This document shows, in pieces, positions 1 through 64,000 of a DNA stretch of 64,000 nucleotides. Origin of the DNA: Naegleria gruberi. Its lineage: Eukaryota. A program made the translations under genes and the position numbers. Numbering within the stretch: the stretch's first letter is position 1; the number at the start of each line of letters is the position of its first letter. The notes beneath the pieces are model-generated. The model did no database searches and had not been told where the DNA came from. It saw only the letters and a list, made by a program, of their open reading frames with translations. The stretch is from assembly GCA_000004985.1 (NCBI GenBank), contig GG738879.1. One strand, given 5' to 3'.

Positions 1-55
1 ATTCGGATTTGTTAAACAAAATATTCCTGTCGAACCAATTCTCAAAATTAGACCA

Positions 56-325
56 TTGAATGCTTTGAATTACTTTGAAGTTGTTCCTCCAATGGATTAT
101 CTTGGACTCTTGAAGAATCCTATGGTTATCATGTTAGTTGTTGGTGTTCTTGTTTCTGTTGTTTTCCCTAAACTTGTTGACCCAGAAGCTATGAAGGAAG
201 CACAAAAATCAATGTCACAAGGTGAAGGAAGCTTCCGTGATTTAATGAATAATTTGAATGGTGCTGCAGAAACTACAGCTGCAAATGCTATAACTGGTCA
301 AAAGAAGAAACCAAAGAAGGATTAA
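56..325 (+). CDS. 3'-terminal coding exon of a gene that begins upstream of the window; small membrane-protein tail (possibly an ER membrane complex subunit-like protein)
   Basis: ORF with a hydrophobic stretch PMVIMLVVGVLVSVVF followed by a hydrophilic Lys-rich tail KKKPKKD and a TAA stop. No upstream in-frame start in an A-rich context, so the 5' part lies outside the window. Family assignment is weak. Confidence 0.3.
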   Translation: MNALNYFEVVPPMDYLGLLKNPMVIMLVVGVLVSVVFPKLVDPEAMKEAQKSMSQGEGSFRDLMNNLNGAAETTAANAITGQKKKPKKD

Positions 326-406
326 ATTTTATTTATTTTGAATTTACCTTATTTAATGCTTTTTCATATTTGACATCATTATTATTTTCAATTTATTTGT
401 TATTTA

Positions 407-2218
407 TTAAACTTCAATATCTGAAATGACTGAATGTAAACTTTCACTGCTGTGTGATCTTTCCATGGAACAAGTTTCAGCACTTTCAAGACTTGAAATG
501 CTATCCACAGATTTTGATCCAATAGAACTACCAAACGACAACTTGTTTGAAGGGAAATCAGTTGCTGAGAGTTCCATATCATCGTGAGTATACTCTGTAT
601 AGTTTTGTACTGGAGAGGACATGCTATCTTGCAATTTGAGAGCTTGTAACTTGGTTTCAGAGTTACCTTCTTCAATCAAGAATTGAGCCTTATTCATACT
701 CTTTTCACCAACAATCTTTCTCCATCTCAAATAGAAGAAAGCAGGAATGTTGATACCAACAACTGCACAACCATAGGCAACAAAAGCACCTGCCAAAAGA
801 TTCCATGAGAACATAGTTGGACAAGCAATCATTGAATACAAGCTTACAGAGCATGAGCCCAACATCATTGGACCAACAGATTCAACAGCCAATGTTTCGT
901 CTTCATTACCAATCCACAATGTAAATAATGTGGTCATGTAAATAGTTGGGAAAGAGGCAAATAAACCAGCAAGGAGAGTAAGTTGCATAGCATTGAGGAG
1001 AACACTGATGGAAACCAAACAGAATGGCAAGCCAATTCTCAAAGCAAAGATAATGAGACGAGACTTTTTGAATTTCTTCTTTTCTGGACTTGTTGGAGTG
1101 TTGCTATTAGTATTACTCGATTGATTGAGAGGTTTGTACACCTTATAGGTCCAAGAAACCTTGACAGCCAATACAAGTGTAGCAACAAAACACAAAACAC
1201 TAATGGCAATGTGGATTTCATCTCTCCATTGAATGAGACTAATGGCTGTCATATAGGTGCTTGCCATCACTGTCCAAATGCTCACACCCAACAAACATAC
1301 CAATAAACCACTCATAACTTTGATGAGGGTGTCGCTACCCAAAGCTTGTAATGCCTTGATTTGGAAAGTTGGTTCATCATCTGCTGAATTACTATTTTCA
1401 ATTTGAATAACAGTAGTTGGGGATGATTCATTTGGTGATTCGTCCTTTTCAGAGAGGATAATTACATTGGTCAGGTCTTCTTGTTGCAAAGATTCCTCTT
1501 CATTAGTGGAAGAAGCAGTTGGAGTTGGTGGCACCTCAGTGGATTCTTTCAATTTCTCACCTTCTTGGTCATTGTTCTTGTTGACGACTTCAATGGTAGT
1601 AGAAGGTTGAGATGAATTAACATCCAAGTCTTCAATCTTTGAATTGGATGTCTTTGCTTTGGACTTTAATTGCTCAATCTTTGAGGAAATGAATCTTCTC
1701 CAACGTTTCACAACAAGTTGATCAATGTGTGGAGGAAGCACCTTCCAACACAATAAAAAGATGGCAGTCATAAAGGTACCAATTGGAATAGTAAAGAACC
1801 CTCTGGTCATGACATGTTGTCTAGTGGTACTGTCTTGTCCAAACTTGAAGAGAGCATCCAATGCAAAACCCAAAGTTGATGGAACTATCAATTCAATGAA
1901 TATACAATATATATTTCATTACTTACCAACAGCAGTTGGAATAGAGGAGATGACACCACCAACTCTTGAACCTGCACGTTCAATAATGAGAGTAATGGTG
2001 AATGAAATTAAAGAGGCACACAAGCCCATAAAGATTACATTAAAATACAAGGAAGAAATGACTGGATAAACCATTGCCAAAAGACCTTCCTGATCCAAGT
2101 TTGAATCAATAACAGTAGAGTTTGAAGTACCATTTGTTGGATTGAGAGTGGTTGTTTCATTCAATAGCACTTGAAGCATTTGCACATTAAGGTATTGGAA
2201 GAAAACTTGACTGGTCAT
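407..2218 (-). CDS. multi-pass membrane transporter, auxin-efflux-carrier (Mem_trans)-like; 2 exons, approx join(1927..2218,407..1884)
   Basis: ATG at 2218 (MTSQVFF...). GTAAGT donor (complement of 1921-1926), a 42-nt AT-rich intron, and acceptor ...ttgatag. The downstream exon is in frame with ORF 407..1891. Two hydrophobic halves of about 5 TM each are separated by an ~190-aa Ser/Glu/Asn-rich cytosolic loop, the typical Mem_trans layout. Family call is from the architecture only. Confidence 0.5.
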
Positions 2219-3103
2219 TTTATGAGTGATGATTATTAGTCTTATTGAAATGAATGTTGTTGGATGATATTATTGTCTTGAAATGTTCTATCATGCGTTT
2301 TCAAATATATTTAGCCTTTGTTATTCTCGTGTGTTGTGAGTGACAAAGAAGCTTTGTTGAAGATCTTTTTTTTCAATGGTAACCACAACAGTGAGAGGAA
2401 TGAAGGAAAATTAATGTGCACCAATAATTGATGTTTTCAAAATCGAGAGAAGGAGACAAGGTTGGAAATGTGGATATTCTCAATATTCTCTCATCACCTG
2501 GGATTTGTAAAAACTTCGCGTGTTTCCTTGTTAAGAAATGTGGATAATTTTGGAACGGAAGCCTACACCACCTCAATTAGAATTATTATTGAAAAATTCA
2601 ATAATAGACTTGCACGGGCGCGAAACGATATGTTGAAAATTTAACAATAGCAAGTACATTCGCTAGGGGAAAGTCGGGAGCAAACTTTACTGGATTTTTT
2701 ATCACCTCCTTAATGAGTTGGAAAACGTTTCAATAAGTCTGCGAGTCTATAAATGACTATGGAGGTTCCGCTATCTTCGTAATTTGCCCATTAAATTGAT
2801 ATTGATATTTCAAAGCAAATATTCCATGTTTTTTGAAGTTTTACATTCTAAAGCTTGAACGGGTACCTTTTAAGAATGCACCTCGTATTGAGGTGTAGGG
2901 TTGTTGCATGTGTGTACTGCAGTTTGGAGAAAATAGAAAACAGGATTATAATAATATATTCTTCATGATTTCAAGTTAATGGTTTCAACACATATTATCC
3001 AATGAACAATTATCCATGTTGTGAAAATTCTAGATATGTAGAAAACCAATTTTATTGTAATAGTGTATACAATTTCATGGTTCAATTTGATATTGAATCA
3101 TCT

Positions 3104-3677
3104 CTAATTCAAATTCAACCAATTAAGCCAAATGATAAATTCCTGAAAACTAATAACACTATCAGAATTAGTATCCAAACTCTTCATTGCCTCCTCAACT
3201 TCCTTCATGGATGCATTCTTATTTTGTTCATATAATTCTCTATAGAATTTTTCAAATTCACTCAGAGAAATGACACGATTAGAGTCAACATCATATTTTC
3301 TGAAAATATCAGCTGCTTGAGTCAATAACTCAATTCTCTTTTCTAAAATTGATAATTCTGAAGTGGATGCAATTTTAATCCAATATTGTTCGAATTCTTC
3401 AAAGGAAACGTGGCCATCAGAATTTTTATCAAGATACATTTCAAGAGCTTGAATTTCTTCCTTGCAGAAATTGAAACCCAAATCATCCATAATCTTCTTC
3501 AAATCAGAAACTCCAAATACACCTCTTCCGCTCTGTTTCGAATAATATTTTGATCATTTGAAAATAAAAATTATATTGGAATGTTTAAAGAAATAAGAAT
3601 ATTTTACATACAGTATCATACTTTAGACACAAGCTTTTAATAACCTTTGGATCTGTGCAGTACACAACTGATGTCAT
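3104..3677 (-). CDS. EF-hand calcium-binding protein (3 EF-hand loops); 2 exons, join(3612..3677,3104..3532)
   Basis: Loops DKNSDGHVSFEEF, DVDSNRVISLSEF and DTNSDSVISFQEF. The ORF 3104..3502 lacks an in-frame ATG. An upstream exon has ATG at 3677 in the context aaaaaaATGaca and encodes MTSVVYCTDPKVIKSLCLKYDT. It joins through a GTATGT...AG intron of about 79 nt (3533..3611) in phase 0 to SGRGVFGVSDLKKIMDD... Confidence 0.6.
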
Positions 3678-3760
3678 TTTTTTAATTATGGTGACGTCTG
3701 GCAATAAAGTTCACAAGTAATCAATCCATTTACACGAACAACTCAATTAGTTCCTAATCA

Positions 3761-4333
3761 TTAATCTTTCTTCTCAGCATCTACAGTTTTTCCCCTAATA
3801 ATCTCACCAAACACCTCGTACAGCAATTTTGTAATCTCTTTCAATACTTGAAGCCATTCCAGTACCAAATCCGATCCTCCAATGATCCACACTACAAATA
3901 AGAAGAGTAACACCATGAATGCATACTTGAAAGGAGCAAAAAGTATTCCAAACACAACTTCCACCATAAAATCTTGAATTGTTTCCAAAATCCATGATTC
4001 CTTCTTTTCCGAATTGTTTTTTAAATTTTCCTCAGTTTGTTCTTGACTATTATTTAATTCTTCCTTCTTATTGTTGGGTTTTTCTTCCTGATGAAGATTT
4101 TGTTGTGGAAAATTCATAGAAAAGTTTCTTGATGCGTGCAATGATGATGAAGATCGGAAGAGGAGTTCAATACTGGAATTGCAAGGTAGTTTCGTGTTTC
4201 GTGGAATTGTGTTGTGAAGGATTCCTCTTCTAAATATTGAGTTGCTAATGATTGATTTTGTTGAGGAAACAAGTCGTCCGCTCTTCATTTCTGATTTGTG
4301 GTATTGATTGTTTTTTGTAATAAAAATTATCAA
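3761..4333 (-). CDS. hypothetical protein with a C-terminal transmembrane segment
   Basis: 190-codon ORF. Probable true start is an internal Met (MKSGRLV...). Acidic/Asn-rich middle followed by the hydrophobic FGILFAPFKYAFMVLLFLFVVWIIGG near the C-terminus. No recognisable domain. Confidence 0.35.
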   Translation of the reverse strand: MIIFITKNNQYHKSEMKSGRLVSSTKSIISNSIFRRGILHNTIPRNTKLPCNSSIELLFRSSSSLHASRNFSMNFPQQNLHQEEKPNNKKEELNNSQEQTEENLKNNSEKKESWILETIQDFMVEVVFGILFAPFKYAFMVLLFLFVVWIIGGSDLVLEWLQVLKEITKLLYEVFGEIIRGKTVDAEKKD

Positions 4334-4374
4334 ATAAATTATTAAATTAATTATTTATTCTTCTTAATTTCTTT

Positions 4375-7300
4375 TTACTTTCTCTTTTTACCAAAGGAAA
4401 TTTGTAAATCATTTTCTGCAGCTAACATTCGAGGTGTTTGATGTTTGTTATCCTTCACATCAGGATTAGCTCCATTTTGAAGTAAATATCTACAAATCTT
4501 TTCAGCTGCTGGTTTGTCTTTGACCTTACAGGCTAAATGAAGTGGTGTTTCACCCTTTTCATTTACAACATTCACAACTTCCTTAGTTAATAATGTTAAG
4601 AATAAATTGACAGTTTTGATGTTACCCTTACTGACAGCCAAGTGAAGAGGAGAATTACCTGAAGCATCTTGTTCTTGCATCATTGTTGCACATGATGTAG
4701 GATTCAAGAATGCAATTCTATTCACAAGAGCATCCAATCCTTGTAAAGCAGCTTGATGTAGAACATTTTGCTTTCTTTCATCTCTTGACATTGGTCCAAA
4801 GACAACGTTTGGTTTAGAGTTAGTGATGATGTATTCCACAATGGCAATGTGTCCCTTAGTGGCAGCTCTCATTAATGGAGTTTTTCCAAATTTGTCCTTC
4901 GAGTTCAGTAAAACTTTGTTTCCACTTTGAGTTGATGAAGCAAATGCTGTACCAACACTTTCAGAAATGTTAATATCATTTGATTCACTCACTAAAAACT
5001 TGACAGCTTCCATTCTACCTTGATCACAAGCCATATGTAAAACAGTCGATCCTTCTGAGGTTTTGAAATTGTAATCTCCTTCAAACATGTTGCACATCAT
5101 TTGGGCAGCTTTGAAGCATTTTGTGGCACTTTCCATTTCGAAATGTTCTTCATCATAGAATGCCTTTGCAAAGAGAAGATGAATTGGTGCCTTGCCATAC
5201 TTGTCTCTAATGTTAATTTTACCTCCCAATTGACACAATACAAGAATCGAATCAATGGCTCTGTGAGAAGTTGCCCAGTGAAGTGGAGTTGATTCCAATT
5301 CATCTTCAGCATCAATAGAACATTGATACTTGGTCACCAATAGGAAAATAAGAGATGACCGATTTTTCTTGGCACTTTGATGCAAAAGGTAACATTTTGG
5401 TTTTTCAAAATCTCTCATTTTAGGAATATCATGTTCTGAAAAGTTGGCAAATTCTTTCAATTCTTCATTCTTTGACTCATCGGCTTCCTTACAGAATGCC
5501 AAGTATCCAATTATGAAATTCTCAAAATATTCAGCACATTTTTGATCATCCAAATTGTGATTATTGATAAATTGTTCTAAAACAAATGAATAGAGTTGCT
5601 TTGGTTTCACTTCTCCAAAATTTGTGAGAGGAATGTATTCAACAACAGTCACAATACTTTCCTCATCGTCTCCAACCTCATATTCTGGAGCAATGGTTGT
5701 GTTATATTCTTGTGAGCCTGGAGAGAGAGCTCCTGTTGGGCTTGTTACTGTTGCTCTCAAATTATCAATACTTCCTAGAATATTAACAGTCGATACTTGT
5801 AAACTAGAGGATGTATCTTCAGAAGATTCAAAACTATAGGCAGAATCATTGGAAAGTAGTGAAGATATATTTCCATTAATAATATCCTCAGTAGTTCTTT
5901 TGAACTCTTCATTATTAAAGTTCAAGGTTGGCACAAGATTTCTTGGTGTCGATGAGAGTGTTGGTGGTGGAATTGGTTCTTCCTCTTCAGGAGATTTTTC
6001 TTTTTCGTCAAGGAGAGTAGAAAGTGGATTCGTATAAGGAGTGTTAGCTGAGTGGTGTTTGTTGATTAATCTTTTCAATTTTTCATTAGTAGAATTACTC
6101 AATGTTGGAGTATCGGATGGTGATGTTGTCGCAATGACTGGAGTCAAATCATATTCTCTTTTACCAAAATCGAATACAGACTTTCTCTTATCCTTCTTTT
6201 CGTCTGTAAAGGATCGAGAGAGTCTATTCTCTGAATTTCCATTTTTGAGCCAGTTAGCAATCTTACCAGAGACGCTATACTTTCTCTGAGATAGACTTAT
6301 ACTTTCCTCATTCTGAATAAATTGTTGAATTTTTGATGAGACAATTTTTTCATTGACCAATCTTTGAATTTGTTCGTCATCTGCTGCTCGAGGTGTCTTT
6401 GGAGTTTGATCTTTGAGCATACTTGCTTCAGTGGAAGATCGTTTTTCAAAGAGTTTTCTCTTGTGAGCTACATCCAACAAAGCAGGATCACCTTCATTAC
6501 TTGGAGAAGTTATTGACTGAGTTGCCTTTGAAGGTTCTGATTTTGAAGAAGTACTCTTCTTTCTTCTTGGTGTTAACATTGAAATCAATTTTTTGATATT
6601 TCCTTTAGTTTTCCTTGTTGTTTGCAGAGCTGGTTCATCTGAATTTTCGTTTGGTGTTGGAGGTGTATATGGTGATGTATTATTGTTTACATTGTAATTT
6701 TCAGTCAAACCTTGTTTTTGAATAATCATTTCATTTCCTGATGATTGAATTGAGAGAGGAGATGTCACCCTCTTATGAGTTTGTATTGTTAAATTCTCGG
6801 AGAATGGAGATGGTGGACTCGTTGTTGTTCCTCTTCCACTATCTACGATGAGATGTGAGAGTGGAGGAGAAAATCTTGAAGAATCTCCATTCATTATTGT
6901 GGTAATCATTGGATTTTCCAAAACTCCAACACTACTCAGAGTACTACTACTCATTGGCGAAACAATTGAATTTCCACTACTTGATGATTGTAGAAACTGA
7001 TTGAAGCTAATGACACTATTTACAGAACTGGTCATACTTGAATTGCTACTGCTTGGAGCATGGTGTGGCGAGAGATGATTAACTAAATGGTTATTATTAT
7101 TCGAATCAGAAATGCTTTCTCTGAAATAATTCTCTGGAGTTGTTGTTGTATTATACAGTGAAGGAGAAGATTTCGAAGAATGAATCAATGAAGAATGATT
7201 ACTAGCTGATGAAGGTAAAGCTGCAAAACTATGACTGGCTACATCAATATTGTTATTCGAAACTTGTGTAGAATAGTTTTGCACAGCCGAATCTCCATAC

Positions 7301-7951
7301 TGTTGTTGGAAAGATTTTAAACGGTCGGCTGAAGGTTGCTGTTTAGATTCCCTCTTAAAGGCGCTCTTCAATTTTGACCAACGACTTTTAGATGAATTAT
7401 TCAATTCTCCAGGTGAATTCATTGATAGTCCATTATTATTCATTGCAGATAACTCTTGTTCATTAAATATCATGGTGGGTGAAAGGGAAGATGCCAATGA
7501 AAGTCTCTGTGATGCTCTTCTAGGTGAAAGTAAATTATTATTTACACTCTGATTGAGTAGGAGAAGAGATGGTGAGGGAAATTGTGTTGTAGGAGAGGAT
7601 GGTGAAAATGGTTTCTCTTGTTCTCGTTCTCGTTGCTGATGATGGATGAGGATGTGGATGATGAATATTATTATTATGATGTTGAATATTAGGCTGATTT
7701 TGATGATTTATAAAGATTGGAGAATCATCATCTAATTGACTTGTTGTTGCTCTCCTATCGTCCTCTGCAAATTTAAAGAATAATGATGATGAGGCAGGTT
7801 GTTGTTGATTATTGTTTTTGGATAATGCAAATTCAGGTGATGAATTTTGCACGAGAGATGATGTACTTGTTGAACAGGTGAAATTTCCAACTGTGTTGGC
7901 AGTAGCAACTGTTGTATGGTTGTTATTTGTTGTTTTTGCCTGTTGTTTCAT
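4375..7951 (-). CDS. large ankyrin-repeat protein with a long Ser/Asn/His-rich low-complexity N-terminal region
   Basis: The C-terminal ~300 aa carry at least 5 ankyrin repeats (TPLHWATSHRAIDSI..., GSTVLHMACDQGRMEAVKFLV, GKTPLMRAATKGHIAIVEYII, GNSPLHLAVSKGNIKTVNLFL, GETPLHLACKVKDKPAAEKICRYLLQNGANPD). ORFs 4375..7497 and 7538..7951 are co-oriented, 40 nt apart and both low-complexity, so they are probably one gene. The junction at 7498-7537 is unresolved; the only GT..AG option is a 29-nt intron, and a frameshift or error is equally possible. Confidence 0.6.
7570..7720. repeat. His/Asn codon microsatellite (cat/aat/atg-type repeats) inside the ankyrin-gene coding region
   Basis: Directly visible runs ...atgatgatggatgaggatgtggatgatgaatattattattatgatg... 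encoding HHPHPHP/NNN tracts. Confidence 0.5.
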
Positions 7952-8551
7952 CTTTCAATTGTTAGTGTTTCTTCAATATGATGTCGCGGTCACAATTATT
8001 CGAAGAGGAAAGTAACTGCAGAGATAAAAAATCGAGCTGAACCAAGTTTGGCAACAACTGCCGAGACACAATTTTAAAATTGATTGTTGTGTTGGGGGTT
8101 GGATTACCTCTCTCTCTTGATAATTTCCTTGGTAACAGTTTATTAACAAATGTTTTTTGATTCACCACCGCTCAAAGGAGTATCAATTGATTTTTTATCT
8201 ACTTTGCTCATCATATTGAAAAGTGATACTGTGTGCACCTTGTTTTCATGACTCGTAATTACGGCAACCATAGAACAACTTTGGAACCTTGATCTATCTA
8301 TACTCTAACCAGTCAATGTCATCAATCCTTACTTTTTAAGAGGTTTCAATACAAGCCACGAATTCGCTATCTAGAGAATAAATGATGACAAGTACATTAT
8401 TAACATCTTATTGACAACACATTAAGGTTATTCTTGTGAATGTTTCAAATGTTTCAGTTGGTGGAATGGCTCAAATTATTTTCGGACGAATACGATTCCA
8501 ATACCACCTTACAAAAGAAACACGTGTAATTGGTTTTAGAAACAAAAAAAA

Positions 8552-9211
8552 ATGAGCAACCAACAACGTGCACCAGTCTACTCCTTGAATGCTAGAGGAA
8601 AAATGTTTACTGATGATGCCTATTATGAAAAACCTGTTTCCTACAGTAATAGTGAGGAGGTTAGAAGAAATTTGAGTTATACTCGTAGAGTGAATACAAG
8701 TGTTGGTAGTAGCAGTAGAGATTCTTCGGAAGATGATCGGAAACAAAGAAGGAACAAGCAACAGAAGAAAAAACCTTCTTCTATTTTCTGCTGTTTGTTA
8801 TGCCTTCCATTTAAATGTATTTATCAGGGCTTGAGAGCAACTGCTAAATTGGCTTGTTATTCCTTTATTGCTGGTATTGCACTTGTATTAATTTTCCAAA
8901 TATTGGTTTACTTTTCACTCTTTTCTACTGCTTCAAACAAATATTTTGGAGGAGAAACAAACAGTGAGAACACTCCTCACACTCTTTTTGATAGAACTGC
9001 TCATGTAATTGGAACTGCTTTAGGAGCAACGTACTTCTCTGCAGAATCTGGTTATGCTGCTGCTAAATGGACAATGAATACTGCATCATATTGGCTTGGA
9101 ATCATGTTGGATTTTATTGAATATTGGAGAGGGAATAGACCTTCTTTATTTACAAAATATAATGAACAATCTAAGGGAACTCAGGAAAACTATCATGACC
9201 ACAGATATTAG
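8552..9211 (+). CDS. hypothetical membrane protein
   Basis: ATG at 8552 in the context aaaaaaaaATGagc. Ser/Arg-rich N-terminal ~90 aa, then two or three hydrophobic segments (CCLLCLPFKCIYQGL, IAGIALVLIFQILVYFSLF). No recognisable family. Confidence 0.45.
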   Translation: MSNQQRAPVYSLNARGKMFTDDAYYEKPVSYSNSEEVRRNLSYTRRVNTSVGSSSRDSSEDDRKQRRNKQQKKKPSSIFCCLLCLPFKCIYQGLRATAKLACYSFIAGIALVLIFQILVYFSLFSTASNKYFGGETNSENTPHTLFDRTAHVIGTALGATYFSAESGYAAAKWTMNTASYWLGIMLDFIEYWRGNRPSLFTKYNEQSKGTQENYHDHRY

Positions 9212-9397
9212 AATGTTATATTTAGAATATATTTTTTATGATTATTTACCAAATTTGATGAATTGATTTAATTACGAAAAATACTATTAGTAATTTGTGT
9301 TATCTAACTCATGGAAATTTTACAAATATATTCTATTGTTGAATCATTGTTATGTACTATTTAAATGACTTTTTTATGGATAACCAATTTTCACAAC

Positions 9398-11455
9398 AAA
9401 ATGACTAGACAACAAATGCTAAACTCGAGTAAGCTTTCAAAGCTTGCTATATTATTATATTTGATTGTGACTATTGTGTTTGCCAACCTTGTACACAGTG
9501 ATGATAAATCTGAATTGAACATGGCTTACACTGTAGATCAGACGAATTACATTCCAACCTCAGTCTCGTATTCTAATTCTGCTAATAACAATGGTGCTTT
9601 AACCAAATCAAGCACAACCACTTACTATTCCTCTTCAACGTCTGGCTATCCATATGGAGGCGGGGCAGTTCCTATTGGTGCAGCACCAGTTGCACAACCT
9701 ATTTTACAACCTCAACAAGTGATTGTTAATCCACAACCAATTCCACAACCTATTCCTCAAACATATGCTCAACCAATTCCTCAACCATACCCACAACCTA
9801 TTCCACAAGGTGTTCCTATAGCAGGAGGGGCAGTTCCACAACCAATTCCTCAACCTATTCCACAAGCTGCTCCGTATGCTCAACCTCTTATTACTCAACA
9901 ACCTATTCCTCAACCTCTTCCATATGCAGGAGGAGGTGTTCCAATTGCAACAGGAGCCCCATATGCTCAACCTCTTCCATATGCAGGAGGTGGTGGTGTA
10001 ATTTATGGAGGTGGAGGTGGTGTTGTAGGTGGAGGTGTTGTTGCTCAACCAATTCCACAACAAGCTCCAATTATTTACTCTGGAGGTTGTAGTGTTTATG
10101 GAGGTGTTGGATGTGGAGGTACTATTCCACAACCTATTCCACAAGCTGTCCCTATTGCTCAACCTTTACCCCAACCTGTTCCTCAACCAATCTTGCAACC
10201 TATTCCACAAACTTATGCCCAACCTATTCCACAACCTCTTCCATATGCAGGAGGAGGCATTGTTTATGGTGGAGGTGGCGTAGTTTACGGAGGTGGAGGT
10301 GGTGTCATTGCTCAACCAATTCCACAACCAGCTCCAATTATTTACTCTGGTGGCTGTGACGTTTATGGAGGCGTTGGATGTGGAGGTGGTGGTGTAGTTT
10401 ATGGAGGTGGAGGTGGCGTAATTTATGGAGGTGGAGGTGGAGGTGGTGTAATTTATGGAGGTGGAGCTGTACCTATTCAACCATTTACAGTTGACACTGT
10501 TGCACCTGTATCCTTAGTGACATATCCTCAAACAGTGGTAGTGAGTCCACCTGTAACAGCAACACCTTGTACCACTGGTAAATGCTCTTCTGTGGATACC
10601 TACGTACCTAATGTTATAGTCCCAGCTTCAGCAGGTGTAGCAACACCTTGTACCACTGGCAAATGTTCTTCTGTGGACACCTACGTACCTAATGTTATTG
10701 TCCCAGCTTCAGCAGGTGTAGTAAGCGTTCCCCTCAAGAGTAATAATGTTGTTGTTGGATCTGGATCTACAACTGCTTCTACTTGTTTATTGACAGTAAG
10801 AGGATTGACCACATTAGCTCTTAGCCCATCCTCATCCATCTGTTCTTCAGTTGTCAATTGTATAATTACTTACATTTCAGATTATGTGCAATATGCTATC
10901 AATGCCCTCAATTACGACAGTAGCACTTCTCTCACTGTGAACTCTCAAGATGAGAATGTAGATTTGTGGAAGGCTTTAGAGAATATTGCTGGAAGTATTA
11001 GCGAAGATGGATATGGACCTGCAACAACTACAGCTTCAGCAACATCAGCTGCTTGCACCAATGATTTGGCTCCTGTTTTTGCCAGAACCTCTAAAGGTGG
11101 AGCAGTATTTGTTAATTCATGCTGGGCAAGAATGGCAAAGGCCTATCCACCATTTGTTCCAGTTACACTCAAACCTGGTTCTGTTTCTAGTGGAGGTCAA
11201 TTTGATTGGCCAGATGATGTTCAAAATCCAAACTATGTTGTTGCCAATTACTATGTATTGAGCGCTTTCAGATTGACAAACTTTGCCTTGTACTACTTTA
11301 GACCTTGTATGAGTGCAAGCACTTACACTGTTCTCTCTAATGCCCTACAATCTTTGAACGACATTTCAGCCTTAATAACTGCTGGCAATGTTACAAGAGC
11401 AAACGCCTTATTGAGTGATTTACAAAAAAGTTTGAGCACATTATCTAGTGCATAA
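9398..11455 (+). CDS. secreted repetitive Pro/Gly-rich protein (extracellular matrix or spore-coat-like), with a duplicated Cys-containing motif
   Basis: Signal-peptide-like N-terminus MTRQQMLNSSKLSKLAILLYLIVTIVFANLVHS; an alternative ATG lies at 9365. Long PIPQ(P/A) and YGGGGGV(V/I) repeats. PCTTGKCSSVDTYVPNVIVPASAGV occurs twice. Non-repetitive C-terminal ~250 aa. Confidence 0.55.
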   Translation, partial: KMTRQQMLNSSKLSKLAILLYLIVTIVFANLVHSDDKSELNMAYTVDQTNYIPTSVSYSNSANNNGALTKSSTTTYYSSSTSGYPYGGGAVPIGAAPVAQPILQPQQVIVNPQPIPQPIPQTYAQPIPQPYPQPIPQGVPIAGGAVPQPIPQPIPQAAPYAQPLITQQPIPQPLPYAGGGVPIATGAPYAQPLPYAGGGGVIYGGGGGVVGGGVVAQPIPQQAPIIYSGGCSVYGGVGCGGTIPQPIPQAVPIAQPLPQPVPQPILQPIPQTYAQPIPQPLPYAGGGIVYGGGGVVYGGGGGVIAQPIPQPAPIIYSGGCDVYGGVGCGGGGVVYGGGGGVIYGGGGGGGVIYGGGAVPIQPFTVDTVAPVSLVTYPQTVVVSPPVTATPCTTGKCSSVDTYVPNVIVPASAGVATPCTTGKCSSVDTYVPNVIVPASAGVVSVPLKSNNVVVGSGSTTASTCLLTVRGLTTLALSPSSSICSSVVNCIITYISDYVQYAINALNYDSSTSLTVNSQDENVDLWKALENIAGSISEDGYGPATTTASATSAACTNDLAPVFARTSKGGAVFVNSCWARMAKAYPPFVPVTLKPGSVSSGGQFDWPDDVQNPNYVVANYYVLSAFRLTNFALYYFRPCMSASTYTVLSNALQSLNDISALITAGNVTRANALLSDLQKSLSTLSSA
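9700..10470 (+). repeat. coding tandem repeats (degenerate 15-18 nt units for PIPQPx and GGGGVVYGG) inside the secreted-protein gene
   Basis: ccacaacctattcc/cctcaaccaattcc units repeated many times and ggaggtggaggtgg(t/c)gt(a/t)gtttatgga units. They open spurious ORFs in other frames and on the minus strand (9704..10162, 10029..10283, 10111..10359, 10166..10480). Confidence 0.7.
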
Positions 11456-11768
11456 GAGTGTCATTATATCTATAGAGTAGTTTCTTTATCTTCACCTAAG
11501 AGTAGTGTGATTGAGTATCTTTAAATTTTTGTGAATTGTAAATTCAAATAAAATTCAAACCAAATTTATTTCTTTTAAAAAATTATCATCACACAATGAA
11601 GCCATTTTCTCTCGCAAGAGGATTTAAACTTGGATGAAGTGATATGCTGAAGATAGGAGGTTCGGAACTTCAATCTTCTTATTCACACACTTCTTTATCA
11701 ACAATGAATCACAATGTTGAATCGTCCAGTTTGCTATGGACAGTCCAATAGAAAAATTCAGTAACACT

Positions 11769-14700
11769 TTACTTTTGTTTATGTTTGGACATGAAATGGT
11801 CAAAGCTTTGTCTCGACAATAGATCATGAACAGTGGTGGAGAGTCTAGATGAACGTGGAGAGGCTTCTCCTATTGTATGCTGTGGAGGAATATCAATGTT
11901 GATATGACCTTCTTGTTCTTTTGTTGTGTGTACGGAGGTTGTGGACTTTCTTCGGAAGGCACGATTCACAAAATCTGAAAATTTACTTCTTCTTCCACAG
12001 AGGAATAACTTATCTCCTTCCAAGAGGATGATGGATTGTCTTGGATGAGTATAAACATAATAGAAATCATTGTCAACTGACTCTAGAATGCCATTTACAA
12101 ATATTCTCTTGGGTCTGTAAAGTCCAATCAGAATCTTTTAGAGTGGTTTAGTGTACTTGATATAATTGAAACTTACTGTATTGGATATTTCACAAAGTTC
12201 TAGAAATACATCAATGGCTGCTCTACCAAAACAGTTTGGAGGACAATCTTCTTGAAATATAGAACTCTTGCTCATATTGCAGAGACCATCTAAGCTCATA
12301 TGCTCAATAATTTCATTCAACTTATCAGTGTAGAACGATTGAGCCAAAAGCTTAGGAATGAAACTAATTGGAAATATTCTACCACTTGAGTAAAGCTCAG
12401 ACAATAGACAGAACTGATCATACTCATCACTCTTGTCAGAAAGTGAATGTAATGGATCATCAAAGGCAACAGAGGCACTGCTAACATTACGGAATATTTT
12501 GAAAAGAGAGTGGTTCTCTCCATATTTCTTTGAAAAACATCCTCCTTGTTTTAGAAATTTGATATTCTTTTGGTTATTGAGCTCCATGATGAAGAATTTC
12601 TTGCTGTCTATATAGCTAATTGATTCTATGAGTTTGATAACTTCTGCATCCCTAAGGTATTCAGATGTGTCAATAAGATCGTCTGTGGCTTCATGAGAGT
12701 CACAATCATTTTCTGGTTTAGAATTGTGACCATGAGAGCCATATTGCCTGGATAGATAGACCACTGCTTCTGCATTTAACAAGCCACATCTGTGTAGGTC
12801 AAAAACGTCTGTTGCATTCCCTTTCAGAAAGAATACCTGATCAAAAAACTTGAGCCTGTCATATAGATAATCTACGTATGGATTGCCGTGAAGATTTGTA
12901 TGAGAGACCATAATAAGTATTGGAGTGAAATGTCTCTTTCTAATAGATCTTATTGTAGCTAAGATGACAAGAGGATATTTCAATTCTCCCACAAGTATGA
13001 TATGATTCTTTAACGAGCATGTACTAGAGAGAAGGAAAAAATCATTCTTTGGTCTAGCCTTGATGAGTAGATTGTAGTTTTCTAGAACACTTTGGTAAAA
13101 GTCATTAAGAAAGCGCTTGAAAGATACTCCAGAATCATCTAAATTCTTGTAAAAGAAAGTTGGAGGAGCTACTGACCTAAACAATCTCAATAGATATCCT
13201 TTGTTCATTTCAGTCTCTGAAACATGTGGAACATTTTTGATATCTATGATTTGCTTGTCTATACCTGACATGGTACTGACAAAAGATATGGGATTATCAA
13301 AGTCTGAACTATTGGTCAATATGGAAGGACTTTCAGCTTCTGGTGGAGTTTCAATATTTGAAGAAAAGGAAATATTGGATTGACTTGGACCTAGACTCTC
13401 AATGCATTTTTTGGAACCTCTTTTGGGTGGAAGTCCATGTCTTACTTTCAACACTTTTCTCCGAGTAGGAAGATATTTTGGTCTAGTTTCTACTTTTGGT
13501 TCATCCATTTCTTCGTTGATTGTCTTCTCATACGCGTTCTCCTCACTTACAAAGAATGTTTCAAAGGATTCCATGTCATTATTGTCATTTCGTGCTGGAG
13601 CTTCTTTCAAGTCTATTGGTTGTTGTGGAATATCTTGAGTATCTGCAGAGCTTGTTGAGTGTTTATCTGATTGGCTGTCGTCTTCTGCTTTAGCATTCTC
13701 AAAAAGGTAAACTAGGTTGGCATGAAACGTGCTCTGAGCAATCACGAATGCTTTGCATTTATCCACATGAATTATTTCATCAAAAGGATTCAATGATACA
13801 CTTTTTAGACTTTCATCATGATTATCCAAGTATTCCATGGCCAGTAAGGTGAGATCAAGATTCTCTCTGATGAAAACGACTGCCTTAATGAAGGTCATTC
13901 CTTCAAAAAATGGCGAGAATCTCACACAATATATTTCATTTCCTAGTCCGTCCAGATATTCAAATATCCACAGACTTTCAGCAGAAGTTACAGGATCTAA
14001 CTTCTTTTTAAGGAATGGAATCCAGGGCTTTTTCTTCTCTTGTTCCATAATCATCTTGTGGGTTTCAATGGCATTTCTAACATAGGTTGTCGTGACGAGA
14101 TTGATTAAGAGTGTACTAAATCCATGATATACAACACTCATACCCATAATCTTACTTGAAATAGTTTCTGTGCAAATAACTTGTTTGGCACCTGCTTTAT
14201 ACAAGTATGCTCTTGATTCAGGTAATGTCACTTGTGCATAAATATCCAGATCTGGATTAATATTTTTCAGACCAATAGTTGCCACCATTATTGACGTATC
14301 ATTATGTCTAGGATTAGAATGTTTAATACAATTGAGAAGGAACACAGAGTGAGCTTCATGAACTTTGATAATTCTACTCGTCTCATAATCCATCAAATCT
14401 CCATGGAAAACTAAAACCTTTTCTTGAAGGTATTGTCTCACTTTGATAACTTCCAAAATTGAATCACACAACTTCTTATTTCTGGAAACAACTTTGCAAT
14501 TGAAATTTTGGATGAGTATTGAACATGAAATAAGGTTGTAACTTACTCAAGGATTTTTTCGTATTCTTTCCATGCATTGAATGATAGAATTCTTTTAGAA
14601 AGTCCAATACATCTTGCTTGTGAAAGTATCCACAAACAATGACATGATTTTTCAAATTGGCATGTCGAGCTCTGAAAATTGCCTTTTCGCTTGTCGATAA

Positions 14701-15699
14701 TAACAAAGACAATTGATAGGGAATGAATGTAATTCCAACCAGAAAGCAGCCAATCGTCCAATATTTACTCGCAAAAGTAGTTGGAGAAATATCACCATAT
14801 CCAATGGTAGCCATGGTAATTACCATGAAATAGATTGAATCATCTTTACATAATATATTAAGGATGAAATACGTTTCAAAATACCTACGTAATGAAAGAA
14901 CATGTCCACCAAATAAGAATTCAATCATTTGAAAAGTTCCAGCAAACAAAACCATCAATGTAACAATTAATGCAATAAGACAAGCAATTTGTACTTGTAG
15001 AGTTGGTCCAAATCCAAAACTATTCTCCAAAACATAGTGTAGTATATTCCTCTTCCAAGTCAAGACAAAAACAATCCTCACCAATCGAATTAATCTGAAA
15101 ATTGAAATCATTACTGAAATGTTAAACATGTTCACATAGAGCATAATCTTCTGATCTCTATTCACCACCAACATTCTATCATTTTCCACACCATACGCAT
15201 GAATACAATAGATGATGTAAATACATAATGGAATCATTGGAACTACAGTTATAAAATCCAATATAGAGTTGGGATGAATCAAATAACGGAGTTTATGTTT
15301 GGTGAGGAGAAAGGAAACGAACCACAATGAAACAGTTATGGTACACAGTATCAAATCACAAATGAATATACTCTGCAACATGAATTGAATATGTTGATCC
15401 GAGAGTGAGAAGGAATTTTCAGGAGTTGGTCTTGATTGAGGATAAATTTGCGAATAGAAAACAAAATTTGTGTAAACGTCCGCAATGAAAATAACAAAAA
15501 AGAGAAAGGAAATTATCACCTGAAGAATTTCCATATCCAAAAAGTAACCATTATGTTTCATATAGTTTTTGATTTTGGATCGAAGACTGAGTTTTAGAGG
15601 TTTCGGCACGTTTGATGCATTGAAGAAGAATTCATTGTGATGATTGCCTTCTGTTGTTGGTGTTTTGCTTTGCTGTTGTTGAGTTGTTGGTGTAGTCAT
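11769..15699 (-). CDS. Slo/BK-type (large-conductance, RCK-domain) potassium channel; 3 exons, approx join(14547..15699,12177..14491,11769..12107)
   Basis: Pore/selectivity filter MATIGYGDISP. RCK1 start HVIVCGYFHKQDVLDFLKEFYH, which aligns to BK [22 protein letters not shown]. A downstream block LWIFEYLDGLGNEIYCVRFSPFFEGMTFIKAVVFIREN aligns to BK [23 protein letters not shown], and an RCK2-like HIILVGELKYPLVILATIRSIRKRHF is present. Exon 1 and 2 join over a GTAAGT intron of ~55 nt (14492..14546) in phase 1. Exon 2 and 3 join over a GTAAGT intron of ~69 nt (12108..12176) in phase 0. ATG at 15699 (context aattaaaATGact); an alternative in-frame ATG lies at 15744. Frames were checked against the ORF track. 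Confidence 0.75.
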
Positions 15700-16016
15700 T
15701 TTAATTCTTTTTATTAACAAATTCCTCAATAAGAAGGTAATCATTTCGATTGAAGAAGAAATAATTTTGCAATTTCGAAATTAGATTTGATTCTGAACTA
15801 AAAGGCTGATGATCTTTTTAACAAGATTCCCAAATGAATCATTCAAAAACTCTCCTAAAAACAATAAAATAGGTTGTATCAGTTTGAGAACTTTCGGATT
15901 ACATTTATTTCCAAATCACAAACAATCACAACATGATTCTCATTGAATGTCACACCATCGTAATCATTGGTAGCATGTTTCTCTCTAATTCACAAAGTAA
16001 CAACCTAAATTAAAAA

Positions 16017-17097
16017 ATGTCGATACATCGTTCTGGATCAAAGCCACTCATTGTTTCAGAGGCGTATGGCAGAAAGTTGACACCAACAACATCAAAAACC
16101 AACAATGAAGATAGTTTATCAGATTCTACTCCATATTTTGATGCTTCGGCAATTAAAGATTTTAATACTAAACCTAATAATAATGGAGGTGGATCAAATA
16201 ATAATAATGGGTCGTGGACTGATACAGTAGCAAGGAGATGGAAGAAATTTTCTAGTTGGACGATCGGAAATAGAAGATTAAAGATGTATATTTATTCAGT
16301 TCTAAAGGTAGGTTGTTGGAAAGGATAAACTAAACTAAATCACACGAAAGTTTGCTACTATTACATACGTTCAAGCAAATGACGTATTGGGCAAAGCTTC
16401 AAACACAAATAATCAAACAGAGAAGGATATGCAAATGGCATTCAAAGTTCTTTCATATCTATACATGGCTATTTTAATTTTACTTTTCACTTTCAGATAT
16501 GTTAGAGAATTGATTGCAATTTCCAGGAAGAAACCTCTTTCAATTTGGGTAAACTGGATTGAATCATCTGTTTTTTTAACCTATATTTGCTATTCGATTG
16601 TTACTTCTGTCATTCACGTTGTTTACATTACAAAACACTACAATGCTGAATATGAAGAAAGATTATTGCATCCAGAGAATTTTGCTTACAAAACAGTTAC
16701 ACTTGAGGAAGAGTTGGCAGTGGAAATTTTGGAAGTTTTTGTTCACTTGTACATCATCTTTGATAAGTCAACGCATTACCTACATGCAGGACACAGTGTT
16801 TCTCTATATTTGGCTAAAGCTCAGCATATTCCAAAGAATGCTCATCCAGGGCATGATCAAAATCAAAACCATTATCATGATGCCTTCGATCATCATGCTC
16901 ATCTTTACACAAATCAATCTGAAACTGATGACGAAGAAAAGAGTGATGAAGTATATGATGATTTTATTGGAAAACCAAAAGAAGCCACAAAACCAACAAC
17001 AAGAAGACACACCGTTATGGCAATGACACCACCAAGACAAAATATTGATTCTGAAATTTTATTGGAAGAGCCAAGATTGGCATTTAATAAGTTTTAA
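16017..17097 (+). CDS. hypothetical membrane protein, probably 2 exons, approx join(16017..16307,16351..17097)
   Basis: Exon 1 ORF ends at a GTAGGT donor (16308). An in-frame acceptor follows at ...cacgaaag|ttt (16350); an alternative acceptor is at ...gggcaaag|ctt (16395). Exon 2 has 3 hydrophobic segments (MAILILLFTFRYV, VFLTYICYSIVTSVIHVVYI) and a His/Asp/Glu-rich tail. No family recognised. Confidence 0.4.
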
Positions 17098-17119
17098 TTG
17101 GAAAATAGAGTTGTGTGAA

Positions 17120-17300
17120 GGGAATGCACATCAATAAAGATCAACTTTCCAATTTTGATGATTAGTTATATTTGAAAAAACAATTAAGGACATGTAGAGC
17201 TAAGATTCTGCACCATCAAAAGAAAAGTCTCCCACAAGCATAAAGGAGAATAGTAGCCTTCAGGAATGTCGAAGTTGATTATTTTACCTTTTTTTAATGC
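17120..17300 (+). pseudogene. degenerate partial copy of the promoter-proximal region and first ~45 codons of the FHA-domain gene at 18180-18400
   Basis: Shared strings: aaagatcaactttcc...caattttgatgat...acaattaaggacatg...aaagaaaagtctcccaca...tagcct...ttacc. The copy has atgtag (stop) in place of atgaag and carries several indels. Confidence 0.45.
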
Positions 17301-17573
17301 TTTTCTTGGTATATCAACTCAATGTCACAAAAGTCAGTACTCATCATCTTATGTCTTGGATTTGCAAATCCAATGAAAAATGCTTCTTTTTGAATCAGAA
17401 TCTTAGCTCTTCTTTGAAACCATACTTTCAACACTAAAAGCCATAGCTCCAGAACAATCGCATAAGGTCAATATAGTTTTCTCTACTTTTGATGGTCGTG
17501 GAATCACCAACAAGGAAGGGATTGCTGGAAGCTGATTACTATTGAAAAATAAATCAAACACGAAGTATCTGAT

Positions 17574-17921
17574 TTGGTTAAAAGTAATCTAGAACATGAT
17601 GATGGAAAATATAGCCTTCTATTAACAGGATCGTTGCTAACTCCAATACGTGAAGGAAGCAATTCAAAGATAGCCCCACACAACAATCTGCAATTTAGAC
17701 ACTCTGTTGTTGGATTAGAGGTACATTTTTGTAAGCACTCTTCATTGCCCATTTGTATTTTAAATGGTAAAGTTGTTTGTCATGGAAAACCCTTATTTCC
17801 TCTGAAACTTTTTCCTAATGAAGATTGGGCAATAGTAGAACTCGATAAAACAAGTGGTGAATACATTTTCGAGAATTCTTTTGGAAGTTCAAACCATGGC
17901 AATAGTTTCGGTGTGATCTAA
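17574..17921 (+). CDS. small ORF of unknown status (possible gene fragment) between the ghost 5' copy and the intact FHA gene
   Basis: 115-codon ORF (MVKSNLEHDDGKYSLLLTGS...DWAIVELDKTSGEYIFENSFGSS...) with no recognisable domain. Weak evidence; it could be noise or a relic. Confidence 0.15.
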   Translation: MVKSNLEHDDGKYSLLLTGSLLTPIREGSNSKIAPHNNLQFRHSVVGLEVHFCKHSSLPICILNGKVVCHGKPLFPLKLFPNEDWAIVELDKTSGEYIFENSFGSSNHGNSFGVI

Positions 17922-18264
17922 AAGGTGTTTTGGATTTTGATAAATCGGAGTGTTTATCTGTTAGTAAGACCTCATGCTGAGTAGATAGAGTCTCAAAAAT
18001 TACCGGCTCATCACTGAAAACATTTTTTTAAGGGTTGTTGTAATTTTAAACTCGAATTAAGTATGTTCAAGAGTTTAGACCCTTAAGGCATTGAGAGAAC
18101 AATAATTCAAAAATTGTTCTTCTTATTCAACACTCAGGTTCAAAAGATAATGTCGCAACCACAACCATTTGCTACAAATCAGTAAAGATCAACTTTCCCG
18201 CCAATTTTGATGATCAGCAAAAATTTGAAAATAATAAAATTAATTAAAAAAAACAATTAAGGAC

Positions 18265-19686
18265 ATGAAGAAGCTTTCTCAACAAGCCTCTGCATCATCA
18301 CAGAAAGAAAAGTCTCCCACAATCATAAGGGAGGACATTAGCCTAGCTACTAAAAGGAATGTTGAAGCTGATAATGAATTAGACTTTACCTCATCATCTT
18401 CAACTAGTAAGGGGGTTGTGTTTGCACTCTTGAAAGGAACAAAACGAACAATTGATATTAATCAATCTAAGGTTTTTATCGGAAGAGATCCTGTTACTTG
18501 TGAGGTGTGTTTGGCAAATTCACCAACAGTCTCAACAATGCATGCACAATTGGAATTTATTGATGATAATTCAAAAGAAAAGCCTAAAGTTGTTTGTGTC
18601 TTGAGAGATTTAAAATCAAAGAATGGAACACTAGTTAATAACGTTAAAGTGAGTCAAAATTTATCATCGATTATTAGGAATGGAGATTTGATTCAATTCG
18701 GACAAGATGAAGTATTTAGATTCGAGATTGGACCTTTTGTTTCAGAAGTTGTAAACAAAGCACCAATCATTGATGCAGATGAATTTACTTCAATAGACTC
18801 ACCTCTCTCATCAGATTTTGAAATTCAAGAGAAAGTGAAGGAAATAACATCTAAGGAAGAAAATGAAACAGATTTTATTGAAACAGAAGGAGATAAATTG
18901 GAAGACACATTCTTTGAAACAATGGAACCAACAAATAGACTCATTGATAGAGAGGTTTATAAGGATGAAAGTCTGAGAATGCACTTGTACGATGAAATTA
19001 ACGATCTAACCTCTGAACTCTCAACTAAATTAAACCTTCTCAATTCCGTCCTTAGTGAAGACACTCCTTACCATAGAAATCAAGTCCCTTTCGAGTTTTT
19101 AAAGTCCATGCACAACCTTTCTGAAAGTATTTCATTCCTCACCAGAGACACGATATTCGAAAGACAATCAGAAATCAAATTTAGAGAACTAGAACAGTAT
19201 GCAAACTCCTTAGAAAGAAAGCTCGTAAATTACAAAAAACTTGGGAAGGATTCTGAAGTTTCACTTGCTCAATGTAAAAAATTATACACCAAATCTAAGG
19301 ATGAAAGCAATAAGAAGATTCATGACCTTACCACCTCCTTACACGGAAGATTGGATGAAATACAACTTCTTAAAAAAGGACTTTCCAATGAAAAAGATAT
19401 AACCAATTCTTTAAAAACAGAAATTGATAGACTCAAATATAGACTATCAATTGAGGTTACACAAACAGAGAGTCTAAGAAAATCCAACGACATTCTCAGA
19501 CAGCAACTGCTCAAAACACAAGATTACTCCAACTTTTTACACAAGGAAATTTTGAAAATAGAGGACTTTCCACTGAATCTCAAAATTTCCAATCTAGTTT
19601 CTAATGAAACAAAACAATCACCAAACCTTAATCAAACGATCAATGCAACTTCAATAATTGAGCAATATAAAAACATGGATCTATAA
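18265..19686 (+). CDS. FHA-domain protein with a C-terminal coiled-coil region
   Basis: ATG at 18265 in the context acaattaaggacATGaag. FHA core VFIGRDPVTCEVCLANSPTVSTMHAQLEF...NGTLVNNVKVSQNLSSIIRNGDLIQFG. The C-terminal 250 aa are heptad-rich (LERKLVNYKK..., EIDRLKYRLSIEVTQTESLRK). Single exon. Confidence 0.65.
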   Translation: MKKLSQQASASSQKEKSPTIIREDISLATKRNVEADNELDFTSSSSTSKGVVFALLKGTKRTIDINQSKVFIGRDPVTCEVCLANSPTVSTMHAQLEFIDDNSKEKPKVVCVLRDLKSKNGTLVNNVKVSQNLSSIIRNGDLIQFGQDEVFRFEIGPFVSEVVNKAPIIDADEFTSIDSPLSSDFEIQEKVKEITSKEENETDFIETEGDKLEDTFFETMEPTNRLIDREVYKDESLRMHLYDEINDLTSELSTKLNLLNSVLSEDTPYHRNQVPFEFLKSMHNLSESISFLTRDTIFERQSEIKFRELEQYANSLERKLVNYKKLGKDSEVSLAQCKKLYTKSKDESNKKIHDLTTSLHGRLDEIQLLKKGLSNEKDITNSLKTEIDRLKYRLSIEVTQTESLRKSNDILRQQLLKTQDYSNFLHKEILKIEDFPLNLKISNLVSNETKQSPNLNQTINATSIIEQYKNMDL

Positions 19687-20066
19687 AATTAGCACTTTAA
19701 GAATTGTGTCACATCTATTTTCTATGTTAATATTGCGGAAGTGCTACTGAAGATGCACCATTTTCAAAGAAATTGGAAATTGGCTCTTTGGAGAATTCTA
19801 CTAATATGATGGCTTTATTACCTTCTTAATTTCCGAATCCTCAAGAATGGAATTCCTCATTGGATGATGTTGTTGAGAGGCAGTAAGGAGAGGAGAACTG
19901 GGTGATGATTTATTCCTTTATTATTATTAATCTTCTTCTTGTTTGCACAACATATCGAAATGATTGATCAGTTCTTTGTCAATATTCACACCATCCACTA
20001 AAAAAAGTTTGTCAGAAATGAATCGTGAGTATGTAGCGTTGACACAATATTGGTCTTTAACTTTCT

Positions 20067-20726
20067 CTAATAATTCAAAGCACTCATCTCATTATGGAGA
20101 AGTTTTTGCATTACAGGTGTGTTTGCATTATTCAGTAAAATAGAATCAGAGGGATTTAACTTTTCGAAAAGTTGACCAATTTCTTCTTTTGTTCCATCTA
20201 TTACCATTAATTTCCCAAATAAATAAAATTTGTGATGGCCTAGATTAAGATTACCAATATGAAGAGATATTTTGGGGTTTTGTTTATGTTGGAAGACTTG
20301 GCGTAAGATAATGGTTGTAGCAAAGTATTCTTGGTGTGTTGGTTTGGCTTGTTGATCGCAAACATTATTGAATATATGTTTGGTGAGTTCAAATAGTGAA
20401 TTTTTTGAAGCAATTTCGTAAGAGATGATACCATTATCCTGATGCTGTTTTGTTTTACCTTGGTATATGAATGAATTTTTTGTTTCCAAATTACTACCAT
20501 GAGCAGTAATAGTTTGTCTTGTTTTTGGCCAATCACCTTTTTCAATAGAGCATACATTAGGTTCTATTCGAAAGTAATTGTCCACTATTATTTCATTTCT
20601 AACGTGTTTAAAATCGTTTAACGGGGGCTCACTTTTATTGCAAACCAATTTAAAGTACTTTGCCACGACGGTGTGTTCTGCTGTTTTAATTTTTTCCACG
20701 TTATTTGCATCTAAGGGTGGAGTCAT
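20067..20726 (-). CDS. hypothetical protein (no confident family)
   Basis: ATG at 20726 in the context aaaaaaATGact. 219 codons, single exon, no recognisable motif (HIGNLNLGHHKFYLFGKLMVIDGTKEE). Confidence 0.4.
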   Translation of the reverse strand: MTPPLDANNVEKIKTAEHTVVAKYFKLVCNKSEPPLNDFKHVRNEIIVDNYFRIEPNVCSIEKGDWPKTRQTITAHGSNLETKNSFIYQGKTKQHQDNGIISYEIASKNSLFELTKHIFNNVCDQQAKPTHQEYFATTIILRQVFQHKQNPKISLHIGNLNLGHHKFYLFGKLMVIDGTKEEIGQLFEKLNPSDSILLNNANTPVMQKLLHNEMSALNY

Positions 20727-20870
20727 TTTTTTATTAAGGATTCATAGTTTGGAAAAAATGGAAGATCAATACATATTTCTCGTAAAAAATTCTTTAGTGA
20801 AATTTTTTTTCCTAACAACTACTTTATCAATTCAGGTGGCACACATTTAGCCAATTAATCCTGGTAAACA

Positions 20871-22727
20871 TTAGTAGAAAGCACTTTGAGGTCGTGGATT
20901 AGGAATAATTTCTTTTGATTCAAAATACGTAACCATTTGTTTGGGTATTTCAGCTAGCACTTCAGAAGCTAATTGTGTTAAATCAGAACATTCAGAAAAG
21001 CTCACAAATTGAACAATGTCTCTTGTCATTTTAGTTCCATTACTGTGAATGAGTGGTTCATCATCAGCATCGAATTTTCTACAACTTGGGAAACTTCTAC
21101 CACCAATACCAACAATTACAATTGAGATAGGTTTGTCATTGGCCTCTATAATTGAATCGATTGTGCCTTGCATGTCAAATGCATCCCCATCAATAATTAA
21201 CAATAGAATATTGTAGAATTGTTGTTGTTGAGTAACAGGAGGAGTTCTCTCAACGACATGTTCAATAACTCTATAAAAGTCATCTCCTCGATAAGGCTTT
21301 CCAGTTTTTGGATTAGTGGCACTTCCCATATCTCCAAATGATAGTCTTGGAACTGCCTTCTCATATGCTTCAAGTATTTCTCCTACACAAAGTTCCTCCT
21401 TATCTGAGAGTGACAGATTAAACATTGGATTCATTTTTAATTCCTTATCTATCCTTGCACCATATCCATATGCTTTCGAATAATTAGTGAAAGTGTTAAA
21501 AGTCAAATACTTACCACCATATATCTTGTCAGAATCATAAGGTTCCAAAATTTGCAAAACTTGTGCAAGGGCTTGTTGATAGTGATTCTTCTTGGAACTT
21601 AAATAATGGAGGGAGCTACTACTGGTGAAACCACCGTTTGATGCAGTAAAATCAATGCCAACTGATACTGAAATGTTACATCCTCCCATAATGTGGTCTA
21701 AAAATTGATCTTGGCGGTTTTCCTTCCTGGCAACAAAGGATTGGTAGATTTGATATTCTGGATTTGGTACTGGAACATGTTCTATCTGAATAGTACATAT
21801 TTCAAACTCAAACACTCCAGAGTTTTTGTAATTCTTCTTTTTTTTTTGAAGGGATGGCTCAATTAAATGGAATTGTTTTACATTATTATTCAGAACTTGG
21901 TCCAAATTATATTTAAATTCTCCAATTAAATCATCCTTCGAGTACTTGTCCTTGTCATAGCATGTCACAAATATATCCTTGTTGTAATCATTGTTGAATT
22001 CATCTAAATTGAGTTTAAAGGATGTCCAAGAAGGGTTCAGATTCTTATAGATAACTTCACTTGTGTAGAGTTTGACTCTTCTTCCAGCAACTTCCTTTTC
22101 AAAGAAAAAGTAACAATCTGACTTTCCAAAGAAATCCTTCTTATCTAATCCAATACCTTTACATTTGAATAGAACTACTTTCATATCTGAATTAACAGTA
22201 GTTGGTATCTCAGAACGTAGAGCATTCAATTCAGCCGAGCTCATACCAGAAAATTTCAAAGTGGCATTCCTTTCAGAATCAGCATTATTAGTGTTATTCG
22301 AATCCGATTGCCTAACAACCTTCTCAACATGAACAAAGACCTCACCTTGTACTTTCCCACTCTTCAAAACAAGATCTAACTTTAATTTACCATCCCTCGA
22401 GCAAACAGCTTGTGATAATGAAAACTCTCTAGTTTTGCCAATAAGCTCACTCTTATTTCCACCATCGTCATCATAGATTTCAATATAAAATTTCTGTACG
22501 CACTCAAAATAATAATGAACACTAAACTTGGTCTTGAACACTGGATTATGATTATTCTGAATTGTTTCGGTATTGCCCAGAAACGTGAATTTATCAACAC
22601 CACCCGATGATGAACTTGTGTTACTTTCGTACAGTTTAGCAAACGGATCAGACTTGGACATCAAGTCCATTCTAGCCAAATTGCAACATGATAAATAAAT
22701 ATCAACAGATTCTCTGGCGGAATTCAT
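20871..22727 (-). CDS. copine (two N-terminal C2 domains plus a C-terminal vWA-like copine domain)
   Basis: 618-aa single ORF. Copine N-terminal signature ...LSCCNLARMDLMSKSDPFAKLY, a second C2 (KVVLFKCKGIGLDKKDFFGKSDCYFFF), and a vWA/copine core ISVSVGIDFTASNG...QYQQALAQV...LLLIIDGDAFD. Confidence 0.85.
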   Translation of the reverse strand: MNSARESVDIYLSCCNLARMDLMSKSDPFAKLYESNTSSSSGGVDKFTFLGNTETIQNNHNPVFKTKFSVHYYFECVQKFYIEIYDDDGGNKSELIGKTREFSLSQAVCSRDGKLKLDLVLKSGKVQGEVFVHVEKVVRQSDSNNTNNADSERNATLKFSGMSSAELNALRSEIPTTVNSDMKVVLFKCKGIGLDKKDFFGKSDCYFFFEKEVAGRRVKLYTSEVIYKNLNPSWTSFKLNLDEFNNDYNKDIFVTCYDKDKYSKDDLIGEFKYNLDQVLNNNVKQFHLIEPSLQKKKKNYKNSGVFEFEICTIQIEHVPVPNPEYQIYQSFVARKENRQDQFLDHIMGGCNISVSVGIDFTASNGGFTSSSSLHYLSSKKNHYQQALAQVLQILEPYDSDKIYGGKYLTFNTFTNYSKAYGYGARIDKELKMNPMFNLSLSDKEELCVGEILEAYEKAVPRLSFGDMGSATNPKTGKPYRGDDFYRVIEHVVERTPPVTQQQQFYNILLLIIDGDAFDMQGTIDSIIEANDKPISIVIVGIGGRSFPSCRKFDADDEPLIHSNGTKMTRDIVQFVSFSECSDLTQLASEVLAEIPKQMVTYFESKEIIPNPRPQSAFY

Positions 22728-22794
22728 CTTTGAGCGGTGGTATTTACCACTATTCGAAACTATTTTTTTGTTGAATTTGAAATTAAAAAATCTA

Positions 22795-22910
22795 ACAAAA
22801 TACTATTTTCACACTATTTGAATCAATGCCACTTCAATATTTGAGAAATCTAAAAACACAGATCTATAAAATTAGCACTTCAATAATTGTCACACATCTC
22901 TTTTCTATTT
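22795..22910 (+). repeat. ghost copy (~80% identity) of the last codons and 3' flank of the FHA-domain gene (compare 19610-19730)
   Basis: ...cttcaata(a/t)ttgag(c/a)aat...aaaaaca(t/c)(g/a)gatctataaaattagcact(t/c)(t/c)aa(g/t)aattgt(g)(t)cacatct(a/c)ttttctat... appears at both sites. Confidence 0.45.
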
Positions 22911-23117
22911 TAGCATTGTAGTGGGAGTTTACAGCAGTTCGTTGTATTTTTCCCTCCAAAATTTTCCCTCCAAAACTTTACAATTTGTTGTACGGTTGAA
23001 GATATCGCTACCCTTTAAATACAATTCACTTCTTCCCTAACCAAATTTTTCAACAAAAAAAAAATCGCTCGTCCTCCATTATAGAGAAACTTGCAAAACG
23101 CTCGTAAATAATAATAA

Positions 23118-24485
<1,368 letters not shown>

Positions 24486-24631
24486 ATTAATTACTCCATT
24501 GAGACTTTTTCAAAAAATTAAGACGTATTCTGTTTAAATCATTTTAGATTCTTTCTGTCACGAATAAGCCAACCTGGTTAAATTAAAAAAAATATTGAGC
24601 TTATCTAATATTATTGAGATGGAAATAAAAT

Positions 24632-25252
24632 TTATAGCTCGAATAAAGATTGCCATAATGATTTTGGTTGTGTCTTGTAAATCTCATTAGATTGTTTCTT
24701 CCTTTTTCGAGATTCTTCTTGTGATTGAGATGAAAATTTAGAATTTGTTTGGGTATGAGATAAACTAATCATTGGGGTATTATCATTCCACTTGGAGTTG
24801 ACAATTTCAAATTTTCTCTTTTGATTTCGTTTATCTAAAAGTGTTGATCCTGGAAATACACTAGATGAAATTCCCTCCGATACAGTGAGAGCAGCAACTT
24901 GTGGAGGTACATCATGTATTGCTTTTCTCTGTATTGGTTTATCTTTTTTTACATTAAAATTTGTATCGGCCCATTCCAAACCTCCACCACTTCTCTCTAT
25001 ACTTGAAGCCACTGATGTTGTTGGGCTTGAAGCCAATATAATTTCTTGTTCCTCATCCTCATCATCATTTAAATAATTATTTACAGGTCGTTCCAAAAAC
25101 ATGAAGGATTTACTCTTTGTGAGTACACCTTTACGATCCGAATTGGCTGTTTTACTTCTTTTTACATTTTGGTTTTGTTTTTTGACTTGTCCAATACTTG
25201 GTGGTTCACTGTAGCGAGAAACACCACATAACGTAGAGTAGAGATTAGGCAT
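24632..25252 (-). CDS. hypothetical low-complexity (Ser/Lys/Asn-rich) protein
   Basis: ATG at 25252 (aaaaaaaATGcct). 206 codons, no TM segment and no domain. Basic C-terminal KRKKQSNEIYK. Confidence 0.35.
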   Translation of the reverse strand: MPNLYSTLCGVSRYSEPPSIGQVKKQNQNVKRSKTANSDRKGVLTKSKSFMFLERPVNNYLNDDEDEEQEIILASSPTTSVASSIERSGGGLEWADTNFNVKKDKPIQRKAIHDVPPQVAALTVSEGISSSVFPGSTLLDKRNQKRKFEIVNSKWNDNTPMISLSHTQTNSKFSSQSQEESRKRKKQSNEIYKTQPKSLWQSLFEL

Positions 25253-25573
25253 TTTTTTTGATAATTATTTGAAATTCAAAATTATTAATTATTTCTTCCA
25301 ATTTAAACAATCAGTAAGCAAATATCGTCCTCTGTAATTGGTCTCCAACCATGTTCAATGAGATTAAAACTGACTGAGAAATTAATTGAAAATACTTGAG
25401 GGAAATAAAAGTTGTATTGCCAACTAACTGATTTGTTGTCAGTGTGTTTGCCAATCAATCATGAAAACTTTCTTGAATTCCATTTTGTGATATTTTATTA
25501 CAATATATAGCTTACAAATACGATAAACAGATTGGAATTATTGCTAAATTGCAATTAAATGTTTCTGAAATAT

Positions 25574-26966
25574 TTACAATTCCCAATCATCATCACTTTC
25601 CTCATCTTCACTGGAATATTCAATATTACCACGACGAAGTTCCATAATACCTGCAATCTTGGCTGCCAAATTGTTTTGATCACTTTCAGCCATATTCTTG
25701 AATTCTGGTAAATCTTCTTGCTTTACATTTCTCAATTTCTTATTTTTAATTTCAGAAAGCATGTCAACACCACCTGAGGCACCACTATCAGAATCAGTTG
25801 TTGGACTTGCAACAGATACTCTAGGCTTAACAGAGTGATCGACAACTGGTGGAGGAGGAACATTGGTTGGTGGAGGAGGTACAAAACCACCAACTCCAAT
25901 GGCACTTGAGCCAGAAGGAGCATTTGAGCTAGCTCCCTTGAAAGGAGGTGGTGGAGGGGTTGATCTAGTTCCTGGGGTTGGTGGAGGTTGTGGTCTTCCA
26001 CTTGGAACATCCAAAGAAGGAGGTGGGGGAGCATCTGATGTGACAGTGACAAGTGTCTTCATTAAAAATTTGGCAGTTTTCTTATCTTTCAATTCAGCTT
26101 CTGAAATGCCTGCCTTCTCAAATATGGTTTTTAGCTCTTGGGGTATTTCTGTAAATCCACTTTTTGGATCAAAACCAATGTGTGAAACGTGTTTAAACTT
26201 GTCAACCTTTGGTCCAGAAATTTTGATTTGTGACCGGTCAGGAATTTGGTCCTTATTCTTTGTTCCGAAAATCTTGGAGAATAAACCACCTCCACTACTG
26301 CTACTACCTCCACTACTGCTATTGCTAGGAGTGTGTTTCTTTTCAGGTTCCTTATGGGAAGAAGTAGTATGTACAGAGCTACTGGCAGCAATTGAAGTAT
26401 TGACAGCTGTTGGCTTGTTAGCAACTGGTGGAGGAGTGGATGGAGGAGGATTAGTCTTCTTCACTGGAGTAGGTGGGGCAGTACTGGAACCAGTACCAGT
26501 TGGTGAAGAAGAAGAAGAATCAGAACTGTCACTTCTCATATTAACAGAAGGTTTAGTTGAAGGCAAACTTGGAGTTGAACCACCATTGATAGAACCAGTT
26601 GCTTTCAAACGAATGAGTTGACAAACTTGCTTGGCAAATTGATCAGCATCAAATCTTTCAGCAAATAACAATCCAACAAAACCTTCATCAGATTCGAATG
26701 CATGAAAATTGGAAGAAAGTGTTTGATAGTCGAAACCTTCATAACATTCTTGTTCCATAGTAACTGATTTACTCTTCAAATCTACCAACCGAATCATTAC
26801 TACTGATTGCTTTTCAACCAATGTAACTGTCAAAATTCCATAAGAATTGGCATATGACCATTGATTACCATTGTTGGCTTTGTAGAGACGAACTGGTGCA
26901 GAATACTTGATTTCGAAAATGTTTGGTAAAGACAAGACACCTGCAGCGAGTTGTACAGCACGTTTA
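25574..26966 (-). CDS. WASP-family actin nucleation-promoting factor (WH1/EVH1, CRIB/GBD, proline-rich, WH2, acidic tail); main exon, with a short 5' exon unresolved
   Basis: The WH1 region SAPVRLYKANNGNQWSYANSYGILTVTLVEKQSVVMIRLVDLKSKS aligns to Dictyostelium WasA SAVVQLYMALPNSNPSSWSLKYTGVVSFVSD...IRLFDLKTGS. CRIB motif ISGPKVDKFKHVSHIGFDPKSGF, poly-Pro tracts, WH2 LSEIKNKKLRNVKQ and the acidic end SEDEESDDDWEL are all present. The open frame runs upstream to an acceptor at ~26966 (cttgaag|t) with no ATG. One candidate 5' exon is only ATGGA at ~27062-27066, which is speculative. Confidence 0.75.
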
Positions 26967-27321
26967 CTTCAAGTTTGACAAGATTTGGGGAAATTAAAAT
27001 TGTTTTTTTTAAAATTTAAAGTATTTCATCTTTCAATTTTGATTTGGCAAGTAAACTCAACTCCATTTGAAAAGAATCTGTAACGATAATATTTTATTCA
27101 ACAAAATGCTAATTTCTCGATGGAATTAAGGTAGTTTTGAAATCTGACTTCAAATTATGAATCCTCGCATTGACATACCCCTTGGGGTGGCAGCATTCTC
27201 AAAAATATGTAGAAATGAGTAAGAACGAGTTGTTAGGTGTTGTTCTATTGAAATGCTTATTTTGGATTTGACAGCAGAAGAACAACAAAATTTTTTCTAA
27301 ATAATTTATTTTCTTTCAAAA

Positions 27322-27370
27322 AACGCGTCAAATTTGAAGTAAACGTGCTGTAATTCGTCAGGGAGAATGT
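27322..27370 (+). repeat. inverted duplicate of the WASP 5' coding segment (26945-26990)
   Basis: 27-nt near-perfect match gtcaaa(c/t)ttgaagtaaacgtgctgta, and looser similarity for ~40 nt more. It sits on the opposite strand 345 nt away, giving a potential long-stem inverted repeat. Confidence 0.5.
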
Positions 27371-27585
27371 TGATTCTTGTTGTCATTTTTTTTTAACTTT
27401 ATTATATTTTTATTGATGAGTGACGTTTGTTGTTCCTTTGCTATTGTAACCTTTTTGTATCAATCTTTTCAATTTTTATCTTAGAAAAGTAATATTATTC
27501 TTGTTGTCATTTGTTTATTGGGTACGCAACGTTCCTAATTTGCGTTTTTGCGACGAGCTACGTATTTTTAAGGAACAAACAACGA

Positions 27586-27657
27586 TCCCGTGTGGTCCAA
27601 TGGCTAAGATACCTGGCTCTCACCCAGGAGATCCGGGTTCAATTCCCGGCACGGGAG
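27586..27657 (+). tRNA. tRNA-Glu (anticodon CTC)
   Basis: TCCCGTGTGGTCCAATGGCTAAGATACCTGGCTCTCACCCAGGAGATCCGGGTTCAATTCCCGGCACGGGAG. 7-bp acceptor TCCCGTG/CACGGGA; anticodon loop cTCTCAc; T-arm CCGGGTTCAATTCCCGG. Closely matches eukaryotic tRNA-Glu-CTC. Confidence 0.85.
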
Positions 27658-27701
27658 GATTCAATTTTTAGGCAAGATAATGAATAATTTTTTTTAGTTT
27701 A

Positions 27702-29022
27702 TTAGATTTCAGTTCTTGTCTTATTAACACTACTCTCCTCACTTGAACTAAATTCTGTCATTTCAATCATTGAAACACTAATGCTAATCTCACACACATC
27801 ATTTGCTTGATGAAGCACCTCTCCAATGGTTGATGATTTTTGTGAAATTTCACTTCCACTTGCGCTGTCAGGTTGTTGAACAGTTTCTGATTTTGCAATT
27901 TCTTCTTTCGAATTCTCCTTATGAAGCAAGTATTTGAGGAGAAGTCTATTTCTCAAAGAAGACACCAAACTTGCACACATGAAACTCAAACCAAGAACTA
28001 AATAAATACCAAAGAGTACCAAAATTACTGCAAACCAAGGTTTCACATAAAAATTGAGAACTGTATAAGGAAATTCGGAAACTAGACGATTTCTCATACA
28101 TGTGAGCATCCATACAAAGTAAGCACTTGGGAAACACATGATTGTGAACACGTGCCACTTTCTATATTGAAAATTAGACAATAAAAAGTCAATCAAGCTC
28201 AATATTCCAGTCACTCCATGATAAGCCACAGAACTATCACAAATTCATTAACATTTTTCAATGATCATCAAGAAACAACTTACATGTAATCTACTCCATC
28301 TTCCTCCTCTCCCAACCTTGCAAACCAGTAACCAATCGAAACAACCAAAGAAGCCACCAAATTCAACTCTCCAACAATCCATATAATACCAGAGAGTGCT
28401 CTCAATACAATCACCAACCATTTGTTTCTTCTCTTCAACACACTAATAGATTCTGAAGTGAAATTCACAGAGAAATCCCTAAACACAATCAAGTAAAACA
28501 TTCCAAACACGGTTTGAGAGCTGAAATATGTTGTAAATACCATTACCATATGATGGGTAAAATAAGTTGAGGATTTGAGAAGTACATTGTCCGTCTCATA
28601 CTTTCTCATGAACGGATACGAAATGATTGTTCCAATAATCCAACAACAGACTGTAAATCTGAAAATGTACAGAGCAATTGTGATGTACTTGTTGTAGCCA
28701 AATGATTCAAAGACGAATTGTGAAGAGTTTCTCAAGCTGTGTGAATGTTGTGTGTTAAATATTTTAAAATTCAATTCTAATCAACTTACCCATCAAGAAG
28801 TAAATCTTGCTTTCTGATTTCATTAGAGTTAGTGGATTGGTTGTCTGGTTCCTTCTGATCACGGTTCTTTCTCCTAGTGTAAAAGAAACCTTTCACTAGA
28901 AAGAAACCCACCGAAACCATAAAGATGAAAGCAAATGTCATACTGCTCTGTACTAAGAGTAGAGAACTAATTAAATTAGCACCTCTTGTTTCAGAAGATG
29001 AAGGAATTTTATAAGGGTCCAT
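27702..29022 (-). CDS. multi-pass (about 7 TM) membrane protein, 3 exons, approx join(28790..29022,28284..28736,27702..28233)
   Basis: ATG at 29022. Two GTAAGT introns of ~53 and ~50 nt link ORFs 28786..29022, 28280..28774 and 27702..28229 in consistent phase (2, 2). Hydrophobic segments occur throughout, with a hydrophilic Ser/Glu-rich C-terminal tail. Family not assigned. Confidence 0.55.
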
Positions 29023-29669
29023 TATAGAATTGTTTGAATTGTTGTTTTGTTTTTTATGAAATTATCAATTCTTTGGTGTAAACTGTTGGGTTTTATACGA
29101 AACCCAACAACATGTGTTTGTCCATTAGATTCCACAGAAAAAGCAAGGTTTCTGTTCGTACCTGTTTAAAACCATTCAAAAGGAAACCGAATTTGTGTGA
29201 ATTTTGTAAAGTGACTGGTAGTTTTGTTAACAAAACATTACAAAACAGTTCGGTTTCCATAAATAGGTTCATTCTATATTCGCACTGAACCTTTGTTTGC
29301 ATAATCTTCGTAAGTACTTATTCTGTAAATAGCTAGCGAACATTCTGGAATCACTTATTTTGTAAAAAAATTCATTTCAAGGGCGGCAATTTACAAAAAT
29401 CCCTTTCGGCTGTTTAGTCTACCAATTACAGAACTTTCTCTATTAAAAATTATTTATTTCATTGTTATGGTAAGCAGAGCTCAATCACTTGAATATTTTC
29501 GACACATTGTGCATGTGACACTTCATGACGTTTCTATTCGAAAAACGTCCAACTTGCAAACTTACTCAAACAAGCAGCAAGAAAATATTCGTGCCGAAAC
29601 TGAGATTAGGAAACAAAAGAATTGCATATTTTGACTTTACTCAATTGGATGAGTAAGAATTAAGAAACA

Positions 29670-29951
29670 TTATCGTTCCTTCTTTCTAGGAGTTGGTGGA
29701 GTTACCACAATTGGACACGTGCTTATTGAAGTTGCTGTCTCACTATCATCATCATCATCTTCATTACAATTTGGATTTGTCTTCTTGGGTGGCTTTACAA
29801 CATGCATATCTTCAGTTCTCACCATTAGAAATCCATCTTCATCCTCTGGAGTGGAAGCCAATGAATTTGTCTCTTCATTGATTGAATATCTCGAATAGGC
29901 CATAATTGTGTTTGCTTTCTTTTCTGTTAGGAATTGAGAACCCATCATCAT
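29670..29951 (-). CDS. small acidic hypothetical protein
   Basis: 93-codon ORF with a poly-Asp stretch (NEDDDDDSE) and a basic end (PRKKER). Isolated between two clear genes. Weak evidence. Confidence 0.25.
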   Translation of the reverse strand: MMMGSQFLTEKKANTIMAYSRYSINEETNSLASTPEDEDGFLMVRTEDMHVVKPPKKTNPNCNEDDDDDSETATSISTCPIVVTPPTPRKKER

Positions 29952-30429
29952 GATGAATCATTTAAGTGGTTGGAGAGAGAAGTACCTGGTGAGAATCAGA
30001 GTCAGCAGATGTTGATGCTTGTATTATTCTGTGCTTTTTTATAAGTGATAGATGTTGATGTTACAAGTATGTGGGAGGCCTTTGCATTGTTGGCGTTTTC
30101 TACTTGTAGCATATTCATATAAAAATGTGTGTTCTGTATTTGGAGAGAGACATCTACTCAGAATCTCAATACAGTTTCTATCGCTTCTATTTAGTGAGGA
30201 GTCAGTATCTCTCTAAAATTCTCGCTTCATGCAATCATGCATGTCTCTAAGGTTTGGCAAGAATGCTTTTATTTACAAGTGTATTGTACCACTAAGGTAG
30301 TCCATTGCATTTATTTCTTAACAAATCAAGCATCCAGAAGAAGATCCCTCAGAAATGTCCTTTAATGTTTGGTCACTAGAATGGAATGTATTCAGTCAAT
30401 ATATATATGTGTGTTACTACTTTAAAAAC

Positions 30430-31636
30430 TTACATAACAGTTGGGTCTAGTGCTTCTCCATACTCTAGAATGATTCCATCTCTACTCTTGAGAAGGGATG
30501 GAGGTAGTTCAGAGAGTTTCTTGTCTGTCGGCAATTTAACTCCATCAAAATTGAATAAATTCAATCGCTTACTGAGATCCAATTCTGTCGAGTTGTTATT
30601 CTTAACTTTTCCTTGTTCAGCAATTTTATCCAAAACTTTTCCAACTGACCAAGTCTTACTGAAGAACATGTGAATTGGCTGTATTTGATTATTGATTGGG
30701 AAATAAACATCCAAAAAGTATCTATCCTGAGTTGCAATTGAGGATTGACCAACTGGGAATAGAGGTTTGTTCTGGAATTGATTAGATAATAATTTTCCAG
30801 CATCCTTTCTCTGACCTTTCCATTTGTTTGCAGTTATAGGAACAGAGGATCCACTCTTGATATTAAAAGGTCCAATACTTGATGAGCCGCCTGATCTTGA
30901 TTTTTGTTTTTTCAACGAGTCACAATTATGATCGAAATCCAATCTATGTCTATATTAAGAAAGCAAATTAATTCTCCACAAAATCTAATTCAATCACACA
31001 CTTACTCTACACAAAATGATTTGTTACATCCTTTACATTTGATAATTGACTTTTGACCACATCCTCCCAAAGCACACATTTCAGCACTACTAAGAGAAGA
31101 AGTTGGCTGTTTTGATGCATTTTGATTCATTGCTGGACACTTTCCACTGCTAATGTGTCTTTCAACAACATCATTAGGATTCTCTCTTTCACTGGCACGA
31201 AATGGAAGAACCTGATTGCATAGAGGACAAAATGGTGCAACAACTCCTTGTTCTTGCAGATAGGAACATTTGTGAGCATCAAAACTTCTATGCTAAATAT
31301 CAAGATAGTGTTATTATACATTGAATTCCGTAATTATATTTAAAAATTCCGAATTATTAATATACAATTATTTGTTGTATAATATTTCCGATTAATATAC
31401 ATATAATACACAATTACAAATCATCAATTAATAATATTAATATACAACAAAATCCATCATAATACAAAACAACATTCATCATCCAATAAAATCATCATCC
31501 ACCAATACCTTCTACTACTACTACATACATTCAAACAAAATGTCTTTCCACAATGAGTACATTTGAACGGAAGAAAATCCTTCTCATGGCATCCATCAAA
31601 ACAACAATGTGCTCCAAGATCGTAGAATTCAGTCAT
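30430..31636 (-). CDS. AN1-type zinc-finger protein, ZFAND1-like (two AN1 fingers plus a C-terminal ubiquitin-like domain); 3 exons, join(31529..31636,31006..31292,30430..30949)
   Basis: Exon 1 MTEFYDLGAHCCFDGCHEKDFLPFKCTHCGKTFCLN ends at a GTATGT donor. A 236-nt AT-microsatellite intron follows. Exon 2 HRSFDAHKCSYLQ... completes the first AN1 finger (C-x2-C...C-x-C...FC-x2-HR-x5-H-x-C) and contains a second one (CALGGCGQKSIIKCKGCNKSFCVEHRLDFDHNC, split by a 56-nt GTAAGT intron). Phases are consistent with ORF 30430..30942. Confidence 0.75.
31300..31500. repeat. AT-rich microsatellite-like sequence within intron 1 of the AN1 gene
   Basis: Repeated ttaatataca / ataatac units: ...attaatatacaattatttgttgtataatatttccgattaatatacatataatacacaattacaaatcatcaattaataatattaatatacaacaaaatcc... 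Confidence 0.6.
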
Positions 31637-31761
31637 TTTTTTTTCTTAAATGTATTTTAATTTGTATTGACATTTAAAATTTTGTAATCTTTTTTTCATT
31701 ACCTATTTTCAAACAAAAATTACAAGAAATCAATATTGATGATATGATGATTCTCTTTTAA

Positions 31762-32878
31762 TTAAATCATATTTACAGTAAAAACAAAGAAAATTACCAA
31801 AATTACAAGTAAAGGAATGGAAAGAGAACTAGTTCCATTATTGTGTGGAGTTGTGCTGTGGATAGAGTTTGGATTTGGATTTGGAGGATTTGATTTTAAA
31901 GTACCAACAATGGTAATGTATTTGGGATAAAAGTCGTTTTCTCCAATTTCAGGAGTGCAAGCAAGTTTTTGCCAACCAGGGAAGACGGCTGAGCCATATT
32001 TTTGGACGAAACCTTGTTTTTCATCTACAATGTATAAACATTGAAGAGATTGGAAATCAATATCAACTGATTTACCATTCTTATCAACAAATCCTTTAGT
32101 AAGATCAAAACTAAACATAAAATCACGAACAACCATTCTCCCTTGATAAGTTGGAGGAAACATTGGACTAAATGAGAAGGAAACTATTTCAATCATTTGA
32201 CTGGAAGGAAGAGCTATTTGATTAGAAACTAATTGTGCAACATATTCATGGGAAGGATAGGTAAGAGGTCTATTGACAAAAGCACTCAAATACTGATTTA
32301 AATTCTTGTGAATTTCATATTTTAGAGAAGCACGATAGTTGACCAATGTGGAAACTCCAAATTGAGCTGGAATTTCACTCTCAATACCCATAATAGCAAT
32401 CGTATAGACTTTAGTCTGAAGAGGAAAGATCACTTGTTGGGTGAATTGTTCACTTCCTTTTGTAAAATCAATCGGAACAAATGTCTTTTTTTCCATGTCC
32501 ACACCAACAATACACAACTCTTTCGGATTAACATTCAGTATTCCAAATGAAAAGTCATGTGTGAAGGAGAATGAAGCATCATTGGATGGGATGGACAGCC
32601 TTTTGCAAGTCCAATTGAAAAACACCCAACAATTCATATCCATTCAAAGTTGGAGGAATAGAATAGCTTTCGAATATTTTTGAATCTGATAAATCACTAT
32701 ATGTTGCAACACCAGATGTATTGGCTGTGAGGAAGTTATAATAAATCTTGGTGAATGAATCTGTTTGCCATGAGTATTGACCTCCTACAGTGATATTGAA
32801 AGAAACTGAAAAACTTTCACACATGCCAAGGAAACCTAAAGAAACCAAGATTGCAATCAAGAAGAGGTGTTTGCTCAT
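31762..32878 (-). CDS. secreted/type-I membrane protein (signal peptide plus C-terminal TM), with a frame discontinuity at 32579-32643
   Basis: ORF 32579..32878 starts MSKHLFLIAILVSLGFLGMCESF (signal peptide). ORF 31762..32643 continues in the +1 frame and ends with PLLVILVIFFVFTVNMI (TM). The two overlap by 65 nt. No GT..AG of length 3k+1 exists in the overlap, and no GTAAGT-like donor nearby. This is one gene with either a 1-nt indel (error or pseudogene) or an unrecognised splice. Confidence 0.45.
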
Positions 32879-33162
32879 TTTTTAGTTTGAAATCTATCAA
32901 AATAGGCTACAGGACTATTCATCTTAAAAAGGGAGAATGAAACTCCGTGTTCCTTGTGTAATATCTGAAAAAATAGTCGAATCCCTTTGTGTTTCTAATT
33001 AACTACTTGTTTACAATAAAGATTCTAATTTGTAAAGGTTAGATAATAAAATTTTCATGTGTTAAATTTTCATTGTATTGAACTCAATATTAACTGTTGT
33101 AAGAGGTGTTACTATTTCTCTTTCAATAATTTCCAGTTTGGTTTCTAAAAATCCTTCTTACT

Positions 33163-34005
33163 TCATTTTGTTGAAAACTCTTTTTTTACTTGGAACAGTA
33201 GAAAAATCATCAACAATCCACAAATAATCAAATGATTTCTGTTCGATTGTTTGCTCTTTTCATAGATTGGTGGAATTGGCAATTGATAAAAATTCGAAAC
33301 TCTATGATATTGAACTCTATTTTGCAACAATTCAATAAACTTGTGTGGATATCCCTGCGAGTAGAATGCATCTCTAGGAATTAATCCATCACTTTTGAAT
33401 CCTTGATTGACAACCTCTTGTATTTCTGCCTTATATTTTTCAATAGAATTAATAATGGCTTGTTTAGAATTTTCATTGAAATAAAAGACCTGAATAGATT
33501 CTACTGATTCGTATACATCAAAGGCCAGGATATCTATTGTAAAACCAACATCATTGTCCATACTGAGATATACCTCTTGAAGTGAAGTGTCAGTTTCACG
33601 AAGATTTTCCAATTTGAACGGTATCTCCTCTCTTGAAAAGACTTTTGCTTTTTGATTGGTGGAATCAGATATTTCAGATAGCAATACGAATCCTCTATTG
33701 TCAATATCAAAGAACTCCCTACTTCTACCTGTAATTGCTAAATTATTATCATTTCCACCTCTCAATCCAATCATGTAAATCAAACCATCACTCTTCATTC
33801 CTGAATGAAGCTTGGTGAATGCAGAAGGTTCCTTCTGGAATAAACTCTTCCAATCACTATCATCAATTTCCTTGTGATCTATTATTCTTGGTATAGTCCC
33901 GGACATGTTTCTTCTCCATCCTCTCGTTTTCAGCAATTGATAACTCTGAAAATGTTGCTTCTTCAAGCAAGATGCAAATTTGAGGGTGTTTTGTAATTTG
34001 TGCAT
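33163..34005 (-). CDS. hypothetical tail-anchored protein (C-terminal TM)
   Basis: ATG at 34005 (aaaaaaATGcac). Basic, hydroxylated N-terminus (MHKLQNTLKFASCLKKQHFQSYQLLKTRGWRR) that could be an organellar presequence. C-terminal hydrophobic anchor HLIICGLLMIFLLFQV. No domain recognised. Confidence 0.4.
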   Translation of the reverse strand: MHKLQNTLKFASCLKKQHFQSYQLLKTRGWRRNMSGTIPRIIDHKEIDDSDWKSLFQKEPSAFTKLHSGMKSDGLIYMIGLRGGNDNNLAITGRSREFFDIDNRGFVLLSEISDSTNQKAKVFSREEIPFKLENLRETDTSLQEVYLSMDNDVGFTIDILAFDVYESVESIQVFYFNENSKQAIINSIEKYKAEIQEVVNQGFKSDGLIPRDAFYSQGYPHKFIELLQNRVQYHRVSNFYQLPIPPIYEKSKQSNRNHLIICGLLMIFLLFQVKKEFSTK

Positions 34006-34124
34006 TTTTTTGATTTTGTTTTAATTTTCTTAAATTGCAGGATTTAGAAGTAGAAATTTCTTCCATTTTGCTTCTATTATCAGGGTTTAGATTTTATTAT
34101 TGGAATAAATTGAATTCTATCAGT

Positions 34125-35230
34125 TTAAACTGATTGAGTAATACCAAAAGAATCAAAATTATCTGGACATAATTTCGAATAATGTTCAACACCCTTCTCA
34201 AAATCCTCATCACTAATTAACAATTCATCCAACACTTGTTCCAACCCTGTGAAATTATGTCTCAGTCCAATGAACACAATTTCCTGTCGTCGGTCGCCAA
34301 CTCTTTCAACAAAATGTTGTTTAACATTCTCAAAAACTGTCTTTCCATATAACTGGATGGATTCTTCTTCACCTAAAGTATCAAAGAATTTCAGATATCG
34401 TTCAGTGAAAAGAAAATTGAACAATTTTTCAGTATGGAAAGGCTTTCGTCTTCTGTAAACAAAACTGTTGAATCCATATTCGAAAGTTTCTGGGGTTTGC
34501 ATTCCTCTGAGTTCTTTTAACCACCAGGATTGAATGCTGCCTTTTCAAAATCAAATAGTCCAGTATTCAATACTTTGGAAAGATCTAGCTGAGAATTCAC
34601 TGTTTCATACATTGGCGTCTGTTTTTATTATGGATTTAGTTTAGCCATTAAACTCTTAATCTTTTGAACTTCTTCAATTGAAACTAAATCAATCTTATTA
34701 ATGATAATTACATTTGCAAACTCAAATTGATCGATCAAGAGAGGAGCTATATTTCTTCCATCATATTGCGACAATCTATCAACAAACTTTTCCTTCATTG
34801 TCAAGACAGAATTCAAATCATGCATTAAATTTGCAGCATCAACCATAGTAACACAAGAATCTAATCTTGCAAAATCTGAAAGTGTAAACGAATCATCTTC
34901 ATCCAACTCTCCATCTTCATCTTCCACCTGGAATTCAACATATTCGAAGGTGAATGTCTCTGCAACCTGAAGTGGCTCTCCAATACCTGTTGATTAAATA
35001 TCACAATAGTCAAATACTTCAGTTTGAGATAATTCAAAGAGTTCAACCAGCAAATCTTCTCTCAATGTACAACAGATGCACCTGCAATCAAGAATTATTA
35101 CACATGGAATCAAATTACTTCTACCACTTCCTAAGAAACCACTCAACAGAGTAACTGGTATCTTCTTTCTTTTATATTTATCAAAAATGGATTTGCACAG
35201 GCTAGGAGCTTGTGCTGTTTGTTCTCTCCT
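34125..35230 (-). pseudogene. decayed CobW/COG0523 (Zng1/CBWD-like) metallochaperone GTPase gene
   Basis: Clear homology in one reading direction: IPVTLLSGFLGSG (G1 region), CICCT (CxCC motif), FDYCDI, LLIDQFEFANVIIINKIDLV (NKxD region), ETVNSQLDLSKVLN, and the CobW_C domain GWLKELRGMQTPETFEYGFNSFVYRRRKPF. But the P-loop reads GSGRS (Lys replaced by Arg). About 45 residues between the P-loop and CxCC are missing. In-frame TAA codons occur at three places (DI*STG and NP**KQ). There is a 1-nt frameshift at ...FNPGG*/WLKEL. The only nearby ATG (35228-35230) is out of frame. Confidence 0.5.
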
Positions 35231-35461
35231 TAAGATCCATTAAGAATTGTTGTTGTTGTTGTGCTCTTTTTATTCTTTTTATGAATTTAAAACCCGTACC
35301 GCAGAATTAAAAGATTTACGGTGCAATTCTTTGAATTGAATATTCTATGAAGTATAGCAAGGTATTTGTGAGTTAGTACGATTGAAAAGGAGGAATTAAG
35401 GGTGAATGAGAAAACACCAACAATTATATGAACGCCTTAATATTCTTCAAATCTTCTCCAA

Positions 35462-35532
35462 GAAGGGAGATAGTTCAGTGGTAGAACATGGGATTGTGGT
35501 TCCTAAGATCAGGGTTCGATTCCCTGTCTTCC
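35462..35532 (+). tRNA. tRNA-His (anticodon GTG)
   Basis: AGGGAGATAGTTCAGTGGTAGAACATGGGATTGTGGTTCCTAAGATCAGGGTTCGATTCCCTGTCTTCCTA. Acceptor AGGGAGA/TCTTCCT, anticodon loop tTGTGgt, T-arm CAGGGTTCGATTCCCTG, discriminator A. The G-1 is not encoded, as is usual in eukaryotes. Confidence 0.85.
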
Positions 35533-35589
35533 TACACCTTTTTAAATATTAATAATACAAGTTTATTGTAAGGCAGAGTCCAATTTAAA

Positions 35590-36606
35590 TTACATCATGG
35601 TACAAGCTCCCTTCTTTCTCTTTTTCACCTTATTCATAATTTGGACAGCACAATCCATAAAGCTCTCCTCAACATTTGTTCTAGTTTTTGCAGAAGTTTC
35701 AAAGAAGGTAATATTTCCAAACTTTTTGGCAACTTCACGTCCTTCATCTGCTGAAACAACTCGTTCATTCTTCAAATCTGCCTTATTACCAACCAAGACA
35801 ACTGCTGTCTCACTTGCTAAATTACGATATTCATCAGCATTGTCAAATTCTTTAGCTTGAGCAATTTGTTCAAGGAATGAATAAACTTCATCAAATGAAT
35901 TCCTATTAGTGACACTATAAACAATGACGAAACCTTCTCCTTGTCTAATATATTGATCACGAAGTGTACTATTTCAATGTGACATTTCCACACAAATTAA
36001 AATGATCGTTAGTTTCCAACATGATATATAGTGACACATACCAAAATTCTTCCTGTCCTATTTACGTGCCAACAACAATCACACAAAATATTTGGAAATT
36101 ATTTGACGTTCTCTATGAACAACAATTTCCACACAACAACTTACCAGCAGTATCCAATATATCCAAAATTACTGGTTTTTTTTCAATATGTGTATCTTTT
36201 CGGTATCTTCATCATCAAATATATTAAATTTGTAATATAAATATATATTAACAATTATCATATGTGTTGATTATGACAATAAATATTATATAATAAATAA
36301 TTTAGTGTGATGATGTAAATTTGATGATGTAAAATTTGTACAAATCCACAAATAATAATAATAACAAGAATTGTTATTCATGATGAATTTCTAATAAATT
36401 AATAACATACGAATCTTCCAAGGTCGGATCATATTGTTCTACAAATACATTTTGAATAAGTTGGACGATGAGAGCTGATTTTCCTACACCTCCTAATTTC
36501 CATGTTAAACATTCCAATAATTTAGACGAAACATACCTGAACCGAAAACAACAATTTTCAATTCTTCTGGTTGCTCCTTTGCGTTCTTGTCCTTCTTTGG
36601 TGGCAT
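35590..36606 (-). CDS. Ras-subfamily small GTPase with a CAAX box (CTMM); 5 exons, join(36537..36606,36411..36492,36145..36206,36042..36057,35590..35968), including a 16-nt micro-exon
   Basis: Exon 1 [23 protein letters not shown]|G. Exon 2 [27 protein letters not shown]. Exon 3 [21 protein letters not shown]. Exon 4 (gacaggaagaattttg) supplies (G)QEEF(C). Exon 5 [19 protein letters not shown]...[11 protein letters not shown]...[12 protein letters not shown]...[11 protein letters not shown]. Donors are GTATGT, GTATGT, GTAAGT, GTATGT. Introns are 44, 204, 81 and 67 nt. Phases 1-2-1-2 were checked against ORFs 36374..36823 and 35590..35796. Confidence 0.8.
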
Positions 36607-37641
36607 GTATGAAATATTTTATTGTTATCGTGTAAATGTTTGACAAGTGGCATGGGACAGGGAACTGTTTTCCAATATTCCTTCGGAAGATAAGCTGAAC
36701 TGTTAATATTATTGTAACCGGTGGCCTTTCAACTTGTTTGGTCAATTGTTGATTGGTTTGATCAGATCTGTAAATCGATAGATCTGTTAAATGTGTTGTA
36801 AATATTATAAGTGTACACAACAAGCATTGAGAATTAACTGATTATAAATTGTTGTTGTTGTAATAGACTGATAGTTGCACAGTTCCAATTGTAAGCTGTT
36901 TCACTTTTGGAATTAGGCGGTTAAGTGGTTATTCGAATCTTCAACGTGAGATTTGTGAGAGGAGTGATTCACCCTCAAGATAATTTTGAAAGTGCTTGAA
37001 TTTCTTTAAACGAATCAAAAGGAAATTTGCTAACTATTTCTTCCAGTCCAATAAAATATTAATAATATTCGAAAGGGATAATGAAAACCATTCACACAGC
37101 CATGGTTGCAACAAAGTTTCACCCACTGATGCATTAACAGAATATCTAATCACGAATCATCACCTTAATCTACTATCTCTGCAATGGCTTGTACTAATTC
37201 ATCATTACTTTCGTAATTCTTGGTTTTTCATTCTCACTATGAAAAGGGTTAGAAAGCAAATATATGGGGAAGGTGATTTTCCTCCTAACCTAATTTACAC
37301 TTTAACTCCAGGAATGTTTGGCGTTTACCTCCAATTTCCAATCAAACATCCTCAAAATATGGGATTCTGTATCCGAAACTAATTGAAAGAATTTAAATAA
37401 CCACAGTAAAAAGAAAAAGCAACACCGCATCATTAAATATATTAACTCACATTACGCAAGCTTTGGATTTCTATCACCACCTTGCTTGTGTTTCTTCTAA
37501 TTAATACGAAACTGTTGCTTTCACTCATCATCAATTTTACCTTGTACTTTTAACACAATAGAGATTAATAGACTCACACTAACAACAACCAAATACTAAT
37601 ACCACAAATGTCATCATTACCCATCTCCTATACCGGCTATT

Positions 37642-39570
37642 GTGACGACGAAAGCAACAGAGAATCATCACATCTTGATTCCCAGTCCATCATCCATACT
37701 ATTGCTCAATAATAATAGTCCTCATTCTCATCATTTGCATCATCCACAACAACACCAACAGCAGCATCAACATCCAAATCATCACAATCACCGATCCATT
37801 ACCATGAGTATGCTTCAACATCAACAATTGGTCGAGTGTTTTGCTCAAGATCAGATCGATCTGGAGAGCGTTTCATCGTCCTATTGTTGTTCACCTCCGT
37901 CTGCTTCCTCCTCCATGCTACCTGCTACAGCTGCACACCATCACGATGAAACAACTTCTTCTTCTTGTGGCTCGGCTAGTCTTGATGTTGGTAGAAATAA
38001 TTATCTGCACCATCATCATCATCAGAAAGGTTCCTTCGACTCGTTCGATTCCAATCATACGAATTCATCATCGGTATCGGCTGTTGTGGATGAGCGATTA
38101 TTATTATCATCATCGAGGAATGATTCCTTCTCTTCCTTTCATTTGATGGAGGAACAGCCTATTTTCATTCATTCACCATCCAATTCTATTTATTCACCCT
38201 CAGAGGAACATGTTCTCTCATCAAGCCTTGATAATAATAATAATGCGATAACACTTAATAACAATTCTAACAATTCTAATAATGATAAAGTAAAAGAGTT
38301 CAGCAAGTTATCATTTACTAATAACAGTACTAATAATCAACATTACAATAATCCACCAACTATTCGATCATCTCCAAGAGATATCAAATCAATTGCCACA
38401 AGTAAAGTTGCCTACTCTCTCAATGATACCAAATCTACTCAATCCAAAGGTCAGATCGAAGAAGGAATATCAGAATTGGAACAATTATTTGCCTCTAGAA
38501 GAGCTTTCAATTCACTTTCGAAAAAGTATTCAACAGATAACTTGCTTAAAGAACAAAAGAAGAGAAACAAACATTCCACTGATAAGGATCATTTACTATT
38601 GCTACAACAGCAACATCAACCTTCTTTGACAAGTGCCTCTTCATTTACTGCCACTACTTCTACATCATTCCTGGAACCATCCTCCAATGCCATTCGTTCA
38701 ACCAAGTCAACTTCATGTCTTTCACCATCTTCCCCAATTAGTGATTCATTTGAAGAGATCAAGTCAATAATTCAAGCTTACTATAATTACGAGTCCTTTG
38801 TTGAGAGTGCAGATGGGAGAGAAGAATTAAGATTATATTTGAGGAAGAGACATAATGAAGAGATGTTATTAATGTTGGAAACTAGAATTACCTTTCTGAG
38901 TTTCTATGAGGAAGGTTCTAATTTCTATGTGGGAAGAAGAGCTCTGTTAAAAGTGAAAGAATTTCAAATGATTTATTCTCAATTCATTGATACCAATTCT
39001 CAATTCTGTATTAATATTGATTCAAGTATAAGAAACAAATTTGTAAAGCTCAACCCTCGAGTGAATAAGGTTAATACAGAAGAAGAGGCTGCTCTTCTAG
39101 TGAAGGAAATTGATGAATGTTTGGACACGCTTCATTTTAGTGTATCACTTCAGGTCAAGACTGAAATTTTCTCACAATTCAAAAAAACGGAGGAATTTCA
39201 AACTTTCATTCTTTCAAAAATTATAGAACTCCAAGGAAAGAAAGCTTGGGAAGGACTTGAACGTCAAAATGGTACATCATTACATGACAGTCCATCCAAT
39301 CATGGAGGATTTTTCTCCTTCCTAAAGAAAAACCCTCAAAATTCAGCCATCAAGAAATTTGAAGAGAAATTAATTGAGGAATTTCTGATAGAAAATGAGC
39401 TCGCTGAATATTGTGGACAATTCAGAAAGAAAAAACTCTACACTCTAAGCCAAATCCAAAACTACTCTTGTGATGATTATCTAAAGTTGGGTGTTATCAA
39501 AGTTACTCATCAGACCCGATTAATTCGTCTCGTTGGACAATATTTCAAATCCTATTGTAATAAGAATTAA
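37642..39570 (+). CDS. RGS-domain plus C-terminal SAM-domain protein with a Gln/His/Ser/Asn-rich N-terminal half (5' end uncertain)
   Basis: RGS-like region IKSIIQAYYNYESFVESADGREELRLYLRKRHNEEMLLMLETRITFLSFYE...FQMIYSQFIDTNSQFCINIDSSIRNKF. SAM-like C-terminus EFLIENELAEYCGQFRKKKLYTLSQIQNYSCDDYLKLGVIKVTHQTRLIRLVGQYF. The ORF-track start 37642 is a GTG. The first in-frame ATG is at ~37804 (MSMLQHQQ). A short upstream ATG exon is possible. Confidence 0.55.
   Translation: MTTKATENHHILIPSPSSILLLNNNSPHSHHLHHPQQHQQQHQHPNHHNHRSITMSMLQHQQLVECFAQDQIDLESVSSSYCCSPPSASSSMLPATAAHHHDETTSSSCGSASLDVGRNNYLHHHHHQKGSFDSFDSNHTNSSSVSAVVDERLLLSSSRNDSFSSFHLMEEQPIFIHSPSNSIYSPSEEHVLSSSLDNNNNAITLNNNSNNSNNDKVKEFSKLSFTNNSTNNQHYNNPPTIRSSPRDIKSIATSKVAYSLNDTKSTQSKGQIEEGISELEQLFASRRAFNSLSKKYSTDNLLKEQKKRNKHSTDKDHLLLLQQQHQPSLTSASSFTATTSTSFLEPSSNAIRSTKSTSCLSPSSPISDSFEEIKSIIQAYYNYESFVESADGREELRLYLRKRHNEEMLLMLETRITFLSFYEEGSNFYVGRRALLKVKEFQMIYSQFIDTNSQFCINIDSSIRNKFVKLNPRVNKVNTEEEAALLVKEIDECLDTLHFSVSLQVKTEIFSQFKKTEEFQTFILSKIIELQGKKAWEGLERQNGTSLHDSPSNHGGFFSFLKKNPQNSAIKKFEEKLIEEFLIENELAEYCGQFRKKKLYTLSQIQNYSCDDYLKLGVIKVTHQTRLIRLVGQYFKSYCNKN
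37690..37830 (+). repeat. CAN-type codon repeats (poly-Gln/His) in the RGS-SAM gene
   Basis: catcatttgcatcatccacaacaacaccaacagcagcatcaacatccaaatcatcacaatcac... Confidence 0.5.
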
Positions 39571-40575
39571 TAAATACATCATTCCCATCACCTCATTCCA
39601 GTGTTGTATTCATGAAATTTCTCAATCACTTGATGAATAATTTTCACGTGAAATCTTGCATTATCCTAGGCAATTAATATCACCAAATATGGTCATATTT
39701 TTGGTAGTGACATAATTTCAAAAGCACATTTTTTTGCAGTCCAAAGCGAAAAACTCAAAAAGCATTTTTCAACGTATTTGTATGCATCGCTTCGGAGAGA
39801 TGAACATGTGAGAGAACAAATCCATGTGCCTTATTAAAATTGTTCTGTTTTAACCTCCTTAATGAGCCTATAACTGTAGATTCGTTTTACAAGTTTTCAA
39901 ATCGTTTTTTGCATCCTTCTCGAAATGTTGGTGTTGTATAGATTTTTATCCTTCACACATGTGTGATCATCAGTTTGATTGTCAAATGTTACAGCAATTG
40001 TTTAACTATTTTATTTGACAATCTCACAAATTGAATTAATGAGCTTATTTCGAAGTTATTAAATTCACCGAGATGAAGAATCATCATTTTAAAAAGGTGC
40101 CTCATTAACAAACTCAATATCTATTCGAATCAAACGATCGATACAATCTAACAACAACCAATTAATTGTAAGGACCAATTATACATGACGATACAGTTCT
40201 TTTGATTCTCAATCTTGTTTCCTAAAGAGATAACATCCCAACTGCTCTACCTTTTACAAAACAGAGTTTTACTGTGGTGATTGTTTGTTCGCCTCTTTTG
40301 TCCAAAAACGTTTTTCGCCGTGTTTTTTTGGTCAGCCAAAATACAAACAAACAAATAGATGGCAATAAAAGCAGTTTCTTTTGGAGAATATCATCATAGC
40401 ACTATAAAAAACAACGAAACAACTCACTCTCTGGTGACAAAGACGACCACAACTCTCTATTCTCTCACTGCATCATCTCTCTCTAATTGTTATAGTCCCT
40501 CATCATTTCTCATCGTTCATCATCAGCAGAGCAGTGTTCCCAATCATCAGTAACACCACATCATCAGAGAATCTA

Positions 40576-41907
40576 ATGTCCTCACCAACAACTCACTCTA
40601 GTACATCTGGCACTAGCGATGAAGCCATGCCAAATGGAAATCCTAACGATTGTACTTGTCCTACAAATATTAATAATAACATTGTTGGTTCCACTATTAT
40701 TGATGAAGAACTCATCAGGAGAATTGAGGAGGCTCATCAGAATGACCCTAAAATTATTCAATGTTGTAGTACCAATGAAAAGACTGATATTAAACCAATG
40801 CAACAAACCCATGCATTTGAGCAAAAGGAGCTCGATAGAACTCAACAATTACTTGAAACGGCCCTCATTTCTATTATCCAAAAGTATCAAGCACCAAAAC
40901 AAGAACAACAACCAATTATACCAACACCTCTCCCTGTTACTTTACCTCTACCAATAACTATTAATCCACCTAATGTTCTTCAAGATATGATGTGTGCTGC
41001 AGGTGAAAAGAAGGCTAAAGAATCACTTGATCAAGTAATTATCTTGTCATTACTATCCGGTGTTTTTGTTGGTTTTGGTGGTATTGCCTCAATGAAAACT
41101 GGTGGCAGTATGGCCGGATGGGATGCTACCAATCCAGGTTTTGGAAGACTGATCTTCTCAGGTGTTTTTACTGTCGGTTTAATGTTGGTTATTGTTGCAG
41201 GAAGTGAATTATTTACTAGTAATAGTATGGTTATGTTTGTTGCCATGTTGAGAAGAAAGGTTAATGCTTGGCAATTGTGCAAGAATTTGGTTATTTCTCT
41301 CACTTTTAACGTTTTGGGCGCTTTTATTATTTGTTACTTTTTAATGTATTTACCAACTACAGAAAAGGAAATGCACACGGCTCCATTTGTTACGTATGCC
41401 AAATCTCTCGGTGAAAAGAAAGTTTCTCGTTCTCATGGTCTTACTATTCTCTTGGGTATTGGTTGCAATTGGTTGGTTTGTCTTGCTGTCTACATGACCT
41501 ATGCTTCACATATTCTGGTTGACAAATTGATTGCCTTATTCATGCCAATTTTGGCCTTTGTTGCTGGTGGTTTTGAACATTCAGTTGCAAATGGCTTCTT
41601 TATTCCATTAGCAATGTTATACGGTAGTCCAATTACCATGTACGATTTTTTGGTTACCAACTTGATGCCTGCCACACTGGGTAACTTGCTTGGTGGTGCC
41701 TTCTTTGTTGGTATGTGTTTCTGGTACACTCATGGTGTTAGACTTGAAAATATTTACTACTTTGATACCAAATTTACCTTAAAGGCAAGAGAAACTATTG
41801 CTAGACCAATTTTGAATTTGTGGGATAGGGTTGCTGCTCTCAACCCATTCCTCAAGCAAGAAAATCAAGCTCAATCTGCTATTGAGCTTGCTGATCAAAA
41901 AGTGTAA
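40576..41907 (+). CDS. formate/nitrite transporter (FNT) family channel with an ~160-aa N-terminal extension
   Basis: FNT core LLSGVFVGFGGIASM...GSELFTSNSMVMFVAML...GCNWLVCLAVYMTYAS...FVAGGFEHSVANGFFIPLAMLYG, with the characteristic GxELFTGN and GFEHSVANMF-like motifs. First ATG in a good context at 40576 (aatctaATGtcc). The ORF-track start 40534 is a GTG. Confidence 0.8.
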   Translation: MSSPTTHSSTSGTSDEAMPNGNPNDCTCPTNINNNIVGSTIIDEELIRRIEEAHQNDPKIIQCCSTNEKTDIKPMQQTHAFEQKELDRTQQLLETALISIIQKYQAPKQEQQPIIPTPLPVTLPLPITINPPNVLQDMMCAAGEKKAKESLDQVIILSLLSGVFVGFGGIASMKTGGSMAGWDATNPGFGRLIFSGVFTVGLMLVIVAGSELFTSNSMVMFVAMLRRKVNAWQLCKNLVISLTFNVLGAFIICYFLMYLPTTEKEMHTAPFVTYAKSLGEKKVSRSHGLTILLGIGCNWLVCLAVYMTYASHILVDKLIALFMPILAFVAGGFEHSVANGFFIPLAMLYGSPITMYDFLVTNLMPATLGNLLGGAFFVGMCFWYTHGVRLENIYYFDTKFTLKARETIARPILNLWDRVAALNPFLKQENQAQSAIELADQKV

Positions 41908-41982
41908 ATAATTAAGTTTTTTTGAAGAGTGTAAAATAACAAGGTTTTGTAAAATAAAAGAAAATTCGAATGAAATCCTTCT

Positions 41983-43359
41983 TCACTTTTTACTTGTACT
42001 GGAAAATCTATTGGTTGAGTGTGAAAGTGCAATAAACAATCCTAAATTCAATAATGCCAGAGTTGCACAACTGCTCAGTGAATTTGGCCCGACCAAAATA
42101 TTTCCATACCTCTTGTCATGAGCATTAGAAACGTCTGATAAATATTGAGATAATCCACCCATGGCCTCATAAATTCCTCTAGCAAATGACGATATAATTC
42201 CATAATCACGAATAGTATTGGTCTCATTCTTAATCTTTTGTGTTACAAAACAAAGTAGAGGTGAAAGCAAAGTATGACTTAAAACCATTGGAATAACACC
42301 CCATCTCGAATTATTTGCTCCATAATTAATACCTGCCAATGTAAGAGGTACATTCCACAAGCCAGAAATAAATCCAATCAACATTGAATTTTTAAAGAAT
42401 TCTAATGTATCAATAGCATCCTTCCTCTTTTCAAGCTTTTCAATTTTGATCAGTCTATTCCACATAAAATCTCTCCATCCTCTTTCTTCACCCCAATAGC
42501 AAAGAGTATTCATAGAAATACCATGACCTAATGATAAAAAGTAGGAGCTTAAAAACAGGGAAGTATATTTTTTCTTCTCTAAGGTTTCTATTAATTGTTG
42601 ATTTACCACTGGATCATGTTTATATTCATCCAAAACTAGGTTCGATGTGGCTGAATATTTTACATTAGGCACCAATCGATTACCAATTAGAATATTTATG
42701 AATGGAGTGAGGGAGGTCAAGAGTAATAATCTAGGAAATGATTGCTCAATAAATAGTTTCTTTAAAAAATTATAAAATCCAGAAAATATTCCCCTTCCAT
42801 CCTGTTTAGATTTGCGAAATGGAAGAATTGTACTATCTTTCTCATATACAGAGTGGTCATACTCAGAAATTCCAATCCAATCCAATATCTCAGCAATAAC
42901 AGCTGGTGAGTAAATAGTCGTAAGGAAAAAAGCAATTTTTGTTAATATTCCACTCTTCTCCAATACATGCGAATAATCATGAGAGCAAATAGCCAATCCA
43001 CTCATCACCACTCCATTACAGGAAATAAATCTAATCACATCCCTCCTCATGCAATCAATTGTTTTTTCCACATTCTTCCTATCGAAAATCATATTCTCCG
43101 ATTCCCTTTCCCTCATCAAACTCTTCATCATGTAATAAATTTCATTCAACACAGCAACTCCCAAACTTCCCTTCAACATTGCCTTAAGAAGAGTAGAGTT
43201 TGATATTCCGTTATTTCCCTCTCCTCCATGCTCCAAAAAACAAATCAAATCAGAGGAAATTTTGGCGAGAAAATCTTTAGCTTGAAGAGACATTTTTTTT
43301 AATATATTCTTTTGTAAACTTTTGATCTCGTGCAATTTTAAGGTATTTAAGAAGGACAT
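41983..43359 (-). CDS. hypothetical protein (458 aa), no confident family
   Basis: Single ORF with an ATG start. Several moderately hydrophobic stretches (FISGLWNVPLTLAGINYG, LALLNLGLFIALSH). No recognisable catalytic motif. Confidence 0.4.
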   Translation of the reverse strand: MSFLNTLKLHEIKSLQKNILKKMSLQAKDFLAKISSDLICFLEHGGEGNNGISNSTLLKAMLKGSLGVAVLNEIYYMMKSLMRERESENMIFDRKNVEKTIDCMRRDVIRFISCNGVVMSGLAICSHDYSHVLEKSGILTKIAFFLTTIYSPAVIAEILDWIGISEYDHSVYEKDSTILPFRKSKQDGRGIFSGFYNFLKKLFIEQSFPRLLLLTSLTPFINILIGNRLVPNVKYSATSNLVLDEYKHDPVVNQQLIETLEKKKYTSLFLSSYFLSLGHGISMNTLCYWGEERGWRDFMWNRLIKIEKLEKRKDAIDTLEFFKNSMLIGFISGLWNVPLTLAGINYGANNSRWGVIPMVLSHTLLSPLLCFVTQKIKNETNTIRDYGIISSFARGIYEAMGGLSQYLSDVSNAHDKRYGNILVGPNSLSSCATLALLNLGLFIALSHSTNRFSSTSKK

Positions 43360-43488
43360 TTTGAATTCGTGTTCATAATGTCGTCATTGAAACGTGGCAT
43401 GATGTGGTTTTTCAAAAATTTAAATTCTCTTTATTTTACAAAAAAAGGCCGCATTTGCACATTTCAATATTATTGAAAATGATGATTA

Positions 43489-44997
43489 TTAAATAATGAC
43501 ATTTCCATTTTCTTCGATACTTCTCCACATTTCATTACTCTCCTTACAGAGGAATCCTCTCTTTTCATTAATCTTGATATATTTCGTACCAAGTTTGAGG
43601 AAACTCTTTGCTCTATCTTTCAATATAGTCTTCACTACACCTCTTGGAATATTTCCTTTGAAATCCAAATAGAAAATCTGAGAGTAACGACATGTATTCT
43701 CATCGATTGCCTGGAATGCCCAACCACCCATTGAAACTGCTCTGACTACGCCCTTCTTTGGTTCACTTGGTGCCTTATTTGTTACACAACTCTTCTTACC
43801 AATATAGTAAGTATTGGTTGATGTATCAAATACACCACTGGATGAGACAATAAATTCTCTTGGATTGAATGGCCAAACTAATTTGTAAATTTCTCTTGTC
43901 ACTGAAGAGGCCATCAATGAAGAACCAGTTACTGGTCCATCTGTTGCCTTCTTTTCAACATAATTCAATTGTTCAATTTCACACAAATTACCATCATATT
44001 GCAATCTGTATTCCTTTTCAAAAATTGTATTCATAACATGCTTAATATTAAATGGAAAGGTACAATCAAATTTGAAGAAATTCAACCCAATTGACTCTCC
44101 CATATCATAACTCTTTTTTGAAAAGTAACATTTGTGATGTTTGCTACTTCCAATCACTTCCCATTCGTTAGGATCATAATTTGAGAGTTGCATCTTTAAG
44201 AACTTGAAATCGTTAATGCTGAAACTTTCATTTTTCAAATCACCCAAAGATTCTACATAGAATAATTGAGAATCTTCTTTAACACTACCAATTTCGTATA
44301 AAACTTTCAATGGTTGAGTTTTAAGATAGGTTTTAAAGTAATCACTCTCAAGAAAACTCTTGAAATTATTCTCTTTTAAGCTTAGCAAGACCGATGATTC
44401 AACTTCATCAAATAAATTCTTTGGACAATTGAGACCGTTTGTAGAATTTGATGATAAATTTGAAGCAGAATAATCTGTTGTTGGAGATTTACATCTATTT
44501 GCTATGGTAGAAACACTTTCCGAACTCACTGATGCGGAATCTGTACTGTTAGTTGAATCGAGTGAGTGTCTGGAGACGAAAGGAACAGGTGACCCATTCG
44601 ATTGTGGACTATTTGGATTGTTATTGTTAGCATTACCTCCTGTTGAAGTTCTAGCAGAAACGATTGAAATTGGTGAAGAAGAAACATTATCTGGATTGAG
44701 AACCTTTTGAATCTTGTTTCGAATATCACCTCTCAAGTTTAGTTGTGTATTTGCACCTTCGGCAATAAACCTCTCAAACAAGTCGTGTGCCATTTGAAAT
44801 CTCTTTCTTTCATGTTTAACTTTTCTGTATTCATTTACACATTCTAAAAATTGACAACTTTCTCCATTGAAAGTGGCGCCAAGGTATCCTGTGAAACATT
44901 TAACAGTTGGAGGATGGTCAAAGATAGCTTCAAAATAAATAACGAATTGGTCAATGTCTTGGTCGACAATGAGTCTATCTTTATCATTGAATGACAT
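43489..44997 (-). CDS. RGS-domain (N-terminal) plus START lipid-binding domain (C-terminal) protein
   Basis: N-terminal FVIYFEAIFDHPPTVKCFTGYLGATFNGESCQFLECVNEYRKVKHERKRFQMAHDLFERFIAEGANTQLNL is RGS-like. The C-terminal ~220 aa (WEVIGSSKHHKCYFSK...YRLQYDGNLCEIEQLNYVEKK...WPFNPREFIVSSSGVFD...RAVSMGGWAFQAIDENTCRYSQIFYLDFKGNIPRGVVKTILKDRAKSFLKL) is START-like. A Ser/Asn-rich linker separates them. ATG at 44997. Confidence 0.6.
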   Translation of the reverse strand: MSFNDKDRLIVDQDIDQFVIYFEAIFDHPPTVKCFTGYLGATFNGESCQFLECVNEYRKVKHERKRFQMAHDLFERFIAEGANTQLNLRGDIRNKIQKVLNPDNVSSSPISIVSARTSTGGNANNNNPNSPQSNGSPVPFVSRHSLDSTNSTDSASVSSESVSTIANRCKSPTTDYSASNLSSNSTNGLNCPKNLFDEVESSVLLSLKENNFKSFLESDYFKTYLKTQPLKVLYEIGSVKEDSQLFYVESLGDLKNESFSINDFKFLKMQLSNYDPNEWEVIGSSKHHKCYFSKKSYDMGESIGLNFFKFDCTFPFNIKHVMNTIFEKEYRLQYDGNLCEIEQLNYVEKKATDGPVTGSSLMASSVTREIYKLVWPFNPREFIVSSSGVFDTSTNTYYIGKKSCVTNKAPSEPKKGVVRAVSMGGWAFQAIDENTCRYSQIFYLDFKGNIPRGVVKTILKDRAKSFLKLGTKYIKINEKRGFLCKESNEMWRSIEENGNVII

Positions 44998-46328
44998 TTA
45001 AACTATTATGTTTCGAATAAAAATTGTATGGTCAACACTTGTATTAACTTGTGTAGTAGAATGGATGCGCAGTTGTGTATTCAATATAGGTGAAACACAG
45101 TGTTAAGAGAGGTCGGTTGTTTTTTTTTGAATTATTTTCTTATACACATATTCGATACCTGCTCAATAGCTTTTCCTCACAGAACAGTTGGGTTTATTAA
45201 ACAAACTCAGCAATGCGAAATGCAGAATGGAAACGGGTTGATGTGTTTGAGAGATTCCAAAAAGCAATCATCACATCAAACACCTGTCGCCGGTATTTTT
45301 ATACGAAATTAGAAGGAAAGCCAGAAAATGTCAACTCTTACCAGTTGGGATGTTATTAATACAGATTGTTTGTGCTTTAGATATCGTGGTTTTAGGGGAT
45401 TCTCTTATCGTCTAATTAACACAAAAACAGTAAAAGCCATTGATATAAAAAAGATAACAATACATTACTGTCTAATGGGTTTTTACAAAGATTTACAGTT
45501 GGTTGATTGTAAAGAAATCCACATTTTAATTCAATGGAAGAGAAATGAAGAGTGGAGTGAAATCATGAACTACTTTCGAATGTGAAAAAAGTTTCGTTTT
45601 ACCATTTAAAATTTTTTTAGTGTCCCAGCTTACCATTACCGTCAACACTTCCAATTTTGTAGTGAAGGCAAAAACTCAAAACCTACTGGACGTGAAACAA
45701 GTTTAGCTCCAAGAGGAGTGTAGTTTGTACTATTATTTAACATGATGATGACATCTTGAACATTTGGAAAAATCCAAGTTCCTATTATTATTGTAAACAA
45801 CCATTCAACTGGACATTAATTTCTAGTGATGATCCTCTCATCATCAGTGAAAATAATGGACATACTCATTTAGTGAGAGATATTAATGATTGTAATGAAA
45901 TGGTGTCAGTATCAGCAAACTCATGTTCTGTGTTGTTACATAGATGACACAGTGTTGATAAATTTGATGAAAGATTAGTAACAGAAATCTTTTTGTTTCT
46001 TCAGAAGAAGAAAACTTATCTTCCATTAAATTGTCATTAATGAATTGTGGCATACTAGGTTTTATTGATCAAATACACAACAGACAACCTTTACATGTTT
46101 GCCTTAATAATTTAATATCTAAATAAATGGAAAGAACATAATTTTTTTATTAATATTTAAAAAAAATAAAAGTGTTACGAAAAGTATTCTTTCCTTCAAT
46201 AACCAACAACTTCTACAATAGAATCGAGTTATTCTCCATTAACTACTTGTTATTCAACAAAAGAAATATTACAATCAATACTACAACAACAACAAATACA
46301 TACAACAATCAAGTCTTTTCATAGCAAG

Positions 46329-47348
46329 ATGAAATTAATTGATATTGGAGTAAATTTATGTGATGATATGTTTAAAGGAATTTATAATGGAAAACAATCT
46401 CATGATTCCGATGTTGAACAAGTTATTCAGAGAGCCTTGGATAAACATGTTGATAAATTGATGATCACAGGAACTTGTTATCAAGATATTCTGGAGGCTG
46501 TTGAATTAATAGAAAAATTCAAGGATAAATTCCCTAATAGATTGTATACCACTGTGGGTGTACATCCGACTAGATGTAATGAATTTAATCCATCAAATGA
46601 TATTGATCATAGGAATGCCTTGTTGGAAATTGTTAAGAAACATAGAGAATATATTGTGGTGAGTATTGTCTTGATATTTGATTCTAAAGGGTGAATTAAT
46701 TAAATTTATAGGCTATTGGAGAATGTGGATTAGATTATGATCGTCTTCATTATTGTGAAAAGGAACAGCAACAGAAATATTTTGAATTCCAATTAGAAAT
46801 GGCAAAAGAAACTAAATTGCCACTCTTCTTGCACAATAGAAAGTCAACACATGATCTTTGTGAAATTTTAAAGAGACACTATGATGATTTGGGATTATTT
46901 GTTGTTCACAGCTTTGATGGATCTTTGGAGGAATTAAAAGAATTGCTCTCACTTGGTGATAAAGTGTTCATTGGAATTAATGGCTGTTCTTTGAAAACAG
47001 CTGAAAATTTGCAGGTTGTTAAGGAAATACCTCTTGATAGATTATGCATTGAAACCGACTGTCCATATTGTGAAATTAGACAAAGTCATGCTTGTTGGAA
47101 ATTGTTGCAAGAGAGCAAACCATTTGTTTTTGATTCCAAGAAGAAGGAAAAATTTGAACTTGGTCAACATGTCAAGTCCAGAAATGAGCCAGATAATTTA
47201 ATGTAAGTCGCAATAGTATGAAATTCACTAATTTTCATTGAATAGTAACGTATTGAAGGTTATTTCAAAAATCAAAGAAATATCAGAGGAAGATCTTGCA
47301 AAAATCACTTATGAAAATACCATGAAAGTTTATTTCCCAAATCTTTAA
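46329..47348 (+). CDS. TatD-family Mg-dependent deoxyribonuclease; 3 exons, join(46329..46658,46712..47202,47246..47348)
   Basis: MKLIDIGVNLCDDMFKGIY...TVGVHPTRCNE...|AIGECGLDYDRLHYCEKEQQQKYFEFQLEMAKETKLPLFLHNRKSTHD...VVHSFDGSLEELKELLSLGDKVFIGINGCSLKTAENLQVVKEIPLDRLCIETDCPY...RNEPDNL|INVLKVISKIKEISEEDLAKITYENTMKVYFPNL. GTGAGT and GTAAGT donors with 53- and 43-nt introns. Phases agree with ORFs 46329..46694 and 46799..47206. Confidence 0.8.
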
Positions 47349-47365
47349 TTGAGGATAAAAATAAT

Positions 47366-49901
47366 TTATTTCTCATTAAGAGCTAAGGTAATATCCATAA
47401 ATGATCGTTCACCAGTTGTGGAATCAGCAACATTCTTCAAATTGGATGCTCTTTCTTTCAAATCATCAACAAATTTAAGATTGGAAAAGCAAATTGATGG
47501 ACCATCATTATGCTCATTCTCATCTTCACAAGAGGCAGCCATTGAAATAGCTTCGGTTTTCCATTCAGAGATTCTACATTTGAGAACATCAACTTTGGCA
47601 ATCATATTCTCATATTGCCTGCTTTTTAGTTGATCCCTTATGTCAATTAGTGAGTCGTGTAATTCCTTTTGAATGTTATTAGCTTCAGACCACTCTGTTT
47701 CAAGAGTATACACTTCTGTTGGTTTGCTCTTTCCCTTAAGTTTAACAACATCGACGAATAGACAGAGGAACTTTGTTTTAGCTTGTTCATATGTTGATTG
47801 ACCAATCAAAACAGTAGTTTCATATCTCTTATTAAGAGTTTCCAATCTACCCGCAGTATTGACGCTATCTCCAATAGCTGTATAGTTGAATCTTTCCTTA
47901 GAACCTACGTTTCCTATCATGGCATTACCTGAATTCACACCAACTCTAATTCTGAGGTCCGGCCAATTTTCTGCCTTACAACGAATCCTCAACTTTTCGA
48001 TTGCAACAAGTGCATCTAGGGCTGCTTGACATGATTTGTTTTGGTGATCATCTAGCTGTTTGAGAGGGTGAGAGAATAGAGCCATCACACCATCACCAAT
48101 GAATTTGTCTATTACGCCTCCATTTGATTCAACAGCTTCTGTCATTATTCTGAAATATTCTGAGAGGACTTTGAGTAATACTGAAACAGTTGATGATTCT
48201 GAAAAGGTTGTGAAATCAGCAACATCACTGAATAGAATTGATGTTGAGCAATTCACGACGCCTAATTTAGCTCCGATGCCATTTCTCACAATATCTTTAA
48301 CAATATCTTTTGGAATATATTTCATGAAGGAATGAAGAGAATTCTTGACTAATTTCGTTGATTGTTGCAACAAATCTAATTCATACACAACCTTTAAAAG
48401 CTTTGAGGTTTTAACTTCTTCCACTTCCAATTTAGAAATTTTGCTCATATCCTTGGAGACTTTCAAAATAGAACGAGTAATTAATTGAGTGACAATCATG
48501 GCTAAAACAGTTCCAAAAATAATGAAAATAATGGATAGAGATAATAGAGCTGGATCACTTGTCATTACTGTCTTGACAAATCCATAATTTACGGTTGCTT
48601 GAATAATTATCCAATCTAAACCATGATCATCCTTGATAAATTGTACAGATACTCTGTATTGATCTATCTTGAGAATTATGGTAGAGTTATCAGACGAGAG
48701 GGTTGCCATATCTCCATTTGGTCCAATTATTATTTTCTGACTCATTAGGTAATCCGAAATCTTTGAAAAGACACTTGTTGTTTGATTCATATGTACTCTA
48801 TTATTATTGGCATCTCTAGTTTCATAACCCATACTTGTACTAATCAAATAACCTGTTCTCTCAATAATTACAATGTCAATGGATTTAGTTTGGATATCAA
48901 GGTTAGCCTGAATAGTTTCATTAAGGATATAGTCCAATTGATACAAGTCATAATGGGCCCCAATAATCTCTACTACAGATTGTTTTGTGTATGTACCATT
49001 ACTGAGCTGTGTCATGTTATAATTATCATAATCCAAAGTTGTAGCAGCTCCCAGAGATAGGCATTTGATGAAGAAATTATTAAAGACAGTTGACCATTGA
49101 TAGCTTGGATAAGGCGCCTTCAATCCTGCCTTATACCATGGTCTAATTGTTGGATCATAATTCGGAATTCTCATTGATTCTGTAACTGGTTCATAATAGG
49201 TATTATATGAAGAAATTACAACCTCTGCTTGTGGATTTCTAATTTGAACATAATGTCTCGAATTTGAACCTTCTACAGCAATATAATTTTTCATTGAATT
49301 TCCATAATAGAGAATGGTGGTTTGAGGAAATGCAAGCTTTCAAATAGTTATTAGTACTTTTGAATAGTTTGAAAACGAACCTTTGTTGGTGCAAACACTC
49401 TAATGACTCTTTTAACCAAGCCATCAAGATCAAATGGAAGCATATCACCATCCATTCTCCTCTGTAACATAAAACCTTCTCTTATCTGATGAAGAATGGT
49501 CGAAGCTTGACCCATATGATTCTTAATTTCTTCAGAAATATTATCCTCTCTAATACTTGCAATATCATTGATGGATTTTTCTCCACTGTTTACAAAAAAG
49601 TAAGTTGGCAATTAGTACATTTATAAACTAACCTTGAATAAATCAATAATAATAATGAACCAATACAAATAAAGGTCTGTAACAAAAATACAATAATGAG
49701 AATGTTTTGTAATGAATGAAATGCTGGACAAAAGAATTGAATAAATCGCCTTGACGCACTCTTGTTTTCCTTATTGAATGCCATTACAGCACCAATCGAC
49801 GTGTCAGAAAACGATGAATGCATTGATGAGGATTGAGTGTCTGATGATGCAGCACCAATGAATTTGTTATCTGGATCTACGGTGATAGGTTGAATTCTCA
49901 T
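47366..49901 (-). CDS. receptor-type class III adenylyl/guanylyl cyclase with an extracellular sensor domain (Dictyostelium ACG-like); 3 exons, join(49633..49901,49381..49585,47366..49336), about 814 aa
   Basis: ATG at 49901 (agaaaaaaaATGaga). TM1 IIVFLLQTFICIGSLLLLIY. Extracellular region of ~330 aa. TM2 LLSLSIIFIIFGTVLAMIVTQLI. Cyclase core FSDVADFTTFSE...IDKFIGDGVMALFSHP...RIRVGVNSGNAMIGNVGSKERFNYTAIGDSVNTAGRLE, then a coiled C-terminal tail. Introns of 47 nt (donor GTTAGT) and 44 nt (donor GTTCGT) are in phases 2 and 0, consistent with ORFs 49590..49901, 49351..49611 and 47366..49294. Confidence 0.8.
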
Positions 49902-50215
49902 TTTTTTTCTTTAATTGTAGATATTGGTTGACAAATTATTGCGGTATAGTTTATGTTTGATTGATGGTGAAATTAAAGAGATACAGAGCGATACTGAGCT
50001 TGTTCTATTCCCTTCATTATCCCTCGAAGTATTTACGATTGACATTTATGGGTTGTTTCGGTAGATGAGCTATATTAGGCGTTTGTTATAATAATTAATA
50101 CAAGCAACCAATATGGTGAACCTAAGGGTAATATATAGACACTTAATCAATAAGTTTCAAACTTGAAAACAAAGCCAACAGCTTTTAAAGCTTTAATAAC
50201 CAACTACAAAACGTG

Positions 50216-50303
50216 TCCGATGAGACGGAATCGAACCGCCGACCACAGGATGACAGATTTTTCTTGCTACAGTCCCATGCTCTACCAGCTGAGCTATCAT
50301 CGG
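50216..50303 (-). tRNA. tRNA-Tyr (anticodon GTA) containing a 15-nt intron 3' of the anticodon
   Basis: Minus strand: CCGATGATAGCTCAGCTGGTAGAGCATGGGACTGTAG[caagaaaaatctgtc]ATCCTGTGGTCGGCGGTTCGATTCCGTCTCATCGGA. It matches the conserved eukaryotic tRNA-Tyr exon sequences and the canonical intron position after nucleotide 37. Confidence 0.85.
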
Positions 50304-50509
50304 TTTACACTTGTTGGAATTAGTAAGGTAATGACCTCTACATCTGGTTATTAGTGATTTCGTCAACCACCTTAAAATCATAGGATTGACAATCTAATCT
50401 TCCTGAATTTATTGAATTTTATTTTGTTTCTTTGTTTTATTAAAGTTCCATTCATTTTCCCAATTTTCATTGTGTTCATTCCATTTCAAAAAAAAGAATC
50501 CAGAAAAAA

Positions 50510-51979
50510 ATGCACGACGATGAATGGTATCAAGTTATTGACTTTCTTACGGAGAGTGATTTTCCATCTTTCCTCTGTGTCTGTTCTGAATGGAACAAAT
50601 TACTAAATTTTTGTATGCAAAAATCCTGGTTTTGGATGGATAGGCATATTCGGTTTCTAAATACTCGAATTAAACTATATTCAGGTTTAATTGCCGTGGA
50701 TTCGAGTCATTATAGTGGAATGAGAAGATTTCTAAAGATGAGAATTGATCATCACTTGAGGAAACTAAAAGAATTGAGAGAGGAAAGGAAGATGAATTAT
50801 ATTAATTTTAAAGGGAAACATTTTATCGCAGTGAAAAAGTATGAAGATTCTAATAATTGCAAGCAAATGATTGATTATTTGAAATATAGACCCACTGCTG
50901 AAAAATTGAGTTTAGAATGCTTTTTAAAGAGGGATACTAGCAAGTTGGTTTCGTACAAGTTTGGTGAAATTTTCCAGTACATGTTTGAGAACTATATGAA
51001 CAGTTATCATTACAGGAAAGTGACAATGGATGAAATGACCAATTGCATAATACCAGACCTTATTTTACAAAGGGAAGTTTCCAGTTTGCAATTTTGGGAT
51101 GCACTACTTAACAATCATCCCAAGTTGAGGTTTGATTCAGGATCTACCTTTTTAGACTTTTTCACTTGCATTCTAAATGCAAAATCAAATAGTGATAATC
51201 TTGACGAATTAGTAATGAAATTCTTGAAGTCTAATGAATATAATGGATTGGATATACTCTCTGTTCCAATTCAGTTAAGGTTTGCTAGAAGAGTAGCTAA
51301 AATATTGAAAGAGAATAATGTATCATTTATACATTCCCGAGTTGGATATAGCTCAAGGAGATTTAGAGATATATCAATCACTAATCCAGTCTTATCTGAA
51401 TATTTGGAATATCTGTCAAGTAACAGAGTGATGCTTTCAGATTTCCTTCATGAGGAATTTATATTTGTGGGAGGAGTTTACAAGTACTATTTATTTGCCG
51501 ATTACAAGGTTGATATTTGTGGTAAAAGTTCAAATGGAGTTAATTGGATTATCAATCTTGTTGATAACTTCCCAACAGTAGATGTCATTTATTTCTTTAC
51601 AAGTACTTCTTTTAAGGGAATGAGACTTGATTGGACAAAAATCGACCCAAGCAGAAAAATACTCGATCGACTTATTCTTGGAGCAAAGGATCCATCAGAA
51701 AGATTATCGATCATTAAGGGATTTCACAATAAGAATGTAGACTTTTCAGATTTATTACTTGCGAAAATTATTGACAGTAGTGTGTATGGAAATGATAAGA
51801 AATCTTCAATCATTCGTGAGACTATTGAGTATCTATTACCTATTATTACTTTTGAGAATTCAAATGAACAATTTAAACAGTATTATGACATGAATGTCAA
51901 CAAGGTAAAAGGGAATAATTGGAACGGAACAGATTTCAGATTAGAATTGTGTTTTAAGGTTTGGAAAATTATTGGATGA
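50510..51979 (+). CDS. F-box-like domain protein (hypothetical)
   Basis: ATG at 50510 in the context aaaaaaATGcac. N-terminal WYQVIDFLTESDFPSFLCVCSEWNKLLNF resembles an F-box. The remaining ~440 aa are unassigned. Single exon. Flanked by the tRNA-Tyr and tRNA-Arg genes. Confidence 0.45.
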   Translation: MHDDEWYQVIDFLTESDFPSFLCVCSEWNKLLNFCMQKSWFWMDRHIRFLNTRIKLYSGLIAVDSSHYSGMRRFLKMRIDHHLRKLKELREERKMNYINFKGKHFIAVKKYEDSNNCKQMIDYLKYRPTAEKLSLECFLKRDTSKLVSYKFGEIFQYMFENYMNSYHYRKVTMDEMTNCIIPDLILQREVSSLQFWDALLNNHPKLRFDSGSTFLDFFTCILNAKSNSDNLDELVMKFLKSNEYNGLDILSVPIQLRFARRVAKILKENNVSFIHSRVGYSSRRFRDISITNPVLSEYLEYLSSNRVMLSDFLHEEFIFVGGVYKYYLFADYKVDICGKSSNGVNWIINLVDNFPTVDVIYFFTSTSFKGMRLDWTKIDPSRKILDRLILGAKDPSERLSIIKGFHNKNVDFSDLLLAKIIDSSVYGNDKKSSIIRETIEYLLPIITFENSNEQFKQYYDMNVNKVKGNNWNGTDFRLELCFKVWKIIG

Positions 51980-52016
51980 AATAAAAAATTAAAATTATGG
52001 AAAACCAAAAATCGAT

Positions 52017-52089
52017 TACCGACAATGGGCTCGAACCCACGACCCCAGGATTAGAAGTCCTGTGCTCTATCCAACTGAGCTATGACGGC
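52017..52089 (-). tRNA. tRNA-Arg (anticodon TCT)
   Basis: Minus strand: GCCGTCATAGCTCAGTTGGATAGAGCACAGGACTTCTAATCCTGGGGTCGTGGGTTCGAGCCCATTGTCGGTA. D-arm GCTCAGTTGGATAGAGC and anticodon loop cTTCTAa are canonical. By my reading the T-arm and acceptor stem contain one irregular pair each, which may be a transcription slip on my side. Confidence 0.7.
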
Positions 52090-52183
52090 TTCACATTCAT
52101 TAAGAATATTAAGGCACAACAACACCAAACGAATTATCCTAATTTCGTCAGCTTTCGTGTGTAATGTTTTAAATTTAAAAAAA

Positions 52184-54701
52184 ATGAAATTACTTTCTAA
52201 TTTCAAAACCTCTCAACCACACAACAATGAAACAAATATCTTTCCCAATCTTTCCAAAACTCTGGTCAAGCTTACTTTCAAGCCTCTTCCCAATCCAAAT
52301 CTACACATTCCCACATATGTCAAAGCAATAGAATTCAATCATGATAGAACCCTCCTAGCAATTTCTAACTATTACGGGGTTATTAGCATATTCAAAGTTA
52401 TTGATGATAAAAAACGTGAATCCACCAAATTTGAATATTTTTGCTCCTTTGACCTTTACAAACCTGTTAGATGTTTAAAATTCATTGATCGATTGAAATA
52501 TATTGTTTGTGGATGTGATTCGAGTAATGTACATGTGATTGATTATGACAATAATGTAGAAATTACAAGATTGCCTTGTGATTTTGGAAAATGTCGATCT
52601 CTATTAGTTCATCCTAAATATCCATTCATAATGGCAGGAGGTGATAATGGGAAAATTATTATATGGAATTGGGAAAAGAATTTCGCTATTGAACATGTCC
52701 TGGCACCACCAAAATTTATTTTTGATTTATATAGATATGTTATGTCCATGTCTATGAATTATTTCAATTCAGATATTGTAGTTTCTGGTTATTTGAATGA
52801 TGCCATTATGGTGTGGAATATTCCTTTTAAGGAACTGAGTGAATACAGAAACAAAGATAACACTAGTTTTATCAAAACATCGAGTAAGTTGTTGGAAACA
52901 TTTTAATGTTAAATGAATAGACAAACCAAAACCAATTGGTAAAACTATCAGGACTAAATCAACAGTCAATTGTGTAGATTGTTACAGAGGATATGATTAC
53001 AATAGAAGAAATTGGTTTGTTGCTTCTTTTGATGATGGAACCACTCAAATATTCGACAGTAAAACATGTCAATGCATTGTGAAACTATCTCAAGTTCATG
53101 AACAACCTGTTACAACATGTATCTTTGAGGGTGATTTCTTATTTTCAGGATCAGAAGATGGCCAAGTATATATGTATAACTCTACAAATGGCTTTAAATG
53201 TATTAGAGATATATCATGTTCTGCTTCAGTATGGTGTATGCAAATTGACAAGTCAATTACAAATCATGATAAATTGAGAAATGAGTCTTTTACTAAACTT
53301 TCAATTGGAAGCACAGATAATGCCTTACATTATGCTTTTAAGAAGGAGTTTGAGGAGTATCCTGCATTGAAAATTAATCAAGATCCCAAGTTTCATGATG
53401 TGGAGATTGTAACTAGAGTATCTAATGTGTTGATAGTTGACTCATTCAAATACCACATGAAACTAGCTGAAACTGATGCAACAGCTCAATATCATGTTGG
53501 AATAATGTTGAAAAATGGACAAGATGTAGAAAAGGATGAAAGAGAAGGTTTTCAATGGTTATTGAAAGCTGCCAAGAATGATAACACCCTTGCACAATTT
53601 GAGGTTGGCATGTTTTACCTGAACACTGATAAGAATTACGAACGTGCACACAAATGGTTATTGAAATCTGCCAGTAATGGACATGATGAGGCACAATACC
53701 AAATGGCATGCATGTTTCATGAAGGAGTTTGGGTAAAGCAAGATTTTACACAAGCATTTGATTGGGCATATAAGGCAGCTCAACAACATCACAGTATGGC
53801 AATTCAATTTATCATTGATTGCTATAATGGTGGAATTGGAGTGAAGAGAAACTTATTGGAAGCTAAATTGTGGATGGAAAAATTAAATCAACCAAATCAA
53901 CAAGTCAAGAGATTTAAGAATGCTTTTGAAACTTTAGGAATTGAATATGATAGTGTGAAGGGAAAAGAATTAAATGAAAAAGCTACTGGAGAATTTGAAA
54001 CTATTGACAATTTATCCAACCTATTAACACTCGAAACCGAGTATGAGAAGATTACCAATTATACGATTGTATTCTATGCCTATTTCATTCAATTCAACAC
54101 CATTCAAAGTCCACCAAGAGATAAGTATTATCATATTTTGGTATCATTGTTCGAATTGGCCAACCACTTCAGTAATGATGAATGCAAAAGGAAAATATTA
54201 CAAGTTTCTAATCAAATCCTGAGATGTTTTTTCCTTTTCAAGATGCAAAGTATGGATTATGTTTCGATTGACATTTTGCACTCCTTTATTGTGTATGAAG
54301 ATTTGAAATCTCTTGAATTACCACTCTACCTCATCAAATATTTGATGAATGTTCAACATATTGAACTCTTTGCCAAATGGAAATTACAAAATAGTGGTTA
54401 TCAATTCGAAGGTCCATGGAATGATATGATAATTGGAAATGAATTATCCAATCACAGTTTCTATACTAATAAGTTGGAATCTTTTGAATATGTTCCACCC
54501 TTCTTGTCCATTCAACACAAGGATGGAGAAGTAACAATAATTAGGAACACCAAGAATTATAATTTGAGAATCTTTATTGAATTTATTGGATTGGAAAATG
54601 TTGGATATCACATTGTAATGAGAAAGCCAAAGGAAACTGTCAAATTGACTCCCTTAATTGAATATTTCGAAATAAGAGGAGTTCTTTTTTTTTACAAGTA
54701 A
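52184..54701 (+). CDS. WD40-repeat (N-terminal) plus Sel1/TPR-like repeat (central) protein; 2 exons, join(52184..52883,52921..54701)
   Basis: ATG at 52184 (aaaaaaaATGaaa). WD-like units (LLAISNYYGVISIFKV, HVIDYDNNVEI, GGDNGKIIIWNWEKN, FSGSEDGQVYMYN). A GTAAGT intron of 37 nt (52884..52920) in phase 1 links to ORF 53079..54701. Sel1-like repeats AQYHVGIMLKNGQDVEKDEREGFQWLLKAAKNDNTLAQFEVGMFYLNTDKNYERAHKWLLKSASNGHDEAQYQMACMFHEG. Confidence 0.65.
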
Positions 54702-55031
54702 TCCAAAACATTCAAACAAGAATCTTTGCTGACGAAATAATCAATTAGATTTGTAGTAAATGAGGAAGCTGACCAAGAAGATTTTGAGAAAATTCGTACA
54801 CCACATGGGCCTTCAATCCATACAGTCGCCATGTATAACACATATTGTTTGTGCAAAAACATGAACAAATTTGAAGAGGATGAATCGGAGCCCTCACAAA
54901 CCAAGAATGGCAAATTTACACCTACCGTAAAATTGTTTGTAAACAACCTCAGCCAACTTGGGGATTGTTGGTTTTGCGACTCCAACGAATTCCATCCACC
55001 CTTAATGTGAATTTAAAAAAACAACATCAAA

Positions 55032-56021
55032 ATGGATCATTCCCAAGTTAACGTAGAGCTTGCTCACCAACGAAACCAACAAGCATACGTGGTGGCTAAT
55101 TCACAAGCAAAGATTGCCAACCTCGATAACAATGAATTCTTAAACCAAGGTCTGATTAAGAATGAGTACTTTGCTGATGGCAACACAATTTTTATTCTCA
55201 TCATGAAAATTCTATTGAATATTTGCACTTTGGGTTTATTTTCACCAATTGTGGTCAATATGATAACTAGAAGATCGGTAAGGAGTATGGTTATTGGCAA
55301 TAGACGTCTCCAATATGATGATGGTGGTGATTTGACCATGGCCATGTGGTGTTACCTTGATAAGTTCCTTAATATAATAACATTGGGTTGGTGGTACTTG
55401 CTCGGATTCAGCCACAAGTATTACTTGTCCAAGTTTGATGAGAAAATTACCTGGGGTCCACCAGCAAAGACCATCAAAACCAATTACTTTAATGATTCCA
55501 TTGTTTGGGAACCTGTTGATGATGGAAGAGGTAGTTTTAAAATCTTCTCTGCTTACTTGGGTGTTTGGAATGAATTTGCTGGTTTCATGCTTGGTGTTCT
55601 CAACTTTTTCTTCTTGGGAACTCTATCTCCTATCAGTGTAAAGTTTTACTTTTCCAAGTTATTGAGTAAGGTTCGCTTGGGTGTTGGTAAATTTGCAGTC
55701 ATTCATCCACACATGATTGAAAGCATTGATAATCATAATAGGGATGAATTTAGCCCAATTCAAGTTCCGAGAGATCAGATATATAATACACCATACCCAG
55801 TCTCTTATTTCCCACAAATGGAAGGCCATGGCATGTATGAGTTAAAGTTGAGATTTGTAGCTGATGTTTGTGATATGTATGGATTTTATTGTGGCTACAA
55901 TTGTTTAATGTACATTACTTGTGGTTGTTTCAAATTGTGTTCATCTGAATATTTGAGAAGATTTTTGAATAAGAAGGTTGGTGTTCATGTTGAGCCAATA
56001 AGTATTACAGTTCAACCTTAA
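55032..56021 (+). CDS. DUF898-like membrane protein (hypothetical)
   Basis: Three repeated units of the form hydrophobic-(T)LG-x-(S)P-hydrophobic followed by basic residues (ICTLGLFSPIVVNMITRR, IITLGWWYLLGFSHKYYLSKF, FFFLGTLSPISVKFYFSKLL), as in the YjgN/DUF898 family. Low confidence. Confidence 0.35.
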   Translation: MDHSQVNVELAHQRNQQAYVVANSQAKIANLDNNEFLNQGLIKNEYFADGNTIFILIMKILLNICTLGLFSPIVVNMITRRSVRSMVIGNRRLQYDDGGDLTMAMWCYLDKFLNIITLGWWYLLGFSHKYYLSKFDEKITWGPPAKTIKTNYFNDSIVWEPVDDGRGSFKIFSAYLGVWNEFAGFMLGVLNFFFLGTLSPISVKFYFSKLLSKVRLGVGKFAVIHPHMIESIDNHNRDEFSPIQVPRDQIYNTPYPVSYFPQMEGHGMYELKLRFVADVCDMYGFYCGYNCLMYITCGCFKLCSSEYLRRFLNKKVGVHVEPISITVQP

Positions 56022-56142
56022 TAACTTGATATTAACAAACAATAAAAGCACCATCAGGTCCACTTCCGATTTAAATTATAATTATTAATATATATATTCA
56101 TTTTCCATAAAAAAAAAGAATTGAAGTAAGAAAAAACAAAGC

Positions 56143-57996
56143 TTAAGGCTGTTTATATATCTTAGAAAAAACTCCCTTCATATCAACTTTGGCCTTATTC
56201 AACATGAATGGTTTTTTCACAAGAGGTAAGGTGAAAACTGCCGAGTCATCAATGAATAAAGTATTCAGGGCAATTTGTTGTGGTCCTGTTTGATTCAAAT
56301 TTAATCCATTGTTTGGATTGATGCTGAATCTTGGAGAGTTGCTACTAGTGATGGTAATTCTCATTGCATGTCCTGTAATTCAGTATTGAAAATTATAATG
56401 TCGAATATATAGAATTGATAACAAACCTGGATTGAAAATGTAAGCAGTTGGCCACATGGAAATAGTAATTGGATAGATTGTTCCTGGCTCCATCAATGTC
56501 TTTTTCACATTGCTCTCTCTCCAACGCATTCTCAAAATGGAATCTCCCAACAACATGGATCTACCATCTGGATATCTTTACATAACAATTAAAATTTCCA
56601 CAAGAATATTAAAACTTACACATCTGAAAATCTAACAACAAAATCAGTATCAGTACAATTGCTTGAAACCTTAAAAGATACAGACATTCTTCCAACAATA
56701 AACATTTGATCCTTAAATGTATCAGATGTAAATAAGATGTTATCTGATCTTTTCTCATTTTCTCTTTGATCGTATGGTCCACAAGTTGGAATCATTAAAT
56801 TATTACCTCCAATCGTTGGAGTTGGATTACTTGGATTGTAAACGTATGGAATTTTACCTGGATTAGTTTGAACTCTTGGTTTTCCAAAGTAGGTCATGGA
56901 ATCTTGATTGGAAGCAGCTTGCAATTTTTGATTAGATGTCAACACAAATTCAATTGGACGAGTTTCTGGGAAATCCTTCATTGTAACATAGAAATTACCC
57001 ATTGTACCAGACTCTACAGAATCAGGACCCATCATATAGAAAGTGACATAATCAAGAGATGGAAGAGATCCATACTTGAACAAGTATGGACAAAATATTT
57101 CAGGATGCAACATTAAATCAGTACCTACACAGTAAATTAATTTCCAAAATCAATTGTTACTTACCTGGGAAGGAAATTTGAGATTTTGTACAATGTCCAG
57201 TTGGTAACACAATGAGATAGGTGTCATTAGGTCTATTCTTTCTATACATATCAAATGCGTTTAAGGTTCCATTAAGGAACAAATCAGCCCATCCAGAAAT
57301 ATGCAAAGAAGGGAAAGTGACATTTTCACCACTCTTCAATGTGACAGGTTCCCAAAATTCACTATAACTTTCATGATCTAAAACTTTTTGAACAAATTGT
57401 GGTTGATAGGCATAAAACTTTAACCAATAGGTCAAATCCTGTTGCCTGAAAGCTCCTCCTTGGAAAACAAAGTTATAAACATCAGCCGTACCAACAAGTA
57501 AACATTGACCTTTCAACCAATCAACTTTTTCTCTTGTTTGGAAATAGGAAGCAATTGCATTTGCTGAGGCACCAACAGAAAACACATTACCAGAAAATCC
57601 TTTTAGATTTTTGGAAAGATATTGAATGGTAGATTGTGAATCTTGCCATTCAGATCTCCACATATCATATTCACCAGTACTATTGTGACAACCTCTCAAA
57701 TCTTGTCCAGCATACAAATACTGAGCTGAATTTAGAACCATTCTATCATCACTCAATCTTCCTTGACCATACGGTGTTCTCTCAAAGACAAGATCATGTG
57801 GCTTATCTGCATTCAAATCAGGATCAGGATACGACACGATAGTATTCAACTTGGCAGTTCCATCACTCGTCGGAATCATAAATTGCAACATGTTTTGCGA
57901 TTTTGAATCACATCTTGCCACCACTCCAATCAACAAGACAATAATTACCAATATTTCCATTAACAATAATTTGTTCATCCGTGTTGTTGGTGTCAT
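56143..57996 (-). CDS. secreted CocE/NonD-family (S15, X-Pro dipeptidyl-peptidase-like) hydrolase; 4 exons, join(57165..57996,56620..57124,56427..56575,56143..56372)
   Basis: Signal-peptide-like MTPTTRMNKLLLMEILVIIVLLIGVVARC; an alternative ATG lies at 57978. Family hallmarks FMIPTSDGTAKLNTIVSYPDPD...LVFERTPYGQ and ...FSDVYPDGRSMLLGDSILRMRWRES. Three introns (40, 44 and 54 nt; donors GTAAGT, GTAAGT, GTTTGT) in phases 1, 2, 1, all consistent with ORFs 57157..58050, 56616..57113 and 56143..56364. Confidence 0.7.
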
Positions 57997-58175
57997 TTTT
58001 CGCAACAAGAGGGAGGACTCTATTTTTTTTGAAATTGAAATTGATAACAAACCTTTTGGCTGTTGTGTGTTTTGTTATCTAATCATGATTTTGGTGAAGG
58101 TTCAATAATTTCTAGGTCAATGTAATTTCACAAGATGTGCCTTTGGAAATGGCCAAATTCATGATATAAAATGTC

Positions 58176-60185
58176 TCATCGCTCAAAACATTTTTCATTA
58201 ATATCACTCTTGAAATTCAAGCTAAAACGTTTTTTCTCAAAAAAGTAATGAATAGTATCCAGTCGTGAAGGACAATTATTGGTTGGTGAGAGAGTTACGG
58301 CCATTGGTTCTAGAAATTGAGTTGGAATTTGCATTTCAACCCAAGATTCCAAGTTCTGTATTCCTCCAGTGCAATAGTGCTCTGGTGCATGTTTGAAAAA
58401 TTGTCCACCACTGAGCATCATTTTGGAATTGGGAATGAGGAGTTTTTCATTGATTACTTGTTGCTGCTTGATTGGATCATTTATGTGTGACAGGGCGGTT
58501 GCTATATAATCATTGAGGAATGGTTTTGAAATTGAAAATAGTGCTCCAAAAGGAAGTCCAATAATCTTATTTTCAACTTGTGATAAAATCAATTCCAAAG
58601 CAGATGACATTCCTCCAATAAAGTACGAATCCGAATTGTCGAATGTCTCTAAATATTCAATAAAAGAATCAGAATGGATTCTGGTACTTTCTGTAACACC
58701 AACTGTCCATAATCCTTTTGAGTTTTTCAAGCATGTTGCGTACATGGATATTTGAGACATTCCAATATCTGAATCGCAAACATAAACTTGAGTAAATCCC
58801 TCATTTCTCCAAAATTGTAAAGCGAGATTAACATTTCGTTTCATATCATAATCATTGGAAATGAGTTTCGATCTTGAATCAATGAGTGAGCTAGGTATAA
58901 TAATGATGGAAATATCATTCCGTTGTAGTGTTGAAACTGAATGTCGTTTGAACATGTATTGATTTCCCCAACTTGTGTAAATAATATCCACCAAATTTTT
59001 CATGTAATTAGACACCCTATCGTGATCCATTTGCTGTGATTCCTTCTTTGCCCAATCAATGAAAGGCTTCTTTCCTAATTGTTTCACTCTATTGATAATC
59101 TCCTCAATTGTCAAATCATGCTTTGGTTTAAAATTCAAATAGGCATTTACCTGAGTATTCTCCACTTCAGATTTCCTAAAACACATGTTGACTTGTGTGA
59201 AAAATTGATCTGGTAAACTGTCCCTCATAATTTTAACATTCTGTCCTTGAATATAATGCAAGTTAGATCCATTTCTAAATCTGGTAAACCAACTCAGATT
59301 AGGAACATCATTAAAACTTGCAGGATCACAATAAAACATAAAATTACAGCAATGCATTGAATTTTCATTTCTCAAAATTTTGCATTTCTCCTCTCTTGAT
59401 TTTGTAATGACATGATTGATACATTTATAAATTGTCAAATCATAATAAGCTAATCCAAACGTATCCAAACAATTATCAAAATTAAATTTCAATAATTCAA
59501 TTGCCTTTTCATTGAAAATTATTCCAGGACCACCACTCAATTGAGAGCATGATGGAATTCTTCCAATAATGAGTGGTTCTTCCATTGATATTTCACCACT
59601 CTTTAATTTAAATTCATACTTGGCAATGACTTTCAAATAATTAGTGGGAATCATTAAATGGTCATCATCAGAAAGGAAGAACCATCTCACTTTCGAATCG
59701 TTTCGTATCCTCTTCAACTCAAGCATAATAAACAGAGATTCTATAAATCTATATTGAGCTCCTCCATATCCAGGAGGTAAATTCTGTAATGATGAACTTT
59801 TGATAGTCAACCTTGAATAATAATTCATTAAATTCTGATCATTGAGTGGAAGATCAGTGAAAAGAAAGGTATTTTCTTTCAGAAGGAACGGTTTCGTCAT
59901 TCTGGAGTGAACCATTTCATATATTCCTTTCATTTGTTTTCCATAAAGTGAATCATTATGAGTTAATTGTCCAAAGTATATTAAATCTTCCGAAATGCAA
60001 ATACTTTCGTCAAGAATATTTTCATTTTCCAATAATTCAATATTCGTTTCCTTTAATCTTTCTAATAATTTAGCTTTTTGTATTATTGTTGGATCATTTA
60101 CAAGATTTCTTCTCCTTGTTATCATCCTATTCCGTATAAAGAGAAATGAAACAAATAAAAAACACGCTGCCACCAATCCAATCAT
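58176..60185 (-). CDS. type-II membrane glycosyltransferase, Fringe/GT31-like N-terminal catalytic domain plus an unassigned C-terminal domain
   Basis: N-terminal signal anchor MIGLVAACFLFVSFLFI. DxD-type motif in WFFLSDDDHLMIPTNYLKV preceded by GYGGAQYRFIESL. 669-aa single exon. The C-terminal ~300 aa (...VYVCDSDIGMSQISMYATC...GGMSSALELIL...) has no confident assignment. Confidence 0.55.
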   Translation of the reverse strand: MIGLVAACFLFVSFLFIRNRMITRRRNLVNDPTIIQKAKLLERLKETNIELLENENILDESICISEDLIYFGQLTHNDSLYGKQMKGIYEMVHSRMTKPFLLKENTFLFTDLPLNDQNLMNYYSRLTIKSSSLQNLPPGYGGAQYRFIESLFIMLELKRIRNDSKVRWFFLSDDDHLMIPTNYLKVIAKYEFKLKSGEISMEEPLIIGRIPSCSQLSGGPGIIFNEKAIELLKFNFDNCLDTFGLAYYDLTIYKCINHVITKSREEKCKILRNENSMHCCNFMFYCDPASFNDVPNLSWFTRFRNGSNLHYIQGQNVKIMRDSLPDQFFTQVNMCFRKSEVENTQVNAYLNFKPKHDLTIEEIINRVKQLGKKPFIDWAKKESQQMDHDRVSNYMKNLVDIIYTSWGNQYMFKRHSVSTLQRNDISIIIIPSSLIDSRSKLISNDYDMKRNVNLALQFWRNEGFTQVYVCDSDIGMSQISMYATCLKNSKGLWTVGVTESTRIHSDSFIEYLETFDNSDSYFIGGMSSALELILSQVENKIIGLPFGALFSISKPFLNDYIATALSHINDPIKQQQVINEKLLIPNSKMMLSGGQFFKHAPEHYCTGGIQNLESWVEMQIPTQFLEPMAVTLSPTNNCPSRLDTIHYFFEKKRFSLNFKSDINEKCFER

Positions 60186-60325
60186 ACAACATTAGAATAA
60201 CATTTCTTCTTGCCATTTTTTACTATCAAAATGCAAATATTATCTTAAATGTATTAACAAGATCAAACTGTTTGTGTTATTAAATTGCTGAAATATTCAA
60301 CTTCTTATTAGAAATGTTGTTTATT

Positions 60326-61325
60326 TTAACCAGTGATTGTAAAGTTTGCAACTCCTGAAGCCAACAATCTGGTATGTGGTCTCTTAATCCATGATCCACA
60401 TTCTCCTTCACATACATTAACCTTAGCATGATATGCACCTGGGAACCAATCCTCTATTATTATTATTAGTTTAATATTGGAAACAGTTGTGTGTGAAAAA
60501 TTAAATCAATCATTAAGAAATATTAATAACAAAAGCAACTTACGTCCATCATCTCCACTTGTATCAATTTGGAATTTAATTCCATAAACACCTGGTTTAA
60601 AACCACTGGCTTGATAATAACGATAAACTACTTGATTCTTTGCAATTGATGTTCCAGTAACTTCCAAAGTAACTTCACCTGGTCCACTTTCATTCAAAAC
60701 ATTCAATCTGGAATAGAATGAATATTTGCCACCTGCTGGGCCACTTGATGGGACAACACCAACTGTATCAACAAGTGCACAAACTTTGGCAGTACAGTCA
60801 TGGATTGGACAAATCTTGGCCAATTGACAACCATAAATTGGATCTAAATCAGCCTTCTTGATGACATCAATGAATGCATTGACACCAATTGCTGTACAAA
60901 TGACATCACATCCTTCGACTGCGTATGGTCCCAACGGAGAGACATAATTACACAAGGATAAACATGAATAGACAGTTCCACTATTCACACACAAACAGCA
61001 AGCATGGAAATAAGTTTTTGAATTATGTGAAATATTGCACACAAAATATTGTGATATTATTTCAATGAATATAAAACAAGGATCAAAATCATGTGATGAT
61101 CAGTTAGAATGTAATGTGAAATACTTACGCATCAAGAGCAGCCATCAAATCAGCCAAACCAAAATCCAACAAATCAACACAGGTTGGACACAGAGCATCA
61201 TTGATTGGACTCTTGGTATCGTCGCTAATCTTCTTGATGGTAATTGTTGGTTTGATAGCAAAGCCTTCGATACAAACTACTGCACACAAGGCAGCGATAA
61301 AAGCAATTAAAACGATTGATCTCAT
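60326..61325 (-). CDS. secreted saposin-like domain protein with a C-terminal beta-rich domain (countin-like?); 3 exons, join(61129..61325,60544..60980,60326..60453)
   Basis: Signal peptide MRSIVLIAFIAALCAVVCIEG. Cys pattern CPTCVDLL...C...C, then CDVICTAIGVNAFIDVIKKADLDPIYGCQLAKICPIHDCTAKVCALV, typical of saposin-like folds. Two GTAAGT introns (148 and 90 nt) in phases 2 and 1, consistent with ORFs 61125..61427 and 60506..61042. The countin analogy is from memory only. Confidence 0.5.
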
Positions 61326-61476
61326 TTTTTTAATGTAGCGAAATTGTGAAAGATGGCACTTAAGGGTTTCTATTTGGAGAAATCGCCAAATTCCAGAGAC
61401 AATCGGCAAGCATTTTAAAACAGCCAATCATTACACATGTTAAAAGATTACAACTGTTAATTACAATGATGATTTT

Positions 61477-64000
61477 TTATAATTTTCTAATACCGAATGG
61501 ATCTGGGTCTGGATTGACCAAACTTCCACATGATGAAACGCCACCAAAGTATTTGCATTGTGAAACTGTCATTGATCTTGCAGTTGTTTCACTAGTTGCT
61601 GGAACTCCAACAAATCTCATATTATCCAAAAGGAATTCGACAAAGTTGGTTTGGTCTGCTAAATAGAATACTATTCTTTGAACATTTTGGATAGGAGCAA
61701 AACCAAGTTCAGTGAGTGGAATTCTTATACGTGTAACGGAAGTACCATCAATTCTGAGATATTGAGTGTGATTGGATTGGGTGGTGATTTTGGCAAAGTC
61801 AACCACTTTGGTATCATTCAAATATCCAAATATGAGGGTCAAACCTGAGACTGGACCTGTATTATTGACAGTCTTGATAAAGAATTCAAAGTATTTGAAG
61901 ATACTGGTATCAACATTGATTCTATTGGAACCAATCTTATTGAATGAAATATTACCCTTTCTAAAACCAAAATGTATTGAAGAATTTCCACAAATTGCTG
62001 GAGAGTAAGTCACATTCAAAAAACTATTTCTAACATCTGATGGAATATAGGTGTACATGTACCATTCATTGGTTAATTTCCTTCCTTCATCGTAAATTGA
62101 AATTACATGGGATGAGTTCTTCAGGTTCAAGCTATCACATGGCTTGACTGTGGACACTAATGGTGGTAAATTACAAATAACGGATGTAGCATTATTAATA
62201 TATAATTGAGCTCTCAAATGTCCATTTGGATTTTGTGTGGTTGACAACTTGACAAACATTTTGCCTTGAAGTAAATAGTTCCATTCATTGTAAGATAAAG
62301 TATATCCAAATCTACTTTGGGAGTATGGAACAATATTAGAGTCAGCAATGTACTCCTCCTTTCCAGGAAGTCCAAATCCAATATCAATAGATGTTACAAT
62401 ACTATTTAAATTATGTTGAAGTGTAAAATCGAGAGAATTTGTCCTATTATTGAAAAAAGCAAACACATATCCACCTCCACTAGCAGAGTTGGCTGCCAAA
62501 GGTTTTACACTAGCTTGTTGACTTGCTTCTAATCGCCCAACATATCGATCCTCTCTCATTAGAGCCTTGTAGGTACTTACTGGATTAATTGGATTACTGA
62601 ACTTTGATGGAGCACAGTTATTATTTGGACATGTAGCATTCACATAAAAGACACCACCTGAATAGTAATCAACAAAGGTATCAACCACTCTATATGATGT
62701 TCTTGCAGCATTATTTTTGACTTTCAAATACAAGTGCTCAGTGCTATCATCGTAGTAATAAAAAGTATTTTGTTCCTGCAACATGGTTGAGAAACTAGTG
62801 GTTCTAGTCATATTAATTGAGTTACCATATCTGATATTGAAAATCGTTCCCTTTGGGTATTGAATAGCAATTACAATCCAATCGTTTGTGGCACCAGAGT
62901 CAAGGAAAAAGCTCAAATCTTTTGGTGTTGGAATATCATTAGGCCAACGAATACCGTAAAATCCTCTGGCTATCATATTACTAAGCATGTAATATAAACC
63001 ATTTGCAATAGCGCCAATAACATTCGATTGACGATTTCTCAATAAATCAACAACGATCATTCTCGTAACTGCCTTGCCTGTGTTAATAATATCAGGTCTA
63101 CTAATACCATCACTTCCAGTTGTGTTCATGCCAGTAAAGTTATAATTCAAAACACGGAATTGAGAAAATGATTCACCAAAGAATGGGCATTGGTAAGCAT
63201 TCCAGTCATTTCTTGCTTGACATTGAGGGAATAACATGATTGATTCGTTACCAGTGATCCATCCTCCAATAGATGAAATATTTGTAATGGATCCATCGAC
63301 ATCCATCAATGCAATGGCTTTCTGATTATCATAAGTGGTTGGATAGTTCCATGGGAAAACCATATATCTATTGGCATTGACAAATTTCAAATCAGAATAT
63401 CTATTCTTTGTTTGAAGCTTAAAGTTGTTATTCAATGATGAGAGTGCACCAGCGTATTTGTAAGAATCGGTTAAAAAGTTAATAAATGTAATATTTCTTA
63501 AATATTGTGGACCGCCATTATCATATGTTTCATATCCCTTAATTAAATCCAAATTAGAAGAAATATATTGACCTGGTCTAGTTCTGTTACCATTATCAAT
63601 CTTAGGTCTAAAGGAATATTCACCAACATTTTCAGATTCACCAATAAAGATACTATCTTGAATAATATTCGGACCAGGTGGAGAATTCATTGCGACTCTA
63701 TTATCAGCCAAGTATAAATTTTTGAAACGTAACAATCCACCTCTACACCACAATCCATAACCTCTATTCTTGTAAGCAATGAATCCAACATAAAGTGCCT
63801 CAGTTACTCCAGAAGGAGGGTAATATCCTGCCTGTTCAGTCGAACCATTGGCCTTTTCCATATCGTCTATATGGAGAGCATTTCCTGATGAACTGTGGCC
63901 AACATTGTTTTCGAATGGTTTTGGAGGAGCAGTTCTTGGATTAACAGAACCAGCTGCATATCTGTTTGCACTCAATCCAGTCGGGAATGTTGGCATTGTA
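61477..64000 (-). CDS. C-terminal ~840 aa of a large extracellular beta-rich protein; its 5' end lies beyond the window
   Basis: The ORF is open to the window edge with no start. Many N-glycosylation sequons, Cys pairs and Gly/Asn-rich beta-strand-like repeats. Possibly a G8/PbH1 (CEMIP/TMEM2-like) or CHRD-containing architecture, but this is weak. Confidence 0.45.
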   Translation of the reverse strand, partial: TMPTFPTGLSANRYAAGSVNPRTAPPKPFENNVGHSSSGNALHIDDMEKANGSTEQAGYYPPSGVTEALYVGFIAYKNRGYGLWCRGGLLRFKNLYLADNRVAMNSPPGPNIIQDSIFIGESENVGEYSFRPKIDNGNRTRPGQYISSNLDLIKGYETYDNGGPQYLRNITFINFLTDSYKYAGALSSLNNNFKLQTKNRYSDLKFVNANRYMVFPWNYPTTYDNQKAIALMDVDGSITNISSIGGWITGNESIMLFPQCQARNDWNAYQCPFFGESFSQFRVLNYNFTGMNTTGSDGISRPDIINTGKAVTRMIVVDLLRNRQSNVIGAIANGLYYMLSNMIARGFYGIRWPNDIPTPKDLSFFLDSGATNDWIVIAIQYPKGTIFNIRYGNSINMTRTTSFSTMLQEQNTFYYYDDSTEHLYLKVKNNAARTSYRVVDTFVDYYSGGVFYVNATCPNNNCAPSKFSNPINPVSTYKALMREDRYVGRLEASQQASVKPLAANSASGGGYVFAFFNNRTNSLDFTLQHNLNSIVTSIDIGFGLPGKEEYIADSNIVPYSQSRFGYTLSYNEWNYLLQGKMFVKLSTTQNPNGHLRAQLYINNATSVICNLPPLVSTVKPCDSLNLKNSSHVISIYDEGRKLTNEWYMYTYIPSDVRNSFLNVTYSPAICGNSSIHFGFRKGNISFNKIGSNRINVDTSIFKYFEFFIKTVNNTGPVSGLTLIFGYLNDTKVVDFAKITTQSNHTQYLRIDGTSVTRIRIPLTELGFAPIQNVQRIVFYLADQTNFVEFLLDNMRFVGVPATSETTARSMTVSQCKYFGGVSSCGSLVNPDPDPFGIRKL

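Follow-up and report, generated by a model that had tools for sequence, protein, structure and literature searches.

A Slo-like potassium channel gene with tandem RCK domains in Naegleria gruberi

Slo/KCa1-like channels have already been catalogued in parasitic protozoa by Prole and Marrion in 2012, in a survey whose scope did not extend to Naegleria (PMC3283738). Slo-like channels have likewise been catalogued in Dictyostelium, Acanthamoeba, fungi, algae and plants, with recordings from one plant channel, in a survey that sampled no Discoba (bioRxiv 10.1101/2021.06.01.446568). Searches of the literature for BK/Slo or potassium channels in Naegleria yielded no relevant paper. The gene described here lies in a window of 64,000 nucleotides, the whole stretch of DNA analysed. 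A preliminary description of the locus had implied that such channels are rare outside animals, which the two catalogues contradict, and had assigned the DNA to an amoebozoan, a social amoeba (dictyostelid). The source is instead N. gruberi NEG-M (Heterolobosea, Discoba): six neighbouring ORFs in the window are exact matches to annotated proteins of this strain, on one 384-kb contig.

The Naegleria protein shares with animal Slo1/BK (KCNMA1; PDB 5tj6, 6v22, 7pxe) the K+ filter, a voltage-sensor-like domain, the junction leading from S6 to the HxxVCG motif of RCK1, the order RCK1-linker-RCK2 and the paired motifs FACG/YSSG and YVITNP/YVYTHP (Slo1/Naegleria), and a Foldseek comparison of the gating-ring fold gave E = 1e-20. 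It differs from animal Slo1 in having no S0, and so no extracellular N-terminus, and in having a more Kv-like S4; the identity is ~14-25%.

Animal Slo2 channels have an uncharged S4 and are gated by Na+ and Cl-. Like the Naegleria protein, these channels (KCNT1/2, Slack/Slick; PDB 5u70, 8hir) are S0-less, and their query-normalised TM-scores of 0.51-0.53 are slightly above those of Slo1. The Naegleria S4, however, has three arginines, and over the pore and RCK1 the higher scores are those to Slo1.

Among other systems, MpBK2a of Marchantia polymorpha is likewise a Slo-family member from outside the animals; like the Naegleria protein, it combines a voltage-sensor domain with two RCK domains in tandem, joins these by a long linker and preserves the Ca2+ ligands poorly. 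The published description of MpBK2a gives it an S0-like helix and hardly any calcium-bowl residues (10.1101/2021.06.01.446568), in contrast to the Naegleria protein, which lacks S0 and retains a D-E-x-D motif. The KCa1-like channels of parasitic protozoa resemble it in their charged fourth transmembrane segment, their RCK-containing tails and a ligand that is unpredictable from sequence (PMC3283738). With the prokaryotic MthK/Kch-type RCK channels it shares homology of the pore and RCK1. An MthK chain has two transmembrane segments and a single RCK, its ring being completed by soluble RCK copies, whereas the Naegleria chain contains six such segments and two RCK domains.

Gene structure and orthologues

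The gene is read on the minus strand, and its ends agree with those given in the preliminary description. The coding region is divided as follows.

11769..15699, minus strand: whole coding region of the Slo-like channel gene, from the ATG at 15699 to the TAA stop ending at 11769
14889..15699, minus strand: exon 1, N-terminus and S1-S5
14844..14888, minus strand: probable intron 1, 45 nt, GTAGGT...AAAG, in frame and stop-free, in the S5-pore turret
14547..14843, minus strand: exon 2, pore helix, filter, S6, S6-RCK1 linker, and beta-A and alpha-A of RCK1
14492..14546, minus strand: intron 2, 55 nt, GTAAGT...AAAG, frame-shifting, from orthologue collinearity
12177..14491, minus strand: exon 3, remaining RCK1, disordered linker and most of RCK2
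12135..12176, minus strand: intron 3, 42 nt, GTAAGT...AAAG, from orthologue collinearity
11769..12134, minus strand: exon 4, end of RCK2 (FYYVYTHP..., aligned with Slo1 RYVITNP), C-terminal tail and stop codon

Once the three consensus introns are removed, the frame is open across 1262 codons, giving a spliced product of 1262 aa from four exons; 1277 aa result if the 45-nt segment stays in the transcript. Translation may instead begin at a second in-frame ATG, at 15744, which would lengthen the protein by 15 aa. The gene model is collinear over its full length with N. lovaniensis C9374_010176 and N. fowleri FDP41_009970 (annotated as 'Potassium channel domain-containing protein'), to which the protein is 44-45% identical over 98-99% of the length; the identity to Willaertia magna ABK040_007400 is 37-41%. 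The six-segment core, two RCK domains, the S4 motif, the calcium-bowl insertion and the C-terminal SFDxFMSKHK are common to the heterolobosean orthologues, from which the N. gruberi protein is set apart by 15 inserted residues in the S1-S2 loop, by its shorter N-terminus and by a linker unlike theirs. In N. lovaniensis and N. fowleri the contig that bears the orthologue also carries an alpha-tubulin gene, at a distance of 17-19 genes. Two further ORFs in the N. gruberi window, an FHA ORF and a copine ORF, had no exact protein match, and their annotated models are probably spliced.

Two introns had been proposed previously. Both stood, at 14546..14492 and 12176..12135, on the basis of orthologue collinearity and of divergence from an environmental contig (L001) that is 97.5% identical to the locus and whose coverage excludes intron 1. 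In this contig, intron 2 diverged by 7.3% and intron 3 by 9.5% with a 1-nt indel. At intron 2, which lies inside the RCK1 Rossmann fold between alpha-A and beta-B, the junction KKSL|IVSRNKK matches the orthologue KKALIVSRNK, and the alignment continues through to Slo1 VEIVFLHK. The intron 3 junction EISNT|ILIGLYRPKR matches the orthologue LILLALYRPKR. What had been missed is a third intron, which on comparative evidence is probably present at 14888..14844, just before the pore helix, and carries the same end motifs as introns 2 and 3. Exactly the 15 residues encoded by it are missing from three orthologues. Its removal raised the Ion_trans_2 score from 36.1 to 46.1 bits and extended the profile coverage from 27-74 to 3-74; the AF2 pLDDT over the retained translation was ~53.

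Other splice sites were considered and rejected. For intron 2, the acceptor CCAG at 14483/14482 gave the wrong frame and an early stop, and AAAG at 14493/14492 fits both the frame and the orthologues. The acceptor TTACAG at 12107 for intron 3 also gave the wrong frame and an early stop, and the donor GTAAGT at 13550 lies inside the conserved motif FFVSEENAYE.

Transmembrane core and gating ring

The protein regions were assigned as listed below.

15064..15528, minus strand: voltage-sensor-like domain S1-S4, residues 58-212, from hydropathy and AF2 helices
15064..15120, minus strand: S4, ISVMISIFRLIRLVRIVFV, with R202, R205 and R208 at every third position
14791..14808, minus strand: selectivity filter TIGYGD, residues 283-288, within TMATIGYGD
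14698..14754, minus strand: S6, residues 301-319, ...GITFIPYQLSLLL
13692..14649, minus strand: RCK1, residues ~336-636, span including intron 2, from Pfam, PDB sequence match, AF2 and Foldseek
13200..13691, minus strand: RCK1-RCK2 linker, residues ~637-800 (~160 residues), from composition, conservation and pLDDT
11991..13199, minus strand: RCK2, residues ~801-1189, span including intron 3, from Pfam and Foldseek
12381..12596, minus strand: calcium-bowl-equivalent region, residues 1002-1073, from alignment to Slo1, with low pLDDT in the insertion

Hydropathy analysis gave six hydrophobic segments, and the AF2 helices S1-S6 had pLDDT values of 84-96. No S0 helix was detected by hydropathy in residues 1-57 (maximum window score -0.07); in the AF2 model, residues 1-27 form a low-confidence coil (pLDDT below 50), which is followed by S1. 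S0 is also missing from the orthologues and is present in animal Slo1 of the same alignment. The AF2 transmembrane model, in which the 15-aa intron translation was retained, best matched Slo1 and Slo2.2 and contained S1-S6 and no S0.

The S4 segment has the pattern RxxRxxR, and its acidic partners D115 (S2) and D148 (S3) are conserved. The segment is invariant among three Naegleria species, and R202, R205 and R208 are invariant across the wider homologue alignment as well. We infer that the channel would be voltage-dependent through S4; of the three arginines in the S4 of Slo1, a single one contributes gating charge (PMC4319557). The TIGYGD filter of the preliminary description was found in place, as a K+ filter of the form TxGYGD in the pore loop between two transmembrane helices (Ion_trans_2, 46.1 bits with the spliced model, above the Pfam cut-off). 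The charge ring formed in Slo1 by E321/E324, the role of which is described in PMC4319557, has no acidic equivalent: the corresponding FIPYQLSLLL contains no acidic residue in the HMMER and MAFFT alignments, and Q/L or Y/S stand at the two positions instead.

RCK1 is joined directly to S6, with a BK_channel_a segment. The string HVIVCGYFHKQDVLDFLKEFYH directly follows S6, and HMMER aligned it with the corresponding Aplysia Slo1 string, in agreement with the alignment to metazoan BK proposed earlier for the S6-RCK1 junction. In RCK1, Slo-like_RCK (PF22614) scored 65.8 bits against a cut-off of 24 bits, BK_channel_a (PF03493) 66.4 bits against 26.8 bits, and TrkA_N 30.2 bits; Pfam support for a predicted Slo-type channel is far above chance. 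Searches against PDB sequences matched Slo1 with 89 bits (E = 1.5e-24), Slo2.2 with 65 bits and MthK with 36 bits (E = 1e-8). These scores, together with the six segments and two RCK domains, uphold the assignment to the Slo family rather than to the single-RCK prokaryote type.

The linker between the RCK domains is rich in Ser, Glu, Pro and Asp, poorly conserved and predicted to be disordered (pLDDT 27-44), and carries a 9-nt in-frame deletion in the environmental contig. The second RCK domain named in the preliminary description was recovered when the C-terminal half was scored alone, as a second Slo-like_RCK match of 29.1 bits versus the cut-off of 24. Against PDB sequences, RCK2 alone gave a weak match to the Slo2.2 gating ring only (E = 0.003). 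The AF2 gating-ring model, which was built from shallow alignments (33-35 sequences) and unspliced translations, as was the transmembrane model, and which does not include beta-A and alpha-A of RCK1 or the last strands of RCK2, was aligned by Foldseek over ~750-825 columns to the complete gating rings of Slo1, Slo2.2 and Slo3. The best 50 matches of this model were Slo1, Slo2.2 and Slo3 only (E = 1e-20 to 1e-14).

Ligand sites and family placement

The ligand residues were mapped against the Slo1 site list (PMC4319557). At the RCK1 Ca2+ site, D367 is replaced by Met360 and is not kept, and E535 corresponds to the conserved E555. Leu is found at both positions of the Mg2+ site E374/E399. In the calcium-bowl-equivalent region, FFIMELNNQKNIKFLKQ aligns with Slo1 ITELVNDxNVQFLD; an insertion of ~40 residues comes next, and then SDKSDEYDQF...YSSG aligned with QDDDDDPDTE...FACG. 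The poly-Asp run is missing. SDKSDEYD is aligned with QDDDDDPD, and a D-E-x-D remnant is aligned to Slo1 D894/D895/D897, with E1059 and D1061 as the equivalents of D895 and D897; N. fowleri and N. lovaniensis have Asn at the D897 position. The acidic patch that had been proposed at the calcium bowl is present, as SDKSDEYDQ, but it follows an insertion that interrupts the bowl region. Since only the E535 equivalent and the D-E-x-D remnant survive and D367 and the Mg2+ site are lost, Ca2+ as a ligand is possible but unproven; H+, or no ligand at all, as for the Marchantia SLO channel, is equally open. The suggested link to calcium-dependent chemotaxis is speculation.

Word-indexed searches, with a single protein and with a six-sequence profile, gave 6-7 proteins, and an exhaustive HMMER search was used for wider sampling; the homologue alignment comprised 35 sequences. 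In the neighbour-joining tree, a Heterolobosea-only clade, in which the protein is grouped with N. fowleri, N. lovaniensis, Willaertia and Percolomonas, was recovered in 100/100 bootstraps, as was the animal Slo1 clade. The Heterolobosea clade was sister to animal Slo1 in 1/100 bootstraps and was placed with a set of fungal Slo2-like proteins and human Slo2.2 in 0/100. As the tree was made by neighbour joining only, human Slo2.2 entered an alignment that had already been built and the deep nodes are saturated (distances 1.7-2.4), 'neither Slo1 nor Slo2' does not mean that either is excluded. A fungal protein (P0132) scored 240 bits against KCNT1, and the Naegleria protein only 65. The protein belongs to a Heterolobosea-specific clade and, judged by this tree with its saturated deep nodes, would be an orthologue of none of Slo1, Slo2 and Slo3. 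The phylogeny suggested at the outset does not join it to animal Slo1. The protein is a deeply diverging relative of the BK channels of animals, in a family already known across eukaryotes.

Very probably, the locus is a single intact gene under purifying selection, which would specify a subunit of a K+ channel in the Slo-like (KCa1-like) family found throughout eukaryotes. A pseudogene, or a neighbouring pair of genes, one for a pore protein and one for a soluble RCK protein, would agree with the result that no N. gruberi protein was returned for the locus by searches of the protein collection (word-indexed, six-sequence profile and exhaustive HMMER), though its neighbours are in the collection. 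However, gene callers fail on very short introns, which makes a missed or truncated model plausible here, and the gene model of the paralogue NAEGRDRAFT_62424 is truncated too. The gene seems to be absent from the N. gruberi protein set, and the cause is probably its 42-55-nt introns, one of them in frame. Furthermore, the 1262 open codons argue against decay, as do the differences from the environmental contig, which amounted to 1.6, 1.4 and 4.5% at codon positions 1, 2 and 3 and to 7-10% in introns (third positions and introns ~3- to 6-fold above positions 1 and 2), with indels that keep the frame in the exon but not in the intron. In N. fowleri, N. lovaniensis and Willaertia the orthologue is one polypeptide, 1338-1430 aa long, and if the locus were divided at intron 2, RCK1 would be broken between alpha-A and beta-B. 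We regard a pseudogene or a pair of genes as extremely improbable; as read from the DNA, the locus is one gene for a predicted full-length K+ channel with tandem RCK domains, not two.

The strict label 'BK-type' could not be maintained, and a true BK (Slo1) orthologue, with large conductance and activation by Ca2+ and voltage, is very unlikely. The best PDB sequence matches are Slo1, ahead of Slo2.2; the E535 equivalent and an S4 with three arginines are kept; and E1059 and D1061 align with ligands, their acidic character recurring in heterolobosean relatives. These points are opposed by the absence of S0, the replacement of E321/E324, D367, E374 and E399, the split calcium bowl with Asn for D897 in N. 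fowleri and N. lovaniensis, the match of RCK2 alone to Slo2.2 and not Slo1, and the single bootstrap in 100 with animal Slo1. A Slo-like channel that is insensitive to Ca2+ and under the control of voltage and pH together, or only of voltage, comparable to MpBK2a and mammalian Slo3, is quite possible, if somewhat doubtful; it would be a sub-case of the Slo-like subunit proposed above and does not contradict it. Most Slo1 Ca2+ and Mg2+ ligands are missing, the equivalent of the Slo1 proton sensor H365 is kept as H358, and Slo-like genes tend toward organisms with flagellated cells, Naegleria itself making flagellates. Moreover, the sole recorded non-animal SLO channel is voltage- and pH-dependent and Ca2+-insensitive (10.1101/2021.06.01.446568). 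On the other hand, the H394 equivalent is not conserved, and the D-E-x-D remnant and the E535 equivalent are kept, whereas MpBK2a keeps almost none of the Ca2+ ligands (10.1101/2021.06.01.446568).

Expected gating and implications

For the Slo-like subunit that we favour, homology to the solved Slo1 and Slo2.2 suggests that four subunits would form the pore and that the eight RCK domains of the tetramer would assemble into a cytoplasmic gating ring pulling on S6. Because such a ring would pull on S6, K+ efflux would be under the joint control of membrane voltage, via S4, and an intracellular ligand, via the ring. With neither S0 nor an inner-mouth charge ring, a cytoplasmic N-terminus would be expected, and there would be no reason to expect a 'big' conductance.

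The main value of these results is correction and annotation. Proteome-based surveys would under-count Slo-like channels in N. gruberi, a model amoeboflagellate, since its protein set appears to be without this gene and the paralogue model is truncated. Discoba are added to the lineages with tandem-RCK Slo-like channels, which is consistent with an origin early in eukaryote evolution, and the protein provides an example of a Slo-like channel without S0 but with a canonical S4. The N. fowleri orthologue is a conceivable drug target, on which nothing in this analysis bears directly. A tentative and rather unlikely reading is that the heterolobosean Slo-like channels are a third ancient Slo lineage, neither Slo1/3-like nor Slo2-like and near the ancestral eukaryotic form. 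Such a lineage may be marked by a Kv-like charged S4, the absence of S0, an expanded calcium-bowl loop and possibly another ligand specificity. If this were true, Naegleria would be a tractable organism for the roles of Slo channels before animals, for example in the amoeba-to-flagellate switch.

Organism and gene model

The intronless alpha-tubulin ORF is identical to TBA1_NAEGR, and five more ORFs exactly match N. gruberi NEG-M proteins (EFC42449.1, EFC42540.1, EFC42541.1, EFC42456.1, and EFC42458.1), which share a single contig of 384,281 bp. The window is therefore from Naegleria gruberi, a heterolobosean amoeboflagellate (Discoba), and not from the amoebozoan or social amoeba assumed in the preliminary description. 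At the channel locus, joining three long ORFs by GT..AG introns gave an open frame on the minus strand from an ATG at 15699 to a TAA ending at 11769, exactly the limits first proposed.

Features of the channel locus and its surroundings
9365..11455, plus: convergent neighbour EFC42449.1, 696 aa, Pro/Gly-rich repeats (PIPQP, GGGVVYGGGG)
11769..12023, minus: long ORF (ORF reading)
12138..14471, minus: long ORF (ORF reading)
14476..15744, minus: long ORF (ORF reading)
14888..14844, minus: probable intron 1, 45 nt, GTAGGT...GTAAAG, in frame, no stop
14546..14492, minus: intron 2, 55 nt, frame-shifting
12176..12135, minus: intron 3, 42 nt
16308..16350, plus: candidate short intron, 43 nt, whose removal would put ORFs 16017..16328 and 16387..17097 in one frame
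20871..22727, strand not given: copine (C2 plus Copine, Pfam)
21473..21514, minus: candidate short intron, 42 nt, in frame within the copine ORF
23124..24485, plus: alpha-tubulin ORF
25574..26935, strand not given: WASP-like protein (WH1 plus PBD, Pfam)
40534..41907, strand not given: formate/nitrite transporter (Pfam)
43489..44997, strand not given: RGS protein (Pfam)
47366..49294, strand not given: adenylate/guanylate cyclase-domain protein (Pfam)

The two introns expected beforehand agreed with the orthologues. The intron 2 junction reads KKSL/IVSRNKK, against KKALIVSRNK in N. lovaniensis and N. fowleri, and the HMMER alignment runs unbroken over it into Slo1 strand beta-B; that of intron 3 reads EISNT/ILIGLYRPKR, against LILLALYRPKR. 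A probable third intron was found on top of these. In the orthologue alignment, 15 additional residues just ahead of the pore helix were present only in N. gruberi, and the corresponding 45 nt begin and end as the other two introns do. When they were taken out, the length became identical to that of three orthologues, and the Ion_trans_2 score rose from 36.1 to 46.1 bits, with profile positions 3-74 covered instead of 27-74. When the stretch was kept, the AF2 model had its lowest confidence of the membrane domain there. For these reasons we infer a third intron and prefer the four-exon model of 1262 aa (15699..14889, 14843..14547, 14491..12177, and 12134..11769).

The two candidate short introns elsewhere in the window follow the pattern GTA[AG]GT...AAAG. 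The unspliced copine translation had no entry in the protein collection, though neighbouring genes have entries. ORF-based reading of the N. gruberi genome may repeatedly be misled by in-frame introns of 42-45 nt.

An environmental metagenome contig (L001; ENA ERZ929261, contig k127_536208) aligned to 14746..11300 with 97.5% identity and carries the same neighbouring gene. Differences amounted to 1.6/1.4/4.5% at codon positions 1/2/3, and to 7.3% and 9.5% in the two introns covered (55 and 42 nt). The sole exon indel (9 nt, in the RCK1-RCK2 linker) was in frame, and intron 3 had a 1-nt indel. Judged by sequence divergence, this pattern is that of a functional coding gene with genuine introns. 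Proteins that match window ORFs exactly or almost exactly are encoded on further contigs of the sample. A very close relative of NEG-M is present there (PRJEB11402).

No N. gruberi protein for the locus was obtained by word-indexed or exhaustive HMMER searches of the protein collection, although it includes the neighbours; the public protein sets searched thus seem to lack this gene. In N. lovaniensis and N. fowleri, the channel orthologue and an alpha-tubulin gene share a contig and are 17-19 locus tags apart, which suggests loose synteny. The EFC42449.1 gene lies within a 45-48% GC block (surroundings about 33%), and its protein has a hydrophobic stretch, LAILLYLIVTIVFA, near the N-terminus (residues about 27-40).

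Relatives and place in the Slo-like family

The translation contains the filter TMATIGYGD, HVIVCGYFHKQDVLDFLKEFYH directly after S6, a second RCK-like region, and the acidic stretch SDKSDEYDQ in its C-terminal part, so that each feature named in the preliminary description was recovered. Pfam gave BK_channel_a at 66.4 bits (cut-off 26.8) and Slo-like_RCK at 65.8 bits (cut-off 24), along with Ion_trans_2 and TrkA_N. The C-terminal 474 residues by themselves matched Slo-like_RCK (29.1 bits), and thus one chain holds two RCK domains. The Slo-type match is beyond chance. The top PDB sequence matches were Aplysia, Drosophila, and human Slo1 (E = 1.5e-24 to 1e-17, at most 89 bits), followed by Slo2.2 (65 bits), the prokaryotic single-RCK channel MthK (36 bits), and Shaker (about 27 bits); with RCK2 alone, Slo2.2 was the only match (E = 0.003).

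The AF2 model of the exon-3 translation had a mean pLDDT of 67.7 (folded parts 80-93; linker and two loops below 50). Its best 50 Foldseek matches in the PDB were all Slo1, Slo2.2, or Slo3 (E = 2.5e-20 to 5e-14; 720-830 columns aligned; query-normalised TM-scores 0.45-0.53). The transmembrane model (mean pLDDT 79.7) best matched Slo1 and Slo2.2, then HCN and Kv channels. These predicted models confirm the tandem-RCK fold and do not tell Slo subfamilies apart.

The nearest full-length proteins, 44-45% identical across 98-99% of the query, came from N. lovaniensis and N. fowleri. An exhaustive phmmer search of 1.84 billion cluster representatives with the exon-3 translation (771 aa) gave 377 proteins at E <= 1e-3, of which 39 reached E <= 1e-10 and 8 reached E <= 1e-30. 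They included Willaertia magna KAL9641723.1, two Percolomonas proteins, the chytrids Podochytrium and Zopfochytrium, Calcarisporiella, Guillardia, Hondaea, and animal Slo1 of Acanthaster, Tubulanus, and Dicrocoelium. Also found were a second N. fowleri gene, FDP41_009059 (1290 aa, 'BK channel' in UniRef), and NAEGRDRAFT_62424, a protein of 706 aa encoded outside the window that starts mid-RCK1 and lacks the pore; N. gruberi has no other annotated protein of the Slo-like kind. NAEGRDRAFT_62424 matches residues 454-1145 of FDP41_009059 with 42% identity and looks like a truncated model of its orthologue; Naegleria accordingly has at least two Slo-like paralogues.

Trees were built by neighbour joining with 100 bootstraps from 74 full-length sequences, pore helix to C-terminus (682 columns at >=70% occupancy); human Slo2.2 residues 166-1044 were joined to the existing alignment from the HMMER alignment. 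The heterolobosean and animal Slo1 clades each received 100/100, and the window protein grouped with its N. fowleri, N. lovaniensis, and Willaertia counterparts in 83/100, or 100/100 with the paralogue included. The protein clearly does not belong with single-RCK prokaryotic channels, the placement that the preliminary description had named as refuting it. Heterolobosea were sister to Slo1 in 1/100 replicates and joined the Slo2 set in 0/100, and the window protein is equally far from Slo1 (2.33-2.37) and Slo2.2 (2.40), at saturated distances. Read soberly, the tree shows a Heterolobosea-specific branch within the Slo-like family and leaves its deeper position unresolved.

Architecture compared with Slo1

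Six hydropathy segments were found (58-76, 110-128, 145-163, 194-212, 238-256, and 301-319). None fell within residues 1-57, where S0 was sought, and AF2 agreed; in one alignment, S0 was present in animal Slo1 sequences and absent from heteroloboseans. S4 (FRLIRLVRIVF) carries R202, R205, and R208, and D115 (S2) and D148 (S3) are conserved.

The functional residues of Slo1 (PMC4319557) were only partly retained. The inner mouth, FIPYQLSLLL, lacks an equivalent of the E321/E324 ring, which accounts for as much as half of the outward conductance in BK (PMC4319557). At the RCK1 Ca2+ site, D367 is replaced by Met whereas E535 is conserved as E555; of the H+ sensors, H365 is conserved as H358 but H394 is not; and the Mg2+ residues E374 and E399 are each Leu. 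In the calcium-bowl region, ELNNQKNIKFLKQ stands opposite ELVNDxNVQFLD and is followed by an insertion of ~40 residues, which the four close orthologues conserve and AF2 models with low confidence. SDKSDEYD then lies opposite QDDDDDPD, with D1058, E1059, and D1061 against D894, D895, and D897; related heteroloboseans have DEYN, EEHE, DDID, or SDFE at D1058-D1061. The acidic patch reported at the calcium-bowl site is thus real, but is probably what remains of a calcium bowl rather than a bowl proper.

Probable gating and known distribution

To the domain composition and conservation observed here we would add, by analogy with solved Slo channels, a scheme in which four subunits would build the pore, eight RCK domains would form a gating ring joined to S6, and voltage plus an intracellular ligand would set opening. 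Sequence does not predict the identity of this ligand, a point that Prole and Marrion also made for protozoan KCa1-like channels (PMC3283738). Marchantia MpBK2a, the sole recorded non-animal SLO channel, is voltage- and pH-sensitive and Ca2+-insensitive (10.1101/2021.06.01.446568). As a rough estimate for the window protein, Ca2+ dependence, gating by pH or voltage only, and other ligands may be about equally probable.

Outside animals, apicomplexans and kinetoplastids have documented Slo-like or KCa1-like channels (PMC3283738), and the Marchantia study lists Slo-like channels in Dictyostelium discoideum (three genes), Acanthamoeba, chytrids, Mucoromycota, Capsaspora, Salpingoeca, red and green algae, and non-flowering plants, with no Discoba among its sampled lineages (10.1101/2021.06.01.446568). 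A homologue from a true social amoeba would therefore have been nothing new either. Our literature search found no paper tying Naegleria to Slo or BK channels. The locus adds a new member, apparently unannotated, to the known Slo-like family in a known model organism.

What the first reader, a model, noticed from the sequence alone, without database searches (positions are those of the whole stretch)
17120..17300. Ghost copy of the FHA gene 5' end about 1 kb upstream of the intact gene
Region 17120-17300 repeats the promoter-proximal sequence and first ~45 codons of the FHA-domain gene (18180-18400) at ~75-80% identity, with ATG-AAG mutated to ATG-TAG. Its counterpart, a ghost of the gene 3' end, sits at 22795-22910 on the far side of the copine gene. 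The two halves of an FHA-gene copy therefore bracket a ~5.5 kb block (17300-22800). That block itself contains an intact FHA gene, gene 20067..20726 and the copine gene. This is the footprint expected if that block inserted into, or replaced the middle of, an ancestral tandem duplicate of the FHA gene.
Basis: seen in the sequence. Interest (0 to 1): 0.5.

Follow-up and report, generated by a model that had tools for sequence, protein, structure and literature searches.

The report
Relic copies of FHA gene ends
Two short, decayed copies of the start and the end of one gene in the amoeba Naegleria gruberi mark where that gene used to sit before about 4 kb of other genes was spliced into both of its ends; it is a real but ordinary scar of genome rearrangement, not a working element.

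Summary
Window 17124-17295 is a decayed direct copy of the FHA gene's 5' end (18170-18400). It covers about 95 bp upstream plus about 45 codons, has ATG-TAG at 17192-17197 and six indels, and diverges by JC 0.19. Window 22822-22918 is an ungapped 86% copy of the last 15 codons, the stop and 49 bp of 3' flank (19639-19735). These are the only dispersed repeats in the 64 kb.

The organism is Naegleria gruberi NEG-M, not a dictyostelid. In N. lovaniensis the FHA orthologue lies directly upstream of alpha-tubulin. The spacer from the 3' ghost to tubulin aligns with the N. lovaniensis spacer. The 3' ghost therefore marks the ancestral gene end, and the orphan ORF plus copine are a lineage-specific interposition.

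The "spacer" between the 5' ghost and the gene is a scrambled minus-strand pseudogene with a 306-bp in-place inversion. There is no trace of an FHA middle outside the intact gene, so a tandem duplicate is not needed.

Best reading: breakpoint duplications from one complex event, or two near-simultaneous events, that joined foreign DNA into both ends of the transcription unit and duplicated the interrupted ends. The ghosts are inert relics. Interest is low to moderate.

The parts
16387..17097 (+). Last exon/ORF of the upstream gene U (no Pfam domain). Its stop TAA is at 17095-17097, 27 bp before the 5' ghost.
17124..17295 (+). 5' ghost: a decayed copy of FHA positions -95 to about +130. ATG 17192-17194 is followed by TAG 17195-17197. 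It has six indels and has lost the TTTCCCGC motif through a 4-bp deletion.
17297..17905 (-). psi-M: a scrambled pseudogene of the N. gruberi-specific family NAEGRDRAFT_80674/75233. Residues 1-14 map to 17905-17864 (-), 125-154 to 17561-17469 (-), 225-243 to 17468-17412 (-) and 278-341 to 17440-17300 (-).
17568..17873 (+). In-place inverted segment of psi-M. It encodes family residues 18-127 on the opposite strand (tblastn E=1.4e-22).
18170..18400 (+). Parent copy of the 5' repeat: the FHA promoter-proximal 95 bp (with E2F-like TTTCCCGC at 18194-18201) plus the first 45 codons or so.
18265..19686 (+). Intact FHA plus coiled-coil gene, 473 aa. Pfam FHA E=1.4e-14. It is 38% identical over 90% of its length to N. 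lovaniensis C9374_010158.
19639..19735 (+). Parent copy of the 3' repeat: the last 15 codons, the stop and 49 bp of 3' flank.
20067..20726 (-). Orphan ORF of 219 aa. Codon usage is coding-like. Its only homologue is in a near-identical environmental strain, where the last 46 codons are missing.
20871..22727 (-). Copine gene, 618 aa with two C2 domains and a copine domain. It equals the N. gruberi predicted protein P0003 once the spurious introns of that model are restored.
22822..22918 (+). 3' ghost: an 86% ungapped copy of 19639-19735, with ghost stop at 22867-22869, 254 bp before the tubulin ATG. It is the positional orthologue of the FHA 3' end in N. lovaniensis.
22919..23123 (+). Ancestral FHA-to-tubulin spacer and tubulin promoter. 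It shares motifs with the N. lovaniensis spacer (TTTCCC..CCAAA..TTACAAT; CATTATAGAGAA).
23124..24485 (+). Alpha-tubulin gene, which anchors the synteny.

Best explanation
The ghosts are the outer, now inert copies of two breakpoint duplications.

In an ancestor of N. gruberi the FHA gene lay between gene U and alpha-tubulin, as it still lies next to tubulin in N. lovaniensis. After the split from the N. lovaniensis/N. fowleri lineage, about 4 kb of foreign DNA was joined into both ends of the FHA transcription unit. All of that DNA carries minus-strand genes. Psi-M (17296-18169) went in at the 5' end. ORF219 plus copine (19736-22821) went in at the 3' end.

Each junction duplicated the stretch of FHA that it interrupted: about 225 bp at the 5' end (-95 to +130) and 97 bp at the 3' end (codon 459 to +49). 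The inner copies stayed joined to the gene body, so one complete gene with promoter and 3' end survived. The outer copies stayed attached to the old neighbours (U and tubulin) and decayed through a stop at codon 2, frameshifting indels and substitutions at conserved C-terminal residues.

The likeliest process is one complex event, or two near-simultaneous events. It could be two pairs of staggered breaks that were filled in and rejoined with captured DNA. It could also be serial template switching during replication, with re-priming behind the point of departure.

Shown: the repeats, their disablement, the ancestral adjacency, the absence of an FHA middle elsewhere, and equal divergence.
Inferred: that there was a single event, the molecular process, and that the ghosts have no function.
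For: - Repeat pairs are real and direct.
- They are the only dispersed repeats in 64 kb, and both are ends of one 1.57-kb unit.
- Their divergences are indistinguishable: JC 0.19+-0.04 against 0.16+-0.04.
- N. lovaniensis has FHA then tubulin 286 bp apart with nothing between and no duplicated FHA ends.
- The ghost stop lies 254 bp from the tubulin ATG, and the ghost-to-tubulin spacer aligns with the N. lovaniensis spacer. The flank downstream of the intact gene does not.
- Gene order upstream of FHA also differs between the species: the SAM/FNT/TatD block lies at window 38-47 kb. The 5' end therefore sits at a synteny breakpoint.
- DNA between the 5' ghost and the gene is a pseudogene with an internal inversion and clean internal deletions, which indicates clustered rearrangement.
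- There is no FHA-middle homology outside the gene.
- The inserted DNA has no transposon domains or terminal repeats.
- Ghost residues differ from the gene at positions conserved between species: IIEQ in the gene and IVEQ in N. lovaniensis against IFEK in the ghost.
- The FHA3'-ORF219 junction and the copine-ghost junction are reproduced in an independent metagenome assembly of a 98-99% identical strain.
- Repeat sizes fall within the 46 bp to 1.9 kb range reported for staggered-break breakpoint duplications (PMC1885836).
Against: - The layout is formally identical to [quoted passage not shown]. Sequence alone cannot tell the two histories apart.
- Donor loci for psi-M and ORF219-copine were not retrievable, so junction microhomology and a single-donor origin are untested.
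- Only one outgroup locus was available. It does not share the upstream neighbour, so the ancestral position of the 5' ghost is not shown.
- The 5' pair has six indels and the 3' pair none (P about 0.07 under one rate), which leaves room for different ages.
- The 3' ghost is 97/97 identical between two strains, whereas its non-coding flanks show 10 differences in 212 bp. This weakly hints that it may not be fully inert.
Confidence: 0.55

Rival explanations
1. Dead paralogue. A complete second FHA copy once existed. The ghosts are the two ends of the older in-situ copy, whose middle was replaced by a 5.5-kb block (17296-22821) that carried the surviving copy.
For: - The outer limits of the ghosts (-95 and +49) coincide with the limits of homology of the intact unit, as expected for a whole-gene duplicate.
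- The two ghosts are equally diverged.
- N. gruberi gene families such as alpha-tubulin duplicate as compact units: -67 to +35 around the coding sequence.
- The ghost position is ancestral on the 3' side.
Against: - It needs a prior duplication of FHA into a psi-M/ORF219 context, then insertion of that block exactly into its 1.5-kb paralogue, then loss of the donor.
- No second FHA-like protein from N. gruberi exists in the protein collection.
- There is no FHA-middle remnant.
- The tandem-array version cannot give the nested order without at least two duplications and two deletion/insertions.
Confidence: 0.2
2. Two unrelated events. An insertion with a long target duplication occurred at the 3' end, and separately a small templated patch of the FHA 5' end was copied about 1 kb upstream during break repair, with psi-M being the long-standing upstream neighbour.
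For: - Psi-M is oriented divergently from FHA, like the 139-aa gene upstream of FHA in N. lovaniensis.
- Indel load differs between the two pairs.
Against: - Two rare events would have to hit the two ends of the same gene at about the same time, yet nothing else in 64 kb shows such repeats.
- Psi-M is unrelated to the N. lovaniensis neighbour.
Confidence: 0.17
3. The similarity is chance, low-complexity sequence or an assembly artefact.
For: The genome is AT-rich at 33-34% GC. The 5' junctions have no independent assembly support.
Against: - E-values are 1e-15 and 5e-26 with the low-complexity filter on.
- Identical blocks are GC-containing.
- 14-17% divergence with indels is not what assembly duplication produces.
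- The 3' ghost and its junctions recur in independent contigs L004 and L009.
Confidence: 0.02

Closest known systems
Breakpoint duplications from staggered breaks at rearrangement breakpoints (Ranz et al. 2007, PLoS Biol, PMC1885836)
   Same: - Non-repetitive gene fragments are duplicated at both ends of a rearranged segment.
- Sizes here (97 and about 225 bp) lie within the reported range of 46 bp to 1.9 kb, median 321 bp.
- One copy decays by substitutions and small deletions.
- The duplications are absent from the outgroup arrangement.
   Different: - The duplications here are direct, not inverted.
- The bracketed FHA segment kept its orientation.
- Extra DNA of 0.9 and 3.1 kb was captured at the joints.
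- The organism is a heterolobosean amoeba.
Replicative template-switching rearrangements (FoSTeS/MMBIR, chromoanasynthesis; e.g. PMC8421209, PMC13065848; general knowledge of Lee 2007 and Hastings 2009)
   Same: - Templated insertions, short flanking duplications and a small inversion (inside psi-M) are clustered within 6 kb.
- The pattern looks like alternation between two templates.
   Different: - Junction microhomology and donor templates could not be examined.
- The inserted pieces are kilobase-sized and carry whole genes.
- This is an old, fixed germline event with about 15% divergence, not a fresh somatic one.
Target-site duplications of transposable elements
   Same: Direct repeats of target sequence flank inserted DNA.
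   Different: - The repeats are 5-100 times longer than typical target-site duplications, and the two differ in length.
- The inserts lack terminal repeats and transposase or reverse-transcriptase domains.
Unprocessed partial pseudogenes (gene relics)
   Same: The ghosts are fragments of a parent gene, with its promoter-proximal or 3' flank retained, and they carry a premature stop and frameshifts.
   Different: The two fragments are complementary ends that nest the parent gene between them. Ordinary relics lie beside it or elsewhere.

Membership tests
Partial (unprocessed) pseudogene / gene relic | Significant sequence similarity to a parent gene, including non-coding flank | tested here: met
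   E=1e-15 and 5e-26. The 5' copy includes 95 bp upstream of the ATG and the 3' copy includes 49 bp after the stop.
Partial (unprocessed) pseudogene / gene relic | Disabling lesions or truncation | tested here: met
   The 5' ghost has ATG-TAG at 17192-17197 and six indels. The 3' ghost has only 15 codons and no upstream ORF.
   tblastn with word size 2 finds no FHA residues 46-458 anywhere outside 18265-19686. Self-BLAST finds nothing either.
Transposable-element insertion with target-site duplication | Short target-site duplication of fixed length, terminal repeats, transposition genes in the insert | tested here: not met
   The repeats are 97 and about 170-225 bp. There are no terminal inverted or direct repeats. 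The inserts encode copine, an orphan ORF and a pseudogene with no transposon-related Pfam domain.
Staggered-break breakpoint duplication | Duplicated non-repetitive sequence at both breakpoints, absent in the ancestral arrangement | tested here: met
   There are two pairs at the two ends of one segment. N. lovaniensis has a single copy and FHA-tubulin adjacency.
Staggered-break breakpoint duplication | Duplications in inverted orientation flanking an inverted segment | tested here: not met
   Both pairs are direct and FHA keeps the orientation of tubulin, as in N. lovaniensis. Only the principle carries over, not the classical inversion case.
MMBIR/FoSTeS complex rearrangement | Microhomology at junctions and identifiable donor templates | not testable with these tools
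   N. gruberi contigs other than the window could not be fetched. Metagenome scans found nothing related.
MMBIR/FoSTeS complex rearrangement | Clustered duplications, insertions and small inversions | tested here: met
   Two duplications, two inserts and a 306-bp in-place inversion plus internal deletions in psi-M lie within 17.1-22.9 kb.
Retrocopy (RNA-mediated duplicate) | Poly(A) tract at the 3' end and no upstream promoter sequence | tested here: not met
   There is no A-run after 19735 or 22918. Homology includes 95 bp upstream of the ATG with a motif conserved in N. lovaniensis.

The most novel reading that the evidence does not exclude
Taking the FHA unit (18170-19735) out leaves copine, ORF219 and psi-M tail-to-head on the minus strand, as in one contiguous donor segment. 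The locus would then be two sequences interleaved: FHA-end, donor part 1, whole FHA, donor part 2, FHA-end. That is the signature of a single replication event that switched back and forth between two templates. It re-primed 225 and 97 bp behind its departure points on the FHA template, and it scrambled the psi-M copy through further short switches. This would be a fixed, germline chromoanasynthesis-like event in a free-living protist that rebuilt an intact gene inside its own remains.
Probability: 0.2. Interest if true: 0.5.

Novelty: new member of a known kind. Interest (0 to 1): 0.27.

Why it matters
It gives a dated, base-resolved example of how gene order changes in Naegleria, a genus whose micro-synteny with N. 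gruberi has not been analysed (PMC9928731 left N. gruberi out as too distant). It shows that a gene can survive insertions into both of its ends because the interrupted ends were duplicated. It also corrects the local annotation: an unannotated FHA gene, an unannotated orphan ORF, a copine model with spurious introns and an unrecognised pseudogene. It does not reveal a new functional element or mechanism.

Tried and rejected
- Exact-protein look-ups of FHA, copine and ORF219 found no record.
- N. gruberi models P0003, P0005 and P0123 are not indexed either, so the rest of the N. gruberi genome could not be read.
- Two JGI metagenome scans with the FHA protein and with an FHA alignment returned only GC-rich multi-FHA loci that are probably bacterial.
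- I looked for a decayed FHA middle in 17300-18170 and 19736-22821 and found none.
- I looked for a remnant of the N. lovaniensis 139-aa upstream gene in the window and found none.
- I tested whether an ORF is restored across the 18170|19736 junction when the FHA unit is removed. None longer than 58 aa appears.
- I looked for inverted repeats at the borders of the psi-M inversion and found none of note.
- Retrocopy and transposon readings were rejected (see the membership tests).
- L005 is a 77%-identical copine with a different upstream neighbour in the same metagenome. It is too short to identify a donor locus.

Full report
**The observation**

Reading 16800-23400, a repeat search and BLASTN of 16000-24500 against the whole window all find two direct repeat pairs.

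- The 5' pair is 17127-17259 against 18175-18344 (E=1e-15).
  - MAFFT extends it to about 17124-17295 against 18170-18400.
  - It has 136 of 164 aligned bases identical and six indel events.
  - It covers about 95 bp upstream of the FHA start codon and about 45 codons.
  - The ghost keeps the ATG (17192-17194), but the next codon is TAG.
- The 3' pair is 22822-22918 against 19639-19735.
  - It is 83/97 identical without gaps (E=5e-26).
  - It covers the last 15 codons, the stop and 49 bp beyond.

The identical blocks are not A/T tracts, and both pairs survive the low-complexity filter. A self-comparison of all 64 kb finds no other dispersed repeat. The only other hit is an internal tandem-repeat coding region at 9.7-10.7 kb.

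**Which genome this is**

The window has 33-34% GC.

- The FHA protein (18265-19686, Pfam FHA E=1.4e-14) has one database relative. It is N. lovaniensis C9374_010158, 38% identical over 90% of the length.
- The copine ORF (20871-22727, minus strand) matches an N. gruberi predicted protein at 512 of 512 aligned residues. That model merely splices out three in-frame pieces.

The window is therefore N. gruberi NEG-M, not a dictyostelid. The FHA gene and ORF 20067-20726 have no N. gruberi entry in the collection searched, so they appear to be unannotated.

**Synteny**

The N. lovaniensis locus (L001) reads TatD(+), a 139-aa gene(-), FHA(+), alpha-tubulin(+), GST and so on.

- Its FHA stop and tubulin ATG are 286 bp apart with nothing between them.
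- In the window the ghost stop (22867-22869) lies 254 bp before the tubulin ATG (23124).
- A three-way alignment shows that the ghost-to-tubulin spacer shares motif blocks with the N. lovaniensis spacer. Examples are TTTCCC...CCAAA...TTACAAT and CATTATAGAGAA.
- The DNA downstream of the intact gene (19736 onward) shares none of these.

The 3' ghost is therefore the positional orthologue of the FHA 3' end. ORF219 and copine are interposed.

The duplication is much younger than the species split, for three reasons.

- The repeat copies differ by only about 15%, even in their non-coding part.
- Non-coding DNA between the two species is barely alignable.
- N. lovaniensis has no duplicated FHA ends.

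tblastx of L001 against the window shows that genes downstream of FHA stay collinear: tubulin, the 206/234-aa gene, zf-AN1 and Arf. The N. lovaniensis upstream block (SAM, formate/nitrite transporter, TatD) lies at window 38-47 kb. The FHA 5' end therefore sits at a synteny breakpoint.

**What lies between the ghosts**

There is no FHA-middle homology anywhere outside the gene, even with a word-2 tblastn.

The 890 bp between the 5' ghost and the gene is not anonymous spacer.

- Its longest ORF has coding-like codon usage.
- In a full HMMER scan that ORF hits N. gruberi NAEGRDRAFT_80674 (E=5e-18) and NAEGRDRAFT_75233.
- Mapping the 354-aa protein back onto the window gives these pieces:

| Protein residues | Window coordinates | Strand |
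|---|---|---|
| 1-14 | 17905-17864 | minus |
| 18-127 | 17568-17873 | plus |
| 125-154 | 17561-17469 | minus |
| 225-243 | 17468-17412 | minus |
| 278-341 | 17440-17300 | minus |

This is a minus-strand pseudogene (psi-M) with an in-place inversion of about 306 bp and clean internal deletions. It ends within a few bases of the ghost boundary.

The DNA between the gene and the 3' ghost carries ORF219 and the intact copine, both on the minus strand. ORF219 is an orphan with no Pfam domain. Its one homologue is in an environmental strain.

Neither insert has transposon domains or terminal repeats.

**Independent support**

Metagenome contigs come from one ENA sample that holds a 98-99% identical strain.

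- L009 reproduces the FHA-3'/ORF219 junction.
- L004 reproduces the copine/3'-ghost/tubulin-spacer arrangement.

The 3' side is therefore not an assembly artefact. The 5' side has no such support. However, 17% divergence with six indels is not what mis-assembly produces.

**Age**

JC distances are 0.19+-0.04 for the 5' pair and 0.16+-0.04 for the 3' pair, which are indistinguishable. The 5' pair has six indels and the 3' pair none. Under one shared rate that split has a probability of about 0.07.

**Interpretation**

The order 5'ghost-psiM-[5'-mid-3']-ORF219-copine-3'ghost can be read in two ways.

- A block with its own FHA copy inserted into an older copy.
- The original gene, with foreign DNA joined into both ends and each interrupted end duplicated.

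The sequence is formally compatible with both, but step-counting favours the second.

It then needs insertion of that block precisely into its 1.5-kb paralogue, and then loss of the donor.
- A tandem array cannot yield the nested order without two duplications and two replacement deletions.
- The second reading needs one complex event, or two events.
- The second reading also explains why the duplicated stretches just include the promoter-proximal region and the 3' flank. Only events that left a complete transcription unit would survive.

Three observations argue for one event or tightly linked events.

- The only two dispersed repeats in 64 kb are the two ends of one gene.
- The two pairs are equally diverged.
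- They lie next to a scrambled pseudogene at a synteny breakpoint.

Two known processes produce such duplications.

- Staggered breaks that are filled in and rejoined. Breakpoint duplications of 46 bp to 1.9 kb were reported for Drosophila inversions (PMC1885836).
- Replicative template switching (MMBIR/FoSTeS; PMC8421209 and PMC13065848, titles and abstracts only).

I cannot choose between them without the donor sequences.

The ghosts themselves are most likely inert. The 5' ghost has a stop at codon 2 and has lost a TTTCCCGC motif. The 3' ghost has changed residues that are conserved between species (IIEQ/IVEQ against IFEK).

**A more speculative reading**

Removing the FHA unit leaves copine, ORF219 and psi-M tail-to-head on one strand, as if they came from one donor segment. 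The locus would then be two templates interleaved, as expected from a single replication event that alternated between them. No ORF is restored across the virtual junction, and the donor could not be sought, so this remains a hypothesis.

**Verdict**

This is a real and well-delimited rearrangement scar in N. gruberi. The tandem-duplicate history and the taxon do not. It is a new example of a known kind of feature (partial gene relics and breakpoint duplications) and is of modest interest.

Noticed in passing
window 17297-17905 (inverted part 17568-17873): A scrambled minus-strand pseudogene of the N. gruberi-specific family NAEGRDRAFT_80674/75233. It has an in-place inversion of about 306 bp and clean internal deletions, and it appears to be unannotated.
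   Followed up: yes
window 18265-19686 and 20067-20726: The FHA gene and the 219-aa ORF have no N. gruberi protein in the 5.8-billion-protein collection, so both seem to be missing from the NEG-M annotation. The ORF's only homologue is in an environmental strain.
   Followed up: partly
window 20871-22727: The NCBI N. gruberi copine model (512 aa) removes three in-frame pieces as introns from what is an uninterrupted 618-aa ORF. The full ORF is found intact (99% identical) in a metagenome contig.
   Followed up: yes
window 26003-26956 and 20874-21677: An N. gruberi gene model on a separate 11.5-kb scaffold fuses a WASP-like gene (96.9% identical to the window copy) to the 3' half of this copine. 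It may be an alternative haplotype with a deletion of about 4.3 kb spanning tubulin and the 3' ghost, or a faulty model or assembly.
   Followed up: partly
window 18194-18201; L001 about 9958-9970: An E2F-like site, TTTCCCGC, lies 64 bp upstream of the FHA ATG. A similar TTTGCCGC lies about 40 bp upstream of the N. lovaniensis orthologue. The 5' ghost lost the site through a 4-bp deletion. Only two such sites occur in the 64 kb, where 1.2 are expected by chance.
   Followed up: partly
window 22822-22918 vs L004: The 3' ghost is 97/97 identical between the window and a related environmental strain. Its non-coding flanks show 7 mismatches and 3 indels in 212 bp. This is a marginal hint (P about 0.01-0.07) of constraint or co-option in the divergent copine/tubulin promoter region.
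   Followed up: partly
window 19957-20206 vs L009: The related strain lacks 250 bp, including the last 46 codons of ORF219. The rest of ORF219 is 97% identical over aligned bases (93% with gaps counted), against 99% or more for the neighbouring genes. The ORF is evolving fast or decaying.
   Followed up: partly
window 23057-24520 vs L002: Another alpha-tubulin locus in the related strain matches the window only from -67 to +35 around the coding sequence (98.6%), with unrelated flanks. Tubulin paralogues are compact unit duplicates, probably homogenised.
   Followed up: no
window 38400-47350 vs L001 2700-8400: The SAM-domain gene, formate/nitrite transporter and TatD block lies upstream of FHA in N. 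lovaniensis. In N. gruberi it lies downstream of the Arf gene, in the same orientation. This is a block transposition with one breakpoint at the FHA 5' end.
   Followed up: partly
window 9727-10724: Internal tandem and near-tandem repeats with periods of about 81-280 bp and 72-94% identity, probably inside a repetitive coding region.
   Followed up: no

What the first reader, a model, noticed from the sequence alone, without database searches (positions are those of the whole stretch)
34125..35230. Recently decayed CobW/COG0523 (Zng1-like) GTPase pseudogene beside a tRNA-His gene
Every conserved block of a COG0523 metallochaperone is recognisable in order, so this is a recent paralogue, but the gene is dead. 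The P-loop Lys is replaced (GSGRS). About 45 aa between the P-loop and the CxCC motif are deleted. Three in-frame TAA codons interrupt conserved positions (DI*STG, where homologues have E, and NP**KQ). A 1-nt deletion shifts frame at ...FNPGG / WLKELRG. No in-frame ATG exists. TAA is a genuine stop in this genome, since tubulin, Ras and the FNT gene all end on it. Eukaryotic COG0523 proteins are usually single-copy zinc-homeostasis factors, so a fresh pseudogene suggests a recent duplication followed by loss. It is also a useful sequence-accuracy control for this assembly.
Basis: partly seen in the sequence, partly recalled or inferred. Interest (0 to 1): 0.55.

Follow-up and report, generated by a model that had tools for sequence, protein, structure and literature searches.

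The report
Dead ZigA-type COG0523 gene in Naegleria
This is a genuine but ordinary pseudogene: the broken remnant of an old, divergent second copy of a zinc-chaperone-type GTPase gene in the amoeba Naegleria gruberi, whose tail is listed in GenBank as a 125-residue "predicted protein".

Summary
The window is Naegleria gruberi NEG-M: window ORFs match GenBank proteins EFC42449–EFC42541 exactly.

On the minus strand at 34125–35170 lies a clear COG0523 homologue (Pfam cobW 8.5e-20, plus CobW_C).
- three in-frame TAA codons
- a 1-nt deletion in a Gly codon
- no in-frame ATG
- loss of the P-loop Lys

I add or correct four points:
- The N-terminal gap is two deletions, of 11 and 29 aa.
- A third deletion of 36 aa removes the core of CobW_C.
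- The two adjacent TAA codons sit in one 9-nt insertion.
- The P-loop Lys-Thr is deleted, not substituted.

The family is bacterial-type ZigA, not shown to be Zng1.

"Recent duplication" is not supported. The copy is only 56–60% identical to the intact N. gruberi paralogue and to its orthologues. It branches outside the Naegleria+Willaertia clade and has no closer relative in public data.

The frame-corrected ORF carries 3 stops, against 27–36 in the other sense frames. This fits about 3–8% neutral decay. So the paralogue is old (or fast-evolving) and died recently.

One curiosity: all three large deletions cover or abut intron positions of the orthologues (post-hoc P≈0.004).

Interest is low.

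The parts
34125..35170 (-). Recognisable COG0523 (ZigA-type) pseudo-coding region, from RKKIPVT to the terminal TAA
   Evidence: tblastn HSPs with P0003, P0001 and P0002. Pfam cobW and CobW_C. NCBIfam ZigA at 277 bits.
35202..35240 (-). Out-of-frame ATG plus 12 codons ending in TAG. Probably the former start, now separated from the body by a frameshift in the unconserved N-terminus.
   Evidence: Translations. There is no ATG in the KKIPVT frame upstream of the conserved part.
35093..35140 (-). Walker A remnant GFLGSG, joined at 35123|35122 to the conserved island RSNLIPCVII. An 11-aa deletion removes KTTLLRHILKN, so the P-loop Lys-Thr is gone. The second junction, 35093|35092, follows the island and marks the 29-aa deletion.
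   Evidence: Alignments. Coordinates.
35069..35080 (-). Intact CxCC metal-binding motif (CICC)
34994..34996 (-). TAA replacing the invariant Glu of the (I/V)E(S/T)(T/S)G motif. GAA to TAA is a single-base change.
34622..34630 (-). 9-nt insertion TAATAAAAA after LNP, carrying two TAA codons. It is absent from every homologue aligned.
34524..34525 (-). Truncated Gly codon (GG-). This 1-nt deletion shifts the frame between ...AAFNPG and WLKELRG.
34391..34392 (-). Junction of the 36-aa deletion in the CobW_C domain (QQNVLRSKGY...ITIHDGG is missing)
34125..34502 (-). 125-codon ATG-to-TAA ORF formed by the tail of the pseudogene. It is annotated in GenBank as predicted protein EFC42537.1 / XP_002675281.1 / NAEGRDRAFT_69614.
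   Evidence: Exact-sequence look-up.
35464..35535 (+). tRNA-His(GTG). It lies in the 350-bp spacer between the pseudogene start and the 3' end of the Ras-like gene. It is a neighbour, not part of the pseudogene.
   Evidence: ARAGORN. Rfam tRNA at 69.2 bits.

Best explanation
The locus is a non-functional relic (pseudogene) of a second, divergent ZigA-type COG0523 GTPase gene in Naegleria gruberi NEG-M.

**Origin.** The paralogue arose by a duplication at or before the radiation of the Naegleria/Willaertia group. The alternative is a duplicate that evolved about twice as fast as the intact copy.

**History.** It was kept as an open reading frame by purifying selection for most of its history. 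It then lost constraint recently, roughly 3-8% neutral substitutions per site ago.

**Damage since then.**
- one Glu-to-TAA substitution
- a 9-nt insertion carrying two TAA codons
- a 1-nt deletion
- loss or frameshift of the start codon
- three large in-frame deletions, which remove the Walker A Lys-Thr, the segment before the CxCC motif, and the core of CobW_C

It cannot encode a GTPase. The zinc-chaperone function, if needed, is presumably supplied by the intact paralogue P0003 on another scaffold.

**Shown versus inferred.** Shown: the homology, all lesions, the identity levels, the tree position, and the absence of closer relatives in public proteins. Inferred: the timing, the order of the lesions, and the lack of function or expression.
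For: - **Organism.** Exact matches to N. gruberi proteins.
- **Family.** Pfam cobW and CobW_C. NCBIfam ZigA is the best family, at 277 bits. Nearest proteins are Willaertia, N. gruberi and N. lovaniensis at 43-47%, and an ENA contig at 51%.
- **Lesions.**
- **Old divergence.** 56-60% identity, against 67-77% among the intact orthologues, with an NJ position outside them at bootstrap 96/98. No special affinity to the N. gruberi copy. Synonymous sites are saturated against the three orthologue genes whose DNA is held (ENA contig L001, N. lovaniensis, Willaertia).
- **No closer relative.** Among 1.84 billion representatives the best hit to the middle 121 aa is 54% identical at E 3e-24, and none is <=1e-30. 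The tail ORF finds nothing but itself.
- **Recent death.** 3 stops in the corrected frame, against 27 and 36 in the other sense frames. Simulation gives 3 stops at about 5% neutral substitutions, and about 11 at the divergence needed to reach 59% identity.
- **Introns cannot rescue it.** Conserved residues flank each stop and the frameshift directly. Only 48 nt lie between GSG and CICC.
Against: - No reads or RNA-seq were available. The point lesions could in principle be assembly errors or allele-specific. The three large deletions cannot be base-calling errors.
- The basal tree position may be long-branch attraction of a fast-evolving, lineage-specific duplicate. I used only NJ with Kimura distances.
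- The DNA and intron positions of the intact N. gruberi gene could not be retrieved.
- All three large deletions and the 9-nt insertion are multiples of three. This could mean the ORF was still under selection, as a P-loop-less protein, when they occurred. Alone it is not significant.
- The tail ORF has an ATG and is annotated as a gene, so a small expressed product is not excluded.
Confidence: 0.85

Rival explanations
1. One reading: a fresh pseudogene produced by a recent duplication of the single N. gruberi COG0523 gene, followed by rapid loss.
For: An intact paralogue exists in the same genome (P0003). All conserved blocks are still recognisable in order. There are few disablements.
Against: - Identity to P0003 over shared columns is only 59%, lower than P0003 shows to its orthologue in a different genus (69%).
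- There is no excess of residues shared exclusively with P0003.
- Neutral decay from a P0003-like parent to 59% identity predicts about 11 stops. P(<=3 stops) is 0.025 at 0.2 substitutions per site and 0 at 0.3.
Confidence: 0.05
2. Processed or cDNA-derived copy. The locus lacks introns, and its three big deletions sit on ancestral intron positions. On this model it was made from, or converted by, reverse-transcribed mis-spliced transcripts that used cryptic splice sites inside exons. Alternatively the introns were removed by imprecise genomic deletions.
For: - Intron 1 is phase 1, in the third Gly codon of GAGKT. It is present in the ENA contig L001 and in N. lovaniensis L002, and it abuts deletion 1.
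- Intron 2 is at VNDMAE|L in L001, L002 and Willaertia L003. It lies inside deletion 2.
- Intron 4 is at YCG|DWEQ in N. lovaniensis only. It lies inside deletion 3.
- Random placement of the three deletions hits an intron site 3 times out of 3 with P=0.004.
- All three deletions are in frame.
Against: - The test is post hoc.
- Intron 4 is known from one species only.
- The ancestral sequence is unknown, so GT..AG boundaries cannot be checked.
- There is no poly(A) tract and there are no flanking target-site duplications.
- A dead-on-arrival retrocopy of the known paralogue is excluded by the low stop count.
Confidence: 0.2
3. The locus still yields a product. The 125-aa tail ORF (EFC42537) would be a small CobW_C-derived protein. 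Alternatively the remnant was, until recently, a P-loop-less 'pseudo-GTPase'.
For: The ORF runs from ATG to TAA and is an annotated gene model. It matches ZigA profile positions 328-385. The large deletions are in frame.
Against: - The ORF starts in the middle of a conserved block (WLKELRG|MQTPETF), so it is a by-product of the frameshift.
- The CobW_C core (36 aa) is missing.
- No homologue of such a short protein exists in 5.8 billion proteins.
- There is no promoter or expression evidence.
Confidence: 0.07
4. Assembly or sequencing artefact, or a null allele. On this view the real gene, or the other haplotype, is intact.
For: No read data were available. A 1-nt deletion and single-base stops are the kinds of error that assemblies contain.
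Against: - Seven independent lesions lie within 1.1 kb, while neighbouring genes match GenBank proteins exactly and have no internal stops.
- Three deletions of 33, 87 and 108 nt, and 10 unique replacements at near-universal positions, are not base-calling errors.
Confidence: 0.04

Closest known systems
ZigA-type COG0523 zinc metallochaperone GTPases (NCBIfam NF038288), including the intact heterolobosean copies: N. gruberi P0003, N. lovaniensis P0004 and Willaertia magna P0002
   Same: - The order of conserved blocks is the same: GFLGxG, RxNL..VI, CICCTLREDLL, FDY..I(E)STG, QVAETFTF, LLIDQ.EFANVI..NK.DL, LNTGLFDFEKAA.NPGWLKELRG, PET.EYG..SFVYRRRKPF, GDRRQE.VFIG.
- It shares the heterolobosean-specific acidic insert after FTF.
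- ZigA is the best-scoring curated family.
   Different: - It has no open reading frame.
- The Walker A Lys-Thr, 29 aa before the CxCC motif and 36 aa of CobW_C are deleted.
- It scores 277 bits against the 600-bit equivalog cut-off. The intact N. gruberi protein, at 485 bits, is also below that cut-off.
- It is a divergent paralogue, not an orthologue, of the intact copies.
Zng1 / CBWD subfamily of eukaryotic COG0523
   Same: Same superfamily (G3E P-loop GTPases, Pfam cobW plus CobW_C) and presumably related metal-chaperone chemistry. This rests on established knowledge, not on a test here.
   Different: The nearest named relatives returned are ZigA proteins of bacteria and ZigA-like proteins of Balamuthia and Nannochloris. 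None is named Zng1 or CBWD. I did not compare it directly with a Zng1 sequence.
Unitary or duplicated non-processed pseudogenes in eukaryotic genomes
   Same: It shows the usual mix of nonsense, frameshift and deletion lesions in a recognisable frame. It sits in normal gene context, with no poly(A) tract and no target-site duplications.
   Different: The three large deletions all coincide with intron positions of the orthologues. This is not a generic feature of pseudogene decay.

Membership tests
COG0523 / G3E GTPase (Pfam PF02492 cobW + PF07683 CobW_C) | Significant match to the cobW nucleotide-binding domain model | tested here: met
   71.5 bits against a gathering score of 20.7, E 8.5e-20. 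Only profile positions 61-177 of 180 are matched.
COG0523 / G3E GTPase (Pfam PF02492 cobW + PF07683 CobW_C) | Walker A / P-loop GxxGxGK(T/S) | tested here: not met
   GFLGSG is followed directly by RSNL. The KTTLLRHILKN segment is deleted.
COG0523 / G3E GTPase (Pfam PF02492 cobW + PF07683 CobW_C) | CxCC metal-binding motif | tested here: met
   CICC at 35069-35080.
COG0523 / G3E GTPase (Pfam PF02492 cobW + PF07683 CobW_C) | Conserved Glu of the (I/V)E(S/T)(T/S)G (Walker B / switch) motif | tested here: not met
   The codon is TAA at 34994-34996.
COG0523 / G3E GTPase (Pfam PF02492 cobW + PF07683 CobW_C) | NKxD guanine-specificity motif | tested here: met
   INKID at 34688-34702.
COG0523 / G3E GTPase (Pfam PF02492 cobW + PF07683 CobW_C) | CobW_C domain | tested here: inconclusive
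   22.3 bits against a cut-off of 22.0. 36 aa of its core are deleted.
COG0523 / G3E GTPase (Pfam PF02492 cobW + PF07683 CobW_C) | Uninterrupted ORF with a start codon (that is, a gene rather than a remnant) | tested here: not met
   Three TAA codons, one frameshift, no in-frame ATG.
ZigA equivalog (NCBIfam NF038288) | Whole-protein score at or above the curated cut-off (600 bits) | tested here: not met
   277 bits for the repaired remnant and 485 bits for the intact N. gruberi paralogue. ZigA is nevertheless by far the best family for both.
Zng1 / CBWD subfamily | Closest relatives are Zng1/CBWD proteins | not tested
   No Zng1 sequence was compared directly. Named top hits are ZigA or ZigA-like.
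Processed (retrotransposed) pseudogene | Lacks the parental introns; 3' poly(A) tract; flanking target-site duplications; dead on arrival | tested here: not met
   - Introns are absent at orthologous positions.
- There is no poly(A) tract after the TAA.
- There are no convincing flanking direct repeats.
- There are far too few stops for a neutral history since divergence from any known parent.
Recent duplicate pseudogene | Higher similarity to the same-genome paralogue than to orthologues in other species | tested here: not met
   59% identity to P0003, against 56-60% to the orthologues. It branches outside the clade. There are 6 residues shared only with P0003, against 12 with N. lovaniensis and 9 with Willaertia.

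The most novel reading that the evidence does not exclude
The three large in-frame deletions are footprints of imprecise intron removal. Each would have taken out an ancestral intron together with flanking exon sequence. The mechanism could be recombination with cDNA of mis-spliced transcripts, or end-joining deletions. If so, this locus is a natural snapshot of how introns are lost in Heterolobosea. It may also be what killed the paralogue, since the deletion at intron 1 removes the P-loop Lys-Thr.
Probability: 0.2. Interest if true: 0.4.

Novelty: new member of a known kind. Interest (0 to 1): 0.15.

Why it matters
The main value is for annotation.
- NAEGRDRAFT_69614 (EFC42537.1 / D2VL03) should be flagged as the tail of a COG0523 pseudogene, not as a 125-aa protein.
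- Counts of metal-chaperone GTPases in N. gruberi should count only one functional copy among the ZigA-type genes detected here.
- The locus shows that Naegleria once carried two ZigA-type paralogues and recently dispensed with one.

The coincidence of the deletions with intron positions is a small lead on mechanisms of intron loss. None of this would surprise a specialist.

Tried and rejected
1. **Alternative genetic code** (TAA = Glu or Gln, as in some ciliates and Blastocrithidia). I considered this because the first TAA replaces a Glu. I rejected it because the window has long standard-code ORFs. Also, the ORFs that match GenBank proteins exactly end in TAA or TGA without internal stops.

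2. **Introns hiding the stops or the frameshift.** Rejected. Conserved residues abut each lesion, and only 48 nt separate GSG from CICC. A GT...AG pair spanning GSG|...|CICC would be out of frame, and it contains the clearly homologous RSNLIPCVII island.

3. **Synteny.**
   - The downstream neighbour EFC42536 has no homologue at all.
   - The loci of the intact genes in the ENA contig, N. lovaniensis and Willaertia have different neighbours.
   - The DNA of the intact N. gruberi gene was not on record.

4. **Search for the same remnant, or its intact orthologue, in close relatives.**
   - The tail ORF finds only itself.
   - An exhaustive HMMER search with the middle 121 aa finds nothing above about 60% identity.

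5. **Retrocopy hallmarks.** No poly(A) tract and no target-site duplications were found.

6. **Literature.** No paper mentions the locus identifiers. The only paper containing both 'Naegleria' and 'COG0523' concerns Bigelowiella.

7. **Solved structures.** Only YjiA is a relative with a structure, which adds nothing.

Full report
**Source of the window.** Eight of ten long ORFs match GenBank proteins of Naegleria gruberi NEG-M residue for residue. The matches include alpha-tubulin, EFC42449, EFC42451, EFC42456, EFC42458, EFC42536, EFC42540 and EFC42541, all on a 384,281-bp scaffold. The window has 33% G+C and is gene-dense. It uses the standard code. Of the eight exact-match ORFs tabulated there, six end in TAA and two in TGA, and none has an internal stop. 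The FNT ORF and the last Ras exon also end in TAA. I first considered that TAA might encode Glu or Gln, because one TAA replaces a Glu. This evidence excludes that.

**The observation.** On the minus strand, 34125-35170 encodes a COG0523 protein in two frames.
- Pfam gives cobW at E 8.5e-20 and CobW_C at E 1.2e-4.
- tblastn with the intact N. gruberi homologue P0003 gives HSPs at 35167-34523 (48% identity) and 34550-34161 (44%).

The lesions, with coordinates:
- **No usable start.** There is no ATG in the frame of KKIPVT. The ATG at 35238-35240 is in the other frame and stops after 12 codons.
- **Deletion 1.** After GFLGSG (junction 35123|35122), 11 aa (KTTLLRHILKN) are missing. The Walker A Lys-Thr is therefore deleted, not substituted.
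- **Deletion 2.** After the retained island RSNLIPCVII (junction 35093|35092), another 29 aa are missing, up to the CxCC block.
- **Stop 1.** TAA at 34994-34996 replaces the invariant Glu of IESTG.
- **Insertion.** A 9-nt insertion, TAATAAAAA (34622-34630), carries the two adjacent TAA codons.
- **Frameshift.** A Gly codon has lost one base at 34524-34525.
- **Deletion 3.** 36 aa of the CobW_C core are missing at 34392|34391.

The corrected frame has 3 stops in 348 codons, against 27 and 36 in the other sense frames. It is therefore a real former coding frame.

Introns cannot rescue it. Conserved residues flank every lesion directly, and only 48 nt lie between GSG and CICC.

**Family.**
- The nearest proteins are heterolobosean: Willaertia magna at 46%, N. 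gruberi P0003 at 47%, N. lovaniensis at 43%, and an ENA contig protein at 51%. Hundreds of bacterial ZigA proteins follow, at about 38-40%.
- NCBIfam ranks ZigA (NF038288) far above CobW, MRF and YjiA-like models, both for the remnant (277 bits) and for P0003 (485 bits). Neither reaches the 600-bit equivalog cut-off.
- The only solved relative is YjiA.

The remnant is therefore ZigA-type. The label 'Zng1-like' is not supported by anything I could test.

**Age of the copy.**
- Over 296 shared alignment columns, the remnant is 56-60% identical to the four intact heterolobosean proteins. These are 67-77% identical to one another.
- In an NJ tree with 300 bootstraps, the intact Willaertia+Naegleria proteins form a clade that excludes the remnant (96%). 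The remnant joins them at the next node (98%). Its branch length is 0.35, against 0.13-0.21 for the others.
- It shares exclusive residues with N. lovaniensis (12), Willaertia (9), N. gruberi (6) and the ENA protein (5). It has no preference for the same-genome copy.
- At amino acids that are conserved, codon identity equals the shuffled expectation, so synonymous sites are saturated.
- A neutral-mutation simulation gives 3 stops at about 5% substitutions per site. At 20-30% substitutions, which are needed to fall to about 59% identity, it gives 10-12 stops. P(<=3 stops) is 0.025 at 0.2 substitutions per site and 0 at 0.3.

Most of the divergence therefore accumulated while the frame was under purifying selection, and the death is recent. 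No closer relative exists in public data:
- The full-length search found nothing above 51% identity.
- The tail ORF finds only itself.
- An exhaustive search of 1.84 billion representatives with the middle 121 aa gives a best E-value of 3e-24, and nothing at 1e-30 or better.

The 'recent duplication' reading is thus not supported. Long-branch attraction could still hide a lineage-specific, fast-evolving duplicate.

**Annotation.** The 125-codon ATG-to-TAA ORF at 34125-34502 is the tail of the pseudogene. It is in GenBank as predicted protein EFC42537.1 / XP_002675281.1 / NAEGRDRAFT_69614. It begins inside the conserved WLKELRG-MQTPETFEYG block, so it is a by-product of the frameshift. No paper mentions it.

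**A curiosity: the deletions and intron positions.** I mapped the introns of the intact orthologues.
- **Intron 1** is phase 1, in the third Gly codon of GAGKT. It is present in the ENA contig L001 and in N. lovaniensis L002. It abuts deletion 1.
- **Intron 2** is phase 1, at VNDMAE|L. It is present in L001, L002 and Willaertia L003. It lies inside deletion 2.
- **Intron 4** is at YCG|DWEQ and is known only from N. lovaniensis. It lies inside deletion 3.

Random placement of three deletions of these lengths hits an intron site all three times with P=0.004. For the two conserved introns alone, P=0.007 that two deletions hit them. This is a post-hoc test. It suggests imprecise removal of introns, either through cDNA of mis-spliced transcripts or through genomic deletion. 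The ancestral sequence is unknown, so splice-like boundaries cannot be checked. There is no poly(A) tract and there are no target-site duplications. A dead-on-arrival retrocopy of the known paralogue is excluded by the stop count.

**Context.**
- The remnant lies between an orphan gene, EFC42536 (33163-34005), which has no homologues, and tRNA-His(GTG) at 35464-35535.
- Beyond the tRNA lies an intron-rich Ras-like gene.
- The intact genes in the ENA contig, N. lovaniensis and Willaertia have unrelated neighbours.
- The DNA of the intact N. gruberi gene was not retrievable.

**Verdict.** This is an ordinary pseudogene with a mis-annotated tail. Interest is low, apart from the coincidence with intron positions.

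Noticed in passing
window 35093-35123 and 34391-34392; L001 1739-1838 and 1920-1964; L002 10223-10324, 10400-10471 and 11505-11668; L003 10205-10294: All three large deletions of the pseudogene cover or abut intron positions of the intact orthologues. All these introns are phase 1. A post-hoc permutation test gives P about 0.004.
   Followed up: partly
window 34125-34502 (-): The pseudogene tail is annotated in GenBank/UniProt as a 125-aa predicted protein (EFC42537.1, D2VL03, NAEGRDRAFT_69614).
   Followed up: yes
window 33163-34005 (-): EFC42536, 119 bp downstream of the pseudogene, is a 280-aa orphan. It has no homologue among 5.8 billion proteins and no Pfam domain. Its promoter must lie in or next to the pseudogene tail.
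   Followed up: partly
window 50216-50303 (-): Rfam finds a fourth tRNA here (54.8 bits, 88 nt) that ARAGORN does not report. It is probably an intron-containing tRNA gene.
   Followed up: partly
window 35590-36610 (-): The Ras-like gene has several short GTATGT/GTAAGT...AG introns. The first splits its P-loop (GSG|GVGKS).
   Followed up: no
window 23124-24485 (+) and 25574-26935 (-): Two 453-codon ORFs lie in divergent orientation around a 206-aa gene (EFC42531). The first is alpha-tubulin, and the identical protein is encoded on three N. gruberi contigs. I assumed the second is also a tubulin but did not check.
   Followed up: no
L001 1590-3180: The ENA metagenome gene call P0001 (381 aa, starting MDNGCICC) is a truncated model. 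Two upstream exons encode the N-terminus and the P-loop, and they are separated by GTAAGT/GTATGT introns. The contig therefore carries a complete Naegleria-like ZigA-type gene.
   Followed up: partly

Follow-up and report, generated by a model that had tools for sequence, protein, structure and literature searches.

Ras proteins carry glutamine at position 61, where Rap proteins have threonine, and the introns of vertebrate RAS genes lie after codons 37, 97 and 150. Constitutive coding micro-exons have been described in plants and animals. In plants, the introns that flank micro-exons are often spliced late, and the presence of a micro-exon in one lineage and its absence from another usually reflect whether a flanking intron is present or lost (PMC8831610). 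Such small exons are often missed by gene finders (PMC8831610).

The locus analysed here occupies positions 35590 to 36606, on the minus strand, of a 64-kb stretch of DNA that we refer to as the window. We read it as the Naegleria gruberi gene for a Ras-subfamily GTPase of 202 amino acids, with four short introns and a 16-nt exon in switch II on which the reading frame depends, and we put the probability of this reading at about 0.9. The micro-exon very probably exists, and the reference annotation already includes it. It belongs to a well-known kind, the constitutive coding micro-exon, and it is a matter of gene structure rather than a functional module.

Gene structure and protein product

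When the five exons were joined by script, they gave a 609-nt coding sequence for 202 amino acids with no internal stops. The five-exon model originally proposed thus held in its coordinates, its sequences and its minus-strand orientation. All four introns begin with GT and end with AG, with lengths of 44, 204, 87 and 73 nt and donors GTATGT, GTATGT, GTAAGT and GTATGT, respectively (GTAWGT). Exon 1 (36537..36606, minus strand, as for all exons and introns of the gene; 70 nt) starts at the ATG, encodes 23 residues and ends one base into the Gly24 codon, which is equivalent to HRAS G12; intron 1 (36493..36536; 44 nt; GTATGT..TTAG) follows in phase 1. The P-loop GGVGKS and the effector loop YDPTLEDS both come from exon 2 (36411..36492; 82 nt). 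Intron 2 (36207..36410; 204 nt; GTATGT..GAAG; GC 17%) interrupts Ser51 (HRAS S39) in phase 2, and exon 3 (36145..36206; 62 nt) supplies 20 residues and the first part of the Gly72 codon. Intron 3 (36058..36144; 87 nt; GTAAGT..AAATAG) lies in phase 1 in Gly72 (HRAS G60), and intron 4 (35969..36041; 73 nt; GTATGT..AAATAG) lies in phase 2 in Cys77 (HRAS S65). Between these two introns is micro-exon 4 (36042..36057; 16 nt), with the sequence GACAGGAAGAATTTTG. Exon 5 (35590..35968; 379 nt including the TAA) covers the remainder of switch II, the NKAD and ETSAK motifs, and the C-terminal KKRKK and CTMM. A branch-point-like ACTAAC motif is present in intron 4; intron 3 shows neither an obvious polypyrimidine tract nor a strong branch-point motif. 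An independent contig from a metagenome (L005, from ERR1078381) has exactly the same DNA sequence in introns 3 and 4, in the micro-exon and in exon 5, which rules out an assembly artefact at the micro-exon.

The micro-exon is preceded on its 5' side by GTAAATAG and followed on its 3' side by GTATGTGT, with the borders AAATAG| and |GTATGT. It consists of the last two bases of Gly72, the codons for Gln73, Glu74, Glu75 and Phe76, and the first two bases of Cys77. Alignment to HRAS and Rap structures gives a numbering offset of 12, so that the exon corresponds to G60 (part), Q61, E62, E63, Y64 (here Phe) and S65 (part), the start of switch II, and the 202-residue product contains the switch-II peptide DTAGQEEFCTLRDQY. 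The catalytic glutamine is on such a small exon because introns 3 and 4 are only 16 nt apart. The central claim of the original prediction, that the switch-II glutamine (Q73, equivalent to HRAS Q61) is encoded on a 16-nt exon, is supported by the Pfam match, the structure alignment, the annotated protein and three relatives; translation likewise bears out that the exon supplies G-QEEF-C within the DTAGQEE motif. Skipping the exon breaks the frame, as had been claimed, and leaves a truncated product of 121 amino acids. The 11-nt alternative, in which the internal CAG serves as the acceptor, also breaks the frame and leaves 78 amino acids. With the exon included, the peptide is the same as in N. 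fowleri and N. lovaniensis. Micro-exons being coding exons of about 30 nt or less that are spliced into mature mRNA, this 16-nt exon fits the class in its length and in its canonical splice sites on both sides. When the 176-nt interval separating exons 3 and 5 was shuffled 200,000 times, a 16-nt AG..GT exon encoding G-QEE[F/Y]-x never arose, and the analytic chance expectation for such an exon in this interval is about 5.5e-7.

The product matches the Pfam Ras family (PF00071) with E = 2.8e-53; the score is 180 bits, the cutoff being 21.6, and the match covers residues 17-188 and profile positions 1-161 of 162. Its best matches among solved structures are Ras, Rap1b, R-Ras2 and H/K/NRAS (E about 1e-47 to 1e-49; about 50-58% identity). 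The G1-G5 motifs are all present (GSGGVGKS, YDPT47LEDSY, DTAGQ73EE, NKAD and ETSAK) and align with the same motifs in 5wdr and 3x1z. Membership in the Ras/Rap/R-Ras group, as opposed to Rab, Rho, Arf or Ran, is indicated by the top PDB matches (Ras, Rap1b, R-Ras2 and H/K/NRAS), by the effector loop YDPTLEDSY and by glutamine at position 61. On translation, the C-terminus shows the polybasic stretch KKRKK followed by the CAAX box CTMM, a prenylation signal together with a second membrane signal, and the product is predicted to be a farnesylated, membrane-bound GTP/GDP switch. It matches the N. gruberi "ras family small GTPase" (EFC42538.1 / XP_002675282.1 / UniProt D2VL04) at every residue along its entire length (100% identity). 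This agreement is not fully independent, because the XP_002675282.1 model is itself a prediction. The dictyostelid origin that had been assumed is rejected on the strength of this 100% match, since Naegleria gruberi is a heterolobosean (Discoba, Heterolobosea). Nor was the micro-exon easily missed, as had been expected of an exon so small: it is present in the 2010 gene model (XP_002675282.1/EFC42538.1), and the identity of the products means that annotation did not overlook it.

Several features of the product and its surroundings were recorded in addition. An insert of about 10 residues (window about 35730-35780; residues about 117-131) lies in the loop between HRAS helix 3 and strand 5. It is present in 13 of 17 aligned sequences, these being all of the heterolobosean-type relatives, and the Dictyostelium, chytrid and Anaeramoeba Ras proteins of the same 17-sequence alignment lack it. 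Judged from this alignment, the insert marks a distinct heterolobosean Ras clade to which the N. gruberi gene belongs. A tRNA-His(GTG) gene (window 35464-35535, plus strand) lies 54 nt past the Ras stop codon in convergent orientation, an arrangement also found in L005. The divergent upstream neighbour (window 37642-39570, plus strand) is a 642-aa ORF that has a SAM_1 domain; its match to RGS is weak (E 6e-4) and falls short of the Pfam cutoff. In N. fowleri (L001) and N. lovaniensis (L007), too, the Ras orthologue has a neighbour with a faint RGS match, but the two genes are oriented differently relative to each other there. A CobW nucleotide-binding domain and a CobW_C domain are found on separate minus-strand ORFs (34628-34927 and 34125-34502, within window 34125-34927), which probably form one intron-containing CobW/COG0523-like GTPase gene.

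Orthologues and the origin of intron 3

To compare exon structures, annotated proteins were threaded through their own genomic loci, with only GT/GC..AG introns allowed. The orthologues from N. fowleri, N. lovaniensis and Willaertia magna are 80-89% identical to the N. gruberi protein. In N. fowleri (XP_044556449.1; 86% identity), the exons measure 77, 84, 78 and 379 nt and intron 3 is absent, the 78-nt exon being equal to 62 + 16 nt; N. lovaniensis (XP_044544334.1) has the same structure, with exons of 77, 84, 78 and 379 nt and no intron 3. Introns 2 and 4 lie in the same codon and phase in these two species as in N. gruberi and are common to all three, whereas intron 3 is present, of the three, only in N. 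gruberi. An environmental relative on a partial contig (L006; 82% identity) also lacks intron 3 and keeps the positions of introns 2 and 4. The Willaertia magna orthologue, which has Met where N. gruberi has Cys77, is divided into exons of 226, 39 and 344 nt by introns at F76 (phase 1) and at coding nucleotide 265 (phase 1), again with no intron 3.

N. fowleri, N. lovaniensis and L006 all have the same peptide, DTAGQEEFCTLRDQY, and encode it on one unbroken exon (78 nt) because intron 3 is absent. For the same reason, the N. fowleri, N. lovaniensis and Willaertia orthologues have no micro-exon. The comparison with orthologous exon structures that had been proposed as a check therefore gave a divided answer. 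It strongly validates, at the level of sequence, the predicted coding content of the micro-exon, whereas the micro-exon itself is not conserved and occurs only in N. gruberi among the sampled orthologues. A search of JGI metagenome contigs with the exon-5 peptide returned distant relatives only (<=49% identity) and no further Naegleria-like loci.

Two other differences in structure were seen among these genes. Willaertia magna has a 39-nt exon of its own in the switch-II region (L002 3277-3315), and its bounding introns are not shared with Naegleria. Intron 1, compared over window positions 36493-36537, is in phase 1 in N. gruberi, within the Gly codon that follows Ser TCA; N. fowleri (L001 3078-3366) and N. 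lovaniensis (L007 1078-1271) have it 2 nt upstream, in phase 2, in a Ser codon AGT. This offset looks like intron sliding combined with a TCN/AGY serine codon switch.

The distribution of intron 3 extends beyond the orthologues. The Acrasis kona homologue (P0010, on L004; 61% identity) has a 42-nt phase 1 intron that falls within LDTA[G]QEEF, exactly where intron 3 lies in N. gruberi, and this intron is real because reading through it gives an in-frame stop. A rough neighbour-joining tree places the Acrasis gene outside the orthologue clade and outside the Naegleria/Willaertia paralogue clade. No intron at G60 phase 1 was found in the chytrid Ras or in the Dictyostelium purpureum Ras. It seems reasonably probable that intron 3 is ancestral to the heterolobosean Ras clade and was lost three to four times, the micro-exon being what remains where two old introns were retained. 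Intron loss is commoner than gain, and the established view of intron evolution holds that parallel insertion at an identical site is rarer than loss. Retention is favoured on the first of these grounds and also because 30-50% of N. gruberi intron positions are common to other supergroups, which points to old introns (PMC3174169).

On the other hand, intron 3 might have been gained recently in the N. gruberi lineage, splitting a 78-nt exon into 62 and 16 nt at a site where Acrasis gained its intron independently, a possibility that we regard as tentative but worth weighing. Every sampled orthologue lacks the intron (N. fowleri, N. lovaniensis, L006 and Willaertia), as does the Willaertia paralogue, and on the rough tree two gains require fewer events than three to four losses. 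The Acrasis intron is nevertheless a real intron at the identical codon and phase, a coincidence that would call for parallel insertion at one site, generally the rarer event; moreover, the site itself, CTG|GA, is a poor proto-splice site, and the high share of N. gruberi intron positions found in other supergroups speaks for age.

A short repeat bears on the same question. The 12-mer TTGTGTGGAAAT is common to introns 3 and 4, both of which end in AAATAG, and is thus a hint of local duplication. Its two exact copies (window 36125-36136 and 35984-35995, minus strand) are the only ones in the 64-kb window, and the local alignment of introns 3 and 4 gives a shuffle p of about 0.006. The 12-mer could be a trace of a partial duplication, and so of an origin of intron 3 by local duplication, or it could be chance; as evidence of duplication it is weak, being too short for a conclusion.

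Introns are found at four positions within 16 nt across the sampled Ras genes: G60 phase 1, E63 phase 2 (Dictyostelium purpureum Ras and the Willaertia paralogue), F/Y64 phase 1 (the Willaertia orthologue) and S65 phase 2 (Naegleria). The switch-II stretch is thus unusually intron-rich, because other Ras genes have introns at neighbouring but distinct positions. That intron 3 was recently gained at the exact Acrasis codon and phase, as a parallel gain at a switch-II hot spot, is in our judgement unlikely. If a recent gain were true, the locus would provide a documented parallel intron gain at such a hot spot. With its presence in N. gruberi and Acrasis and its absence from N. fowleri, N. lovaniensis and Willaertia, intron 3 offers a small and tractable case of loss versus parallel gain in Heterolobosea, which is the only mildly interesting thread at this locus.

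Splicing of the micro-exon and alternative products

Splicing complexes cannot assemble on both sides of a micro-exon at once when the exon is too short, according to the general view of micro-exon splicing. Each of the flanking introns of N. gruberi (87 and 73 nt) would be recognised alone, by intron definition through its strong consensus 5' splice site (GTAAGT or GTATGT). Introns 3 and 4 are probably removed one after the other, as general knowledge of splicing suggests, because a 16-nt exon leaves no room for one complex at the upstream 3' site and another at the downstream 5' site at the same time. The micro-exon has to be included for the frame to be kept and for a functional GTPase to be made.

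Structure-assisted splicing was also considered. The segment comprising intron 3, the micro-exon and intron 4 folds no better than its shuffles (z = 0.58). This leaves the idea unsupported, and it was rejected. The spliced 38-mer GATACTGCTGGACAGGAAGAATTTTGTACACTTCGTGA, which spans both junctions, had no matches in the JGI metagenome contigs, the only collection scanned, and the protein cluster of the N. gruberi Ras consists of the genome-derived entry alone. An RNA-seq dataset for N. gruberi is available (ENA PRJEB23822; Grau-Bove et al. 2018, PMC6142364).

A real micro-exon whose inclusion is regulated would turn the frameshift to account: skipping, which shifts the frame, would yield the 121-aa product or a target for NMD and so provide on/off control of Ras output, with GATACTGCTG directly joined to TACACTTCG in the skipped mRNA. 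In general, skipped exons and retained introns do occur in N. gruberi transcriptomes (PMC6142364), and micro-exons are spliced less efficiently than longer exons (PMC8831610). We consider this reading improbable, however. Both flanking introns have consensus donors, an indication of constitutive use; close relatives do without intron 3, so that a conserved regulatory role is not expected; the fold described above revealed no structured RNA element; and nothing in the data points to regulated skipping.

The five-exon path had been called the only phase-consistent reconstruction, which was an overstatement. Enumeration of the paths that connect the DTA and RDQY cores through one or two GT-AG introns, each no shorter than 30 nt, gave 15 that were open and in frame, three of them single-intron (four-exon) models. 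The five-exon path is nonetheless the only one that combines consensus donors (GTAAGT and GTATGT) with the peptide of the orthologue. In the other 14, QEEF is deleted or replaced, or extra residues are added after it. The consensus donor and acceptor of intron 3 are used by only 3 of these 14 paths, in which the micro-exon is merely lengthened, and a consensus donor for intron 4 by none.

The three four-exon paths are open and in frame, with a single intron running from a donor at 36140, 36137 or 36134 to the acceptor at 35969, no micro-exon, products that lack Q61-E62-E63 (DTAGNTLRDQY, DTAGKFTLRDQY or DTAGKLFTLRDQY) and an mRNA junction of the kind GCTGGTAA joined to TACACT; but they are very improbable, as their donors are non-consensus (GTTGTT, GTTGTG and GTGTGG) with a perfect GTAAGT 4-10 nt upstream, as they delete the invariant switch-II QEE present in 17 of 17 aligned relatives, and as they leave unused a 16-mer that has perfect splice sites and encodes the exact orthologous residues (chance about 5.5e-7).

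Comparison with known Ras genes and micro-exons

In the literature, we found no paper that links Naegleria with micro-exons, or that describes a switch-II micro-exon in any small GTPase. This silence reflects a lack of attention, not a new principle. On its own the locus is of little weight, being a standard Ras-family switch with a micro-exon already annotated. As a clean protist case in which a catalytic residue lies on a 16-nt exon critical for the frame, it nevertheless makes a useful test for gene finders.

Like canonical Ras proteins (HRAS/KRAS/NRAS, Dictyostelium RasG/RasD, Rap1 and R-Ras2), the N. gruberi protein has all of the G-boxes, Q61 and the effector loop YDPTLEDSY, and its C-terminus combines a polybasic stretch with a CAAX box, as in KRAS4B. 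It differs from canonical Ras in a 14-residue N-terminal extension, in Ser at position 11, and in the insert of about 10 residues between helix 3 and strand 5, which canonical Ras lacks. The intron positions of the gene also differ from those of vertebrate RAS genes.

As an exon, it resembles the constitutive micro-exons of plants (Yu et al. 2022, PMC8831610) and animals: it is likewise about 16 nt or less, it lies in a conserved domain, the frame depends on it, and the introns on either side are ordinary; as in the plant examples (PMC8831610), its presence is set by the loss or retention of a flanking intron. Unlike the plant and animal micro-exons, it is found in a heterolobosean with short, intron-defined introns, is not conserved across its genus, and is already annotated.
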